Shown piece by piece: positions 1-64,000 of a DNA stretch of 64,000 bases. The DNA lies in contig NW_003314292.1 in assembly GCF_000143415.4 (NCBI RefSeq), positions 443,178 through 507,177 of the forward strand, given 5' to 3'. How positions within the stretch are numbered: the first letter of the stretch is position 1; each line of letters opens with the position of its first letter. A program made the translations under genes and the position numbers. This DNA comes from Selaginella moellendorffii. Its lineage: Eukaryota; Plantae; Lycopodiophyta. The notes below the pieces were generated by a model. The model was not told the DNA's origin, made no database searches, and saw only the letters and a program-made list of their open reading frames with translations.

Positions 1-601
1 CTGGACAAGAAAATTGTGTTGGACCGACTAAAATCTGTGCTGGAGTGGGAATCCAGTACTGTCCTTCGGAAAGCCTTCCTTTGCACCGCTGAAGCCGCTC
101 TACTTCGTAAGCCTTCTTTATCTCGTCGTCACTTGTCTGGACTGGGGGACCGATGCTTAGTGCCACTGTTACGTTACTGCTCCCAATTCCATCACTTTTA
201 GTCGAATCCTGGTCTTCTTCTTCTTCTTCATTTTCTTCCCGATACAAAGGCTGTAGGATGGGAGTCGATATTGGTAGGATTTCCTTCTTTGGATCAGCAC
301 GAGGCCCCAGGCTCAGAAAAGGCAATGTCTCCTCCTTGGAACTGGATGGCGAGGCCTGCACTGAAACATATGGGGTGTCCGATTGCTGCGCTTCTGTTTT
401 GATCCCGGGCGACGAAGAAGCCTTCCAAGGAAATGTTTTGACACGAGCGTCGAAGAACGGAATAGCAACTGGCAGCTGCGAGACGGGTTGACTCACGTAA
501 GGCTTGAGCCATTCCGAGAACCTGAGCGAATAGGCAGGAAGAAACCGAGTGTGCTGCTGAACCACAGTGACAGAATTCTCTCCATTGTATCTAGAGTTCA
601 T
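1..601 (-). CDS. 5' part of a probable WIP-family C2H2 zinc-finger transcription factor (runs off the window's left edge)
   Basis: Own translation from ATG at 601: MNSRYNGENS...RFSEWLKPY...EENEEEEEDQD...SNVTVALSIGPP..., open to base 1. VTVAL(S/H)IG(P/L)P after an acidic patch is typical of WIP/TT1/NTT N-termini. The zinc fingers themselves lie outside the window. Confidence 0.6.
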   Translation of the reverse strand, partial: MNSRYNGENSVTVVQQHTRFLPAYSLRFSEWLKPYVSQPVSQLPVAIPFFDARVKTFPWKASSSPGIKTEAQQSDTPYVSVQASPSSSKEETLPFLSLGPRADPKKEILPISTPILQPLYREENEEEEEDQDSTKSDGIGSSNVTVALSIGPPVQTSDDEIKKAYEVERLQRCKGRLSEGQYWIPTPAQILVGPTQFSCP

Positions 602-1596
602 TCTCCTGCGATCAAGTAGCAAAACCGTGAGACACTCCACACATCTAAAGGCCGAAAGCCTACCTTTCAAAAGCACAGAGCTCTACAGCAAGGGTGAATT
701 GGAATCAGAGGTTAGAGGTGCTGAAGACCATTATCGGTGTTGAGCTAAACTGGTTACATCGGCACGTGGGCAACCACATACGTACATATTTATCGATGTC
801 CGCAAGAAAACACATACAGTGCGAGGACTGCGAGCTTTTGCTCGATAGAGCGAGAGCAGAGAGGAAGAGAGAAAGAGAGTGCGAGCTAGAGTGGCGGTGT
901 GGCAGCTCTATCGGACAACAGACGGTGTGGAAAAGGGAGCTGAATAGAGACAAATAATTGAAAAGAGAATTGCAAAGACAAGCCCGGGTGGTGTGAAGGA
1001 ACGATGGAAAAGCCGGGTGAGAGTGGGACCCGAGGAATCAAAAACTGATCGGTGACACGATGGGGAGTGAGGAACGTTTGGAGCAACACGTACTCAAAAC
1101 GAGGAGGAAACGTAGTCCTAGAAATTCAAGAGGGTAAAAAGAAAAACTTAGCTGATCTCGAGCAGAGTGCTTGTAGTAGCAGAAGCAGCAGCAGCAGCAA
1201 GATCCACTTGTTTGCTCGGTAGACCTCCTTTCAACATCCTGTCAAAGCCGCCACCACCACAGGATTAGAACATATCAACAGTCTTATAGCACAACGTCAC
1301 GGGACACAGACCATCTCCAGGTGGGACCAGTTTGTCAACTGTAGATAACAAGTGTTCTTCACGAACTGAGAGGCCGGTCAGCAAGACTATGCACCGCACG
1401 CTTATAGGAAACAAACAAAACACGAGTCCAAACACCATTCAGCGGTAAAGAAAGCAAAAACAAAGCTAAAGGTTTCAACCAATGCATTGATAAATACGTA
1501 GCTGCGAGTTACTTGCTCCTACAAAACCAGTCAAGAAAACATGCACAGCGGAAGAAGTTGACAACAAAGAGTCGGCCAGTTTGAGACAAATGATAA

Positions 1597-2179
1597 ATGC
1601 TTAACTTAAGGACAGCAGCATTCGCCTCGATCGAGAGAGAAAGCGATTCGTCTGTTCATGCAACGAGCATAGCCGTAGCACCCATGAATGATCTATAGAT
1701 CGCACAGTTAAAGTTTGCCGTGTTCTGTGAGCAACAAGAAAGAAAAAGCCAGCTTGATGTATATGCTTAACTTAACCACGGCAGCATTCTCCTCCACCAA
1801 GAGTCTTTGATTTGTCTGTTCATGCGACGAGCGTATGCGTAGCACCCATGAATGATCTTAAATCGCACACTAAAAGTTTGCCGTGTTCTGTGAGCAACAA
1901 GAAAGAAATCAAATGAAAAAGAAAGAAGAAAACTGGTACTAGAGAGAGTACCTTGCTTGATGCTTATATGCTTAACCATGGCAGCATTCGCCTCCACCAA
2001 GAGAATCTTGGATTTGTCTGTTCATGCGACGAGCGTATGCGTAACACCCATGAATGATCTTAGATCGCAGACTAAACGTTTGCCGTGTTCTGTGAGCAAC
2101 AAGACCGAAAAAAAAGAAATTGAAAAAGAATGAAGAAAACAGGTACTAGGCTAGAGAGAGTACCTTGCGTGATGCTTAA
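1597..2179. repeat. Three imperfect tandem copies of a ~170-205 bp unit
   Basis: The block ATGCTTAAC...GCAGCATT...GTCTGTTCATGC.ACGAGC...CACCCATGAATGATCT...GTTTGCCGTGTTCTGTGAGCAACAAGA recurs at ~1597, ~1763 and ~1968. The tail GGTACTAG..AGAGAGTACCTTGC.TGATGCTTA occurs at ~1934 and ~2142. Confidence 0.9.
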
Positions 2180-3079
2180 AGTTCTTCGTAGTCAAAGGAG
2201 GCTATTGAGAAGCTGTTATCGATGCGTCCATCCAGGCTAGGCTCCCTGGAAAAATGTGAAGTACACATGGAAGAAATTTTCACGAACGACAATTCTCGGA
2301 AGATTTTACCTGGTGGAGTCAAGCCTGCCATCGCAGCGGCGCAAAGGATACTGTCAGGAAGGATGAAATCGACATGCGGCAAAGAAGCGCCACATCTCTT
2401 TTTTAAAAGCTCGCCGATCGATCCGACCCCGCCGAGTAAAAAAGATTAGAAATCTAGATCGAATCGAGGCGAGGCGAGGCGAACTTACATTTTCTTTATA
2501 GTTGCCCCTCCTCGATCGGCGGCTCCAGCGCCAGAAAACAACGCGATCTTTCCCCCAATTCTTTAGAACCCTAAATCCCGTTGAAGAAGCATATACCAAA
2601 ATTGTGCTTGGCCAAATGGCCAATGGTCCATGGTCAATAGAACTCCCTTCGGCAATGTCAACTTCAAAGACTTCTTCGTGTACACCTCCACCATGTGGAG
2701 GTAACATTGAGTTCCAATAGGTGGAAATATATTAATGGTTCTCTTATCAGCTAATGGATTCGCATCTAACGTCATGTTTTGTATTTTCGAGATAGAATCT
2801 AGCACAGCATCAATGGATATGCCAAGGCATCTTCGGCAAAGGCCACGTGTCCGTAGGTTTTAGAGCATATTCCTGGGTATAGGGGAGAAATTTTAAGCTT
2901 CTTTCTCAAAGGTCGGATTTCTGGGGACGGCGCTAGCTCCAGCGCTCTTGCGGCATCATCCGGGCGCTTAAATATCGATCGCTCGCAAGGCATCGCCACC
3001 GATCTGAGCGAGAATAGGTTCGTAAGGGTCAGTAATCCGCTAGATCTGTCCGTCGCGGCAGCGCCCGGCTCTAGCGATC

Positions 3080-6000
3080 ATGATCGACACCACAGACGAT
3101 ATTGCGGAGGAGATTTCGTTCCAGTCCTTCGAGGATGACTGCCATCTCCTGGGAAATCTCCTCAATGACTGCTTGCAACGCGAGGTGGGGCACGAATTCA
3201 CCGAGAAGGTGGAGCGTCTTCGCGTCCTGGCACAGGTGAGTTCTTATCTTATCTCCATTCGTTTGTGTTGTCTTTATATCTCACTGTGGCTTTTGGATTT
3301 TATAGAGTGCTTGTAACATGCGAGCTGCCGGGGTTGACGACGCATCCGAATGGCTTTCCAGAAAATTGAGGGACGAGCTGGAGAACATGAGCTCGGAGGA
3401 GGCTGTGCCTTTAACCAGAGCTTTCAGCCATTACCTCAATCTCATGGGCATAGCTGAGACTCACCACCGGTACGTGCTGTGCTTTTTCCTTTCCTTCACT
3501 TTTTCTCACTAAAAGTGTCAACAACCTTAAATGCAGGGTGCGTCGCAACCGATCCACGCCGGTGCTGTCCAAATCCTGCGACGATGTTTTCGAAAAGCTG
3601 ATTCAAACCGGTTATTCTCGTGAGGAAGTGTATGAGGCAGTGTGCAAGCAGGTCATTCATTTTCGTTGTGAAGTTTCCTGCGATGTGACGATTTTCTGTC
3701 TTCTCTGACCAGGAGGTTGAAATAGTTCTAACAGCGCACCCCACACAAATCAACAGGCGTACGCTACAGTACAAGCATGTCCGCATTGAGGTTAGAATAT
3801 ATTTTGTTTTGAAAAAAGCTCATGCTTATCTATCTGCGCAGCATTTGCTGGAAAGGAATGATCGACCGGATTTGACGCACGAAGAGAAAGAGCAAGTTTA
3901 CGAGGATCTGGTAAACTGTTTTTCTATTGGTAGAAAGAACTGATCGGCAATGTCTTGCTTTACAGGTGAGAGAGATTACAGCCCTGTGGCAAACAGACGA
4001 GCTAAGACGACGTAAACCGACTCCTGTGGACGAAGCTCGTGCAGGTCGATTGCCTCGAGTTTGGAATATTGTTCTGATATTGTTTCTTTACTTGAGTTTA
4101 GGCTTGCATATAGTTGAGCAGTCGTTATGGAAGTCTGTGCCGCAATATTTGAGACGAGTGAGCACTGCTCTCAAAAAGGTACATATAAGTGGTTGATGAT
4201 TCTGTACACTAAAAAGATTGACTCTTTAGCACACTGGTAAACCACTGCCTCTCTGTTGCACGCCCATAAAATTTGGCTCCTGGATGGGTGGCGACAGGGA
4301 CGGAAACCCAAATGTAACTGCCAAGGTACTCGATTGACGTCTCGCCCCTTGGACGTCATAACTAACCGACTGATTTTTTGCAGGTGACAAAAGATGTCTG
4401 CCTATTAGCGAAGTGGATTGGTGCAGATTTATATCTGCGAGAACTTGATGCTTTAAAATTTGAACTTTCAATGAGCAATGGCAACGAAAAACTTATTCGT
4501 ATGGCTTATCAAGTTCTTTCGGAAGGTATATGTTTTCTATTTTTCTTAGTACTGACGAGTAGTTTCCTTCAAGAGCATGGACAGACGGAAGAACACCATC
4601 GAAGTCATGCAAGACACACAGAGCACCATAATTTTGCGCTTCCTGTTCACCTTCCAGCTGGAGCAGATATGTGCGCTTCTACTGGTAACTATAATGCCAA
4701 ACTTCTAAGCTGTTGTAATAACAAAAAGCCCAGAGGTCGATGGAGAGGCTCAATTACCGTCTTTGAAACTCCCGTTCAACCAACAAACTTATCAGGTACA
4801 TCTTTGTGTTTGCTTTGCCTCTAGATTAACTTCCCTTATAACAGGCTCTGACGGCCAAAGAGGCCACATCCTCCCCTAGAGCTGTGAAAACGGAGACAGA
4901 GAACGGGCTCCCTCCAACCCCCGTCACCCCAAGGAAAAAACCCGGATCTGAAGTTCGCTCCAGCCTTGAGAAACTCTTAAATCCAGGTTTGGAAGCTCGA
5001 CATATGGATTCTCCATACCGAATTGTTCTTGGACACGTGAGGGATAAGGTGAGAAGGATATTTGATTTGTTTGTTTGTCGATTGACTATCTCACATGTCA
5101 CTCGGACAGATATTTAGCACTAGACGACGCCTCGAGGACATACTGAATGGTTTGCCAACCGATTACGAACCCGGCCAGTACTACGAATCAGCAGATCAGC
5201 TTTTGGAGCCACTATTGCTTTGCCACGAATCTCTGGTATGTGCGTTATATTTTGATGTTGCCGGCTGATCCAGCGCTCTTTTCAGCAATCGTGCGGCTCC
5301 GACGTTTTAGCGGATGGAAAGCTGGCAGATCTGATTAGAAGAGTGGCAACGTTTGGTTTAACGCTGATGAAGCTGGACCTTCGTCAGGTAATGAAATGCA
5401 CTTGGAAGTCCAAAAAAGCTCACACTTGTTTAATAGGAAGCCGATAAGCATACAGAGGCCTTGAATGCAGTAACTGAGTTTCTTGAAATGGGGACTTATA
5501 GTCAGTGGGATGAAGAAAAGAAACTGGACTTCCTGACATCCGAGCTGAAAGGCAAACGACCGCTTCTTCCTCCTTCAATTGAGGTTTTATTTTATAATGT
5601 TTCTTTTCCTGAAAGCAAAACATTTTTTAATCCCCCGTAATGTCTCAGGTGTCCAGAGAGGTTCAAGAAGTTTTGGATACATTCCGTGTAGCTGCAGAAC
5701 TTGGAAGCAATTCTCTTGAAGCGTATGTTATCTCCATGGCTTCAGAGGTCAGTCTTGTCTTCTTTTTTTTTTTTTGGTTTTTGTAAATAATTCCCGAAAT
5801 TCTGCTACAGGCTAGCGACGTTCTTGCTGTGGAGTTGTTGCAAAAGGAAGCACGACTTATTGTGAGCGGGGAGCAAGGCAGGCCTTGTCCAACCGGATCG
5901 TAAGCTTCCCAGTTACACGTTGGTTATCACTTACATCACTGTTTGTAACAGGCTCCGGGTTGTGCCACTCTTCGAAACCGTAAAAGATTTAAGAGATGCC

Positions 6001-7223
6001 GGTACGGTTATCCGCAAGCTTTTACGGATTGACTGGTATCGAGCACACCTAATTGCAAATCACGATGGACATCAAGAGGTATACTTTTTCTTTTTGTCAC
6101 GAGAGCTTGGATTAATCTCTTCCTCCGCAGGTGATGCTTGGCTACTCGGACTCCGGCAAGGATGCCGGCAGGTTTTCGGCAGCCTGGGAGCTATACAAAG
6201 CACAGGAGGACGTAGTGGCTGCGTGTAAAGAGCACAACATCAAAGTCACACTCTTTCATGGACGAGGTGGAAGTGTTGGACGTGGAGGCGGGCCTACTTA
6301 TCTCGCTATTCAATCTCAGCCTCCGGGATCTGTCATGGTATGAACTGTTTCATGTGAGTATCCATGGTCACTGATTGTTACTTCAAATGTATCAGGGATC
6401 TCTGAGAGTGACAGAACAAGGAGAGATGGTCCAGGCGAAGTTTGGCGTCCCGCAGACAGCAGTCCGGCAGCTCGAGATCTACACGACTGCGGTACTTTTA
6501 GCCACACTCAATCCTCCAGACCCTCCACGCTCCGAGAACTGGCGGCTGATCATGGAAGAAATCTCCGACGCAAGCTGCACAAACTACCGCGACGTCGTTT
6601 TCAAGAACGAGCACTTCATCCCATACTTCCACGAGGCGACTCCGGAGGCCGAGCTCGGCAACCTCAACATTGGAAGCCGTCCAACTCGACGCAAAAAGGC
6701 GGGCGGCATCTCCCAGCTCAGAGCCATCCCGTGGATCTTCGCGTGGACGCAGACGAGATTCGTCCTCCCCGCTTGGCTCGGCGTCGGCGCAGGCCTGGAG
6801 AAAGTTTTCCTCGAGGGCCACAAGGAAGAGCTCCAGGCCATGTACAGGGAGTGGCCGTTCTTCCAGTCGACCATCGATCTCATCGAGATGGTTCTCGCCA
6901 AGGCCGACCCGTCCATCGCCAAGTACTACGACGACGTGCTCGTGAGCTCCGCGGCTCGCAAGGAGCTGGGAGAGGAGCTCCGCCAGGCCTTCCACACGAC
7001 CGCAAAGTACGTCCAGGAGCTCAGCGGCCACCAGAAGCTGATCGAGAACAACAAGACGCTGCGGCGGCTGGTCGAGAGCCGGCTTCCATATCTCAATCCC
7101 ATGAACATGCTCCAAGTGGAGGTGCTGCGAAGATTGCGCCAGGACGAAAACAACCAGAAGCTCCGCGACGCGCTGCTCATCACCATCAATGGAATCGCCG
7201 CTGGAATGCGAAACACTGGCTGA
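3080..7223 (+). CDS. PPC4: Bacterial-type phosphoenolpyruvate carboxylase (BTPC), about 20 exons
   Basis: N-terminus [21 protein letters not shown]; motifs [47 protein letters not shown] and LRAIPW. The C-terminal RNTG (not QNTG) and the absence of the N-terminal SIDAQ phospho-site mark the bacterial-type clade. GT-AG introns can be traced. Confidence 0.97.
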
Positions 7224-7529
7224 GAGGAGCTACGGTACTCCTTTCTCTCGATTATAAATTCTTCCTGGAGGTTTGCTCTTTCCTTTCTCTTGGATTTCTC
7301 TGGACTGATCCTTTCACTCTTTTCAGGGACTGCTTCCTTCCTTTTGCCCACCGAGTGTATGATATGAAGAACACCGAGTATATGATTACAATAAAAAGTT
7401 TTAAATTTGAATTTCCCGCAACTTCTTAAAGTTAAAATTCCCTCCAGGAAAAATATTTAGGGCAAATGGTTTAGGGTTCTTCATGGAGCTCGGAGCGCCA
7501 GGGTAGGCTCTGGATTGATCAGGGCAACA

Positions 7530-8927
7530 ATGCTGCGCTGCAGTAGCAAGCCACTGGAAATCTGTGGGAGCTTTCTGGCGCTGGCGCTGCTGCTCGGGCT
7601 AGGGATCGACACGGTGCTGGCCCTTGGCGCCATGACGACCTTGGCGGCGATGCGCGGCAGCTTCACTGACGCCAAGAACTCGTTCGCGCTATGCGTTCTC
7701 CGCGCTGGCACAATGCAGCCTTTCTGCTGGGGTACCTTTGTCATCGACAGCAACATCTCCCCGCCAGGGAATTCCCTGCTCTGGGCGATGAATGGGGGCG
7801 CCTACTTCGCTTGCGGCCTCCGGGCGGATTCACGGTCTCCTCTCTGCTGGGGGCAATCGCCAGGCAGCGATGTCCCGGACGAATTCAAGAACGTCAGCTA
7901 CGCGGAGATCAGCTGTGGCGGTTGGCACGCCTGCGCTGTGCGGTCCAATTCCTCCTCCACCGCTCCAGGCCAGATCGATTGCTGGGGCGCCAGCGATTTC
8001 GGTCAGATCAGCCGCCCGGATCGCCCCTCTCAGATGGTGTCCATCACTGCCGGGGACTACTTCTCGTGCGCATTGGTTGCTTCCACGAGGCGGCCGAGGT
8101 GCTGGGGGAAGATCTCCAAGTCCGGCAACACCACGGAGGTGATTCCTCACGACTCGGTGTTCTTCCGGATCTTCGCTGGAAGAACTCACGTCTGTGGCAT
8201 TTTGCTCGCGAGCCGCGAGGCTCTTTGCTGGGGGAACAACGAGTCCGGCCAGTGTGATCCTCCAAAGGGTCTCTCCTTCGCGACTCTAGCCGCCGGGATC
8301 GACCACTCTTGCGGGATCCGAGACGATTCTCACGAGGTGGTGTGCTGGGGGGATAACAGGCACGGTCAGCTGGAAGTTCCATCGGATCTAAAGTTCTCCA
8401 CGATAGCGGCAGGGGATTTCTACACTTGCGGGGTAACCCTGGGCGAGCGCCAACTTTTGTGCTGGGGAAGCGCCAGAGCTCCGAAAACTATCCGAGTGAA
8501 AGATGGACTTTGCGTGGCCGATTGCGAGCACGACCAGTACGATCTCATGAACACCGACGTCAAGGACTGCGCCGGACCCGAGGAGAAGATCTGTTTGCCG
8601 TGCGCGAGGTGCAAGGCTGGGAGCTACGAGACATCGCCCTGCGTTCCTTTCAGTGACAGGAGCTGCTCTAGCTGCAAGTGGTGTTTCTCGAGGGAGAAGC
8701 GGGATCACCCGTGCCGGCGAACTTGTCCAGCGCCGCGGAGCTTGTCGATCTCGGGACCGCAACCATCCGCCGCTGTAGCTTCGGAGCCAGCTGCTTTGGA
8801 TTCTGGCAACGTGACCTTTCGACCACCGGTCGTCGAGCACTCTGATCAAAGTTTCAAGCGTTACCGGGACGTGAACGGAGTAATGCTGGTGATCACCATC
8901 TCTTTGGTTACAATCTTCACAGCCTAA
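7530..8927 (+). CDS. CRINKLY4-like receptor ectodomain (signal peptide, crinkly/RCC1-like repeats, TNFR-like Cys region, TM) ending without a kinase
   Basis: LGAMTTLAA after the signal peptide; repeated G..(H/F)(T/S/A)CG....CWG units; C..C..G.YETSPC...SDRSC; hydrophobic C-terminal segment followed by TAA. Confidence 0.85.
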   Translation: MLRCSSKPLEICGSFLALALLLGLGIDTVLALGAMTTLAAMRGSFTDAKNSFALCVLRAGTMQPFCWGTFVIDSNISPPGNSLLWAMNGGAYFACGLRADSRSPLCWGQSPGSDVPDEFKNVSYAEISCGGWHACAVRSNSSSTAPGQIDCWGASDFGQISRPDRPSQMVSITAGDYFSCALVASTRRPRCWGKISKSGNTTEVIPHDSVFFRIFAGRTHVCGILLASREALCWGNNESGQCDPPKGLSFATLAAGIDHSCGIRDDSHEVVCWGDNRHGQLEVPSDLKFSTIAAGDFYTCGVTLGERQLLCWGSARAPKTIRVKDGLCVADCEHDQYDLMNTDVKDCAGPEEKICLPCARCKAGSYETSPCVPFSDRSCSSCKWCFSREKRDHPCRRTCPAPRSLSISGPQPSAAVASEPAALDSGNVTFRPPVVEHSDQSFKRYRDVNGVMLVITISLVTIFTA

Positions 8928-9560
8928 ACGTAAGCGTCTTTCAAACTTGCTTTCCTTTTTCTCGTTGGTACTTAACATCGAACTTTTTTTCTGCGAAAGC
9001 AGGGCAAAGTTTTGCGAGCTGACATCGAACCGTCAGATCGGTCTGTCGGTACCAGTGAGAAAATAAAAACTACGTATAAAATCGTGGAAATGGAAAGGGA
9101 ATGTCAACCTTTGTTGGTAAGCTTTCCAGTTTCCATGTTCTCATAGGTAGATCTAACAAGCAACATTGTTGTGTCAGTGCTGCTAGCTCCATAATTTTTG
9201 GCGTCCGGAAGAATTTGAGCTGGTTTTCAAGCTCTCGAATGTCAGCCATCTTCTCGTTCTTACGGTAAGAAAGAATTGTTTCAGGTAGGAAAAGCTATGG
9301 TTCTCTTTGCTCTTGATTCTCAAGCTCCGATTTTTCTATTCGGTGCCTTTAAAGCCTGATGCGATGCTACAGCTGAGATCTCTTGGGCCATTTTGATTGA
9401 TTGACTTCCAGCTAGCAAACTCCAACAAAGACTACAGTGATTTTCATCAAAGCTCCGCGGCATCGCAAAAGGCATCGAGAATTCTCGCGAGCGCGCCAAG
9501 AAACTCCGTTAAAATTTGTTAGAAGGGGATATTCGTCCGGCGGCCCACCGAAACCATGTG
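8928..9560 (+). pseudogene. Heavily decayed kinase-domain remnant downstream of the CR4-like ectodomain
   Basis: GTAAG donor directly after the stop. Short fragments EEFELVFKLSNVSH and LRGIAKGIENS loosely match FDKELELLARTHH and AARGLEYLH of the paralogue. Multiple stops. Confidence 0.4.
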
Positions 9561-9949
9561 AGAAGCACCGAATAAAATTTGTGCCAGGAGAGCAAAAAAA
9601 GGAGTGATTTGACTCGCAAATTCTGTGCGCTCCCCAGCTCTCAATTGATCGTGAGAAAGTGACAAACGAAACGAGGACGAAAGAAAGCCCTAAATCTAAA
9701 CTTCGCTACCAAATTGGAAGGGAAGGGGGGAAGAACAAATCCATGCTTTTGTTGCTGCTTCTACACACCGACATACACCGCCAAGAATTTAACCCATGGC
9801 GCAAAGTTCTTCGTTTCCTCTCTCTTTTTTTCCCTCTCTTTTGCCCCCAACTTTGTTTGCTTTTGCCTTTAAGAACAGGGTCTTATAATTTCCAGGAGGC
9901 CGCGGGGAGTTCGCAAGCACGATAGAGAAAAAAAAAAAAAAGGCGTAGA

Positions 9950-10744
9950 ATGAGATCAGCAGTAGTAGCCACGATCTTCCTTGTGCTCGCAGTGGTACCA
10001 GGTACACACCGCAAAACATTCTCCCCGAATTCTAGCTATCAGGATCTTTCTTGGGTCTCGGCATTGATTGATTTCCTGGTTTTCCCATCGCGAATCCGCG
10101 TGATCAGAGCTGCTGGGCAGCTGCATTTCCGCTTAGACTCCCCAATTCGCCATCTAAGCCCCGATCTGGCCACGAGATATTTGCTTGTGGGCAGTGTGCC
10201 AATCGGGGGAAAATTCGCTTGTGGGTGACTGAATTCCTGCTCGATCGCCTTGTGGGCACTTGCATTCTTGCCTGGAATCCACTCCCCAGCCTCCAAAACC
10301 TCCGATCTCGCTGACCCAGTTGTGGATTTGGTTCTTGTCCACAGGTGCTCTGTTCCAGGACGCTGGAGCGCCTCCTCCTCCAACCTGGTGCATAGCGCAG
10401 CGCCGGGCGAGCCTCGCGCAGCTCCAGGTCGCGCTGGATTGGGTGTGCGGCCCCGGACAGGCGGATTGCACCAACATCATGGCCGGGCAGCCCTGTTTCC
10501 TCCCGGACAATTCCAGGGGCCACGCTTCCTACGCTTTCAATAACTATTACCTCAAGAACAACAAGGCCTATGGATCTTGCAACTTCTCGTTTCTAGCCAC
10601 CGTGACCACCCATGATCCAAGTATGATCTCTTCTTCTTCTTCTTCTTTTCTGGGTTTTGGTTTGATCCTTCCTTCGATTCTACTAAAATTTCTACTTCTT
10701 TGGCTCTAGGCTATGGATCGTGCTACTATCCCTCGCATCTGTGA
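9950..10744 (+). CDS. Secreted X8 (CBM43, callose-binding) domain protein; exons ~9950-10001, 10345-10620, 10710-10744
   Basis: Signal peptide followed by WCIA...LQVALDWVCGPGQADC..I..GQPCF.PD....HASYAFNNYY......GSCNF...A......DPSYGSCYYP, the canonical X8 pattern. Confidence 0.92.
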
Positions 10745-10927
10745 CACCAATCTCACCGAAATCTATGTATCAATCATGGATTGCTTGGCTGGATGATCCG
10801 GGAAATACTTTTGTAATCGTTGAGTAAAAATCGAATCAAAGCACCTTATAAGAATATTCACGTTCAAAATGATGCCAGGAATATGCTTAGTGATAAGTTT
10901 GCTTATTAGGGTTTTAGAGAGGCGGGA

Positions 10928-12798
10928 ATGGAGTGCCTACATCCATGGCGGCATTCCATCGGCATCGATTGGCGCAGGAGATCTGGAGCTCAGATTCTCG
11001 GGCCTGCGCGGCCGTTCCAGGTGAGCAAGCCCTTGGCGGCGCGGGCAAAATGCGCCAGGGCTTTGATGGATCGAGAGGAAATTTGTGGGATTGGAGGAGT
11101 AGACGCGATGCCTACATTGCGAGATCTCTGTGGGAGCAAGGTGCCTTCTCATGTCTTGGACAGGTAGTTTGTTTCCCTGAGGGCGTTTCAGATGGGATTT
11201 CTAATTTTTTCTTCTTCCAGAGCAGAAGAAGCTGGGCTTAGATTTCCAACGCAAGTCCAGATGGAGGCTCTTCCAGTGGCACTCGAGGGACGGGATTGTA
11301 TTCTCCACGCACAGGTGCGTATAATGCTTGTTTTAATCCCCCCCTTCCCCCCCCCCCCTCCTTTTTTTTTCTACTAAGCTTTGAGCAGACAGGCTCCGGC
11401 AAAACTCTAGCATATATGCTGCCGATATTGAGCAAAATCTCGTGCCAGAGATCAGCAGTACAAGCTATTGTCGTGGTTCCCACTAGAGAACTTGGTATTC
11501 AGGTAAGGAAAGTGATTTTACTTGATGTTTCTTATCCTTTCTTTTAGGTGGCTCAAGTTGCTAGATTGCTTGGTGGTGGTGTAGTCCTGGAAGAAACCGA
11601 TGAGATAGACACCGGAAAGCGGACTTCCGTGAGCGTCATGACTTTACTCGACGGTGGAACCTCAAGCAGGCAAAAGAAGTGGCTGAGAGCTGCTCCCCCT
11701 CAGCTAGTAATTGGGACGCTCTTCACAGTTTGCAGGATGATCGAGACTGGAAACTTGAAGCTAAACGCGGTGTCCACAATTGTGGTCGATGAGGTAGAAT
11801 CAAATTTATCCATGAATGGGAATGTGTTTAAGCAGTGTCTTGCTTGGTTGCAGCACAGGTAGATACGGCTGTGCACAAAGGAACACAAATTCTCGTGTCG
11901 AATCTTCTCACCAAGTATTCTTTTGCGGAAAAGCGGCAAACCATCTTTGCCAGTGCTACTGTGCCTCAACACAATCGGTTTATCCACGATTGCGTCCAGA
12001 ACAAGTGGACCAAGGTAAGCTCTTCACAACTCACACTGTTCAATCCATTAATGCTTTCTTCTTCTTTTGTAGCCCAAGATCGTACATATCTACGTCCGGC
12101 CAGAAGTGAAAATGCCATCCAATCTTTCTCACAGATATGTGGTAAGCTCTCCCTAACAATATGAATTCTACAAACTTGTTTTCTGTGCCTACAGATATGT
12201 GGAAACGAAGACAAACTTAGTGTTTTGCATGCGACCATCATGGCCGACGCTCCAAAAGCAGCGTTTGTTTTCGCCAATGAGCAAGTAAGTCACTATCTTT
12301 GCTATTCTCGTACTAAGGCTCCTGCTGTAGTCAGAAAAGGGGAAGAGAGAGGGGCTGGTTCCCAGAACAAGAGCAATGCTAGATTTCTTCGAGCAAAAGA
12401 AGGAAGAAATGCCCGAGTCGGAGGCAAGCCAGTGGGAGCTGCTGATACTGGAGGAGTGCATGAACATCCACGCGAGATTTGCAAACTCTCGGGTAAGTTT
12501 GTGTACCAGCTGCTTCCGATCTCTAAAACCATCCACGCAGAAGCTCAAAGACAGCAAGTTCCTACTGTTTGCGACGGACTTAGCTGCCAGAGGACTCGAC
12601 GTCCCGGAAGTCACTCACGTCTACAACTTGGAGCTGCCTTCGAGCACCGTGGCGTACATCCACCGCGCCGGACGAACAGCCCGCAAGCCGCTGGAAGACG
12701 AGCAGTGCGTGGTCACGACGCTGTTAAGCGAGCGAGAGGAGTTCGTGATACGCAAGCTGGAGAACGAGATCGATTGCAACTTCGAGCTCGTGAAGTGA
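10928..12798 (+). CDS. RH58: DEAD-box ATP-dependent RNA helicase, plastid RH58-like, multi-exon
   Basis: Q motif PTQVQ, AQTGSGKT, PTRELG, DEVD, SAT, ARGLD and YIHRAGRT; transit-peptide-like N-terminus; [10 protein letters not shown] typical of RH58. Confidence 0.88.
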
Positions 12799-12922
12799 CA
12801 CGATCTACTCGAGGCAAGCTTTCCGGATGTTTACAAATGGATCTGTCTAGTTTTTGTAAGTTTCTCGTTCTTATTCTTGTTATTGATTAACGACCGATTC
12901 ATGGACAGTTGGACTTGGTCTT

Positions 12923-14097
12923 CTAGCATTCCATGAGGAGAGAGTTCACGCTATACACGAGCACGTCATTGTGGTCCGTGGAATCAAAGGCTAGAGTGCC
13001 GCGTGCCAGGCGAGAGTGGCGATTCTGGCACTGGAAAGGCAGCGTGAAGAGTTCCACCCAAGCCGCGCAATTCTCCATGCTACCGCGAAGCGGATGCCGG
13101 AACTGGATCTTAAACTTGCCGTGCTTGTCCGTGGTGGTGACGAAGCTGGAGTGCGAGCAATCCACAGCCACCGTGACCCCTGCGCATGATCTCGGAGAGT
13201 TAGATCACTGAAGAACACCAAAGATCTTTGATCCTTGGAAACATCTTGGAGCGAAGGAATTCTCCATGCATACGTGAAATGATTAGGGAAGGGGAATTAG
13301 TTACCGGAGAGTGGCCTGCTTTTGCCATCATCGCCACACTTCTTGCATAGAACTTGGCCGCGAATCAAGATCTTGCTTGGCTGGCGGCAGTGATGGCCGT
13401 GGCCATGCTTGTGGCGATCACCACTGCTTGTAACAGGAACTTCTTCCTCGGGATCAGGAGTTCCAGCCGGAGAAGGGGCGAATTTACGCGATGGGAGAGA
13501 AAAAGCTGGAGGAGGAGAAAGAGGAGGAGCGAAAGTGGAAGATGATGGAAGAGGAGGAGGAACTCCTTTTGCGGCGGTGGTGGAAAGTTCTTCCTTGGGC
13601 TGGGTCGATGATCCAGGAGCTGGAGCGCTAGCTTTCGCGGGAAACGATGAAGATCCCTCTGGAGCTCGCGCTGGGGCGAGTAAGCTCACATCCTCCTGCC
13701 CGGGCGACAGCGCCACTGCTGCGTCGGAGCTCGATGGAGTCGTGGGCGATGACGATCTTGGCTTGGGCGGAATGGGATTCGGCTTTGGATCGCCGGGACT
13801 GGGCTTTGGATCGCCAGGGCGAGGAACCAAAAGAGGATGTGGGATACCGGGAGGACTGAGAACTGTGCCTCCAGGAGCTGTGCTTCCGGATTGCGCGGGA
13901 ACGGTGCTTCCGGATTGTCCGGGAGCTGTGCTTCCGGATCCTGGCGACTGATCGCTGCCGGCAGAGGAGGAGAACGATGGCGATGGAGCTGAGGCAGCGA
14001 GTTCTTCCGCGGTTAGAGGAATCGTGGTGTTGCATTGAATCACTGCTTCCGACACGACGATCAGCGAGAGCAAGAAAAAAAACTCTAGATTTCTCAT
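12923..14097 (-). CDS. Pro/Ser-rich AGP-like protein with His patch and C-terminal Ole e 1/PAC domain (2 exons, intron ~13180-13304)
   Basis: Signal MRNLEFFFLLSLIVVSEA; AP/SP repeats; HKHGHGHH; IRGQVLCKKC...PLSG|VTVAVDC...TTDKHGKFKI. Confidence 0.8.
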
Positions 14098-14598
14098 TCT
14101 TTGCTCTTTTTTTTCTTTGTTCCTCCTTCCTCGCTCAAGATTTGGCAGTGTTTTTAATTCGCCACGAATCGATAGCCGTGCAAGCATCGCTCTCGCGCTG
14201 CCACCATCTTTGCATTGCCATAGCTCGGCATTTTTTTCTTCCTTCTTTGTCCTTTTCTTATTGGGTGTAAGAGCGCATTAGGGCTTTTTCTAGGGTTTTG
14301 GGACGCGAGCGAGGCGCCAGGTACGTCGCCTACGATTCTCTGCTCGATCCTCGCCGGATCTTGCATTCTAGATCAGGAAGTTTTTGTGTGATTTTCTTGC
14401 AGAATCCTTGCTCCAAATTCGTGTTTCTTCGCAAATTCTTTCTCTTGAGTATTTTTCTAGAGATTCTAGTAGTAGTTCTTCTCATTCGCATTCTTCCTTC
14501 CAGAATTTTTCTTGCTTTCGTTCGTGTTCTCGAGCATTTATTCTTTCTTGTGCTTATTTTTGTTTCTACGTAGAAGAGTATCGAGTCGTACTGAAGAA

Positions 14599-15941
14599 TC
14601 AAGGAATGGAGGACGGTGGTCGGACAACCGAGACTGAGCCTTCGGGAGGAACCAGGAGAATGTCCTTTGGTGGAGTGGAATCGGACGCTGGCGAAAGCGC
14701 TGCCTCGGATGATTTTGGAGGAAGAACAGCCGATGGAAGTGGTGGAGAAAGGAGAAGCTGTTCTGGAAGAGGTGGCGAAGCTGGAGTTTCAGCACTCTCC
14801 ACGGGAGGAGGCGACAGCGTTGGAGTTCCAACGCTTTCTTCCGGCTGAGGTGGTGGCGCAGTGACCTGCCGGATGAAAGTCGAGGAAATCGGAGCTTTAG
14901 CACCGGGTGGCGGCCAAACGTTCTGCTTGGGAGGAGGTGCCTCAACACTGGGCTTCTCAGGTGGCGGCGAAAGAACTTGTCCGTGCGGCGGTGGAAGAGC
15001 AGTCGCGGTTGGCGCTGCACCCACAACATCGTGTCAGCTCGAAAGAGGTGAAAGAAGTCATACCTGGGGGTAACTGTCGAGGTTGGAAGCTGGGTGGAGA
15101 TGGAGCTGGCGCTTGGAATGAAGGTGCCGGTACTTTGCTAGGCGGTGGTGCTAGGTGCTGCTGAGGCCTGTGGCCATGACCGCGGCCGTGTCCGTGTCTG
15201 TGACCAGGAGGAGCCGGATGCTGGTCGTGGCTTCCAGGAGAGCTACTCCTCGGGGAATGGTGGTGAGAACCTTTGGAGGGAGGATAGAAGCCTTTGCTGG
15301 GGTGATGAAAACGGTAGCGGTGGTCGTGGCGCTGGTGGTGGTGCTGGTGCTGGTGGTGATGATGAGGAGGAGGAGGAGGAGATTGAGGAGCATGGTGATG
15401 CGGAGGCGGTGGATGGTGGTACCAGTGGTGGTGCCCGTGGTGGTGGTGAGAATGAGCAGGGTGGTGGTGAGAGCTCTTGCTCGAATGGGTGACGCAAGCG
15501 GGAGGGCCGAAGACGAACCTTTTGACAACGAAAGTCGTCCCGCTGATGGCACTGATTTCGACGTCCCGGTGGAGACTAGTTTTCGCTCGGCTACAAGAGT
15601 ATGGGAGGGTGGAAGTCAGCACGGACACCCTGCATTTCATCTTCTTCCTCGCGTAGACGTCGAAAACATACCGCCCTCGGTAGTGGGAGTTCTGGTAATA
15701 GGTGTCTCCATCGCACGAGAGCCTCAAGGTTACATCTGGTATGGGGATACAAAATCAGCGAAGAGTTTTCCAGAGCTCGGGAAAAGTTTCAAGTACCTGA
15801 GAGCGGAGTCGGCTCCTCGGAGGAAGAGCAGGTCTTGCACTCGACGCTGCCCCTGACGTAGACGAGCTCTTCTCGACTCAGCGCTACCGACGCAGCTTGC
15901 AAGAGGCAGAGAAATGCGACGACGAGGCGAATGCTGGCCAT
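14599..15941 (-). CDS. Ole e 1/PAC-domain protein with His-rich and Pro-rich (SPPP) C-terminal region (3 exons)
   Basis: Signal MASIRLVVAFLCLLQAA; VRGSVECKTC|VTLRLSC...KCRVSVL...LPYSC; long poly-His region followed by SPPP repeats; splice sites ccag|gtatg and gtgcag|cgcc. Confidence 0.8.
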
Positions 15942-16228
15942 TGTCAACGCTCCCGGTTTTTTTTCTCTCGAGGTATGTTTCTTATAGCGGCAGCTATTTC
16001 AATCTAATAGTATTTGCGTGCTTGGCATTGTCCTGACGCCATAACTTTCGCATGCAGGTGAAAGGACGCGTTAGGTTCCCCCCAACTACAACAAACTGTT
16101 TTCACGGTCCCGGGAACCGGAAGAGTTCCGTTGGATATCGACGGTTCACGTCGAAAAGTGCGATACACGTCAGCCGCTCTAGGGTATGCGTTGCGGCTCT
16201 TTGCTCGTTCGTGGTTGGCACGGGGGCC

Positions 16229-17278
16229 ATGGGAAATGGTCCGAGCACGTCCGGAAACAGTCAGGTGCAAAGGCGTCGGAGCCCGGAGTTTCGTTTCCCA
16301 TTCTTCTACCAGCAGGGATACAGAAGTGGACAGTACTTGATGAGGCTGTCCGAGCATGGACTGGGTGTTGTTATGGTGCCTCCGCAAGTTCATCAAAAGG
16401 CCATCACTATCCGAAACGATGTGAACTTGAAGAGGGGAACTCTGCGGCTGGAGGAGGATAAAGAAAACGCGGGGAAGCACTTGGTGTCGTTTTTATTCGA
16501 TGCAGCCGTTCCTGGGAGGTAAGCACTGCGTTTCTTTCTCACCTCCAGCAACATTTGTTATGTGCAGCGCTTCGATCCTGTTTCTCGCTGGCGCCGGCCC
16601 GAACTTTAGCCTTGTTCCTCTGAAGCCGCATTTGTTTCGGCCTCAGCGTGTCACCTTTGACAAGGGACTGGGACAGAGGTTTTGTCAGCTTCCAGGATCA
16701 GGTGTCAATCTCTCTCTCTTTGAGGCTGACGACTTATCCAAGGACGGGAAAGATGAAGTTTTCTCTTTGGTTGTCAGACTGGAGTCGATGCCAAAGGAGC
16801 AGTCGAGCGATGCCTCGTTACCAGTCGGTGGCCCTCTGCCGCGGAGTATACACGCACAGACAACGTACGTTCTTTTGGAACGGAAGGCTAGCGGTCAATA
16901 TGGAGTTCGAGTGTTGAAGCAGATCATCTGGGTTGAAGGAACACGCTACGAGCTTCAGGAGATATATGGTGTTGGAAACACCGGTGACGGACATCCTGAC
17001 AAACACGCAGGCAGGGAATGCGTCATTTGTCTCACAAACCGTCGAGACACAGCGTTGCTACCTTGCAGGCACATGGTAAATCTTTGCTTTGAGTTTCTTT
17101 CTTCTTTTTCTTCTTTGTCTAACTCTGTTGGGTGGTGCAGTGTATGTGTTCCGAATGCGCCAGGATTTTGCGATTCCAAACGCAGCGGTGCCCGATTTGC
17201 CGTTGTGTAGTTGACAAGCTCTTGGAAATAAAAGCTCCAAGAGCCGAGGACGATGACTTGGAGAATAGACTCGACTAG
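16229..17278 (+). CDS. LOG2: LOG2/LUL (MGRN1-like) RING-HC E3 ubiquitin ligase (3 exons)
   Basis: Myristoylation-type start MGN; DAR2 motifs [13 protein letters not shown] and [20 protein letters not shown]; RING CVICLT..RDT.LLPCRHM|CMCSECA..LR.QT.RCPICR. Confidence 0.93.
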
Positions 17279-17374
17279 CTCGGTGAGCTCTTCAAATTTC
17301 TTTGGAACAGACATGAGTATAAGGATTCTTCTTTATCTTTCAGGATTTTCTACGAGAGCTTTTCTGTGCTCTAC

Positions 17375-18424
17375 TCAGGCATGGGCTCGTGTATCGTCCG
17401 TGCTGCAAATGTTGCCGCGTCCTGGAGGAGGAGGTAGTGCCCGCCTTACAGGTGGCGGCGGTGTTCCGGCTACAGGCGGTGGAGGAGCTTGGAGAACTGG
17501 ACTTGGTGTCGATGGCGAAGGGGCCAGGGAAGGCAAACGCGTCACCAGATGTCCATCTTCAGAACCAGGAAATTCAACCAATGCTGGAGAGCGTGGAGCT
17601 TCTACAGGATGAGTAACAGCTTCTAGAGTCCGTGGAGAATGGAAGTATTCGGGAAAATGGAAGTCATGAGGTGACGGGGAATGAGGAAGTTCCATGGGTG
17701 CTGGAGAATGGGGAGCTTGGACGGGTGGTGGAGGATCCGGAAGAGCTTGTGGTGGCGGTGGAAGCGGTGGTCGAATTATGAGCCGCTTGGCTGGTGGCGG
17801 CGGTGAGTGCACTGGTGGTGGTGGTGGTGGTAAATTTTTGCGGTGGGGTGGTGGATTGTAAGGAAGGTGACGGTGTTTATGACGACGGTGATGGTGATGG
17901 TGTCGATGATGGTGAACAGGGGGACGGTCGATGTCACAGGAACTGGGATAGAAGGCGAACCGGAGTGTTGACGGGTGTCTGATGTTGAGGGTCTTCACGG
18001 AGGGATAGCGGGGAAGAACTTTCGAGCACGATTTTGGCAAGGAGGACTTGTCGACTCGGAGCTTGCACTTTGCGACGCTCGGCTGACGGAGGCTGAAGTG
18101 GTAAGATCCATTTGTATCGGTTTTTGCATTGATCTCAAAGTCGTCACCGCAGGATAAAACGAGGCGAACACCTGCCCGGGAGAAGTCAGGAGTGTTCTTA
18201 CAAAGCTGGAAAGCGAAAGCGTACGTACCTGCGATGCCTTTGATCGATCGGAAGCAGTCGAAGCAGAGGACGCTTGCGGCGAAGCTCGTGGTGGAGTGAT
18301 GCTGCTCGTGGTGGTGGTGGTGGTGGTGAAGAGCTCGAGAATCTCTCCATAGCTCCGAGGCTTGCGAGCTCGCTAGAGCGAAGAAGAGAGTGCGCAGCAG
18401 CCAAGAGGCGAGAGGTAGCCTCAT
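17375..18424 (-). CDS. Ole e 1/PAC-domain protein with His tracts and Pro-rich tail
   Basis: Signal MRLPLASWLLRTLFFALASSQA; HHHHHHH; SVLCFDC...GIAG|VRLVLSC...TDTNGSY...CKL...LPKSC; poly-Pro tail. Confidence 0.82.
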   Translation of the reverse strand: MRLPLASWLLRTLFFALASSQASELWRDSRALHHHHHHHEQHHSTTSFAASVLCFDCFRSIKGIAGTYAFAFQLCKNTPDFSRAGVRLVLSCGDDFEINAKTDTNGSYHFSLRQPSVAKCKLRVDKSSLPKSCSKVLPRYPSVKTLNIRHPSTLRFAFYPSSCDIDRPPVHHHRHHHHHRRHKHRHLPYNPPPHRKNLPPPPPPVHSPPPPAKRLIIRPPLPPPPQALPDPPPPVQAPHSPAPMELPHSPSPHDFHFPEYFHSPRTLEAVTHPVEAPRSPALVEFPGSEDGHLVTRLPSLAPSPSTPSPVLQAPPPPVAGTPPPPVRRALPPPPGRGNICSTDDTRAHA

Positions 18425-18705
18425 GGTTAAAGTCGGAATCACTTGGACACACATCTAAGGTATGCTCTCATCCTTTATACTTCGTGACTCAAGGTTTCTA
18501 ACGTTTTTGTTTATTCGTTTGTGCGTAGAGCGCAATAGCGCGTGCTGTCCTCGCGATGAATCCATTCTCTTGGCATGCAAAGGTTGGTAACAAGAGAAAT
18601 CTCTCCCTCTCTTCTAATAGTTTCTTCCAGGATTGTAGACTAGATTTGGAACGTCAAAAGAGTTACAGTGGAAGGTTATCTAGACCGAGAAGGAAACTAG
18701 TTAGA

Positions 18706-19518
18706 TTAGCAGGGTGGTGGTGGTGATGGTGGCGGCGGCGGCGGTGATGGTGGTGGTACGATGGTTCTCGGTGGAAGTGGGTGAAGTGGTGGTAGCGGTA
18801 GCGGTAGTGGTGGTGGCGGTGATGGAGGTGGTGGTGGTGATGGTGGTGGCGGAGATGGTGGTGGTGGTGGTGGTGGCGGAGATGGTGGTGGGGGAGATGG
18901 TGGTGGTGGTGGTGATGGGACGGGTGGCGGCGGTGATAACGATGAAGATGGTGGTGGAACAAAGCGAGGAGGTTGTGGTTTTGGCAAGTGTGGATGACCA
19001 TGGTTGCAGTGGGACTCGAAGTTAAAGCTGCTGCAGCGATAGAAATCGAAGCCTTGACGGAGCCCCGAGACGTCGATCTCCTCCACGGCGGACTCCGGGC
19101 GGCAGGACTCTGGCAGGGAGTCGCTGTCTACTCCAAGCTTGCATTTCTTGGATCTCCTCCGGTTGAAAGTAACGTCGATCCAGAAATTTCCAAAGAAGCT
19201 GGTCACGCTCTCGGCCGAGGCGGAGCCGCACGAGACTGTCACGCGGATGCCTTCATCAAACATTTCTCTCACAGTTAGAATGGAAACAGCACGAAAGAAG
19301 TGGAAGAAACAGGTACCTGGAACTCCCTGTGCAGCCAACGAGAAGCAACGCTTGCAACTCACTCGTCCCGACAGCCTCAAGAACTGCAAGTCTGGATCTC
19401 GGCGAACAGGAACCGGCCATGGATTGCGTCCCGGGAGACGATGGTGCCAAGGAAAATGCCACTGAGATGAAACTGCTGGCAAAAAAACTAGAGCGACCAG
19501 CAGATTAGCAACACTCAT
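18706..19518 (-). CDS. Ole e 1/PAC-domain extensin chimera (SPPPP repeats)
   Basis: Signal MSVANLLVALVFLPAVSS; LSGRVSCKRC...GVPG|IRVTVSC...G.F...CKL...LPESC; many SPPPP(P) motifs. Confidence 0.85.
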   Translation of the reverse strand: MSVANLLVALVFLPAVSSQWHFPWHHRLPGRNPWPVPVRRDPDLQFLRLSGRVSCKRCFSLAAQGVPGTCFFHFFRAVSILTVREMFDEGIRVTVSCGSASAESVTSFFGNFWIDVTFNRRRSKKCKLGVDSDSLPESCRPESAVEEIDVSGLRQGFDFYRCSSFNFESHCNHGHPHLPKPQPPRFVPPPSSSLSPPPPVPSPPPPPSPPPPSPPPPPPPPSPPPPSPPPPPSPPPPLPLPLPPLHPLPPRTIVPPPSPPPPPPSPPPPC

Positions 19519-19759
19519 CGCTGAGTCACGGTAAAACTCCACCGAGAGAGGTATGTGCTTATATAAAAAAACAAAGGCCTTAACGTTCGCGCTCATACGT
19601 ACCATCATCTTTGCATGCTGCTCTCTTCTTGTTTTCCGGTTGAGCTTAGTAGCGGAAGGAAAGCAGACAAAGAAGGAAATGGCTGCTCTTATTACCAGAA
19701 AAAAGTTTTTAAAAGTGTACCTTGCAACGGCCTCAGCGTGGTGGTACGTCGCATCCCAT

Positions 19760-20678
19760 CTACATTACGCTACAGTTTGCATTCTCGCCTCCTTGTTCTC
19801 CAGGGAGAATAGGCAGCCTGGACGAAGAAAGTTCATCAAAAGAGCAAACGAAGAAGAGAAAAGAAAACTTTAGCTCTCGCTATATACTTACTGTGGCAAT
19901 CCATCTTCGCCGAGTTGCAACCCAGGAGCAAGCTCCGCGACAATCTCAGCTGGCGGCTGTCCGCAGCCCTGCATGCTCTGCATAAGCTCCGTGATCTTGT
20001 CGAAATCGCCTGGAGTGGTGTCGTAGACTCGGCAAAGTTCCAGGATAAGTTGGTGCTGCTTGGAAAATCGGTCGCGATCTTCCTTGCTGAGCTTGGATTT
20101 GTTGGCTTCCAGCCAAGAAGGATATCTCTCGCCAATCTCCTTCATTGGCTCGTGGAGGATTTCCTTGGAAAGGATTTGCTGCATAAAATTCCCCACCAAG
20201 GATTCCAAGTCCTGGACGACAAAAAAAAAACATTCCTTTAGCTCAAGAACAAAGAAGGAAATGAGAGATACCTGTCTTCCTAGCAGACTTTCCAAAAGGC
20301 CTTCGTCCGGCTGTGAATCGATGCTATTGACCGTGTTCCTCGTCGTCTCAGCGAGTTTCTCTAGCGTTGCGGCCAATGGATCGGCCGGTGGTGCCGCCTT
20401 CGCCATGGATTTCTTCTTGGATTGTTGCAATGACGGCAATCCCTTCCCCAGACCCGCTGGATTCTCCGGAGTGACCGGCGCCTCTTCACTCTGCCTGAAA
20501 TATCCAGATTCAATCGGAACTGGCTCTCCTTCTCACCTTGTCATTGAGCTCGCTGCCAAATCCCTCGTTAGATCGTCCAAAGCACCTAGAATCACGATCG
20601 CGATCAGAGAACCAAGGAATTCCATCTGCAACACTCACTATCGAGGAGGCTGTCGAGCGATTCATCCGTGCCCGCCAT
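19760..20678 (-). CDS. PEX19: Peroxisomal biogenesis factor 19, multi-exon
   Basis: N-terminus MAGTDESLDSLLD..ALDD; MQQILSKEILHEPMKEIGERYP.WL; MQ.CGQPP..IV.ELAPG; C-terminal CaaX box CSVM before the stop at 19760. Confidence 0.95.
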
Positions 20679-20999
20679 GAAAAACCCTACCGCCGTTGGC
20701 CAGGCTCGAACACGCGACTTAGTTTGAATTGCCTCGAATTTGAATTTTGGCGCCAAACTATGTTCTAGGGCTTAGGGTTCTTAGGTTTTATCCGCCGCTG
20801 CCGTGGCCGCTCCAGCGCTCGCCATTCGGCTCGATTCTCCACGCCCGATGCTTCCGCAGCCTCTTTTGCGATGGAGGACAGATCGCAACAGCGCCTGGTA
20901 AGTGATTCTCGCCATTCACTTCCTTTCGCTCCTCTCCCAGGCAACTCTCTTGCTCCATCTGGCCATCCTCCATTCTCCTCTGATTTCCATCCTCAAACC

Positions 21000-23184
21000 A
21001 TGCTAGCTCCCAAAAACTTTTCGTTTGCCATGATCGGGTTTTTACTTGTGGCTTCCACGACAGGCTTTGGCTACATGAACACGATTAGTTCTATGGAAAC
21101 AAGGGGCCTTCCATTCCACGATCCAAGTGGCTCCTTCCCGATATGTGTCTTGCAAGCCCAAGTCCTGACACCCATCTGTATCGACGACACGCATGTCACG
21201 CAGATGCCTCCTCCAGAGAAGAAGTTCTTCGCCATCTCTGGTGGAGCTCGGTTTACCTGTGGACTTGACTATGGCTCTCGCTTTCCACTGTGCTGGGGTA
21301 AGCTCCAGGTCCCAGCTCTTCTCCAAAACGTTAGCTACACGAGTTTGAGCTCCGGTGCAAATCACTGCTGCGCTATCCGGAGCAATGACAGTAGAGTGGA
21401 CTGCTGGGGAGAGGAGCTAGCGATTGCCCTTTTGGAGGACGAAAGCCTGGTATCTGTGTCTTCCGGGGTGGATTTTTCTTGCGGGGTGACTCAAGGTGGA
21501 GAAGTTCTTTGCTGGGGATACGTGCCGGATCAAGTTCCACAGCCCAAAAACGAGATTTTTACGTCGGTGTTCGTGGGAGGCTATACGATCTGCGGGGTGA
21601 CGAGCTCCACAGGGGAAACACTTTGCTGGGGACAGGACTCGTCGGCTTTCGTGGTTCCCGCTGGTTACAAGTTCTCTAGATTAGCAGGAGGATATCACCA
21701 CATGTGTGGGATACGATCGGACAATCACCAGGTGGTTTGCTGGGGTTTGAACAAGGCTCAGCAGCTCCAAGTTCCCAGGGACGCCACCTTTTCGGCCATT
21801 TCGGCTGGAGACATCTACACTTGTGGGGTCACCCGGGATGCGAATGCAAGGCTTCTTTGCTGGGGAAACAACGCCGTCCAGTACCGGGAGATCGACTTGC
21901 ATGTTAGCCAGGCGGTGTGCACGAACGAGTGTGGGAAAAACCAGTATCGGGTAAACAGGACCTCCTCTCCGCAGCAGTGCCCGTCTTTGTCTGACAAGGT
22001 GTGCTTGGAGTGCTCGGCATGCGTCGGTGTCGACTTCGAGATTTCTCCATGCGGAGCGGACTCTGATCGAAAGTGTGGCATGATAATCGGCAAAAACAAC
22101 TTACCAGCAAGCTTCAAGGGCCCAGGGAGGAGAAATCCAACGGGTTTGTTCTTCATCATGCTGCCTTTGGTCGTCACTTCGTCGCTTGGAATCACGCTCA
22201 TAGGAGTCTGGGCTTGTCAGGAGTACAGAGAGAGACTTGTTTCAAACAAGCAGCGGCTTAGGAAGTGATCTCTCTATCTTCAGTGGAACTCCGGGCAGCA
22301 ACAAACAATTACAGCGAGGAGATGATCTTGGGGAGAGGTGCTTTTGGGACGGTATACAAGGGAGTGCTCCAAAATGGCCACCAAGTTGCTGTAAAGCGAG
22401 CAAATTCTTCCAGGTAAGCTACTAGAGTTTTGAAGTTCCTTCTTGTGATGGACACCTTACCAAAAGCTTGGTTTTCTTTTTACCAGCTCGCATGAGATGT
22501 TTGACAAGGAACTGGAGCTCCTTGGGAGAGCTAACCACTCTTGCCTGGTAAACCTCATGGGTTATTGCCAGGAAGACAAGCTGCTCGTCTTCGAGTTCAT
22601 GGCCAGAGGCACACTTCTCGAGAACATCTCTAGCTGCGAATGGATAAGCCGGATGAGAATCGCGGCACAGGCTGCGCGGGGGCTCGAGTATCTCCACAGG
22701 TATGCGTCGCCAAGCATCATTCACAGGGATGTCAAGACTGCAAACATACTCCTCGACCGTGACTGGAACGCTCACGTCTCCGACTTTGGCTTGGCACTGT
22801 GTGGACCTCAAGGCAGCGCGAGGCTACTTGGATCCAGAGTATGGCCTCTCCTCCAAGATCACAGCCAAGAGCGACGTCTACAGCTTTGGAGTGGTTCTCC
22901 TGGAGCTGCTCTCCGGCCAGAAGCCGGTGGATTCGTCGAGAAAGTTTCAGAGCCTGGTGGCCTGGGTGCTCAATCTGGTGGAACGCAGGGAGTGGAGCTC
23001 GGTGCTGGTTCCGAGCTTGCCAGCGCCTTTGCAACCAGAGCCGCTCTATCGCGCGGTGAAGCTGGCTTTAGAGTGCTCCAAGTTTGCGAGCAAGCAGAGG
23101 CCATTTATGACGCTGGTCGCGAAGAGGCTCGAGGAAATCGTGGAAGCTATGGCTGGAGCTCCTCTTCTTTCCATCTCCTCCTAG
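21000..23184 (+). pseudogene. CRINKLY4-like RLK paralogue: ectodomain+TM ORF intact (21000-22268), kinase disrupted by two frameshifts
   Basis: The ORF stops at KQRLRK* while the [22 protein letters not shown] segment continues in another frame. After [10 protein letters not shown] the activation loop is deleted and GYLDPEY is again out of frame, compared with the paralogue at 23576. Confidence 0.8.
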
Positions 23185-23575
23185 ATAGTTTGCTTCTTTG
23201 CTTTTCTCTCTGGAGCAAAGGAAAATCTTGAAGCGTTGTAGGGAGAAAAAAAAAAGAGAAAGATGGTGTGTTTGTATCGCTCGATCGACTTAAGAACTAT
23301 CTTCCAGATGTGGAAAAATAGATACAAGTTCCAAAACCAAGTTCCAAAACAAAGTTCCTTGGAAGGGTTCTTAGATTTTCCCAGCACAGAGTGGAAGCGT
23401 TTGGACTCGACAATCGTCCGCTACGTCCCTCCTCGACGCAGGACAAAGAAACACACCTTGGGCGGTCTCAGCAATGCGCAACGCTTTTGTTTCCTTTCTC
23501 TTTTTTCTTTTGCTTTTTAACTCCATCTTCCATGAGCGACCAATGCGAGCGCGAGCGTTTTCTCTGTAGATTATC

Positions 23576-25980
23576 ATGCTAGCTCGCAAGAAAATTCCAT
23601 GGGCGATCACTATTCTCTTGCTGGGATCATTGGGATCTCTTTTTGTCCTTCCTACCGCAGGCTTTGGCTCCATGAGCACCATAGCTTCCATCTCGGCCCG
23701 CCCTCCATCCGTCCAGCCAGGTTCTTTCTCTGTGTGCGTTCTAGAATCGAAACTCTTGACACCAACTTGTATGGGCACGGACATAGCAGAAGTGGAGCTG
23801 AAAGACAAGAAGCTCTTCGCCATCTCTGGTGGAGACAACTTTGCTTGCGGCCTAGAGTATGGCTCTCGCTTTCCAGTTTGCTGGGGCGATCTCCAACTCC
23901 CAGCTCGTCTGCTAAACGTGAGCTACACGAGCATAAGCTGCGGTTCCAGCCACTGCTGCGCGATCCGGAGCAGCGACAGTAGAGCCGACTGCTGGGGAAA
24001 CAACGGCAGCCCTCCAGGGGAGAACTTCTTGTCGGTGTCATCGGGAAAGAATTTCTCTTGTGGTCTCACCCAAGATGGCGCACTGCACTGCTGGGGCGGA
24101 GTTCCAGAGAGCATTCAAGAGGCAAAGAACGAGAGATTCGCTTCAGTGTTCGTGGGAGGACGATCGGTTTGTGGGCTTGCGAGCTCCACAATGGATGCTC
24201 TTTGCTGGGACGAAGACCATCATGGGCGATCTTCTCTCGTCCCTCCTGGCTTGAAGTTCTCGTTTCTCGCTGGAGGCCTCTCGCATACGTGTGGGATTCG
24301 AGCGGACAATCACCAGGTGATGTGCTGGGGGGATGATCACTTGCGGCAGCTCCAGGTTCCAAAGTCCGCCACCTTTTCCTCCATCTCGGCTGGGAACTTC
24401 CACACTTGCGGGGTGACGCGGGACGATCCCGCAAAGCTGCTGTGTTGGGGAAACAACGTGGCCGAGTTTGAGATCGTCAACTTAAATGCAAGCCAGGCCT
24501 TGTGCATGGGCGAGTGCGGCAAGAACCAGTTCCAGATGAACAAGACCTCGTCGCAGTGCCCGTCTCTGTCCGACAAGGTGTGCTTGGATTGTTCCATCTG
24601 CGTCGGGGGCAACGTCGAGACTTCTCCGTGCGGTGTGAACTCCGATCGACAGTGTGGCAGCGTCAAGATTGGCAGTGGCCGCGACGCCAAGAGGCAGGGT
24701 GGCAAGAGTGTCTTCGTCGTGGTCTTGTATGTCTCGGCGACGCTCTCGCTTGCTCTCATCTTCATGGGAGCTGTGTGGAGCTACCTCTGCCGGATCAGGA
24801 GAAGGAAGGGCAAGCTACGGGTCTTGTCCACCAGGAACAACGAGCATTTTGGCAATGGAGTTGTTTCTATCTCCGCGGAAGAACTCAAGTTGGCGACAAA
24901 GAACTACAGCGAGGAGATGATCCTGGGGAGAGGTGCTTTCGGAACGGTGTACAAGGGAGTGCTTGAGAATGGCTACCAAGTCGCGATCAAGCGAGGCAAG
25001 GCTTGCGAGAGGTAAGTACTTGAATCCTCGAGCTTATATAGCGAAAGCTTGCTCTAACTGGAAACTTATACAGGTGTGATGCGATGTTTGACAAGGAGCT
25101 GGAACTTCTCGCTAGAACTCACCACTCTTGCCTGGTAAACTTGTTTGGATACTGCAAAGAAGAGAATGTCCTCGTCTTCGAGTTCATGTCTCGAGGAACT
25201 GTCCATGACAACATATTCCAATCGCCAACTTCTAGTTCCGGCCCTCTGGAATGGGTGAGCCGGATAAGAATTGCGGCACAGGCTGCCCGGGGCCTCGAGT
25301 ATCTCCACAAGTATGCATCGCCCAGCATCATCCACAGGGACATAAAGTCGGCCAATATTCTCATCGACTTTGACTGGAACGCACACATCTCCGACTTTGG
25401 GATCTCGCTTTGCGGGCCTCAGGACAATGCAACGCACCTGAGCAACATGACAATAGTTGGAACTCCCGGCTACTTGGATCCCGAGTATGGGACCTCTTCG
25501 CAGCTCACGATCAAGAGCGACGTCTATAGCTTTGGAGTGGTTCTTCTCGAGTTGCTATCCGGTCGTAAGCCGGTTGATCTATCGAGACAGATCCAGAACC
25601 TGGTGGCTTGGGTGATCGATCTGGTGGGACGTGACGAGTGGAGCTCGGTGTTGGATCCAAGGTTGGCAGTGCCTTTGCAACCCGAGCCACTGTTCCGGGT
25701 GCTAAAGCTGGCGCTCGAGTGTACAAGGCTCAAAGGCAAGCAGAGGCCATCCATGACTCAAGTCGCCAAAACTCTAGAGGAAGTATTGGAAGCGATTGCT
25801 TCTTCTCCTCCTCCTGGTGGTGGTGATACTTCTCCTCTTTCTTCCACTGTCGATGCCAAAAGCCTTAAGGAGATTTTTGAAGCGATGGTTGTCAATCCTG
25901 GCTCTGGTACTGTGACTTTCTTTCCCCCTTTTTTTGGAGAATTGACATTGATTTCTGCAGTTTCTGTGAAAATTGGCTAA
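23576..25980 (+). CDS. CRINKLY4-like (CR4/CCR) receptor-like Ser/Thr kinase, intact (intron 25012-25073)
   Basis: Signal peptide, GFGSMSTIA, crinkly repeats, TNFR-like Cys region, TM, then GRGAFG, VAIK, HRDIKSAN, DFG, GTPGYLDPEY and SDVYSFG. Confidence 0.93.
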
Positions 25981-27779
25981 GTTTCTTGTGTCCATCTCAC
26001 AAACCAAACAAGCCCGTTCCTTTGAGAAACTTTTCAGATCCATCAACAGTGTCACTACAGGTTTGTATTTCCTTTTGGCTGTTCTCTAATATTTAAGAAC
26101 TTTCTTTGTCCCAGGCAATTGCTACTGGATGACCTGGGTTTCTTCCACTGGAGATCCTTTCATGAAGACGCTGCCTCACATACGTCTGTAGTGGGTACTT
26201 CCTGCACCGTCAGAAACTAGCAGATGCTGCCATCCAGGAGTCACAAGAGATGGCGAACTCACGTCGAAAAGGATGGTGGCATGACTTTCGAAGCTGGACT
26301 TCCTCCTTTGGGTTGGACTTGGATTCCTTGCGCACAGAGCTATTTGGAGACCTTGAATATTGGACGTGGCAAGCTCTCCAGGCATGGTGCTGAGTTAATA
26401 TGGTAGATAACGTCCTCTACAACAGCTACATTACCACAGTCAACTTTGACTTCCCAGGATCGCAATAGAAGGCTATCAAATGGGACAGCATCTACTTATG
26501 GAGGAGTTAGGACGTAGCACCAAGCAAAAAATCTCATGGCCCCACCGTGGTCCGACATATAAACACCTATCCCCTGGGGTGTCATCCTTGGTGGTACAAG
26601 ATGGATGCGTGAACTCTTACAGGGCAAAGCCCTCATGATAGACATACCCAAAGGGTAAAAGTGAGTCATAGAGCAAAACCCCAGGAGGAGTGGTGGCCTC
26701 AGGCACACTAGAAGTGGAGATAGCAAAAGACATTAGCTGCCAAGTGGCAAAGACAATCATATTTAAATCCTTTGGTCTCATCAGAAGACCATATATATGA
26801 ATATTATAAAAAAATTGGAATATTTACTGCAAAATGCAGAGATAAGCACGACAGCCCGCAATCATTTGCAAGTTGGTACATCAGCACCACTCTTTGTTTG
26901 TAGGCTTAAGCTGTGAAAGGGCCAAAACATTTTTTTTCAAGGACGCCTTTGCAAATCACACATGTATCTCCTTTGCTCACGCTGGCTTGGATTTAAACTC
27001 CCTTTCAGGTCTAGCAAGGATGCCAATATGCAAAACACAAGAGATCTTGATCAAAGTCACTCTCTTTTCATGGACAAGGAAATATCGCAGCTCAGGAAAT
27101 ATCCCTGCTGGTTAGCTCGGACCTTCGGCAGGCCTTCCATATGCAGGATTTAGCTTCAAAGATTTCTCGATAGATTTCTTGTTGTGCTCTCGAAATATAT
27201 GTCGGGGTTTTAGGGCTTTACGGCTTTTCTCTGCCTTGCACAGCCACGAGGTTTTCCCAAGTTCCTACACTTTCTAAACTTACTGCACAACTTGGTCGTT
27301 CTTTAGAGGGCTTTGTTCGTGTTAATGCTCATGGAGTTTTGGATGGATCACCACTTTGCAGGGACGCTAGAGACACTGGTATGTTTGCTAGATTTGTGTG
27401 TAGGCTATTCAATAATTGATTGATGCAGACTCATCTTTCCTCCACAGATGCCATTGCAAATACATCATCCATAGGAAGGAAAGGTACTGAAGCGATAGGG
27501 TCAGGTAAGTATGAATTTTCAATCACTAAGGCTAGAAGAGATTTCATTGTTTTGCTTTATGTTTTGTAATTGGGTTGGGAGTTTCTTAATCTTATATGCT
27601 GTGTTCCCAGTGTCATTGATTCTTTGGTTCTATCCTTCTTGGGCAGTGCCGACAAGAGTGGAGCAAGCATACAGGAAGCATTATGAGGTGATCAAGGAAT
27701 TTTTATGTACTGTAAATGACACCCACTTTGTGACTGCCCACATTCTAGTAGTGAAATGTATTAATCCTTGTAAAGAATA

Positions 27780-28036
27780 AATATTACTTTAAAATAATAA
27801 TTTAATTTTACTTTTTCATATGTGAAGGTCATAATTTTAAAAACCCCAAGTATAACAACAATTTTTATAATTTTTTTTTCTTCCTCATGTTTATTTCGGA
27901 AATTTGAAGTCTTTATCTAAACCAAAAATAAAATATTTTTAGAAAAAAAATTTAATGAATTTTAAATTCATTCATCTCAAATTGAAACAAATACTACTAT
28001 GTGGCAATTAAGCTTTTCTAATTGAAAAATATAATT
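27780..28036. repeat. AT-rich degenerate repeat (left part of the array split by the Gypsy element)
   Basis: Motifs AAAATAATAATTTAATTTTAC, GAAGG.CAT, CCCAAGTATAA, TTGAAGTCTTTATCT and GAAACAAAT...ATTAAGCT recur at ~35570-35890 and partly at ~36050. Confidence 0.7.
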
Positions 28037-28213
28037 TGTGAGTGCTTGGAATATGGAAAGGGAATATAAAAAATATGCATATCCATTAGCCCAAAAAACC
28101 TTAACTTATATCTAAAAGCAAGTGATCCGGATTGAAACCAATCTGACAGTTACCAAAATCTCACTACACTAATATTAGTATATAGCATTGTAGCCGTACA
28201 CTTGGCCCTCACA
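28037..28213 (-). repeat. 3' LTR of the Gypsy element
   Basis: TGTGAGTGCTTGGAATATGG...CTTGGCCCTCACA, a direct repeat of 34452-34616. Confidence 0.93.
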
Positions 28214-29354
28214 TCATCCCTTCTTTTCGGAATAATGGAAGACCATCAAGGTTCTCTTGTAGATGAGCCAGGATCTAGAGGAACGTTAGGAGGAGACATT
28301 GGTAGATCTATAAGTGGTATTAACTACTCCTAATCCCTTTGTATAAAGCGTTTTAATGTAAGCAATTAATTTTTCCATTCTCCTTTAATCACTTAACTGC
28401 ATTTCCGACCATTTGGAGGAGTCTCATTCACAACCTCCATAAGGCCCATTCATGACTTGGGGCTTGCTAGCCCCGAGAATGGCGTCCATGCCACTCAACC
28501 TTTGCACTTGGTCCAAGTGCACCACGTGTCCGATCCCATGACCAACACCCCAAGGTACCACTGACATATGAGCCCGTTACGCTAGGCCACGCTCATTCAC
28601 CTTGGTCACATCGGTGGTCTAACACCACCTGCATTGCAATCCCGTCTCTCCAAGACTGGGTCATTCACCCATGAGTGGTCATCCCAGATCCACTCCTTAG
28701 CATCCTTAGGATGCCCATAGACATAGGGAATAGCCTTCCCCAATGTCTCCATTCCGGTCTCCACCAAGTTCCTTTCTGTCCTTGGCCATGTTTGCTAACA
28801 CTGCCATTGGATCATGGCCCACGGGCCTGACCACTATGTCGCAATGTCCTCTAGGACTTCCTCACTATGTGACTGTGTCCTTGGTCACCACACTAGAGGG
28901 CTATTCTTTTTCCTTTCCACAAACGGGGATTTTGGGACAACATTTCGGAACACCGTGGCCCTATGCGGGCCTCATGGGTACTCTCCCCGCCTTCCGCTTT
29001 TAGGTGCTCTAGCCATGGGCTTAGAGCGAGGTTCTATTGAGCCACGCTAGGTATCCAAGTAGGTAGTGCCACCCACACTTGGATTGGGAGCATCGGCCAG
29101 TCGATCTCCCGGGGGAACTAGAGCCGGCTCTTGAACACTTCACTAAGCTACCCCGCTTGTCGGTCTGTATTCACTCTAGTCTTGGACTTCCCAGTGGGCA
29201 GCTCATCACCCAACATTGGGTACAGCCTTCCTGGGCCAAACTAACCTTTTCTGGCCAAACTAGCTCCACTGCAGTCCTCCCCCTACTATACTTTTGGAGC
29301 TCACCAAACCCCCCAGGGTCTGGGAGACGAACGCTTTGGGCTTTCACCCTCTTA

Positions 29355-29812
29355 GACTCGAACTCGGACTCGGACTCGGACTCGGACTCGGGCTCGAGCT
29401 TAGTCTCGGCCTTGGCCTCGGTCTCGGTCTCGGTCCTGATCTCAGTCTCGGTCTCGGTCTCGGTCTTGGTCTCGGTCCCGGTCTCGGCCTTGACCTTGGA
29501 CTCCATCTCGGGTCCATCTCGGACTCCATCTCGGACTTCATCTCGGATCCCTCTTGGACTCCATCTTGGACTCCGTCTCGGTCCATCTCGGACTCCATCT
29601 CGGACTTCGTCTCGGTCCATCTCGGGCTCCATCTCAGACTCCATTTCGGACTCCAACTAAGGTTCATCTTGGACTCGAACTCGGGTCCATCTCAGACTCC
29701 ATCTCGGGTCCATCTCGGACTCCAACTCGGGTCCATCTCGAACTCCATCTCGGGTCCATCTCGGACACCATCTCGGACTCCACCTCGGACTCCAACTCGG
29801 GTCCATCTTGGA
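29355..29812. repeat. Hexamer-based tandem array (CTCGGA/CTCGGT/CTCCAT) inside the retroelement
   Basis: Directly visible; no stops in several frames. Confidence 0.9.
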
Positions 29813-32800
29813 CACTTCCACGTGTCATGTGTTGGTCCTTTTGGGTCCCTCTTTTGGAGCCTCGCTTATTTCTCGCTTCGTGCTCGTTCCTCGAGCACTT
29901 TGTTGGGAGTTCCACTGTTGCTCTCAACTTTTCAAGTCGGAGCTTTTGGTCCAAATGTGTTACGCTTATTTAGCTTTCGCTTCGGCCACTACCATGTGGC
30001 ACCTTTCCGGCTCCACTTTGGGGCCTAGGGATTTTGTGTCTCATATTCAATTGCTGCACATGCACAATCTTTAGAGAATTGGCTTGCTAGACGTTATGCC
30101 AAGCCTCATAAACTTGTGGTCCAACTTGCCGCAACACCCAATACAGTCATTTCCATTGCACAAGGAGCCCTTTAGATGAACCACGTACCATAAAATGGGG
30201 AAAAAGGACTAACACTAAATCATCCACTTTATACTCTGCAGGTGGACTATAATGGGAGTTGTAATGCCGTTGTTGTCCCACTTGTATACAGCCTAAGTGC
30301 TCAGCAGACTCTACTCGGACAAGTGGAAGAATGTTGGTTAAATACTGATCCCATGACCTAGCATCGGCAGCTCGTGGCAATCGCAAAAGTAAACTGTTGG
30401 TAATATTGGATCATGACCATATAAAAGTTTATATAGTGAAGCACCAACAAAACTCTGCACCCCTGTGACATATGCATACCGAAGAGACAGCAAATAACCA
30501 TCCTAATCCAAATGCTGAAAGTTCACATACTTCGCAATCATCCCTTTGAATGTTTGGATGAGGTGTTCCACCAGACTGTCTAATTGTGGATAATAAGCAC
30601 TCGTGAAAGTGTGGCGTATCCCCAACTGAGACGTCAAAACATGAAATGCCTCAGCCATAAATGCGGGACTATTATCTGAAAGAATCCCCTCTGAACAAAA
30701 ATGCTGGAACACCACTCGATTGAGAAGGAAGTATCCAATAGCAGTTGCAAAGGCGCTAGCAAGAGCACCAACCTCCACCCAATGAGTCAAGTAGTTAGAA
30801 ACAATAATAATATAGTCATTGCCAGCAGTCGACTGTCCCATAAGATCAAATGCCACCAACTCAAACAGACGGGAAATTACAATTGACTTTAACTGTCCTT
30901 TCGTAACACGAGGGGGAGTATTACGAGCTTGGCACTAAACGTAGCTATGCATGTACCAAATAATATCACGTCACATTTTCAGCCAATAGAAAGACCTGTG
31001 CAACTTCTCCGTTACACGACAATGTCCCATATGCCCACCTAGAACAGAAGAATCATGGTAGGCATGGAGAAACCGCGGAATAAAAACAAAAGGCACCACT
31101 AGCCATAAATGATCATCAAAATCCATCCCCATAAAATAAAGAACGCCATCTTCAAGGTGATATTGAAAATTTAAATGCCGAAAAGGCAAGTCATTAGCAA
31201 GTGATGCAGGATTCTCAAACCCATCTCGAAGCCTTCAAATCCACAGCTCAATTATTTGAGCCTTGCGAACCTCATCAAGAGAATGTAAATCTTGCTCTGT
31301 GCCTTGTGAGCATTGAATGTCAAGTACAGCAATCGCCGACGGCACAAAATCCTCATTTAGAAAATCCACAAATGCTGGAACAACAAGTTCATCAAAAACA
31401 TGAGAAGAGAGTGGAGAAAGAAGAGGAGCTTGAGAAAGGGCATCAGCATTAGCTATAGAACTCCTTGGGTGATGAACAACATCAAAATCATATATCTAAA
31501 GTTTCAAAGCCCATCAAGTAGTATAACCAACTAGGTTCTTTCGCTTTAATAATGAAGTAACAACAACATGGTCACCTTCAAGTAACGTCCGAGAACCATA
31601 TAGATATGCATGAAGTTTCTCGAAACCCCAGACTACTACTAAACACTCCTTTTTTGTTGTGGAGTAGTTCATCTCTGTTGGTTGTAATATATGGCTTATA
31701 TACGCAATGGGATGGCGCTAATCAGGCACACTCAAACTCTCTTGCATCAACACACTTCCAAAACCAATGTCAAAAGCATCCATACGCAAAATAAAAGGTC
31801 GAGTGTAGTTAGGATATGCCAAAACCAAAGGAGTTGTCAATAACCCTTTGAGATCCACAAATGCCTACTCACAATTTGAAGACCAGATGAAAGATGACAT
31901 TGATGACTTCAGCAACGCTTGCAATGGTGCAGTGCGATAAAAAAGATGATCCACAAAACGACCGAGATACTGCACCTTGCCGACAAGAATTATGGTACCC
32001 AAGATAAATTGTGTCCTTGGACCCAAACATGCACTTCGACCGCTTCAGCTTTAAACCAACGTTGCGTAGCTAATTCAACACTTTACAAACATCACGAACG
32101 TGCTCCTCCCACATCCCCTCCGAGTGGATCAAGACATCATCAATGAAGTCAGTAGTCACCTCTGGCATATCACAAAGAACCTCGTCCATCATCTGCTGGA
32201 AAGTTGTTGGAGCATTGTTCAAACCAAACAGCATCACCAAGAACTCGTACAAATTAAATAGTGTATGAAAAGCAGTTTTAGGAATATCTTCTTTAACCAT
32301 TGGTACTTGCTAGTACCTAGAAGCAAGATTTAGCTTGGTGAACCAACGACTTCGCCCTAGACAATCCAAGAGATCGGCAGTGTGAGGAAGAGGGTACACA
32401 TCTGGGATCGTCATTTCGTTTAACGGACGATAGTCGATGCAGAAACGAATACTCCCATTAGGCTTCGTCACAAGATGAGGTTCACATGCCCAAGGACTTC
32501 GTGACTTCTAAATAACACCCTTCTCCAACATCTCTTTGACATTTACACGTAAAATCTTGATCTCCTTGGGTAACCGATGACAAACAGGAACCTTGATTAG
32601 ACGAGCATTCCCGGTTGGAATCGGATGACGTGTGGCAATCTTGGCTCTGGACGATAGGTCAAATTCAAAGAGATCAGAATACTCCTTCATGAGCTGGTTA
32701 ACCGCTGCAACACAAAGATCGTTGGAGGGATCGGAGAAAGGAAGAATAGAACAAGACAAAAACATAGGAAGAAATAATGGGGGAACAAAAGTAATAGAAG

Positions 32801-34451
32801 CAAAGGTAGAAGTAGAGGGACGAAGAGGTATGGAAGTGAGAGGAATGGATGAAACATAAGGAAGTATGAAACAAGAGGGAGAAGCCTCAAAGTCACACTT
32901 AGCATTATTGCACTGCAACCAATCTATACCAAGAATGAGGTCAAAAGTTTGACTTGGCACCACCTGCAATGACTGTAACTCAAGCTCGAAATTGCCCACA
33001 TGTATAACTAGGTCCGCCTCATCCCGTGCACATGCATGTGTACGGCTGTTGCCATAAAAAATGAAAACGGGTTCCACCGCACGACACAAGTGTAGATGGC
33101 AACATATGGCAATAGGTTGAGCAATAGAAGATAAACTTGAACTTATATCAACCAACACGGAGAGAATAATAGGAGACCTCTTCTTATAAAAGTGAGTTTG
33201 GAAAGTAAACACTGGATGAACTGGTGCCGAGTGAACCCCTTGATGATACTCCTAAAAGAAAGATAGAGGGGTCATTGACTTATTCGCACAAGGTCCCTCC
33301 GTTACTTGCGCGACTCTTCGTTTCGCAGATGCATCTCGGTGTCCAAACCTTCCACTGCAGCAGCACCAATAGGACGTTGCTGACACCAAGGTCTCCACCC
33401 AGAAAATGGAGGTCACCAATTTGGAAAACACCGACAATGCTAATAAGTATGACCAATTTCACCACACGCCCAGTGAACATCACGGCCACGACCACGTCCT
33501 CGCCCTTGTCCTTGGACTCGAGCAATAGCAGCATCAACTTCCATTGGAACAGGACCATCACCCATAGGAAGTGAAGCTGAAAGACGTGTAACGAGAAGTG
33601 GAAAAGGCGACGTTTCATAATGTTGTGCCAAGTGAAGAGTATCATCAAGGGTGGTGGGAGCAAGTGCATGCACAAGACCGACAAGATCCTGACAAAGTGC
33701 TAGCCACAACATTCATAGCTTAATTCGCTCTGCTCTGCATGAAGCAAAAGACTTCGAAAACAAACGCTAAATTGCATCATCGACTCAAATGGCCCTTGGC
33801 GAAGACGATGCAATTGTTGAAAAGCATCATCACAGTCGTCGGTATGTTCGAAAGTGCGTTTGAAGACGTCTGGGAGAACATTCCAATCCCCACGAGTGGC
33901 TGCGCTCAAACCATTGTACCACTGCAATGCTATCCCTTGAAGACACATGGGAAACTCATGCAAACGTCGAGCATCATCCCAAAAATAATATGTGGCAATC
34001 ACTATGAAGTGATCGAACCAATGGTATACATCATCCCCAGGATTCCCACAAAAGAACTTTAGCTGAATACAAGGATTGGCACCAAAAGTAGGAGGAGTTG
34101 TACCACGTGCCATGAATGCTACCATCAACTGAGTTTAGTTGTTCAATTACAAGTGCATAGCATCAAGCAATTGTACCAACTGTTTCTCTAGAGTCAAAGG
34201 AGGAGATTGTTAATCTGCCATAAAGACGAACGAAAAAAGAGCAAAAGAAAAAAAATGATAAAAAGTTAGAAGGACATGGTAGATCTAGATAATGTAAAAA
34301 GCTAGATCTAAACCAAAATCCTAAAAGGAAAGAACAAAAGAAAGGAAATGGAAAAAGCTAGATTTAAATGATGCAAAAATTAGATCTAAACCAAAATCCC
34401 AAATCCAAACACTCCTCAGGGACAATCAAAGGTGCCCCTCACCTCCACTAG

Positions 34452-34616
34452 TGTGAATGCTTGGAATATGGAAAGGGAATATAGAAAATGTGCATATCCA
34501 TTAGCCCAAAAAACCCTAGATTGTATACAGGAGCGAAGGGTCTGGATTGAAACCAATCCAACGGTTTTATGCTAATATTAGCATACGGCATAATAGCCGT
34601 ACACTTGGCCCTCACA
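34452..34616 (-). repeat. 5' LTR of the Gypsy element
   Basis: TGTGAATGCTTGGAATATGG...CTTGGCCCTCACA, adjacent to the PBS. Confidence 0.93.
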
Positions 34617-36170
34617 AATTTACTTATTAAATTCTTTAAAGAAACAATTTCAATAAATATTCATAACGATCAAAGAATAAGTGAATTCAAATTTTTGAAG
34701 GAAAAATGTATTTAGTAAAACTCTTCAGTTATTAGTGAAATGCATTTTAGATAACACGTTATAGTTTAAAATTATCATCTAAATTCAAGCAGATAACAAA
34801 TATAAATTATATGATGTATAATCTGCTATTTTATTCGAGTTGTAAGGAAGAGGTCGTTTGTGAATTCCTTTTAAAGTAATGCAAAAATAAACTTAAAAAA
34901 CTTCAAGATTCTAAATTTCAAGAAATTCAAAAGGATGTAAAATTTACATAGTATAATAATATGTTATATAAAACTTCAAATAAATTTGTTATGTAATTTT
35001 TGGTAATAAAAATCTATATCAGTTCCTATAAAGAGTAAATATTAATTTAAAAAATAACAATTTGGTTTACTTTTTTATAAAAGAAAGCAAAAATTCTAAA
35101 GATCTCAAGTAACTACATTTTTATGAACTTTTCATTAGCATATTGATGCCTTTGCTATATATAATTCTTTGAACTATTGTTAAATTTTATGACGAAGTTA
35201 TTTTAATCATTTGATTGCATGATTAGTAAAGCGTTTCTTCAACACTGGTGACTTAGATAATTTTTTAATTCTATAAAATAATTAAATTATATTTTTTCTT
35301 TATTATCAATGAAAAAAGCTAGTAGCCTTGCTTTCAATTTTTAATTCCATTTAAGAGGTATAGATTGAAAACATGTTAAAAAACTTTTAGATATAATTTT
35401 TCCTATTTAAAATTAAAAATGAGTTTTTTTTCTTTTTTAAGATAAAGACTTCAAGTTTTATGCAAAACATGTAAAAAAAAAGAAGGTAAAAATAGAGAAA
35501 AAAAATTATAAAAATTGCAATATTTATTGTGATTAGTAAATAAATGAATTTAAAGGTTTTTATAAATAGTAAATATTAATTTAAAATAATAATTTAATTT
35601 TACCTTCTTTTATATGAAGGCCATGACTATAAAGAGCCCAAGTATAATTATAATTTTCATGATTTTCTTTCTATTCCCTATATTTACTTCTTTATTCTTC
35701 TCTACTTCTTCCAGATGAATTTGAAGTCTTTATCTGAAAAAAGAAAAAAATCTCTTTTATTTGTTTTAAATAGAAAAACTATACCTAGAAAAAAAGTCAA
35801 CATATCTTTTCTCAAGTTGGATCCAAAATCGAAACAAATGTTATTATATAATGATTAAGCTCTTTTAACAAAAAAAAACACAATTTACTTGTTTTATAAA
35901 TAAAAAGGCTACTTTTACAATAAACTATTTCTTGAATTGATTGCTAAGTTTTATGAAAAAACCATCTTAGTCAATTTTCATTGCGATCAGAAAAGAAATG
36001 AATGTAAAAGTTCTTGTAAGAAATAAGTATGAAATCTAGAAGTTGAAAGACCCCAAATATAACCACAAATTTCATGATTTTTTTCTTCTTCTCTATAATT
36101 ACCTCCTTTTTCTTTTCTACTTCTTTTATACAAAACTTTATCTGAAAAAAGATAAAAAAAACTCTTTCTT
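34617..36170. repeat. AT-rich degenerate repeat array, right part
   Basis: Very low GC, no ORFs, and shares motifs with 27780-28036. Confidence 0.6.
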
Positions 36171-36558
36171 TTTCTATGGAACTCTAAGCTACTTAGATCT
36201 CAATTCCTGAGTATTGCTGGAGATGCTTTTCCTCTTTCTTCCACAAGAGACTTTGAAGTGATGGTTGTTTGTTAATACTGCAATTTTCTTTCTTTGTTCC
36301 ATTTACTTCATTGTTTTCATTCATTTCTCAGTATTTGGTTCTGCATCTCATAAAATAACACAGGTTTGTATTTTCTTTTGGTCTTTAGGAACTCAATCTA
36401 ATCTTAATTTTATGATTGATAATTCAATCAATTATTACTGAGACATGTGGGATGACAACGTCCTCCAAGTCTGGAACGAGATCTTCCACTATGCATGGAG
36501 CATTGCCTCCCAGCTCCATAACCACCTGTAAGAGGACATGTTTTTATTGTATGTTCAG

Positions 36559-36936
36559 GACTGACAAGAGTTGTGGGTGGAACTTATGGGTGCATGCAAG
36601 ACTGAGAAGAAGGCAAAGAGTACCAGTGCTCCCAACGGATATGGGTGCATGCAACTGTGTGAGCCACCTAAGAACTACTCATGCTGCCTCAAGAATGGAT
36701 ATGGCTGCATGTGGCTTTGCAGGAATGGTGTGGAGCGCACTACTAGAATGGCTATGGCTGCACCAAGATGTGCCCCAAGAGAGTCACTTCTGGAAAGAGG
36801 TCAATGTCCAAGCGCTCTATGGTGTCGACCACCCATAAACTTTCGAAGACATCAATGTGTGTATGTGTGCTACTATAGATCTATGGCAGCCAGCTTTAAA
36901 TAAAAACTCCGATTTTCTTTTCTGAGTCTCGAGCTT
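36559..36936 (+). pseudogene. Decayed paralogue of the Cys-rich NGYG-repeat peptide gene at 46257 (last exon plus 3' UTR)
   Basis: Acceptor ttcag|, then LTRVVGG..YGCMQD*, NGYGCMQLC, KNYSCCLKNGYGCMWLCRNGVE and NGYGCTKMCPK, separated by frameshifts and a stop. The 3' UTR CTATAGATCTATGGC...AAATAAAAACTC...GATTTTCTTTTC.GAGTCT.GAGCT is shared. Confidence 0.85.
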
Positions 36937-37842
36937 AAAATCCACTTCCTTCTTTCAAGATACCCCGTGAAGTTTGCTTTTCAATCAAATTGATTGTGTG
37001 ATTGTGTCCAGTTCCAAAGCAGGAGTTTCTACAAAAGATCAAAGGTGAATAGATTCAAGCATGTATAAATAAAACAAGCCTTTCTCATTTTCATAGCTCC
37101 TTTTAGATGTGCCATTGGTGAATCGTGATTCCCATTGTTGGCAAGGGGGGATCGCCTCATGCAGCAGAATTGCGAACTTTGAGCATCAGATCGTCGTAAT
37201 GCTTTATTTCCGAGGATCTACGCCCCCAAATTTCATGATCAACTTTGAAACTCTTGGATCGAAATTTCGATACGATCAAAAGCTTCTTGATGTTCTTGGT
37301 GATATTTCCAAAGTATGTTTATAAATATTTAGTGAATTTAAGCAGTTTTAATAGAATGCTGCCAACTTGCAAACAATTGCAGCATTACATTGTGAAAAGC
37401 TCCGCAATGTTTTCTAAATGTCCTAAACTACACCATTAAACTCTTGTGGCCTGATGCTGGCTGCAGCAACAATCTGCTGGGGAGAAATGCCTGATGCAAT
37501 CCCAATTCTTTGTCAAACGAAAGAATTGAGCCATTCAAGTTCGTAAGCTCCACCTTCCTACAAAGTCCTCAAACATCCTCTAAGAACTGGACTGCATTGC
37601 CAATGAACCGGAGTATGAGGTTCGTGCCATTCTCGATTCCAAAATCCTTCCTCAAAACCACCAACTGCCCAGAAGTTCGTGGCTTTGGTTGCTGGAGCGC
37701 ATGTAGCTTGTGGAATAGCAGCTTAAGGTCTGCTGGGGAGGTGAAAGGAGTAGTTTTAAAAGCTGTCGTAGCTTCTCCTCAAGCTTGTAGTGACACTGCT
37801 TTTGCCGGCGTATAGATTTTCGGGAAGTCTCGAGATGGCTGT

Positions 37843-40280
37843 TTAGTCTGATTCCCATCTGATGTGCTTGGGAACCGAGGGCGGCTTTGGAGCGTCGAGA
37901 CTTCCTTCCAGATGTCGTTTGCGTGTATCACTTTGCCAGCCTTCAGGGCTTGGAGGAGCCTTGGCAATCCATGGATCCTGTGCTGCCAAAACCATACGCA
38001 CTACTCCTTGCAATTCTCTCAAGCCCCTCATGCTCGAGCTTGTCACCACCATGCCGTCAAACGCCACACACGCATTTGGATAGCTGGTCACATCAATCTC
38101 CACAACCTGTAAAACGAAAGAAAAACAACATTAAAACTTGGCTTGTCCGAAGGTGAATCCATCCATACCTTGGGATACCTCTGGCTGAAGTGCGTCAAGA
38201 TGACTTGCTCCGCTTGCATTCGACTTCCAACTTGCAGAGCCTCGCTCACGGTACAGTGCCGTTTCTTCCGAGCGTGACTTTCCAAGCAATCCTCAAACGT
38301 GGCCTCGTGAATGAGCAGCGTGCAGCCGGCTCCAGCTTGAATGAGCCGGTCCGAAGGTCGGGTGTCACCCGAGTAAACCAAGTGCCATCCAGTTTGTCCG
38401 TGTAGCACCAGACCATAGGCCTCGTAGCAGTGATTAACGGGAACACTGGCAATGCTCTTCAGCTGTAGAGTCTCTAGGACACGTCCAAGGTGGTGCGAGC
38501 CTTCAAATTCTTCGAAGTGCATCACTACGAAAGCTGGTAATGGAAAACCCGACTGTGCGTGAGCATTGCAAACCTGATAAGCAAAAATGATATGAGGAAT
38601 TCGCAGTCCTTGTCATGAAGCAAGAAAAGAAGAAACCTGTACCTCAGTAAGCCACTTTACGACGGCAGTGGATCCAATAACCAGTAGGGGCTTTGTTCTC
38701 TCCCGTGCTTGCGAGCAAACAATGGCCACAGCTCCCAGGACATGGTCGGCATGTTTGTGGGATAACCACAGACACTCGATAGAGTTGACGGCTTCCAAAG
38801 CTTTGGCCTCGCCGTAACTCCTGAAAATCTGTCCGAGCACGCCTTCACCAGCATCGAGCAGCATTGCAGCGGAGCCTCGGAGACGAAGTAAAACACCACT
38901 GCTTCCCCGGTACTTACTCGGCTCTGCCGAGCCCGTGCCGAAAAACTGCACCTCAAAGTCATCGCTCGAGCACACTGCTGTGCGGCTTTGTCCACAACTC
39001 TTGCGTAGCATACTTCGTTTCATGGCTCTTGCCACGAGCTGGTTGGAACTGCAACGCTGGCTCTCCATGTTGAGAAGTTTGTCTCTGAGCCAAGGCTGCA
39101 GTTTTAAGAGGTCCTCTTGATAGTTCGTGAAGTTGAAGTTTTCGATACATTTCGAGTGATCCATGCGCACGACAATGTCACCGCAGCTTCCCCGTTCCAA
39201 AACTATCCGCGAAAGAAGGTGACCACTTGTAAGGCTTGAACGTTTCGCTGCTGAAGGCTCGCACTCATTGCAGTTAGCTGGGATGGGAAAGAACTTCTTG
39301 CTAACCATGTTGAGCATCGCTGTGGTTCGTAAGGAAGCCTGGAATCCATACTGCGGCGAGCTTGCATTAACCAGGACATGGAACGACTGATAATTCTCAA
39401 TCCATCTGCTGTACTCTTCAGACGTCACCACTGGTCCCGGGCTCAAATGAATCACTGCTGCTATTCCTTGCGGGTGCTGCTCGCAGTGCAAGATGGCATC
39501 GGCTTCCATACCAGACAACGTCGAACAGTCTGGGATATCCAGTATGAGCAAAGAAGAATTAAGCTTCTTCAAGTAAAAAGTATACCCGAGGACAGTGGTG
39601 ACAGGAGAAGAACCTGGAGCTGTACAATCCGCAATGCTGTGGTTGCCTCTGGTATCTCTGACGAAAACAGGATTGGAGTCTTCATCGAGCTCAGGCAAGA
39701 GATCTTCCTCATGATGCCGAGAGAAAGATGCGTTTTGCTGGTAAACACAAGACTGGCAGCGGTTTCCCGACGCCAGAATGGGGAAGATAACGACATACTC
39801 GTCTTCAAAAACAGGTACGTTTCCCTCTGTCCATTCACTGACAAAAACCTGTAAGAAGCTGGGATCAGTTTTGCAGTAGCCACTTAAAATGCAAACTTGA
39901 AACTCACTTTTGGATGCCGCCAGCGAAAGATGTGACGAAGTGCGTGAACAAACGCAGCAGAACCCCGTGGCCCAGTCACTTCTAGTTTTTCGTGACCATC
40001 TTGAGCGAGCCTTAGAATGAGACCACCGATGCCACCCTGTGCCAAAAACAGAATCAAGTCATAGGTGATGGCAAGTCCGAAAACTTACAGCTGCAACTGG
40101 ACGAATCGAAGTAAGCACAAGGCAAGACAGCTTTGCACAAGGCCGAATCCTGTGCTCCAGAACAAGTCGACTAAAGCCCTCTGGAACATTCACCAGGTAC
40201 TGGCCTGCTCCTCCGCCATGCGACAGCAGCAATGAAGGACCGACTCCATCGCCACTAGCATTCAAAATCGTGACTTCCAT
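37843..40280 (-). CDS. Long-form tRNase Z (tRNase ZL / ELAC2-like), multi-exon
   Basis: N-terminal YLVNVPEGFSRLVLEH and GGIGGLILRL; C-terminal FFGTGSAEPSKYR, LLDAGEG, SHKHADH, VYSGDTRP, HEATF, HCT, THFSQRYPK and AFDGM. Confidence 0.93.
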
Positions 40281-40333
40281 CGCCTAAAACCCAAAACCTA
40301 GTTCAAAACTTCTCTGCAAAACGGGCGAGTTAG

Positions 40334-42727
40334 CTAGGAGAAAACAAAGAGAGATGACTTATTGCGTGACAGTTCGTTCTTGGAGGCTGAAGCAGCGTAT
40401 ATGTTCGACATAAGCATGCACGCCGTTTCCTCCTCCTCTTCAGTGTCCGCTTTCATCCTTTTCGCCCGCTCGGTGTCCGAATGGATTTTACAGGCACCCA
40501 GGATCGTCGTCCATGCCACTGGAGTTGGCTCATACGGCATTCCACCCAGTAGCTCCTCGGCCTCTTTCAGCCTTCCAGCTCTTCCCAGAACATCAACCAT
40601 TCCAACGTAGTGCTCCACGCCTGGTGCCAATCCAAAGTCTCTCCTCATCGACACAAAGTAGTCTCGGCCCTCGTCCACCAAGCCCAGGTGGCTGCACGCT
40701 TGTAGCACTGTCGTGAATATAATCTCGTCCAGCGCCATGCTCTCGAGTGCCATGCACCAGAACGTCTCCAGTGCCTCGTTGTTGAAGCCATGCTTTGCAT
40801 AGCCGGAGAAGAGTGCAGTCCATGTAGCCACGTCTCTCTTCACCATGTCGTCAAACACCGCTCTAGCTTCTCCAAGGCTTCCACACTTGCTGTACATGTC
40901 TACCAGCGAGTTCTGGACGACCGGGTCTCCGTCAAAACCATCTCGGACGATTTCCCTGTGAACCACCATTCCGTCTGCCAGGGCTCCCATGCCTGTGCAT
41001 GCGTTTATGACGCTAGCGTACGTAAAGCCATCCGGTCTCACGTCCCAAGTCTCCATCTCGTGATAAAGGTCGAGCGCCTTCTCCGGATGGCCACCTTGAG
41101 CATACGCCGAGATCATCATTGTCACTAGGATCGTGTCCTTTTGAGGTGTCAAGTCGAACATCCGCCTCACTTCCTCCAGATTGGCACACTTGAGGTACAT
41201 GTTGAGCAGAGAGTTTTTAATCACAAAGTCCAGCTCCATCTTCTCGGATAGAATCCGAGCGTGAATCTCCCGGCCCTTCGCGAGAGATCCCACGCTCGAG
41301 CATGCGCGGAGAACGCTCGCATATACGTACGCGTCGGGCTTCTCCACTCTAGCAATCATCTGTTCGTAGAGCTCCAGAGCCTCGGACGAATGACCATCTT
41401 GGGAGAAGGCCACGATCATCGTAGTCCAGGCAACCACGTCCTTGTTGGAGATCCTGTCAAAGACTTGCTTCGCGTCCTTGAGGCTCTTGCACTTGGCGTA
41501 CATGTTGACGAGGGCGCTGCTCACAACCACGTCGAGCTCACTGCCTCCAGCTCGCAGCCTCTCGTGAACAGCCTTTCCCTGTTCCAAGTCCCCGAGCCTC
41601 GAGCATGCGTCCAAGACGCTGGCAAACACGAACAAGTCCGGCCTCACTCCTTCCAGATCCATCCGCCTGTAAAACTCCAGCGCCTCCTTGAAGCTCTCGT
41701 GCCGGACGAGCGCTGCAACCATGGAGCTCCAAGAGATCACGTCTCTCCTCACTCCCATGCTGTTAAACACCTCCCTGGCCTCGTCCAATCTCCCACACTT
41801 GGAAAGCATGTCGAGCAGCGAGTTAAGCACTGGAGTCGTGGCTTCCAGTCCCTCGGACACCACCCTCTTGTAGAACAATCTCCCCTCCTCCGCAGCTCCC
41901 AGGTCCGAGCAAGCTCCAAGAACACACGACACCGTGAAAGCGTTTGGCGCTACGTCCATGGCCTTGAAAAGCTCCATCGCTTGCCGGGGATGCCCAGTGT
42001 GGGCATACGCTGCGATCATGGCAGTCCAAGCCACTGTATCCCTGTAGCTCATCCTGTCGAAAACTTCTCTTGCTCGATCCACGCTGCCACACCTCGAGTA
42101 CATTCCAATTAGCCCGGTTGCCACCACGATATCTGATCCACAGCCACAATCCACGATGTGAGAATGGATTCTCATGCCGGTAGGGAGATCCCCGGGCTCC
42201 AAGCAAGCCGCGAGGATCCCCGAGAAGAAGAAACTAGTCGGTCTTACCTTGGCGGTGTCCATCGCTCGGTAGAAATTCAGCGCCTCGCGCATTTGCCCGT
42301 TCTGGGTGTAAGCCATGATCATCATCGTCCACGAGAAGCTGTTCTTGGCATCGATCGCCTCGAAAGCCTCCCTGGCAAGATCCGGAGCGCCGCATTTCCC
42401 ATACATCTGGACAAGGAGGTTGCCGATGAGTGTGCTGCCGCTGTGATCGCTGCCTAGGACCCTCGCGTGGATCCGCTTGCTCGCCTCCAGGTCCCTGGAG
42501 ATCCCGCATTTCCGTATCAGCGCCGAGAAATCCATGAGGCCGACGCTCCTCTTGCGCTCGTCGAGAACCTCCTCCGCAAGTTTTGCCCACACGAGGAGAT
42601 TCTCTACCTGGAGACGCTTGAATCCGGCGATCCAGGAGAGGTAGCTTCCGGACAGCGATCGGAGCGGCTTGCCGGCGTGCCTGCCGAAGGAGACGATCGT
42701 CTCCCCGGCCCCGATGGAGGTATCCAT
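40334..42727 (-). CDS. PLS-class pentatricopeptide repeat protein with truncated E domain (intronless) and an extra N-terminal domain
   Basis: Repeated LV.MY.KCG....A..VFD.M..RDVV.W.AMI.AY and PD..TY.SVL.AC units; HY.GMVDVLGRAGRL.EAE; W.TILGACKIH; no DYW domain. First ATG at 42727. Confidence 0.95.
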   Translation of the reverse strand: MDTSIGAGETIVSFGRHAGKPLRSLSGSYLSWIAGFKRLQVENLLVWAKLAEEVLDERKRSVGLMDFSALIRKCGISRDLEASKRIHARVLGSDHSGSTLIGNLLVQMYGKCGAPDLAREAFEAIDAKNSFSWTMMIMAYTQNGQMREALNFYRAMDTAKVRPTSFFFSGILAACLEPGDLPTGMRIHSHIVDCGCGSDIVVATGLIGMYSRCGSVDRAREVFDRMSYRDTVAWTAMIAAYAHTGHPRQAMELFKAMDVAPNAFTVSCVLGACSDLGAAEEGRLFYKRVVSEGLEATTPVLNSLLDMLSKCGRLDEAREVFNSMGVRRDVISWSSMVAALVRHESFKEALEFYRRMDLEGVRPDLFVFASVLDACSRLGDLEQGKAVHERLRAGGSELDVVVSSALVNMYAKCKSLKDAKQVFDRISNKDVVAWTTMIVAFSQDGHSSEALELYEQMIARVEKPDAYVYASVLRACSSVGSLAKGREIHARILSEKMELDFVIKNSLLNMYLKCANLEEVRRMFDLTPQKDTILVTMMISAYAQGGHPEKALDLYHEMETWDVRPDGFTYASVINACTGMGALADGMVVHREIVRDGFDGDPVVQNSLVDMYSKCGSLGEARAVFDDMVKRDVATWTALFSGYAKHGFNNEALETFWCMALESMALDEIIFTTVLQACSHLGLVDEGRDYFVSMRRDFGLAPGVEHYVGMVDVLGRAGRLKEAEELLGGMPYEPTPVAWTTILGACKIHSDTERAKRMKADTEEEEETACMLMSNIYAASASKNELSRNKSSLFVFS

Positions 42728-42836
42728 AATCCCAAGAGCCCTAAATTTTCTTTCATTCAAAGGAGCTACATTGGAGCGCCATAGAAGCGCTCTCTTCCAG
42801 GTATTCAACTAGGCGATCGATCACTCCAGGGCATTC

Positions 42837-44313
42837 TCACGGGCACTGGCATTGCGATGGTGAATACGCCCAGGGTGATGGGATTGGGAATGGGGATAGG
42901 ATCTGCGGAGGCGGTGAGATCGTGGAATTTGGGTCTGGTTCTTGAGGCGATGCCGGTGGCAAGACATCCGGGTCTGGTTCTTGAGACGATCGAGGTGGAG
43001 AGGATGGAGAGAGATCTGGAGCGAAGATTTCGGGTTGTTCTTGAGGAGGTGCCGGTGGGGAATGGGATCTTTGAGACACTGATGGAGGAAGGACCAAAAC
43101 CACGTAGTTTGGTGTTGCTGCCGATGGAGGAGAAGGATTTGTAGAGGGCGCTGGTGATGGATTCGTGTCCTCGTATGCTCGATCAAGTGGTGGAGGAGCT
43201 GGAGTTGTGTCTGCTACACCAGTTGTTGGCGACAACGATGGAGAAGATGATGAGCTTGGTGGCGATACTGGGACTTCTTGATCGGGACTTTGCGGGAGAA
43301 ATGCTTCGGTGGGAGCTTGGCTTTGCGAGTCCGAAGGAGAAAGTTGTGGGGATTCTTCCGGGGTTTCTACAAGAGGTGGTGGTACCGCCGGAGCTTCTGT
43401 CAAAGAAGGTGATGGGCTTGAAGTGCCATCTTGTCCGGGCCGAGGACGAAGAAATAGATCAGATGGGGATGGTTCCTCCGGTGGCTGTGACAGTGGAGTA
43501 AGAGACTGCGAAGGTGCGACTGGGAATTCTCGAGAAGATGGTAGACTTTGCAGCGGAGAGAATGCCGGTGACAAGTCTGGGCTTTCGGCTGGGCTTTCGG
43601 CTGGAGGACTGGCTTCCTTGACAACAGGTTTAGCGATGGATGCTGCTGGAGCTGTTACGGTCGCCGATGGAGATGGAGCAAGAGCAGCGTCTTGGTGACG
43701 AGAACTTTTATGCTCAGAATGGTGCCCGTGGTCCGGGCTTTTGTGCCGTGACTGGTGATGGTGGGAGCGTTTATGGCCGTGGTGGCGATTGTGGTGGTGA
43801 GACTTTTTGGGATGGGAGACTTGAGGCGGCGATGCAGAAGCACTGGGACATTGTTCCGGTTGGAAGACAAAAGCCGCGACGTGCCGGCTGCCTCTGGTTT
43901 GCGCGAAATCTATATCCACCTCTCGACCATCTTGAGGTACAGCATTGTCGCAAGACCGTGGAAGTGAGCTCGTTATCACGCTCAGGCTGCATTTGGCACT
44001 CGGGTTTCTGAGATGAGCCACGAACTCGCCACTGGACCGGGTGTGGATGATCCTGGATCGATTGGTATCGGCACAGATCAGGTTGAGATAGACTCCTGCA
44101 AGGAAAAGAGAAGAGGCAGCGAGACTAGAAGAGAGAAGCTCGAAGTATACCTTTGAGTCCTTGCTGGGAGTGAGAGCAGTCACGGCAAACGACCGTACCC
44201 GTGAGCGCTACGTGCGAGTTTCTCTGGTGGTCATGGCGAACCTCCCTGCTAGAAACAAGCAGGCACGCTTGGAGGAGGACTGCTAGGATCAAACTGGCTC
44301 GAGCAAGCTCCAT
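42837..44313 (-). CDS. Ole e 1/PAC-domain protein with His patch and long Ser/Pro-rich AGP-like tail (2 exons)
   Basis: Signal MELARASLILAVLLQACLLVSS; LTGTVVCRDC..GLK|GVYLNLIC...T..SGEF...CSL...LPRSC; HHHNRHHGH; SP/AP repeats. Confidence 0.82.
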
Positions 44314-44694
44314 CTTCTTTGGCAACAGTGTAGAGGTAAAAACTCGGTTTTTATGGCTCGATCGATTGGTTCTACCCATGACATCTTCTTTGCATGCAGG
44401 CTCTAGGACGTGTGGGATCGACGTGAAGCATTTGATATCACCACCTAATTTTCCAGGCCGCTGGTGGTGATCCAAATCGATAAGTTTGATCAAGCAGGAA
44501 AAACAAGCGCTTTCTCGATGCATGGTTCCATCAAGGCAAGTGGTCGTCGGGTAATTCACTATCCAATGCCAATTCCCGTTGTCTTGATCTTCCTTTCGAT
44601 TTTCTCCAGGTTTATGGTGAGGGCGAGAGGGTGCTAAAGTTCAAATTTTTAAATTGTAATCAGTGATACTTTTGTTCTAGGGTTCTTCGCGGGG

Positions 44695-45940
44695 ATGGAT
44701 GTAGAAGCTCCTCCCGCTGATGCGGGGGATGCTATCCATCCCTCCCTTCTTGTTACTTCCGCCGACGATGGGAGTCGCGAATGGGAGAGCCAGTGCTGGG
44801 GGTGCTCCTCGTATCTCATCCTCCCTTTCTTCTCCGAGGCATTCAAGTGTGGATGGTGTGGAGCGGTCACACTGAGCAAGCCCAAGCAGAGAAGCAGCCA
44901 GCGATGGCGCAGGTGTGCTACCATCCGAGACTGGAGCTTGGTGGCAGTGGTTCTCATGATCATCGCTCTTGTCACTGGTAAGTTCTCAAGGTACTTTGCT
45001 TTCCTTCTAAAACGATCAAAGATAGGATTTTGCAATCACCCTCTGAGACCTTTGCTTTCCAGGTGGAGGAATATGGACTGTGTACCCGGTTTTATATCCA
45101 CAGCCAACTTGGAGTGGATGCTTCCACATTTTCATCGCGCTTTCTCTGGCTGGAGCAACGCTTGCGAGTTACAGTCTAGCAGCATTCACTCCAGCAGGAG
45201 CTCTAGCGAAGGTGCCGTGGGGATCACTCCAGCCCATTGGCAAATCAGCTCTAGATGGCTACACGTACTGCGCTTACTGCGAATGTCCCAAGCCTCCGCA
45301 AGCCCATCACTGTAGAACTTGCGGAACTTGCGTCATGGACATGGATCACCACTGCCCTTTCGTACGTTGTCTTCTTTTTGTGGTTTTGATTTTCACCTGA
45401 ACTGAAACTCTCTCCTTTTTTGGTATACTCTAGATCGGGAACTGTGTTGGAGCTCACAATCACCGGCATTTCATCCTGTTCCTGGTCTACGCGACGATAA
45501 GCAGCTGCTACGTTTTGCTCATGTCCGTGCTCGCGGGCTTAGCGATCTGGCCACCACTGCTGCAAAGATACCAAGGCTCTGGCGAGTGGGGATTGTTTCA
45601 CTCGGTGGGAACAATTCTAGCAGCGAGCTTTCTCGAGGCGTTTGAAGAGTTTGAGGAGGACGAAGACAAGGGGTTGCCGAGTGTATCGGCGAGGTCTCTG
45701 GCACTCATCTATCTCGTCATCACCGCCATGGCGATTCTGATCGGGCTTGCTCTACTCCTCCGCCAGCAGATACAGCTCTTGTACGCAGGGCAGACGTATC
45801 TGGAGTCGATCCAAGCAGGCGATGGCGAGCTTTTGCGGCCCGGGTGGCACAACCTGAGGCGATTGTTTGGGAAGAAGCATCCAGCTTTGTGGCTGCTTCC
45901 TGGATTCACATCCAAAGGGAGCTACTTGAAACTACAATGA
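44695..45940 (+). CDS. DHHC-CRD protein S-acyltransferase (PAT11-like), 3 exons
   Basis: CWGC...FKCGWCGA N-terminus; [22 protein letters not shown]|IGNCVG..NHR.F; TM segments; GW.NL..LFG. Confidence 0.92.
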
Positions 45941-46179
45941 GAGCTCGTTCTTGGCCGAATGGAATAGTTTAGTGTTCATTTAGATAAGATCAAACCCAAG
46001 ACAATAAGTTTTGCAGAAACAAGTCAATGTAATTGTATGGATACATAATATTAGCTGTCACTGTCCCTAGTTAAGGATCACAATGTAGAAAGTCTTAGGA
46101 TGTATGATAAAATAAAAGCTAATATTAAATACAATTTTTTGAAAAGAATATTCTCCAAAATTCTAGAATCTAATCCTTC

Positions 46180-46186
46180 TATAAAT
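46180..46186 (+). promoter_or_regulatory. TATA box of the Cys-rich peptide gene
   Basis: TATAAAT about 75 bp upstream of the ATG at 46257. Confidence 0.5.
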
Positions 46187-46256
46187 TGAGCACATCCGAG
46201 CCTCTTTCTATCGCATCCTTCTTTGTTTGTTTCTTGTTAGCTTGCTTCAAATAGCT

Positions 46257-46745
46257 ATGGCCTATCCTCGAGTTTCTTCCGTTCTTGTGCTGCCATTGCT
46301 GTTTCTAGCAATTACCAATGCTGCTCGTGTCTATGATGGAGGTAGCAAAGTTTTATTTGCATACATCTATCATAAAATGTGTGTTCTTGTTCCACAGTAA
46401 CGATCCTTGCCGAGGAGGAGGATGTGAGATATATGACTACTATGGTGGAAAACAGAGGTAGCTCAGCATATATTCACCCATGGCCAGGAGCTAAGCTCGT
46501 TGTTTCCATGTTTTGTTTTTGCAGTGCTCACAAGTGTTGTGGGCGACACTTACTGTTGCCTCAAGAACGGCTATGGGTGCCTGCAAAATTGTGACTCATC
46601 CAAGAACTACTCGTGCTGCCTCAAGAATGGATACGGCTGCGTGTGGCTTTGCGAGAATGGTGTGGAGCACTACTGCTGTGAGAAGAATGGCTATGGTTGC
46701 ACCAAGATGTGCCCCAAGTCTACACTCATGTCTGGCAATCTGTAA
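46257..46745 (+). CDS. Secreted cysteine-rich multi-repeat peptide precursor (121 aa; exons 46257-46341, 46398-46457, 46525-46745)
   Basis: Spliced translation: MAYPRVSSVLVLPLLFLAITNA-ARVYDGVTILAEEEDVRYMTTMVENRVLTSVVGD-TYCCLKNGYGCLQNCDSSKN-YSCCLKNGYGCVWLCENGVE-HYCCEKNGYGCTKMCPKSTLMSGNL*. Two phase-1 GT-AG introns keep the frame; upstream TATA and downstream AATAAA present. Confidence 0.85.
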
Positions 46746-48576
46746 AATGGATAATGTGTGGATGTGTATGCGTGCCGCTATAGATCTATGGCGGCCATTT
46801 TCAAATAAAAACTCAGTGGCTCACTCTCCGATTTTCTTTTCAGAGTCTTGAGCTATCCTCTATCCTCACTGACTTCTCGCATTTTTCCACCACATTTCCC
46901 AAGTTCAAATAAAAACCAACTGCTCTTTCATTGAAAGATCTCTCTTTTTCCAGAGTTCTTCTTTCAAGATGTGGCCTCACACACCAGGATTCATTAGCTT
47001 TCAGCAAGACTCGAGAGAATATTGTGGAAATCGCTTTGATCATGGAAGCCACTTTCGACTTGGGAAAGCAGACTTCACTAGGAGGAGGATGCAATTTAAG
47101 ACTTCCAGCGTGCGGGCACCGGTATAGATAGTTCAAAACAAACAAACGAGACTCCGACCCGGTCCCGGCTCCGGCCGCAGCAGTGTGATTTCTTGTTCGT
47201 TCGTTCGTATTTCATAAAAAGCAAGAACGATCCAAACATGTTCAATGTTGCAAGTAGTTTCATATAGCTCACTTTGGATGTGAATTCAGGAAGCAGGGCT
47301 ACAAAGCTGGGTGCTTCTACGCGACATTTTGCGGGCTGGGCTGTATTTGCTGGACAGAGGAGTACAGCAAATCGTTATATGGCAGTTATCAGAATCGTTC
47401 TTACCAAGTGAAACAATTCCAACTTTTGGTGAGATCGCTGAATCTGCGAGCACGGACATGAGCAAAACGTGGGACTGTGGCGTAGACTGGCTTGGATGAA
47501 GAGCCACTTTGATTGTTTAGATAAGAGTTTCTATGAGCTGCAGAATCATGTGCATGGCATCGTGCTTGCGTAAATGCAGCAAGACAGTAGCTCGCGAGTC
47601 GCTGGAGTTGCTCCAGCGAGAGAAATGTCCACTCCAGATTGGCTGTGGATATAAAAAAACTGGAATGACTGCTGGGCTAGAGGTGCGTCTTTTGATTATG
47701 TATATTTGTCATAGAGTCATCCGTGTCCATCGTAGCTTCCACATATTTCTTTAATTTGAAGTCTTTGAAGTGCTGCACCTCTTCAAGTGGCTTCAAACCT
47801 TGAGGCTATAAAAGTTTAGCACTAAAATCACAAACCTACAACACATAAGCTTAGCAATACCTGATTTCTAATCCTTCTTAAGGGAAGAAAATCCTTGGCA
47901 ACCTTATAAAATGCAAAGCTAGAAAGCAGTTGTTAAGAAACAAAGTCACCTTTTAGGTCAAGTGAGGGATCATAGCCTTGTTTCACTTTCCTGATGGCAT
48001 CTGTTGCCATGCTGGAGTTTATAGCATTAAACACAGCCAGAGAGCATAATCTAAGTTTATGCGTTTGGAACATTTATGTGTTTGCTCGGTAAGTATGTTG
48101 AGGACTGTAATTGGTCTCACCGGCTTGAGAAGAAAGCTCTTTTCTTGCAGAGGTAAGAGATGTTCATCCACTAGGAGGAAACACACGAGAGAATCCAGAA
48201 TGCTAATCCTCTCTCAGTTGATGCAAGGCGTTTTCACCAGGCAGCGGACTCTCATTCTTGGCCTCTTTCGAAGTGAAGTTCTTACATTGAGCTAGAGGTC
48301 GTGAAGAAAACACGCAGCGCTTCCAGTCCAGAGAAAAGCCCTATGGAGCAAACCTACAACCGGGCTGTAAGAGAAACACATCAAAGCACAATCTTCGCAA
48401 CGGGGAGCTGTCTGGAACAAAAGGACATCTCCCAACACGCCATTCGTGTTGGCATTTAGACAATCCGTAAGTTCTTTTGTTTTTGCTCTCTTCTTTAATT
48501 TAACTTGCAAGAGGCCGAGCAAGAGCCAGAAAGAAGAATTCCCAAGGCTGGACAGGGGAAGCTTATAAATTTCACA

Positions 48577-50631
48577 CTAGCGTACGGACAAGAACTTGAG
48601 GAGAGACCTTGCTTTCCTCCTCGCGCGAGGCGATCCAGACGCGATCAGCTCCTGCAAGCTCTCCAGAAGCAGCGCACTGGACGATCCGGAGCTCATGTCT
48701 CGCGATTCCTGCTGCGTCTGCTGCTCCACCATGAGGCAGTCCCGGATCATATCGCCACCGTGCTTGCACAGCGCCAGAAGCACCGACAGCGAGTTCTCCT
48801 TCCCTTTGACGCTCCCAGTGCGCAGCAGATTCACCAGCAGTGGAATCGCCAGTAGATCGTCGCTGAGAGCTTTCAATCCTTCGTTGCTCTCTCCTAGCAG
48901 AGCTAGCACCGCCAACGCATCGTCCTGGACATCGCCATCTTTCGAGAGCATCGCCATCAAAACTTCGATAGCTCCCGCGTTCACCACCCTGGCCCTGTTC
49001 CCCGGATAGAGCAGCAGATTAAACAGCGCGCTCGTCGCGTCCTTCTTCGCCTGGAGCGATCCTTCCAGCAGCAACGTCACCAGCGCCGGGATCGCCACTG
49101 CCCTGCTGCCGATCCGGATCCGGTGCTCGTCCGTGGAGGACAGACTAAAGATCGCCGCTGCAGCGTTTTGCCGAGCCTCCATGCTAAGTCCCTGTTCCAC
49201 CACCGAGAGTATCGGGTCCAAAGCATTCGCGGCCATGATCAGCTTCTTGTTGTTGTCGTAGATCGAAAGGTTGAGCAGCGCAGTGACAGCATTCTCTTGG
49301 GTCTTGGAGTCATTACACGCGAGCAGCGGGACCAGGAAAGGGATAGCGCCAGCTTCCGCAATGCAGATCCTGTTCTCCGTCCCGTTCTTCGCGAGTAGTC
49401 TAAGCTCGTAAGCCACTTGTCTCTGGACATCGATCGAGCCTGTGGCCAGCTTGCCGACAAGAAATGCCGAGGTGGTCTTTGCGATCTCGAGAGCCTCTCT
49501 CGAGTTGGAAATGTCGTCGTCGGGAAAGCCAGCGTCGAATAACTCGAGGCTGACGTTGTTGTCGTCACACCAATGGAAGATGAGGCTTCGTAAAGCGTAG
49601 TTTGGAATGAGGCCGAGGTGTATCAGCTTCTGGCCGCTTGTGGGGCACGTAAAGTGACCGGCAGCAATCCATTTCTGGATGTGTTCCTTGTCGTATGTTT
49701 GCCCGGTCGCAATGGTCACCGGGTTCCTCATAAGTTCCAAGGAGATCGGGCACCGGAACTCGTCTGGAAGAACTCCGACTCTCTCCTTGAAACCATCAAG
49801 CTCGGCCATAGTCTCCTCGAAGGCCTCTTCCCCAGCTCTATACAAGAGCCTTGCCGTGGACCGGACGAGACGTATCAAACCTCGCAATGTCGAGTATGCC
49901 ACCTTGTCTCTGGACGCGACCTTCTCTCTCAATTCTTCCAGCAGTCCCGTAAGTTCCAGCTTACAGTCGCTCCAATTTTTCAAGCCGAGGCCAGCAAAGA
50001 GCTTCTGGAGTCTCTCGAGGGAAACGTCTGATGATGGTCCGTCACCTCTTTCCATAAGATCGCATAGCTCGGCTTTGAGGAGCTCCTGCCCGGGATCTAA
50101 GGCCTTGCACCAGCCTCTAGCGCTTTGCAACTTCAAGAGCAGGACGTGCTCCTTTATCTCGTCCGAGATCTCCAGCAAACTTAGCGGAATTACCTCCAAA
50201 GCCGCGGCCATCTCCTCGTTGGCCACCTCAAACTTTTGGATCGTCTCTGTGGAGCTCACCATCGCCCACGTTATGCTACTGCTCTGGCTACACGAATCCA
50301 CGAGGAGATTACACTTGGCGAGGAACTCGTGCATACTCCTAAAAGCCAAAAGTGCTGACGGAGGCAGCGGTGGATTTGTATCCCTGATCTCCTCGAAAAA
50401 TGGACCCAAGAGCTTCACCCGCCGGACAATCCCCGAAACGCAGTGCCGGTAGCACGCCTGTGGTCTTTCGTGAACCGAAACCTGGTGTGCCAATTCGATC
50501 AAGTCCCTCACTAGCAGCATTCCCGGATGGCTTGGATACGTCTGATGATGGTTCGCGGCATGGAGCAGCGCAAACGGCCTCTTGAGCTTCATGATCCTCC
50601 TACGCTTGCTAAAGTACCAGAAATCGGCCAT
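48577..50631 (-). CDS. Plant U-box E3 ligase (UND + U-box + ARM repeats), intronless
   Basis: U-box PDEFRCPISLELMRNPVTIATGQTYD...CPTSGQ...LIPNYALRSLI; ARM repeats ELRLLAK...ENR.CIAEAGAIP and QENAVTALLNLS; GS.RARRKA..LL. Confidence 0.96.
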   Translation of the reverse strand: MADFWYFSKRRRIMKLKRPFALLHAANHHQTYPSHPGMLLVRDLIELAHQVSVHERPQACYRHCVSGIVRRVKLLGPFFEEIRDTNPPLPPSALLAFRSMHEFLAKCNLLVDSCSQSSSITWAMVSSTETIQKFEVANEEMAAALEVIPLSLLEISDEIKEHVLLLKLQSARGWCKALDPGQELLKAELCDLMERGDGPSSDVSLERLQKLFAGLGLKNWSDCKLELTGLLEELREKVASRDKVAYSTLRGLIRLVRSTARLLYRAGEEAFEETMAELDGFKERVGVLPDEFRCPISLELMRNPVTIATGQTYDKEHIQKWIAAGHFTCPTSGQKLIHLGLIPNYALRSLIFHWCDDNNVSLELFDAGFPDDDISNSREALEIAKTTSAFLVGKLATGSIDVQRQVAYELRLLAKNGTENRICIAEAGAIPFLVPLLACNDSKTQENAVTALLNLSIYDNNKKLIMAANALDPILSVVEQGLSMEARQNAAAAIFSLSSTDEHRIRIGSRAVAIPALVTLLLEGSLQAKKDATSALFNLLLYPGNRARVVNAGAIEVLMAMLSKDGDVQDDALAVLALLGESNEGLKALSDDLLAIPLLVNLLRTGSVKGKENSLSVLLALCKHGGDMIRDCLMVEQQTQQESRDMSSGSSSALLLESLQELIASGSPRARRKARSLLKFLSVR

Positions 50632-51302
50632 CCTCGAGCCAGAAGAATCCTGGAAGGCGATCGATTCGCGGAATTTCTCGCGCCTAGTGGAAAATTTCTG
50701 CCAAGAACCTACTAGATCACGACGAAATATCACAAGAAAACCCCGATTCTCTGCGTGCCGTGGTCGATCACTGGAAGATTCTCAACGCCGTGCTTGATTG
50801 GGACTGCGAGAGAATCTGGCACCGAGAGAACTCGCCGTGAAGAATCTTGTCCGAGAGTCTAGAGAGCCCTAAAACCCTAGCGCTAGATAGAAGGATGTGA
50901 TAGCCGAGGAATGCGACAATACTACCTCCTCGCGCCTTGCCGTCCATAGCGTTTTTCAAATATGTGCCATATGGCCGCTAAAAGAGTTAAAAAAGGATTC
51001 TTCCGGAATGCCGCCATTTGGCAGCACCACAGGCCTCTAGCCCCGCCATTGGCCAGAAGGAACAAACTGCCACGTGGATGGTGACGATGGGCACTATGCC
51101 AACGGTTGGATGTGCCAATTGGCGGTTGTCCTAGCTAGGGCTGCTTGTCTTGTCCGGTCAAGCGTGGAAGAAAGAACGCAAAGCGCCAAGGCAGTGAGGT
51201 AAAAATCTTCTTTCGTGGAGATCGTCGAGCGATCGATCCTCGATCGATCGATTGATCGATTGGATCGGCGTGCGCGGCCGTGGATGGATCTTAAGAAGCT
51301 AG

Positions 51303-52144
<842 letters not shown>

Positions 52145-52298
52145 GCTCGTGGAGATTTTGTTTTCCTTGCGATTGAGTTTATCCACCACTGTTAGCATTG
52201 AGTACCGGTTAATGCAAAGGCATTTCTTCTTCCATGGATATTTCTAACGAGGTAAGGAAATAACTGAGATCTATGGGACGCACACAAAGGTCTTGACA

Positions 52299-53288
52299 AT
52301 GGCAAAGTCATGGGCATTGCAATTGCCATCATTGTCACTAGTTCCAAAGATTCAGCCGAGAAGGACTCCCTTATGCCGGTCACACAAGGTAACTATTTGT
52401 TCGTCTCTGCTGGAAGAAACATCAGAGTCTTCGAGGATTCGAGCCAGAGGCCTAGAAGATGAGAAGGCCGGGCTGTGCGCCACACTCCTCGGGCTACATG
52501 CTCCTTTGCTACTTTTTCAATCGGACATAGCCATGGCAGCGGAAGAAGCAGGTCCTGGCTACTCGGCCGCGAGTTATTACACTTCGCTGGGATTGTTCGT
52601 GCTCGCATTGCCGGGTCTCTGGTCGCTCATCAAACGCTCGGCAAAATCTAAGGTACTGTTTTGAGTATCTGAAAACTAAATAATCTCTTTTCACCTTTCA
52701 GATAGTCCGGAAGACTTACGTAGTTCCTGGCCCATCTCAAGAGAGTGGCAAAGCACCAAAACAAATTGCTGGTGAAATCTCATCGTTTTTCACCAGAAAC
52801 AACTTCACCATTGTCGACAGCGGTGAAGTAGTCAGGTAAACGTTTGTTTCTGCTTTCCAGCAATTCCCGTCATTTTGTTTCCGTGTTCTAGATTCGAAGG
52901 ACTGATGGTTCCAAGCCGGGGCCAAGCTGCTTTCATCATCTTTTGCACGTTTTTGAGCTTAGCTAGCGCAGCTTTGGTACTCACGATCACAGTTCCAGTG
53001 GTAGGAGACAAGTGGTATTGGCTCACGGCTTTCAGTCCCCTCGCGTAAGTTTGTCACAGATTTCTTAAGTTTCTCGTTAGAGGTCACTCATGAAACTGAT
53101 GCAGTGGCGCTTACTATTGGACGAATGCATCTCGAAAAGAGGAAATCCAAGTAAAGCTCGTGGTGGCCGACGATGAGTCTTCCACAGATGTATTGGTTCA
53201 AGGCGATGACGAGCAAATCGAGCAGCTTCGTAGGGAGCTGGGATTCATGGAGAAAGGCATGGTTTATGTGAAAGGCATTTTGCAATGA
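52299..53288 (+). CDS. CCB1: Cofactor assembly of complex C subunit B CCB1 (plastid cytochrome b6 heme ci maturation), 4 exons
   Basis: GYSAASYYTSLGLFVL.LPGLWSLIKRS.KSK|IVRKT; FEGLMVPSRGQA; YYWTNASRKEEI.VK; QGDDEQIE.LR.EL..MEKGMVYVKG. Confidence 0.95.
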
Positions 53289-53538
53289 GGTAACTTCGGA
53301 TACATAGCGAGCTCGTCGAACTTACAATACAATAAAGGGAAGACTTACAGCTCTTTCTCTTTCTTTTTTTTTTTTTCCCTGTTGAGGGCAGAGAGAATTC
53401 CTGTGATGAAACAGGAAGCAAATTTACAGTGCGGCTGCCGAGAAGATGGTTACCAAAACTGATTGTGGAGAAACAATCTTACAGTGGTGGCCGACTTTCG
53501 TTGCTACGTTGGCCCCCTCAAGTAAAGTTTTTGGTTTT

Positions 53539-54228
53539 TTACTGTGCTTGTTCTAGTCCAGCAGTGGAGCCATTGTTCTTTATGTTCTTCAAAATCTGCG
53601 ATTAATTTGGAAGCTTTGATTCAATGTAGGAACAAAAAAACTTTCGCTTTTTTCACCTGTCGCAGCATGAATGTTTCCTTTTGTAACGTGTTTACCCGTT
53701 CCTCTAGCTCCGCATTCCTGAGCTCCAAATCCCGGGCTTTTGCTTCGAGCTCAACAACGTAAGCCTTTTTTCTCTCCCTGGCTTGTTGTGCCGAGACTCG
53801 ATTGCGTAAAAGTCTGCACAAAGAAAAGCTTTGTTTCAAGTTAGAGAAAAGAAACAAACTGTCAAAGAAGCCGAGCTTAGAACTACGAGTGAAAGATGGG
53901 AGTACCTTTTCAATCGCTTGTGTTCTTTGTCAGCAGGAACAGCACCCCTCTTGCGAGAATTGGATGCTGCCGTGTCTTGCTCTGGCAACGCAGTCACGAT
54001 TTTACCTCCAGGTAAGTCGGGAACCTTTCTTACTTCCGAGTCACTCTCATTTCCTGCCCAATCCTCTACTCAATGCAAGAGCTAAAACGAAGAGCGAAAG
54101 AAGAGAAACGAAAGGAAGAAACAAAAACAAAAGAACTTACCGTCCACTTTCATCTCGGCGTTGGGAAGAGCCATCAAATCGCTGAATTGCTTGTGCATTG
54201 TCGGCGACGCTGATGCCGCTGCTTGCAT
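53539..54228 (-). CDS. HY5: bZIP transcription factor HY5-like, 4 exons
   Basis: [11 protein letters not shown] (COP1-binding VP motif); [10 protein letters not shown]|[19 protein letters not shown]; leucine zipper; LRQ|ILKN. Confidence 0.95.
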
Positions 54229-56005
54229 CCTGGAACAAATCTGGAGCTGGCTGGAGGCAGAGAGAGAGAGAGAGGAACTTCTAGCAATCGTTCCTGCCCG
54301 CCCGCCCGCCCGTCCAAGAAAACCAAGAAAAAAAAAAACCAAGCGAAATGAGGCTCGACATCTCCCGTTTCGCTCGTCGCGTACCTCAGAATCATCGCGT
54401 CGATTGCTATGGATGCGTCCTCTCGTCGCGATTGGGGCAATGCCGAGCTGTGGAAGCGAGAAACACCAGCACCAAGAAAACTCCTCCACTCTAGGGTTCC
54501 TGACGCCAGCCCGTCCGGCACGTCACAAACAGGTCAGATTTGACGGGCATCAAAACGGCATCCGACACGCAACCGTTAAAATTGACGGCTAGAAACGTGC
54601 CGCGTGGCAAATATTAGTTATTTTAATCTGAAAATCATGAAAAAGAAGAGTTTGAAATATTGATTATAAACAATTTAAAAATCCAGAAAGGTGGAATATG
54701 GATGTGTGATGATAGAATTCCTCAGTCGGAGCTAGAGACTGTGCAGTAATAGGCTAAGTATCCATGGTTCAATCAAGGATGGCGATGATCCCTTTAAAGA
54801 ATCTCTCATAGTTGATTCATTAATCTAAAATTTTAATCTTATGGCCAATGGAAACCAGGGAAACTTCATTATTTCTACTCTCGACTCTCTCGACTCCAGC
54901 AAGTTCTCCCGTCGGTGTGCCGCGTCGGCTATGGAGGAGGAATGACGAATCACGCCTTCTGTAAGATCCTCCCCGGAGCTACCGTGGCTATACTTGGTTA
55001 CTAGGGTTTGCGGGCCCGCGGGCATGGATCTGGTGGTGACGCCTCTTTGATGCAGCTGCTAACATCACTACCATTATAGGCAGACATAAAAAAAACCATC
55101 GCTCAATTCAGTCTGGCACCCTTGTTAGTAAGCCCTTTAAAAAATATAGCCTCTGCGACAATGACAGCAACGCTCGGAGAAGCCATCCTGTTTTCTTTTT
55201 CGACCTTTGTGCTGATTCCCTAAGCTTGCGAGCTTCCTTTTGTGACTCCATCTCCCACATACATTGTTAATAACCTAATATGATGCCTTTTCCCAAAATC
55301 TTTATATATTGAAATTGTAAACTAAATATAGATATTAATATTTTCCATGTTCACACCCTTCGAAATAGGCCAAGAATGCTAATTTGCTGCCTGCTGGCAC
55401 AAAACCATGAGATTGAGGAAACCCAAACCTATGCAAAAGCTTCTGGATTCTTTTAGTGTGTTTTAGAACATCTCTTCCAACTTTTCTCGCGTCCTTTATC
55501 TGTCAAGAAACAAGAAAATCGAAATCGCTCAGGAACTTAAAAAGCCACTAGTTTTAAAGCTGAGCGTCTCACCTCTCTAGCGCACGCATACCTCTGCATA
55601 TACGAGTTTTCTCTAAGCCAGCGTAAGTTGGAGCTGTCTTTCTGGTGCTTATTAGTTTTCCAGTTGTCTGAAAGGAGGAAACAGACCTCTCCCTTCAGAA
55701 ACTCCATCAGATCGTGGAGTTTATGGTGGGAGCTTGGACATGGTGCAGTGACATCGCCCGATCAAGACCGAAGATCCGCGTTCTGAAGAATCCATCTGTA
55801 GATTGAAAGGAGATATTTCTTTCCTGCTCACCTGGAGGAAGAGGATGAGGCTGATAGCTCGTCAGTCTAGACCAGGCCAGGAAAGAAAACGAAGCAACTA
55901 GAACAAAAACCAGGGAAATGACTTTGGTGATTATAAGATGTGAGCTCTTCCCGTTGAAGCATTGTTAATTCCATTACGTTGAATAGAATGATTTGCCAAA
56001 TAAAT

Positions 56006-56073
56006 GACAGCTTGGCCGCGTTGGATTTAGGCTCCAATCCTCAAGGGCGTGGGTTCAAATCCCACAGTTGTCA
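56006..56073 (+). pseudogene. tRNA-Leu(TAG) pseudogene lacking most of the D-arm
   Basis: Acceptor stem GACAGCT/AGTTGTC-A, anticodon arm TTGGA-TTTAGGC-TCCAA, long variable arm and B-box GGTTCAAATCC are present. About 12 nt of the D-loop/A-box are missing after TTGGCC. Confidence 0.8.
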
Positions 56074-59000
56074 TGAACTTTCTAAATGTTTCATGGGTAT
56101 TTTTCTGGCTTGGATGCGTCAAGCCGCCTCCAAGCAAATTTGTTTGACCAAATGTGCGTGATCCAAAAAGCTTCCGAATATTCAGTTGAATACGAAACGC
56201 CATATCATGTACACCTATGCTGAAGTTGGTGATGCCTTGAAGCAATCCTATGGAAAGAATATTTTCTCTGCTGACTGCTTTGTAGATTCTCTTTCTTGCG
56301 CATGAGAACCGGCTGGAAGATCTCAAAGTGCCAGGCTGAGCTCCACGATCTGAGGAGAAGCAGCTTGGCTGGAACTTGGATCATCCTCCACATCCGGCAA
56401 ATGTCTCAAGGCAAATAGCCGGTATCACGGATCAACTTGCAAGGCTGAAAGAACACCTTGAATACGGTGGGTATGTAGTGAAGTCTCCTCTTTGTCGTCA
56501 CAGATGTTGCTCCACAACAAAGGGAGGTTTTCCAGACATTTACGAAAGTTCTCTTTTGATTTTGATTCTCTTTTTTTTAATCCAGAGACAAGACAGTGCC
56601 CCCTCAGTGAAATAGTGAAGAAAATTCTTTGTTGGGAAATTACGACCTTACGACCTTTTGATGATAAGCTTCTTGTATGTGGCAATACTCTTGGCCAAGC
56701 AATCTACTACAGATTATTGATGATGTTTTCAGAATGCAAAAAGCTTGGAGTGGAGTTGGTGATCTACCAAACCTCTTTTGCTGAAAATTGTCCACCAATA
56801 CATCAATTGAAACCTTCTCAAATAGTAACAGTGATTCAGCCTAATCCTATGCTGAAACAAAAGGAATTGATAATGAGCCACTCCAAAGTTCTCAATCCAG
56901 TAAGAGAAAGATCATGATTGGGATATCATTTAATACCCTCGCTATATTTATACCATGCATGATTGGATATTCCAAAGCATCTTGTATTTCCAAAAATGCC
57001 AGATGTTCAGCTAAATAAAGAATGGTAATTGAAATAACTGTCAAAACACTCAAGGTGCTCATGTGTGTCATTTGAGGAATCTCCATAGCATGGTGGAAAT
57101 ATCTATTTAGGGAGGTTCACTTGGAGCTACAGAGAGCCTGAAAATTATAGGCTATAAAGCTAATGTCTTACAAAACTAACCAATGCACCTTGAACACTCC
57201 AAGGAAGGAAATCCTAGTGTATAGATCCTTCCTTCTGTAAGAGTCGAAGTTTCAGATTGAAGAAAAGCTGCGTTCTCTCTATCAAAGCAGGATCCACAGC
57301 CATGGCTTTTACACAACGATGGCCACTGGAGGCAGCACTGATGACTTTGTGCTGTAAGTACCGAGCTTGGAACATGAAATCCTGGATTAAAGTTCTTCCA
57401 CTCAAAATCTTTTGCCACTGATGCTGCAGGTACTGTTTCACCTATTGGAAAGTGCAACACATCAATACCGAACAAGAAAATGACTACTATATCATATGTT
57501 TCAAACAATAGCCTAGAGTCTTGGCATCTCACTGTTTCAATCCCAAGTAGGAGTTTCTTGAGTGGGAGATTCGTAGCCATATCCCATATAATGCTCACTT
57601 TTTCCATCTTCGGGGCCATGGGAGGAGGATTTACTACATGATAAAAGGATAGTCTACATTTGAGTTGAGCTCAATTTAGCTCAAGTCAATGTTAGTCAAT
57701 GTCAACTATAAGTTTTATAAAGAAATGTTATGTAAAAAAAAATGTTATTGTTTGGTGAATTTAAAATTCATGAATTTAATTGTCAATGGTTCAAAGAAAT
57801 TTCTATCTTTTGAATTTATTCATGGAGAAAATTTCTAATTTCTAACACGACCTATACAATAAAATACTGATTGAGTACTTTTCAGAATTAGAAGTTTGTC
57901 TGAACCCATAAAAGGTTTTGGGCTTTTTTGGTCCCAAATAAAAATGGGAATATTAAATTTTGCACGAACTTGAAATTTCTATTAAACATAAAAATATATA
58001 AATAATTTAAAACACTAATTCATTCATTCTTTAGAGTTTTACAAAGATGGGAAGCAGAGAAGACAAAAAATTTATGAGTAGTTATAACATATAGAAATAT
58101 GAGAATGTTAATTTTATTTCACTATCACAATCTTTATATTACACTTTTGGTTCTTATTACTCATCTAGGAATGTAAAAATCATTGTCTTTATTGATAAAA
58201 ATTCTTTTGTTATTTCTGAAACAATAGTCTAAAACAAGAGAAAAGAAGAAGTGAACAGCAAATCCACTTTATAAATTTTTCGATAACTTTTGTAATCTAT
58301 AAAAATATTACAAAGAAAAGTAAGTTTTTTATATATATCCTATTCCTCTTGATAAGTTGTATCTTTGCAAGGAGTATAAGTGTGTAGTATATATGATATA
58401 AACAAATCAAAAAGCCAAATCTATATATATTTTTAAGATTGAAAGGTAATTTTGTAAAAAAGCATGTTTGCATGCCTGTGTGCTTTTGCTATTATTATAT
58501 ATGGTAGGCTAGCTATATAAAATAAGGCTACGTACTAATTTTTAGCTTTTGGAACCTTATAGCCACTAATAGTAAATTGTAATTACCAAGACTGACAATT
58601 ATGATTCAATATATTGCTATGTCATAATTAAATGTCATTCTTGAGATTGAAATATAATATATTAATCAAAGAATTTGTATTATTAAAGAGTTTATTTCTT
58701 CTTCTGTGTTGCAATGGTTTGGAAGAAGTTTACTTTTGGTCCTAGATGCCTCTAATATAAGTCTCCACTTTCATTTCTAAGCTCAACAAAAAATCCACTT
58801 TCATCTCTATATAATAATTATTTTTTCCATTTGAGGGGTGTTGTGAGGCTTTTTCATTTGTGACCTCGAGTACAATTGAATACAAATTCCCTTCTTATGA
58901 TGTTTCTAAAAGAGTTGGATTACTTTCAATGCTCCAAGAGTGATGTTAATATTTTTTTCAAGATATTGCTTCAGATATGGCAAAAGTGCTTGATGTATAT

Positions 59001-59697
59001 ATGTATTATCTTCAATGTCCTATATTTTACTTTTATTTGAACAAAATAGATGGTTGCATAGGTTTGGTATATTTTCTTGAGTATTGTCTGAAATGCCTAA
59101 AAGTGGGTTTGGAAGGTGTGCATATGTGGATATACAAGAAAATCAAGAAAGAATTAAAGATACACAACTATTATGATTTGATCCCAATTAAATTTATTTG
59201 TACCGTCTCCAAGCAGAAGCAAGGTAAAATAAATTTGGCTCAAATGCTTGAGTGTGAGATTTTCTTCACGAAGTACATCACTATGCTTGTAAAGGAATAT
59301 ATAGTTAAAATAGAAGGTGGAAAGTATACAATTGTCATTCAAGACATTCTATTTTACATATATCTAGACTTTATGAAGCACAATATACTTTTTATAAGCA
59401 TATGTACTACATCTTCATCAATATCTTGCACTAGGATCCTAAAGGGGATATTCATATACACCAAACAAACTTTACTATTACTAAATTATAAAAGACTTTT
59501 GGAATTAACTAGATTTTTTAAGACTATCAATGTTTATTCTCTATCAATAATATAAACTTATTATACTTTATAAAATTAATAAAAAACATTTTTCATTTCA
59601 TTTTTCATTTTGTGCTCTTTTCACAAGTATTCGTATGTTTCCATTTCTGTCTTTACCATCTCAAAAAATATTGCATGGTAATCTTTTAGGTCCGTGA

Positions 59698-62600
59698 TGT
59701 TATAGTGTGTCGCAAAAGCATATATACTATTATACTAATCATCACCATTTGTCGCGAATGTGACTTCGGGTATCGAAAGTTACCTGTCGGCTAGTCCTTA
59801 CGGACACTCTTACCTTACTGCCACGATGGCAGGAGGTCGGTATTGCTGGACCCGTTATCAGTTTCCACCTAAGCTAGTTGAGAAACTGGTCATCACATGT
59901 GCACTTAGACCGGAAGGGCACTAAGGAAGGAAATCCTAAGTTGTCATTTAGTCAAGCAGACTTGACACGGTGATGAGAAACTCATGATGTTGGCTTGCAC
60001 TTGCTAGTGTTAGGAACCCCCGCGATATTGAGATTGGTCCCTCAATATCGCTACATGATAGCTTACCGTGTCTGCCAAACACCCTCGCTATCATGCCCTT
60101 AGCGTTAGTCTCAATTCGGTCCCAAATGCTATTTATGGAAAGTGTCCAAATTTGCTCATTTAGCATATCTACGGAATGTAGAGATCGGCCTGAACACAAT
60201 GGTGTTCGTCCCGTGTCCAAATTCGCAATCTAAGGACATTCCATATTTAGTAAGTTTCGAGCTTGTCCCAGAGACTAACTCCTGGTACTAAGGGAGGCTT
60301 GGGGTGAAAGCCCAAAGCGTGTGTTCCTCAAGGGGGGGGGGGCTATGGGGGGTTCCAAATGTATAGTAGGGATAGTGGGTAGGTCGGGCATGGCCGACCA
60401 ACCTGAGGCATAGTCTAGCTCCCGCTTGCGTGCCTGTCCTTGTTCTGTGTCCGGCTTGGGTCTAAGCCCAAGTTCCATTCCATGCTAGCTGGTGGAGTAC
60501 CCATATCCTCACGTTAGGCCACCGGTATGCTGAAATAGCGCCAAACTTCGTTTGGCTCCGTTTTGCGTGCTGGTCCTGGCATTGGGATGCTGGTTGCTCT
60601 AGGACTGTTCCAAGTCGCTCCGGGCCTCTGTCCCTTCGCTCCTTGGGCTATATGCTCGGGAGTTGCTCCGTGGTCCGGTTCCACCACTCCTTGGCGTCAC
60701 GCTTGGGAGTTTGGCACCGTTCCTTCGTTCAGTGGCCCAAGGCCCTGAACCTCGGGTTCCTAAGGACACGTGGCATGGACACGTGGCATGTGACACGTGG
60801 CATCTGTCACGTGGCACAAAGAGGGTTTAGGTTCCCCGTCGTGGTGTTATCCTATGGTAAATCACCATAGGATAAAGGGTCAAAACCACGTGCGCTACAT
60901 TTGGTATCAGAGAATGAGTCTCAGCGAGTACTATTCAATGAGATTGGGCAACTAGTCTCGTTGCATACGCAGAGATGAAAACGATGATCTAAGTGGGTAC
61001 ACGTTTTGGTGCAAAGGCTTCGCAATTGGTTCCTTAGGTATGGATATTGTTACCTTATTGTACCTTATGATGTGAGCTTGCGCTTGGGCTCATAGGATGG
61101 TTTGGAGATGTTCCATTTGCACGAGTTTGAGCTTGGGCTCGTGAGTGAGGCGCATGAGCAACTCGAGGTTACACTTAGAGTTGGCAGGATTAATATTAGC
61201 CTATCGGTGGTTCCATGAGTTGTTCCATGTACCATGGGTGAAAATAAACTTTCCCTGGGTTTGCTATGAGTGGCAAATAGGCTGGTCCGTAGCTGTTTAG
61301 CACGGCACTAGTGGATCCTTCCTAGGCATGATTATAATTGGATCAATCAAGACTGTAGGGAATAGTCTATTGGTTCAAGTAATCATTGCCGTGCTCTCTC
61401 ATAAACTTTTCTTGGATTGAACTGAAGGCAGTGCGAAAGCAAGCTTGAGGTTTGGTCAAAGATGAGACCGAAAAGAGAGTCATCGAGGACGGAGGATCAA
61501 ATACATAAATCATTTTCTCTTCTTGGAGAGATGATCTGCAACGAGATGTTAACTCATTGCTTGTGTTCACATCATGCAATCAAGAGTCCCTATCTTGATG
61601 CATGTTGGAGATGGTGGTCTTACAATGGTGAGTTGTAGGATGGATAGCGGTGAAGCGCTAAACCATTTTGTCTAAGCTTGCTATTGGAAGACTTGGGTTG
61701 CAATGCTCAATTCTTTTCCAGGGAACCTTGCTATTGCTCCTTGAGTAGCTTGGTGTTGGATTAGTGTTGAGTTTGGTCGGAAAGAGAGTGGCATGAGCTT
61801 GTCCGTGTTGTGAACAAAAGTTAGTGGTGTTGGGTGTCGTAAACCTCTATTGGTGGAGTGTGGCATTTATGTTGCATTTTGTCGAATCGAGTTGGCATTT
61901 GATATTCACATGAACGTTTGAAGTAATGACATAAGCCTTGCTCATTGCGTTACTCAATTGATGATCAAGTCATTGTGATTTATATCATATCCATGTGATA
62001 ATGAGCAATGTGTTTACGAAGTTGCTTGGGTAAATGATGATCAACCCCAAAGTGGTTGATGGAGAAGCTAGTCTACTTGCACGAAGTAGCATTATAGTAG
62101 CTTTGACTAGATTCTCAATGGTGGTCCATTATGCTAAGCTTATGTTGGTACCTTGTTTCCTTGAGGGTTTGCCCATAAGGTGTTAGGAATGGGTTGTAGC
62201 ATTCATTTGCTATAGCTCATCTGTTGATCCGTTAGCACTTGGAGTAGATTATTGGATGGAGAAGGTGTGAGGTTGATGCATTGACATCGCTAGCACTTGT
62301 GTTAGTGGAAGTGGCATTGTTGATTCGAGTGATGAGGAATTTTCCTTAGAGCTTAATTTTCCATGTCATTTTTCTTGTTAGTGTTTTGGCTTCACATTGG
62401 ATCTTGAAGGTGGTTAAAGAAAAGTGTTAGTGCAATGTGGATATCCGATGATGTGGTCTTTGTGATCAAGCCTTGGATGCTCATTTTGCACTTTGCGGAT
62501 GTCGGTGTTGGATATCGGAAATATGGGCAAAAAGTTGTTCGATGCTTAAGCATATTATGGATCATAAGAATCTGTGTCGAGGTGAACCTATGTGAAGTTG

Positions 62601-64000
62601 TTAGTAGGAAGAAGTTGGTTGAGTCTTGAAAGTTTGTATTCTTGGACTGAGAGTCATTCTTTCTCTGGGATGGAAAATTTTCCACAAATTTTCTTAGACT
62701 TCTCCAATGGCTGATCTGTTGGTCACTTTGCCGAAAACCATTCCATTTTCGTAAGCCAGTACAAACTAATGAAAGGGATGGAGTTGACTTAGGTTAGCTT
62801 AGACCTTAGTAGGTAGTTTGTATGATGCGACCCGAAAGGGATGCTGACTTTTGGGGCTAAGGCAATTGAGTTGGATAGAGTCTGGAGTTGGTAGAAAAGT
62901 GGCTGTTGCGCTTTTCTAAGAAAGGTGACCCTTGTGCCTTTCTTTTGTAGCGTTGTGCTTGGTGACAGTTTGCACCTTGCATTACGTTAGACTCTATGAG
63001 AGTAGTGAACTCTCACTGATCTTGACTTGGTCTTGGTGGCCCTGCACCTTGGCTGAGGATGGTGATGTCCAACTTAGTTGTTTGAGGTTGAGATGTTGGT
63101 ACCCGTACTATAGCTTTGTCTATGAGGAGGTTGTGTACCGATATGAGTCCATCTCATGGTCTTCACTTTAGTTTCGACTGAGTGTTGATCACATAGCTAG
63201 CCTCTTCAAGGCATGCTCAGAGCTATTGACTAAATGCATTAGTGAGCTTATTGCGGTTGAGTTGGATTTGAGTGGTCATTTAGTTTGTGCTTGTCTATGA
63301 ACTTTTATCTCGTACCTGGGGTATTATGTTCATGTTGGACAAGTATGTAACTCGATGACATGAGTTAGTGTTCGGGTCTTGTGAAGGCAAGTTGAAGGGC
63401 GATTGTTAGTTGCTTTGCGACTAGTGATTACTTGTAGACTTTGTCAAAAAGACCGTTGACACTTGCTTTGCTCAATGATGATTTAGCAGTGGTGGGCTTG
63501 CTTGACCGGATGGTGTTGCGGAGGATCGTGTCATTAGACATACATGGGTTTTCCATGTTGGCATGTCAATTCCTTTGTCGATATCATTTGGCTACATTTG
63601 GTCTATAGTGTTGGATTTCATTGAGTCTTGGGTGGTGATTCACTCTTGCTTTCTTCTAGCTTTGTTCTGGTGTTGATGGCATTGAAGTGATACCTTGTCA
63701 TTGATATTATTGATGTTGAGATTCAAGTGAGATGAGATGTCTATCCTTAGGATTGATATTGAGTTTCATTAGTCTTGATGAAGATAGTGTTGATGATTGG
63801 CTGTAGCTTTGTGTTGTTGGCATTCGTGCAATTGCTAGTTAGCAACTGCATTGACATTCAAACAAAGCTGAGTGGCAAGTTTGAGTTAGTTGTCTTCTAG
63901 ACAAGATTATTTAGTAGAGGGTTGAGCTTTAGCTTTTCCTTGAAAAGTGATTTAGTCGTGGACTATGCTAACTCTACGAGAAGAAGAGTTAGTGATCGAT
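59698..64000 (+). mobile_element. Second LTR retroelement (5' LTR of about 1.2 kb, left boundary approximate; degenerate internal region running off the window)
   Basis: ...GCGCTACA-TT-TGGTATCAGAG is an LTR end plus tRNA-iMet PBS at 60902-60912. There is an abrupt compositional change from the AT-rich flank near 59700. No recognisable gag/pol ORF. Confidence 0.7.
60765..60815. promoter_or_regulatory. Four tandem G-box/ABRE motifs (CACGTGGC) inside the LTR
   Basis: GACACGTGGCATG-GACACGTGGCATGT-GACACGTGGCATCTGT-CACGTGGCAC. Confidence 0.6.

What the first reader, a model, noticed from the sequence alone, without database searches (positions are those of the whole stretch)
46257..46745. Candidate undescribed multi-module cysteine-rich peptide system: signal + acidic propeptide + 3x CC-x-KNGYG-C-x3-C
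Seen in sequence: a compact 3-exon gene that the ORF track catches only in fragments. Exon 1 encodes a signal peptide and exon 2 an acidic spacer (AEEEDVR). Exon 3 carries three 20-aa modules with invariant CC-x-KNGYG-C-xxx-C and variable positions (LQN/VWL/TKM). The invariant residues use different synonymous codons in different modules (AAC GGC TAT GGG / AAT GGA TAC GGC / AAT GGC TAT GGT), which points to selection on the protein. Established knowledge: the CC-Xn-C-X3-C four-Cys framework in a multipeptide precursor is that of Impatiens Ib-AMPs (CC-X8-C-X3-C), and CC-C-C is also conotoxin framework I. It does not fit defensins, thionins, LTPs, snakins, heveins, cyclotides or the Bowman-Birk loop. 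Inference: the precursor is either cut (Asn in the linkers KN|YS and EN|GV could be asparaginyl-endopeptidase sites) into ~14-20 aa two-disulfide hairpin peptides for defence or signalling, or it folds as one three-fold 12-Cys mini-protein. I do not recognise a named family.
Basis: partly seen in the sequence, partly recalled or inferred. Interest (0 to 1): 0.88.

Follow-up and report, generated by a model that had tools for sequence, protein, structure and literature searches.

The report
Spikemoss secreted cysteine-rich repeat protein
A small, transcribed and correctly spliced gene of the spikemoss Selaginella moellendorffii encodes a secreted protein with three copies of a 20-residue, four-cysteine unit; its family of about 15 proteins was found only in this species, matches no characterised family, and has no tested function.

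Summary
A three-exon gene (46257-46341, 46398-46457, 46525-46745, + strand) encodes a 121-aa protein identical to NCBI SELMODRAFT_443224. It has a signal peptide, an acidic pro-region and three CC-x6-C-x3-C modules (CCxKNGYGCxxxC). Transcript contigs from four studies cover only the exons, show both GT..AG junctions, and carry a poly(A) tail. All 15 related protein clusters come from S. moellendorffii. They have 3 or 4 modules, every inter-module linker is exactly 7 residues, and the cysteine domain is under purifying selection (dN/dS 0.12-0.38). UniRef's automatic name "Granulins domain-containing protein" fails the tests run here: the Pfam search gave no match, and the published granulin cysteine spacing fits 0 of 15 proteins. 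The Ib-AMP analogy is partial: the framework type is the same, but the spacing differs, the modules are not basic, there are no long spacers, and the proposed Asn cleavage sites are not conserved. The likeliest product is one intact 12-Cys tandem-hairpin protein acting outside the cell, probably in defence or binding. Fold, disulfide map and function remain unknown (AlphaFold pLDDT 46-54, no fold matches). The scan already found this family on other DNA of this genome (s1-402708, s1-398900). It is an undescribed lineage-restricted cysteine-rich family of moderate interest.

The parts
46180..46185 (+). TATAAA box, about 30 nt upstream of the transcript contigs' 5' ends
   Evidence: Sequence read. 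Contig 5' ends lie at 46210-46230 in four runs.
46210..46842 (+). Transcribed unit (about 510 nt after splicing)
   Evidence: Contigs of runs X1, X2, X3 and X10 cover only this span minus the introns. A poly(A) loose end follows 46842 in X2.
46257..46341 (+). Exon 1 CDS: start codon, signal peptide (hydrophobic core at about residues 6-18, likely cleavage near TNA|A) and start of the pro-region
   Evidence: Identical to P0001.
46342..46397 (+). Intron 1 (56 nt, GT..AG, phase 1)
   Evidence: Joint in X1, and loose ends that read on into exon 2 or back into exon 1 in all four runs. Zero depth in the bin 46351-46391.
46398..46457 (+). Exon 2: acidic pro-region (VTILAEEEDVRYMTTMVENR)
   Evidence: The pre-pro region is under relaxed constraint, dN/dS 0.4-1.2.
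46458..46524 (+). Intron 2 (67 nt, GT..AG, phase 1)
   Evidence: Joint 46457|46525 seen in contigs of all four runs.
46525..46745 (+). Exon 3 CDS: the 12-Cys domain of three modules, plus the stop codon
   Evidence: dN/dS 0.12-0.38 against paralogs.
46554..46592 (+). Module 1, CCLKNGYGCLQNC
46614..46652 (+). Module 2, CCLKNGYGCVWLC
46674..46712 (+). Module 3, CCEKNGYGCTKMC, followed by the family-wide P-K
46804..46809 (+). AATAAA polyadenylation signal, about 33 nt before the poly(A) site
   Evidence: Sequence. Poly(A) loose end after 46842.
36561..36935 (+). Decayed paralog of the four-module type (third exon and 3' flank only). It has an in-frame stop, frameshifts and deletions.
   Evidence: The collinear second copy of this region (L001 417-560) holds even more decayed remains.

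Best explanation
This is an expressed nuclear gene of Selaginella moellendorffii for a small secreted cysteine-rich protein. The signal peptide directs it into the ER (inferred). There the 12 cysteines of exon 3 form six disulfides (inferred). The product is most likely ONE intact tandem-repeat domain: three 20-residue units, each a short beta-hairpin turning at N-G-aromatic-G and carrying four Cys, joined by rigid 7-residue linkers. The acidic N-terminal pro-region may or may not be removed. The gene belongs to a family of about 15 proteins with 3 or 4 modules that evolves by birth and death and by in-register gain or loss of whole modules. The protein most likely acts outside the cell by binding a target, either as a defence protein or as a binder of cell-wall or microbial polysaccharide through its exposed Tyr/Phe/Trp residues. 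Membrane lysis by a cationic peptide is less likely. Shown: the gene model, transcription, splicing, polyadenylation, the family, selection on the Cys domain, and the absence of a match to characterised families. Inferred: secretion, disulfides, hairpin fold, non-cleavage and function.
For: Gene model and identity to SELMODRAFT_443224. Spliced, polyadenylated transcripts in four studies; the variant letters there (46697 T>C and several 3'-UTR positions) match, where I compared (46697), or probably match the second genomic copy, suggesting that both are transcribed. Hydrophobic N-terminus. Family of 15 protein clusters, all S. moellendorffii, from three word-indexed searches and one exhaustive profile search of 1.84 billion representatives. 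Architecture over 52 modules: C-x3-C always, CC-x6/7-C, all 37 linkers exactly 7 aa, D/E after the fourth Cys, an aromatic residue before CC, Asn at loop position 3 in 48 of 52, 12 or 16 Cys per domain, and the last module always followed by P-K. The fixed linker length and the lack of any conserved Asn/Asp or dibasic site argue for a single folded repeat domain. Purifying selection on the Cys domain (dN/dS 0.12-0.38) against a relaxed pre-pro region (0.4-1.2). The same three-exon structure in four paralogs. Module 1 of this gene looks like a module-1/module-2 chimaera of the four-module paralog, which points to in-register unequal crossing-over. The window holds a pseudogene copy. AlphaFold places modules 2 and 3 as beta-hairpins, at low confidence. 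The Cys domain is near neutral (pI 7.6; family range 5.8-8.9).
Against: No protein-level evidence exists for secretion, processing, disulfides or activity. Structure models are poor (mean pLDDT 45.9 and 54.2), and no fold match was found, so 'hairpin' and 'single domain' rest mostly on sequence regularities. Whole modules are gained and lost, which would also suit independently released peptides. The defence or binding function is argued only by analogy with other plant cysteine-rich families. The apparent restriction to one species may reflect poor sampling of lycophytes in the protein databases.
Confidence: 0.55

Rival explanations
1. It is a polyprotein precursor. The three modules are cut apart, as in Impatiens Ib-AMPs, into roughly 20-residue two-disulfide peptides that act as antimicrobial or signalling peptides.
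For: The framework type is the same: CC ... C-x3-C, four Cys in a 20-residue unit, several units per transcript (Ib-AMPs as described in PMC4695807). Module number varies between 3 and 4 among paralogs by whole-unit indels, so each unit is a self-contained set of four Cys.
Against: Linkers are only 7 aa, invariant in length in 37 of 37 cases, and conserved at both ends. Module net charge is -1.3 to +1.8, not strongly basic. The exhaustive profile search found no Impatiens or other non-Selaginella protein.
Confidence: 0.15
2. It is a divergent true granulin domain, as UniRef's automatic name says: a stack of beta-hairpins pinned by a ladder of six inter-hairpin disulfides.
For: UniRef names P0001-P0004 and P0008 'Granulins domain-containing protein'. 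The core Y58-K113 is 56 aa, about 6.3 kDa, with 12 Cys including CC doublets. That is the size and Cys count of a granulin (PMC1310530). AlphaFold suggests hairpins, and granulins are hairpin stacks (PMC11035057).
Against: The Pfam search of all nine members scanned returned no family at all at E<=10, so Pfam's granulin model was not matched either. The published motif CX5-6CX5CCX8CCX6CCX5CCX4CX5-6C fits 0 of 15 proteins even with +-2 tolerance in every loop. No two CC doublets lie 4-10 residues apart; here they are 18-19 apart. The family profile matched no granulin entry in the PDB sequences at E<=10, and there was no structural hit. Close alleles are labelled inconsistently (P0008 'Granulins', P0011 'Uncharacterized'), as expected of a borderline cysteine-driven match. 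Plant granulin is reported only as the C-terminal domain of papain-like proteases (PMC1310530).
Confidence: 0.07
3. It is an intact secreted cysteine-rich ligand for a receptor (developmental or reproductive signalling), not a defence protein.
For: Many small secreted plant cysteine-rich proteins are receptor ligands (general knowledge; families such as EPF and RALF appear in the papers listed). The Cys domain is under purifying rather than diversifying selection.
Against: The family shows the traits usual for defence-type families: lineage restriction, many paralogs, a tandem cluster, pseudogenes and variable module number. No orthologues were found outside the species. Neither point is decisive.
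Confidence: 0.15

Closest known systems
Paralogs in S. moellendorffii (SELMODRAFT_442072, 442049, 440532, LOC9658317, the cluster on the 4.46-Mb scaffold, and SELMODRAFT_422294/439279); the family was already noted by this scan as s1-402708
   Same: Same three-exon structure, signal peptide, pro-region, CC-x6/7-C-x3-C modules, 7-aa linkers and C-P-K ending. Identity to P0001 is 45-93%.
   Different: 3 or 4 modules. NGYG in this clade, NGFG or NxxG elsewhere. An extra residue before the third Cys in some. All are unnamed or hypothetical; no paper cites them.
Ib-AMP1-4 of Impatiens balsamina
   Same: 20-residue units with four Cys as CC ... C-x3-C, several units on one transcript (PMC4695807).
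   Different: Ib-AMPs are strongly basic. By my recollection they have CC-x8-C spacing and are excised from between long acidic spacers. Here the spacing is x6/7, the modules are near neutral, the linkers are a fixed 7 aa without conserved cleavage sites, and no sequence relationship was detected. This is a resemblance in framework, not membership.
Granulin/epithelin module
   Same: About 6 kDa, 12 Cys with CC doublets, probably built of beta-hairpins. It carries the automatic UniRef label.
   Different: The cysteine spacing does not fit. No Pfam or PDB sequence match. It stands alone rather than sitting at the C-terminus of a papain-like protease. The module count varies in units of four Cys.
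Hevein-type chitin-binding domain
   Same: Local similarity of CC-x3-G-aromatic next to a Cys, and exposed aromatic residues. This is my own recollection of the hevein motif, so it is only a lead.
   Different: The hevein core pattern matches 0 of 15 proteins and the Pfam search returned no family, so no chitin-binding domain was matched. Hevein is an eight-Cys single domain, not a four-Cys repeat.

Membership tests
Granulin (Pfam PF00396; motif in PMC1310530) | 12-Cys spacing CX5-6CX5CCX8CCX6CCX5CCX4CX5-6C, with four CC doublets 5-8 residues apart | tested here: not met
   Regex on 15 family proteins: strict 0/15, +-2 tolerance in every loop 0/15, any two CC doublets 4-10 apart 0/15. Motif quoted.
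Granulin (Pfam PF00396; motif in PMC1310530) | Match to the Pfam granulin profile | tested here: not met
   hmmscan of exon 3 and of nine full-length members returned no family at all at E<=10. Precomputed Pfam is '-' for all hits. The SMART and PROSITE models that may underlie the UniRef name could not be run.
Granulin (Pfam PF00396; motif in PMC1310530) | Stack of beta-hairpins with a ladder of inter-hairpin disulfides | tested here: inconclusive
   AlphaFold pLDDT 45.9 and 54.2. Hairpins are predicted for modules 2 and 3 only. No match in Foldseek/PDB, VIA-align wide or the Atlas.
Granulin (Pfam PF00396; motif in PMC1310530) | In plants, found only as the C-terminal domain of papain-like cysteine proteases | tested here: not met
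   The 121-aa stand-alone protein has only a signal peptide and a pro-region ahead of the Cys domain. Context statement from PMC1310530.
Ib-AMP family (Impatiens) | Four-Cys framework with CC and C-x3-C motifs in 20-aa units | tested here: met
   CC-x6/7-C-x3-C in all 52 modules. Family description. The exact CC-x8-C spacing, which I recall from memory, is 0/15.
Ib-AMP family (Impatiens) | Highly basic mature peptides | tested here: not met
   Module charges at pH 7 are +0.4, -1.3 and +1.8. Domain pI is 7.6. Family domains range from pI 5.8 to 8.9.
Ib-AMP family (Impatiens) | Peptides excised from a precursor with intervening propeptide spacers | tested here: not met
   Linkers are always 7 aa with no conserved processing residue. 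Actual processing cannot be tested with these tools.
Ib-AMP family (Impatiens) | Detectable sequence homology | tested here: not met
   Profile search of 1.84 billion representatives: the only real hits are S. moellendorffii proteins. I did not verify that the Ib-AMP precursor is in that library.
Ib-AMP family (Impatiens) | Disulfides CysI-CysIII and CysII-CysIV | not testable with these tools
   Needs disulfide mapping or NMR.
Plant secreted cysteine-rich peptides/proteins (general class) | N-terminal signal peptide, small size, even number of conserved Cys in the mature part, multigene family | tested here: met
   Hydrophobic core at residues 6-18. 121 aa with 12 Cys, all in exon 3. 15 paralog or allele clusters.
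Hevein / chitin-binding type 1 | C-x4,5-CC-S-xx-G-x-C-G core and a match to Pfam's hevein-type chitin-binding model | tested here: not met
   Pattern 0/15. The Pfam search returned no family.

The most novel reading that the evidence does not exclude
The 20-residue CC-x6-C-x3-C unit is a new disulfide-stapled beta-hairpin building block, and the three or four units stack into a previously unseen cystine-rich repeat fold. This fold would be a convergent counterpart of the granulin hairpin stack, invented in the lycophyte lineage and used as an apoplastic binding or defence scaffold. Alternatively, the units are released as a lycophyte counterpart of Ib-AMP peptides.
Probability: 0.3. Interest if true: 0.6.

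Novelty: new variant of a known kind. Interest (0 to 1): 0.4.

Why it matters
Lycophytes are the sister group of all other vascular plants, and their secreted peptide repertoire is poorly described. This is a well-supported, expressed gene family with its own cysteine framework and modular build. No Pfam or solved-structure match was found, and no paper in the searched library cites it. It is a ready candidate for peptide chemistry (a compact 6-8 kDa, six-disulfide scaffold or 2-kDa hairpins) and for studies of early vascular-plant immunity. It also shows that the public 'Granulins domain' label on these proteins is probably a cysteine-driven false assignment. The function is unknown and plants have many such lineage-specific families, so the find is useful rather than surprising.

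Tried and rejected
1. Pfam on exon 3, exon 1 and nine full-length members: the search returned nothing at E<=10.
2. PDB sequence search with the protein and with the family profile: nothing, apart from one chance hit to ornithine aminotransferase at E 1.7.
3. AlphaFold2 on the full protein and on the Cys domain with the 9-sequence alignment: pLDDT 45.9 and 54.2, too low to trust.
4. Fold searches with the second model: Foldseek/PDB had no hit below E 6.5, VIA-align wide had no Z>=2, and ESM Atlas gave TM<=0.39 to unrelated families. Given the model quality, these say nothing about novelty of the fold.
5. ESM Atlas by features: one unnamed streptophyte cluster at 0.78, below the lead threshold; no usable hit among named clusters (searches failed because the machine was busy).
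6. Exhaustive profile search: besides family members it returned an ankyrin-repeat protein (P0009, 14 short stretches, judged spurious) and P0010, a probable mis-fused gene model joining a family member to a kinase.
7. JGI metagenome contigs: 270 pattern matches, none confirmed by tblastn.
8. Literature: no paper holds the locus tags or accession numbers, and nothing relevant turned up on Selaginella cysteine-rich repeats.
9. Alpha-hairpinin pattern C-x3-C...C-x3-C: it matches only across module boundaries with a CC in between, so it was rejected.
10. Transposon carriage of the gene: homology between paralog loci is confined to about 46179-46900, from the TATA box to just past the poly(A) site. 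The flanking inverted repeats are an inverted partial copy of the last exon of the neighbouring DHHC gene, not terminal inverted repeats of a mobile element. Not pursued.
11. A direct profile-profile comparison with granulin sequences was not run. No tool-supplied granulin sequence was at hand and I did not type one from memory.

Full report
**1. What is there**

Reading 45900-47100 and splicing three segments gives a 366-nt CDS. The exons are 46257-46341, 46398-46457 and 46525-46745 on the + strand. The introns are 56 and 67 nt, both GT..AG and both phase 1.

The 121-aa product is identical to P0001, which is NCBI EFJ22178.1/XP_002976509.1, 'hypothetical protein SELMODRAFT_443224' of Selaginella moellendorffii.

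- Exon 1 encodes a hydrophobic N-terminus (9-residue Kyte-Doolittle means of 2.3-3.2 over residues 6-12) ending in TNA|A.
- Exon 2 encodes an acidic stretch of 20 residues.
- Exon 3 encodes all 12 cysteines, as CCLKNGYGCLQNC, CCLKNGYGCVWLC and CCEKNGYGCTKMC at a 20-residue period.

The framework is CC-x6-C-x3-C. The synonymous-codon argument holds. Modules of one gene share only about 32 of 60 nt, Tandem Repeats Finder finds no DNA repeat, and 7 of the 10 invariant codons differ synonymously in at least one module.

**2. Expression**

Logan contigs of four runs from four different studies (X1, X2, X3, X10) lie on the exons only; the runs' record does not say they are RNA, but the spliced, poly(A)-tailed contigs show it. 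The bin inside intron 1 has zero depth in all four.

- The joint 46457|46525 is present in all four runs.
- The joint 46341|46398 is present in X1. All four runs also have loose ends reading from exon 1 into the first bases of exon 2 and back.
- Contig 5' ends lie at 46210-46230, about 30 nt after a TATAAA at 46180-46185.
- A poly(A) run follows 46842, about 33 nt after an AATAAA at 46804-46809.

The gene is therefore transcribed, spliced as predicted and polyadenylated. The variant letters in the contigs are 46697 T>C and several 3'-UTR positions. At 46697, the only one I compared, the variant is the letter of the second genomic copy, so that copy is probably expressed too.

**3. Genomic setting**

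Window 37436-56602 is collinear at 96-97% identity with GL377586.1 around the gene for P0002 (L001). The neighbours are the same: lactamase-B-like, PPR, an unknown gene, DHHC, then the cysteine-rich gene, PUB U-box/ARM, Arf, CCB1 and bZIP. P0001 and P0002 (93% identical, with a 4-codon indel in the pro-region) are thus the two haplotype copies, or very recent segmental duplicates, of one locus.

About 10 kb upstream, at 36561-36935, lies a decayed copy of the four-module type with a stop codon, frameshifts and deletions. The partner region carries even more broken remains.

Homology between paralogous loci is confined to about 46179-46900, that is, the transcription unit with its introns.

**4. 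The family**

Three word-indexed searches, and one exhaustive HMM search of 1.84 billion representative proteins, returned 15 related protein clusters. Every one is from S. moellendorffii. They sit at about six loci, one of which is a cluster of eight or more genes on a 4.46-Mb scaffold. JGI metagenome contigs gave nothing.

The databases' hits came only from NCBI, UniRef and EukProt. The transcripts that evidently exist in Logan RNA runs did not appear as proteins. The absence of relatives in other lycophytes therefore says little.

Across 52 modules:
- C-x3-C is invariant, and CC-x6-C or CC-x7-C is the rule.
- All 37 inter-module linkers are exactly 7 residues.
- The residue after the fourth Cys is D/E, or P-K after the last module.
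- An aromatic residue precedes CC.
- Asn occupies loop position 3 in 48 of 52 modules, and a Gly precedes the third Cys.
- Domains hold 12 or 16 Cys.

Four paralogs share the three-exon structure. Nei-Gojobori estimates give dN/dS of 0.12-0.38 for the Cys domain and 0.4-1.2 for the pre-pro region. The Cys domain is the selected part.

Module 1 of this gene matches module 1 of the four-module paralog in its first third (20/20 nt) and module 2 in its last third (15/20 against 10/20). This points to an in-register unequal crossover that changed the module number.

**5. Intact protein or polyprotein?**

Four points favour an intact domain:
- The linkers are short, fixed in length and conserved at both ends.
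- The Asn residues proposed as asparaginyl-endopeptidase sites are not conserved. KN becomes KA, KK, KD, IT or IK, and EN becomes ED, DS or ES.
- There are no dibasic sites.
- The modules are not cationic: charges are +0.4, -1.3 and +1.8, and the domain pI is 7.6.

Whole-module indels would also suit autonomous peptides, so the polyprotein reading is not excluded. I give it 0.15.

**6. Comparison with known families**

*Granulin.* UniRef auto-names P0001-P0004 and P0008 'Granulins domain-containing protein', while the near-identical allele P0011 is 'Uncharacterized'. The core Y58-K113 has granulin's size and Cys count: 56 aa, 6.3 kDa, 12 Cys. Granulins are stacks of beta-hairpins with laddered disulfides (PMC11035057).

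The tests fail, however:
- The Pfam search returned no family for any member at E<=10.
- The published motif (PMC1310530) fits 0 of 15 proteins, even with +-2 in every loop.
- CC doublets are 18-19 residues apart rather than 5-8.
- There is no PDB sequence hit.
- In plants, granulin is known only as the tail of papain-like proteases.

I read the label as a borderline, cysteine-driven match. This is an inference, because SMART and PROSITE could not be run here.

*Ib-AMPs.* These share the CC plus C-x3-C framework in 20-aa units on one transcript (PMC4695807). They differ in spacing, charge, spacer architecture and detectable homology.

*Hevein and alpha-hairpinin.* Neither pattern fits.

**7. 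Structure**

AlphaFold2 with the shallow family alignment gave mean pLDDT 45.9 for the full protein and 54.2 for the Cys domain. Modules 2 and 3 were drawn as beta-hairpins turning at G-Y. Foldseek/PDB, VIA-align against 48,161 chains, and the ESM Atlas shape search gave nothing meaningful.

With models this weak, the results neither support nor exclude a new fold. PMC11035057 also warns that AlphaFold mis-assigns disulfides in such peptides.

**8. Verdict**

This is a real, expressed, selected, secreted-type modular cysteine-rich protein of an undescribed and so far species-restricted family. It is probably not cut at the proposed sites, is not an Ib-AMP, and is not a granulin.
- The most likely mode of action is inference only: an intact, disulfide-stapled tandem-hairpin protein that binds an extracellular target in defence or at the cell wall.
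- The same family was already reported by this scan on other DNA of the genome (s1-402708, followed up; s1-398900), and this very stretch was read again as s1-431157.
- My results agree with s1-402708 and add several things: the test and rejection of the granulin label, the haplotype partner, the pseudogene, the selection contrast, and the linker and processing-site analysis.

Noticed in passing
window 36561-36935 (+): Decayed four-module-type paralog (third exon and 3' flank only) with an in-frame stop, frameshifts and deletions. The collinear second copy of the region (L001 417-560) keeps even more scrambled remains, partly inverted.
   Followed up: partly
window 37436-56602 vs L001 (GL377586.1:1299106-1319615): The two are collinear over 19 kb at 96-97% identity with the same gene order. 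This is the second haplotype, or a very recent segmental duplicate, of this locus. The window's gene (P0001) and P0002 are its two copies.
   Followed up: partly
window 46398-46842: Between the two copies, exon 2 (11.7%), exon 3 (6.8%) and the 3' UTR (10.4%) differ more than exon 1 (0%), intron 2 (1.5%) and the 5' flank (3.2%). Exon 2 also has a 12-nt indel. Counts are small. This may be gene conversion from paralogs or faster change of the coding part.
   Followed up: no
window 45510-45935 and 47254-47470: Four inverted-repeat pairs (21-44 nt, 82-91% complementary) show that an inverted, shortened copy of the last exon of the upstream DHHC palmitoyltransferase gene lies just downstream of the cysteine-rich gene. 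The gene therefore sits inside a small inverted duplication. One low-depth contig in X1 joins the two arms.
   Followed up: partly
window 46825-47100 (-): A 473-nt contig of run X1 at low depth (13) lies downstream of the gene, laid in minus orientation (contigs do not show an RNA's strand). This is weak transcription of unknown origin past the poly(A) site.
   Followed up: no
P0010 (SELMODRAFT_438189, 4.46-Mb scaffold): This 610-aa public gene model starts with a family member (signal peptide plus two modules) and runs on into a protein-kinase-like tail. It is probably a mis-fused annotation of neighbouring genes.
   Followed up: no
P0008 vs P0012 (SELMODRAFT_422294 / LOC9654180): Two public models of one gene. 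The older 115-aa model skips the pro-region exon that the 145-aa model includes.
   Followed up: no
P0017, P0018 (4.46-Mb scaffold): Two family members carry 13 Cys: a lone Cys plus linker remnant (..STEC-DSGVKYY-CC..) ahead of three full modules. Either module 1 was truncated or the gene model is wrong.
   Followed up: no
window 32001-36000 and 56001-60000: Two stretches of low G+C (about 35% against 47% for the window). Not examined; they may be repeats or transposon remains.
   Followed up: no
run X16 ('organism B'): A 2025 run labelled with a different organism code holds 36% of the stretch's 31-mers. It could be another Selaginella sample or a mixed sample.
   Followed up: no
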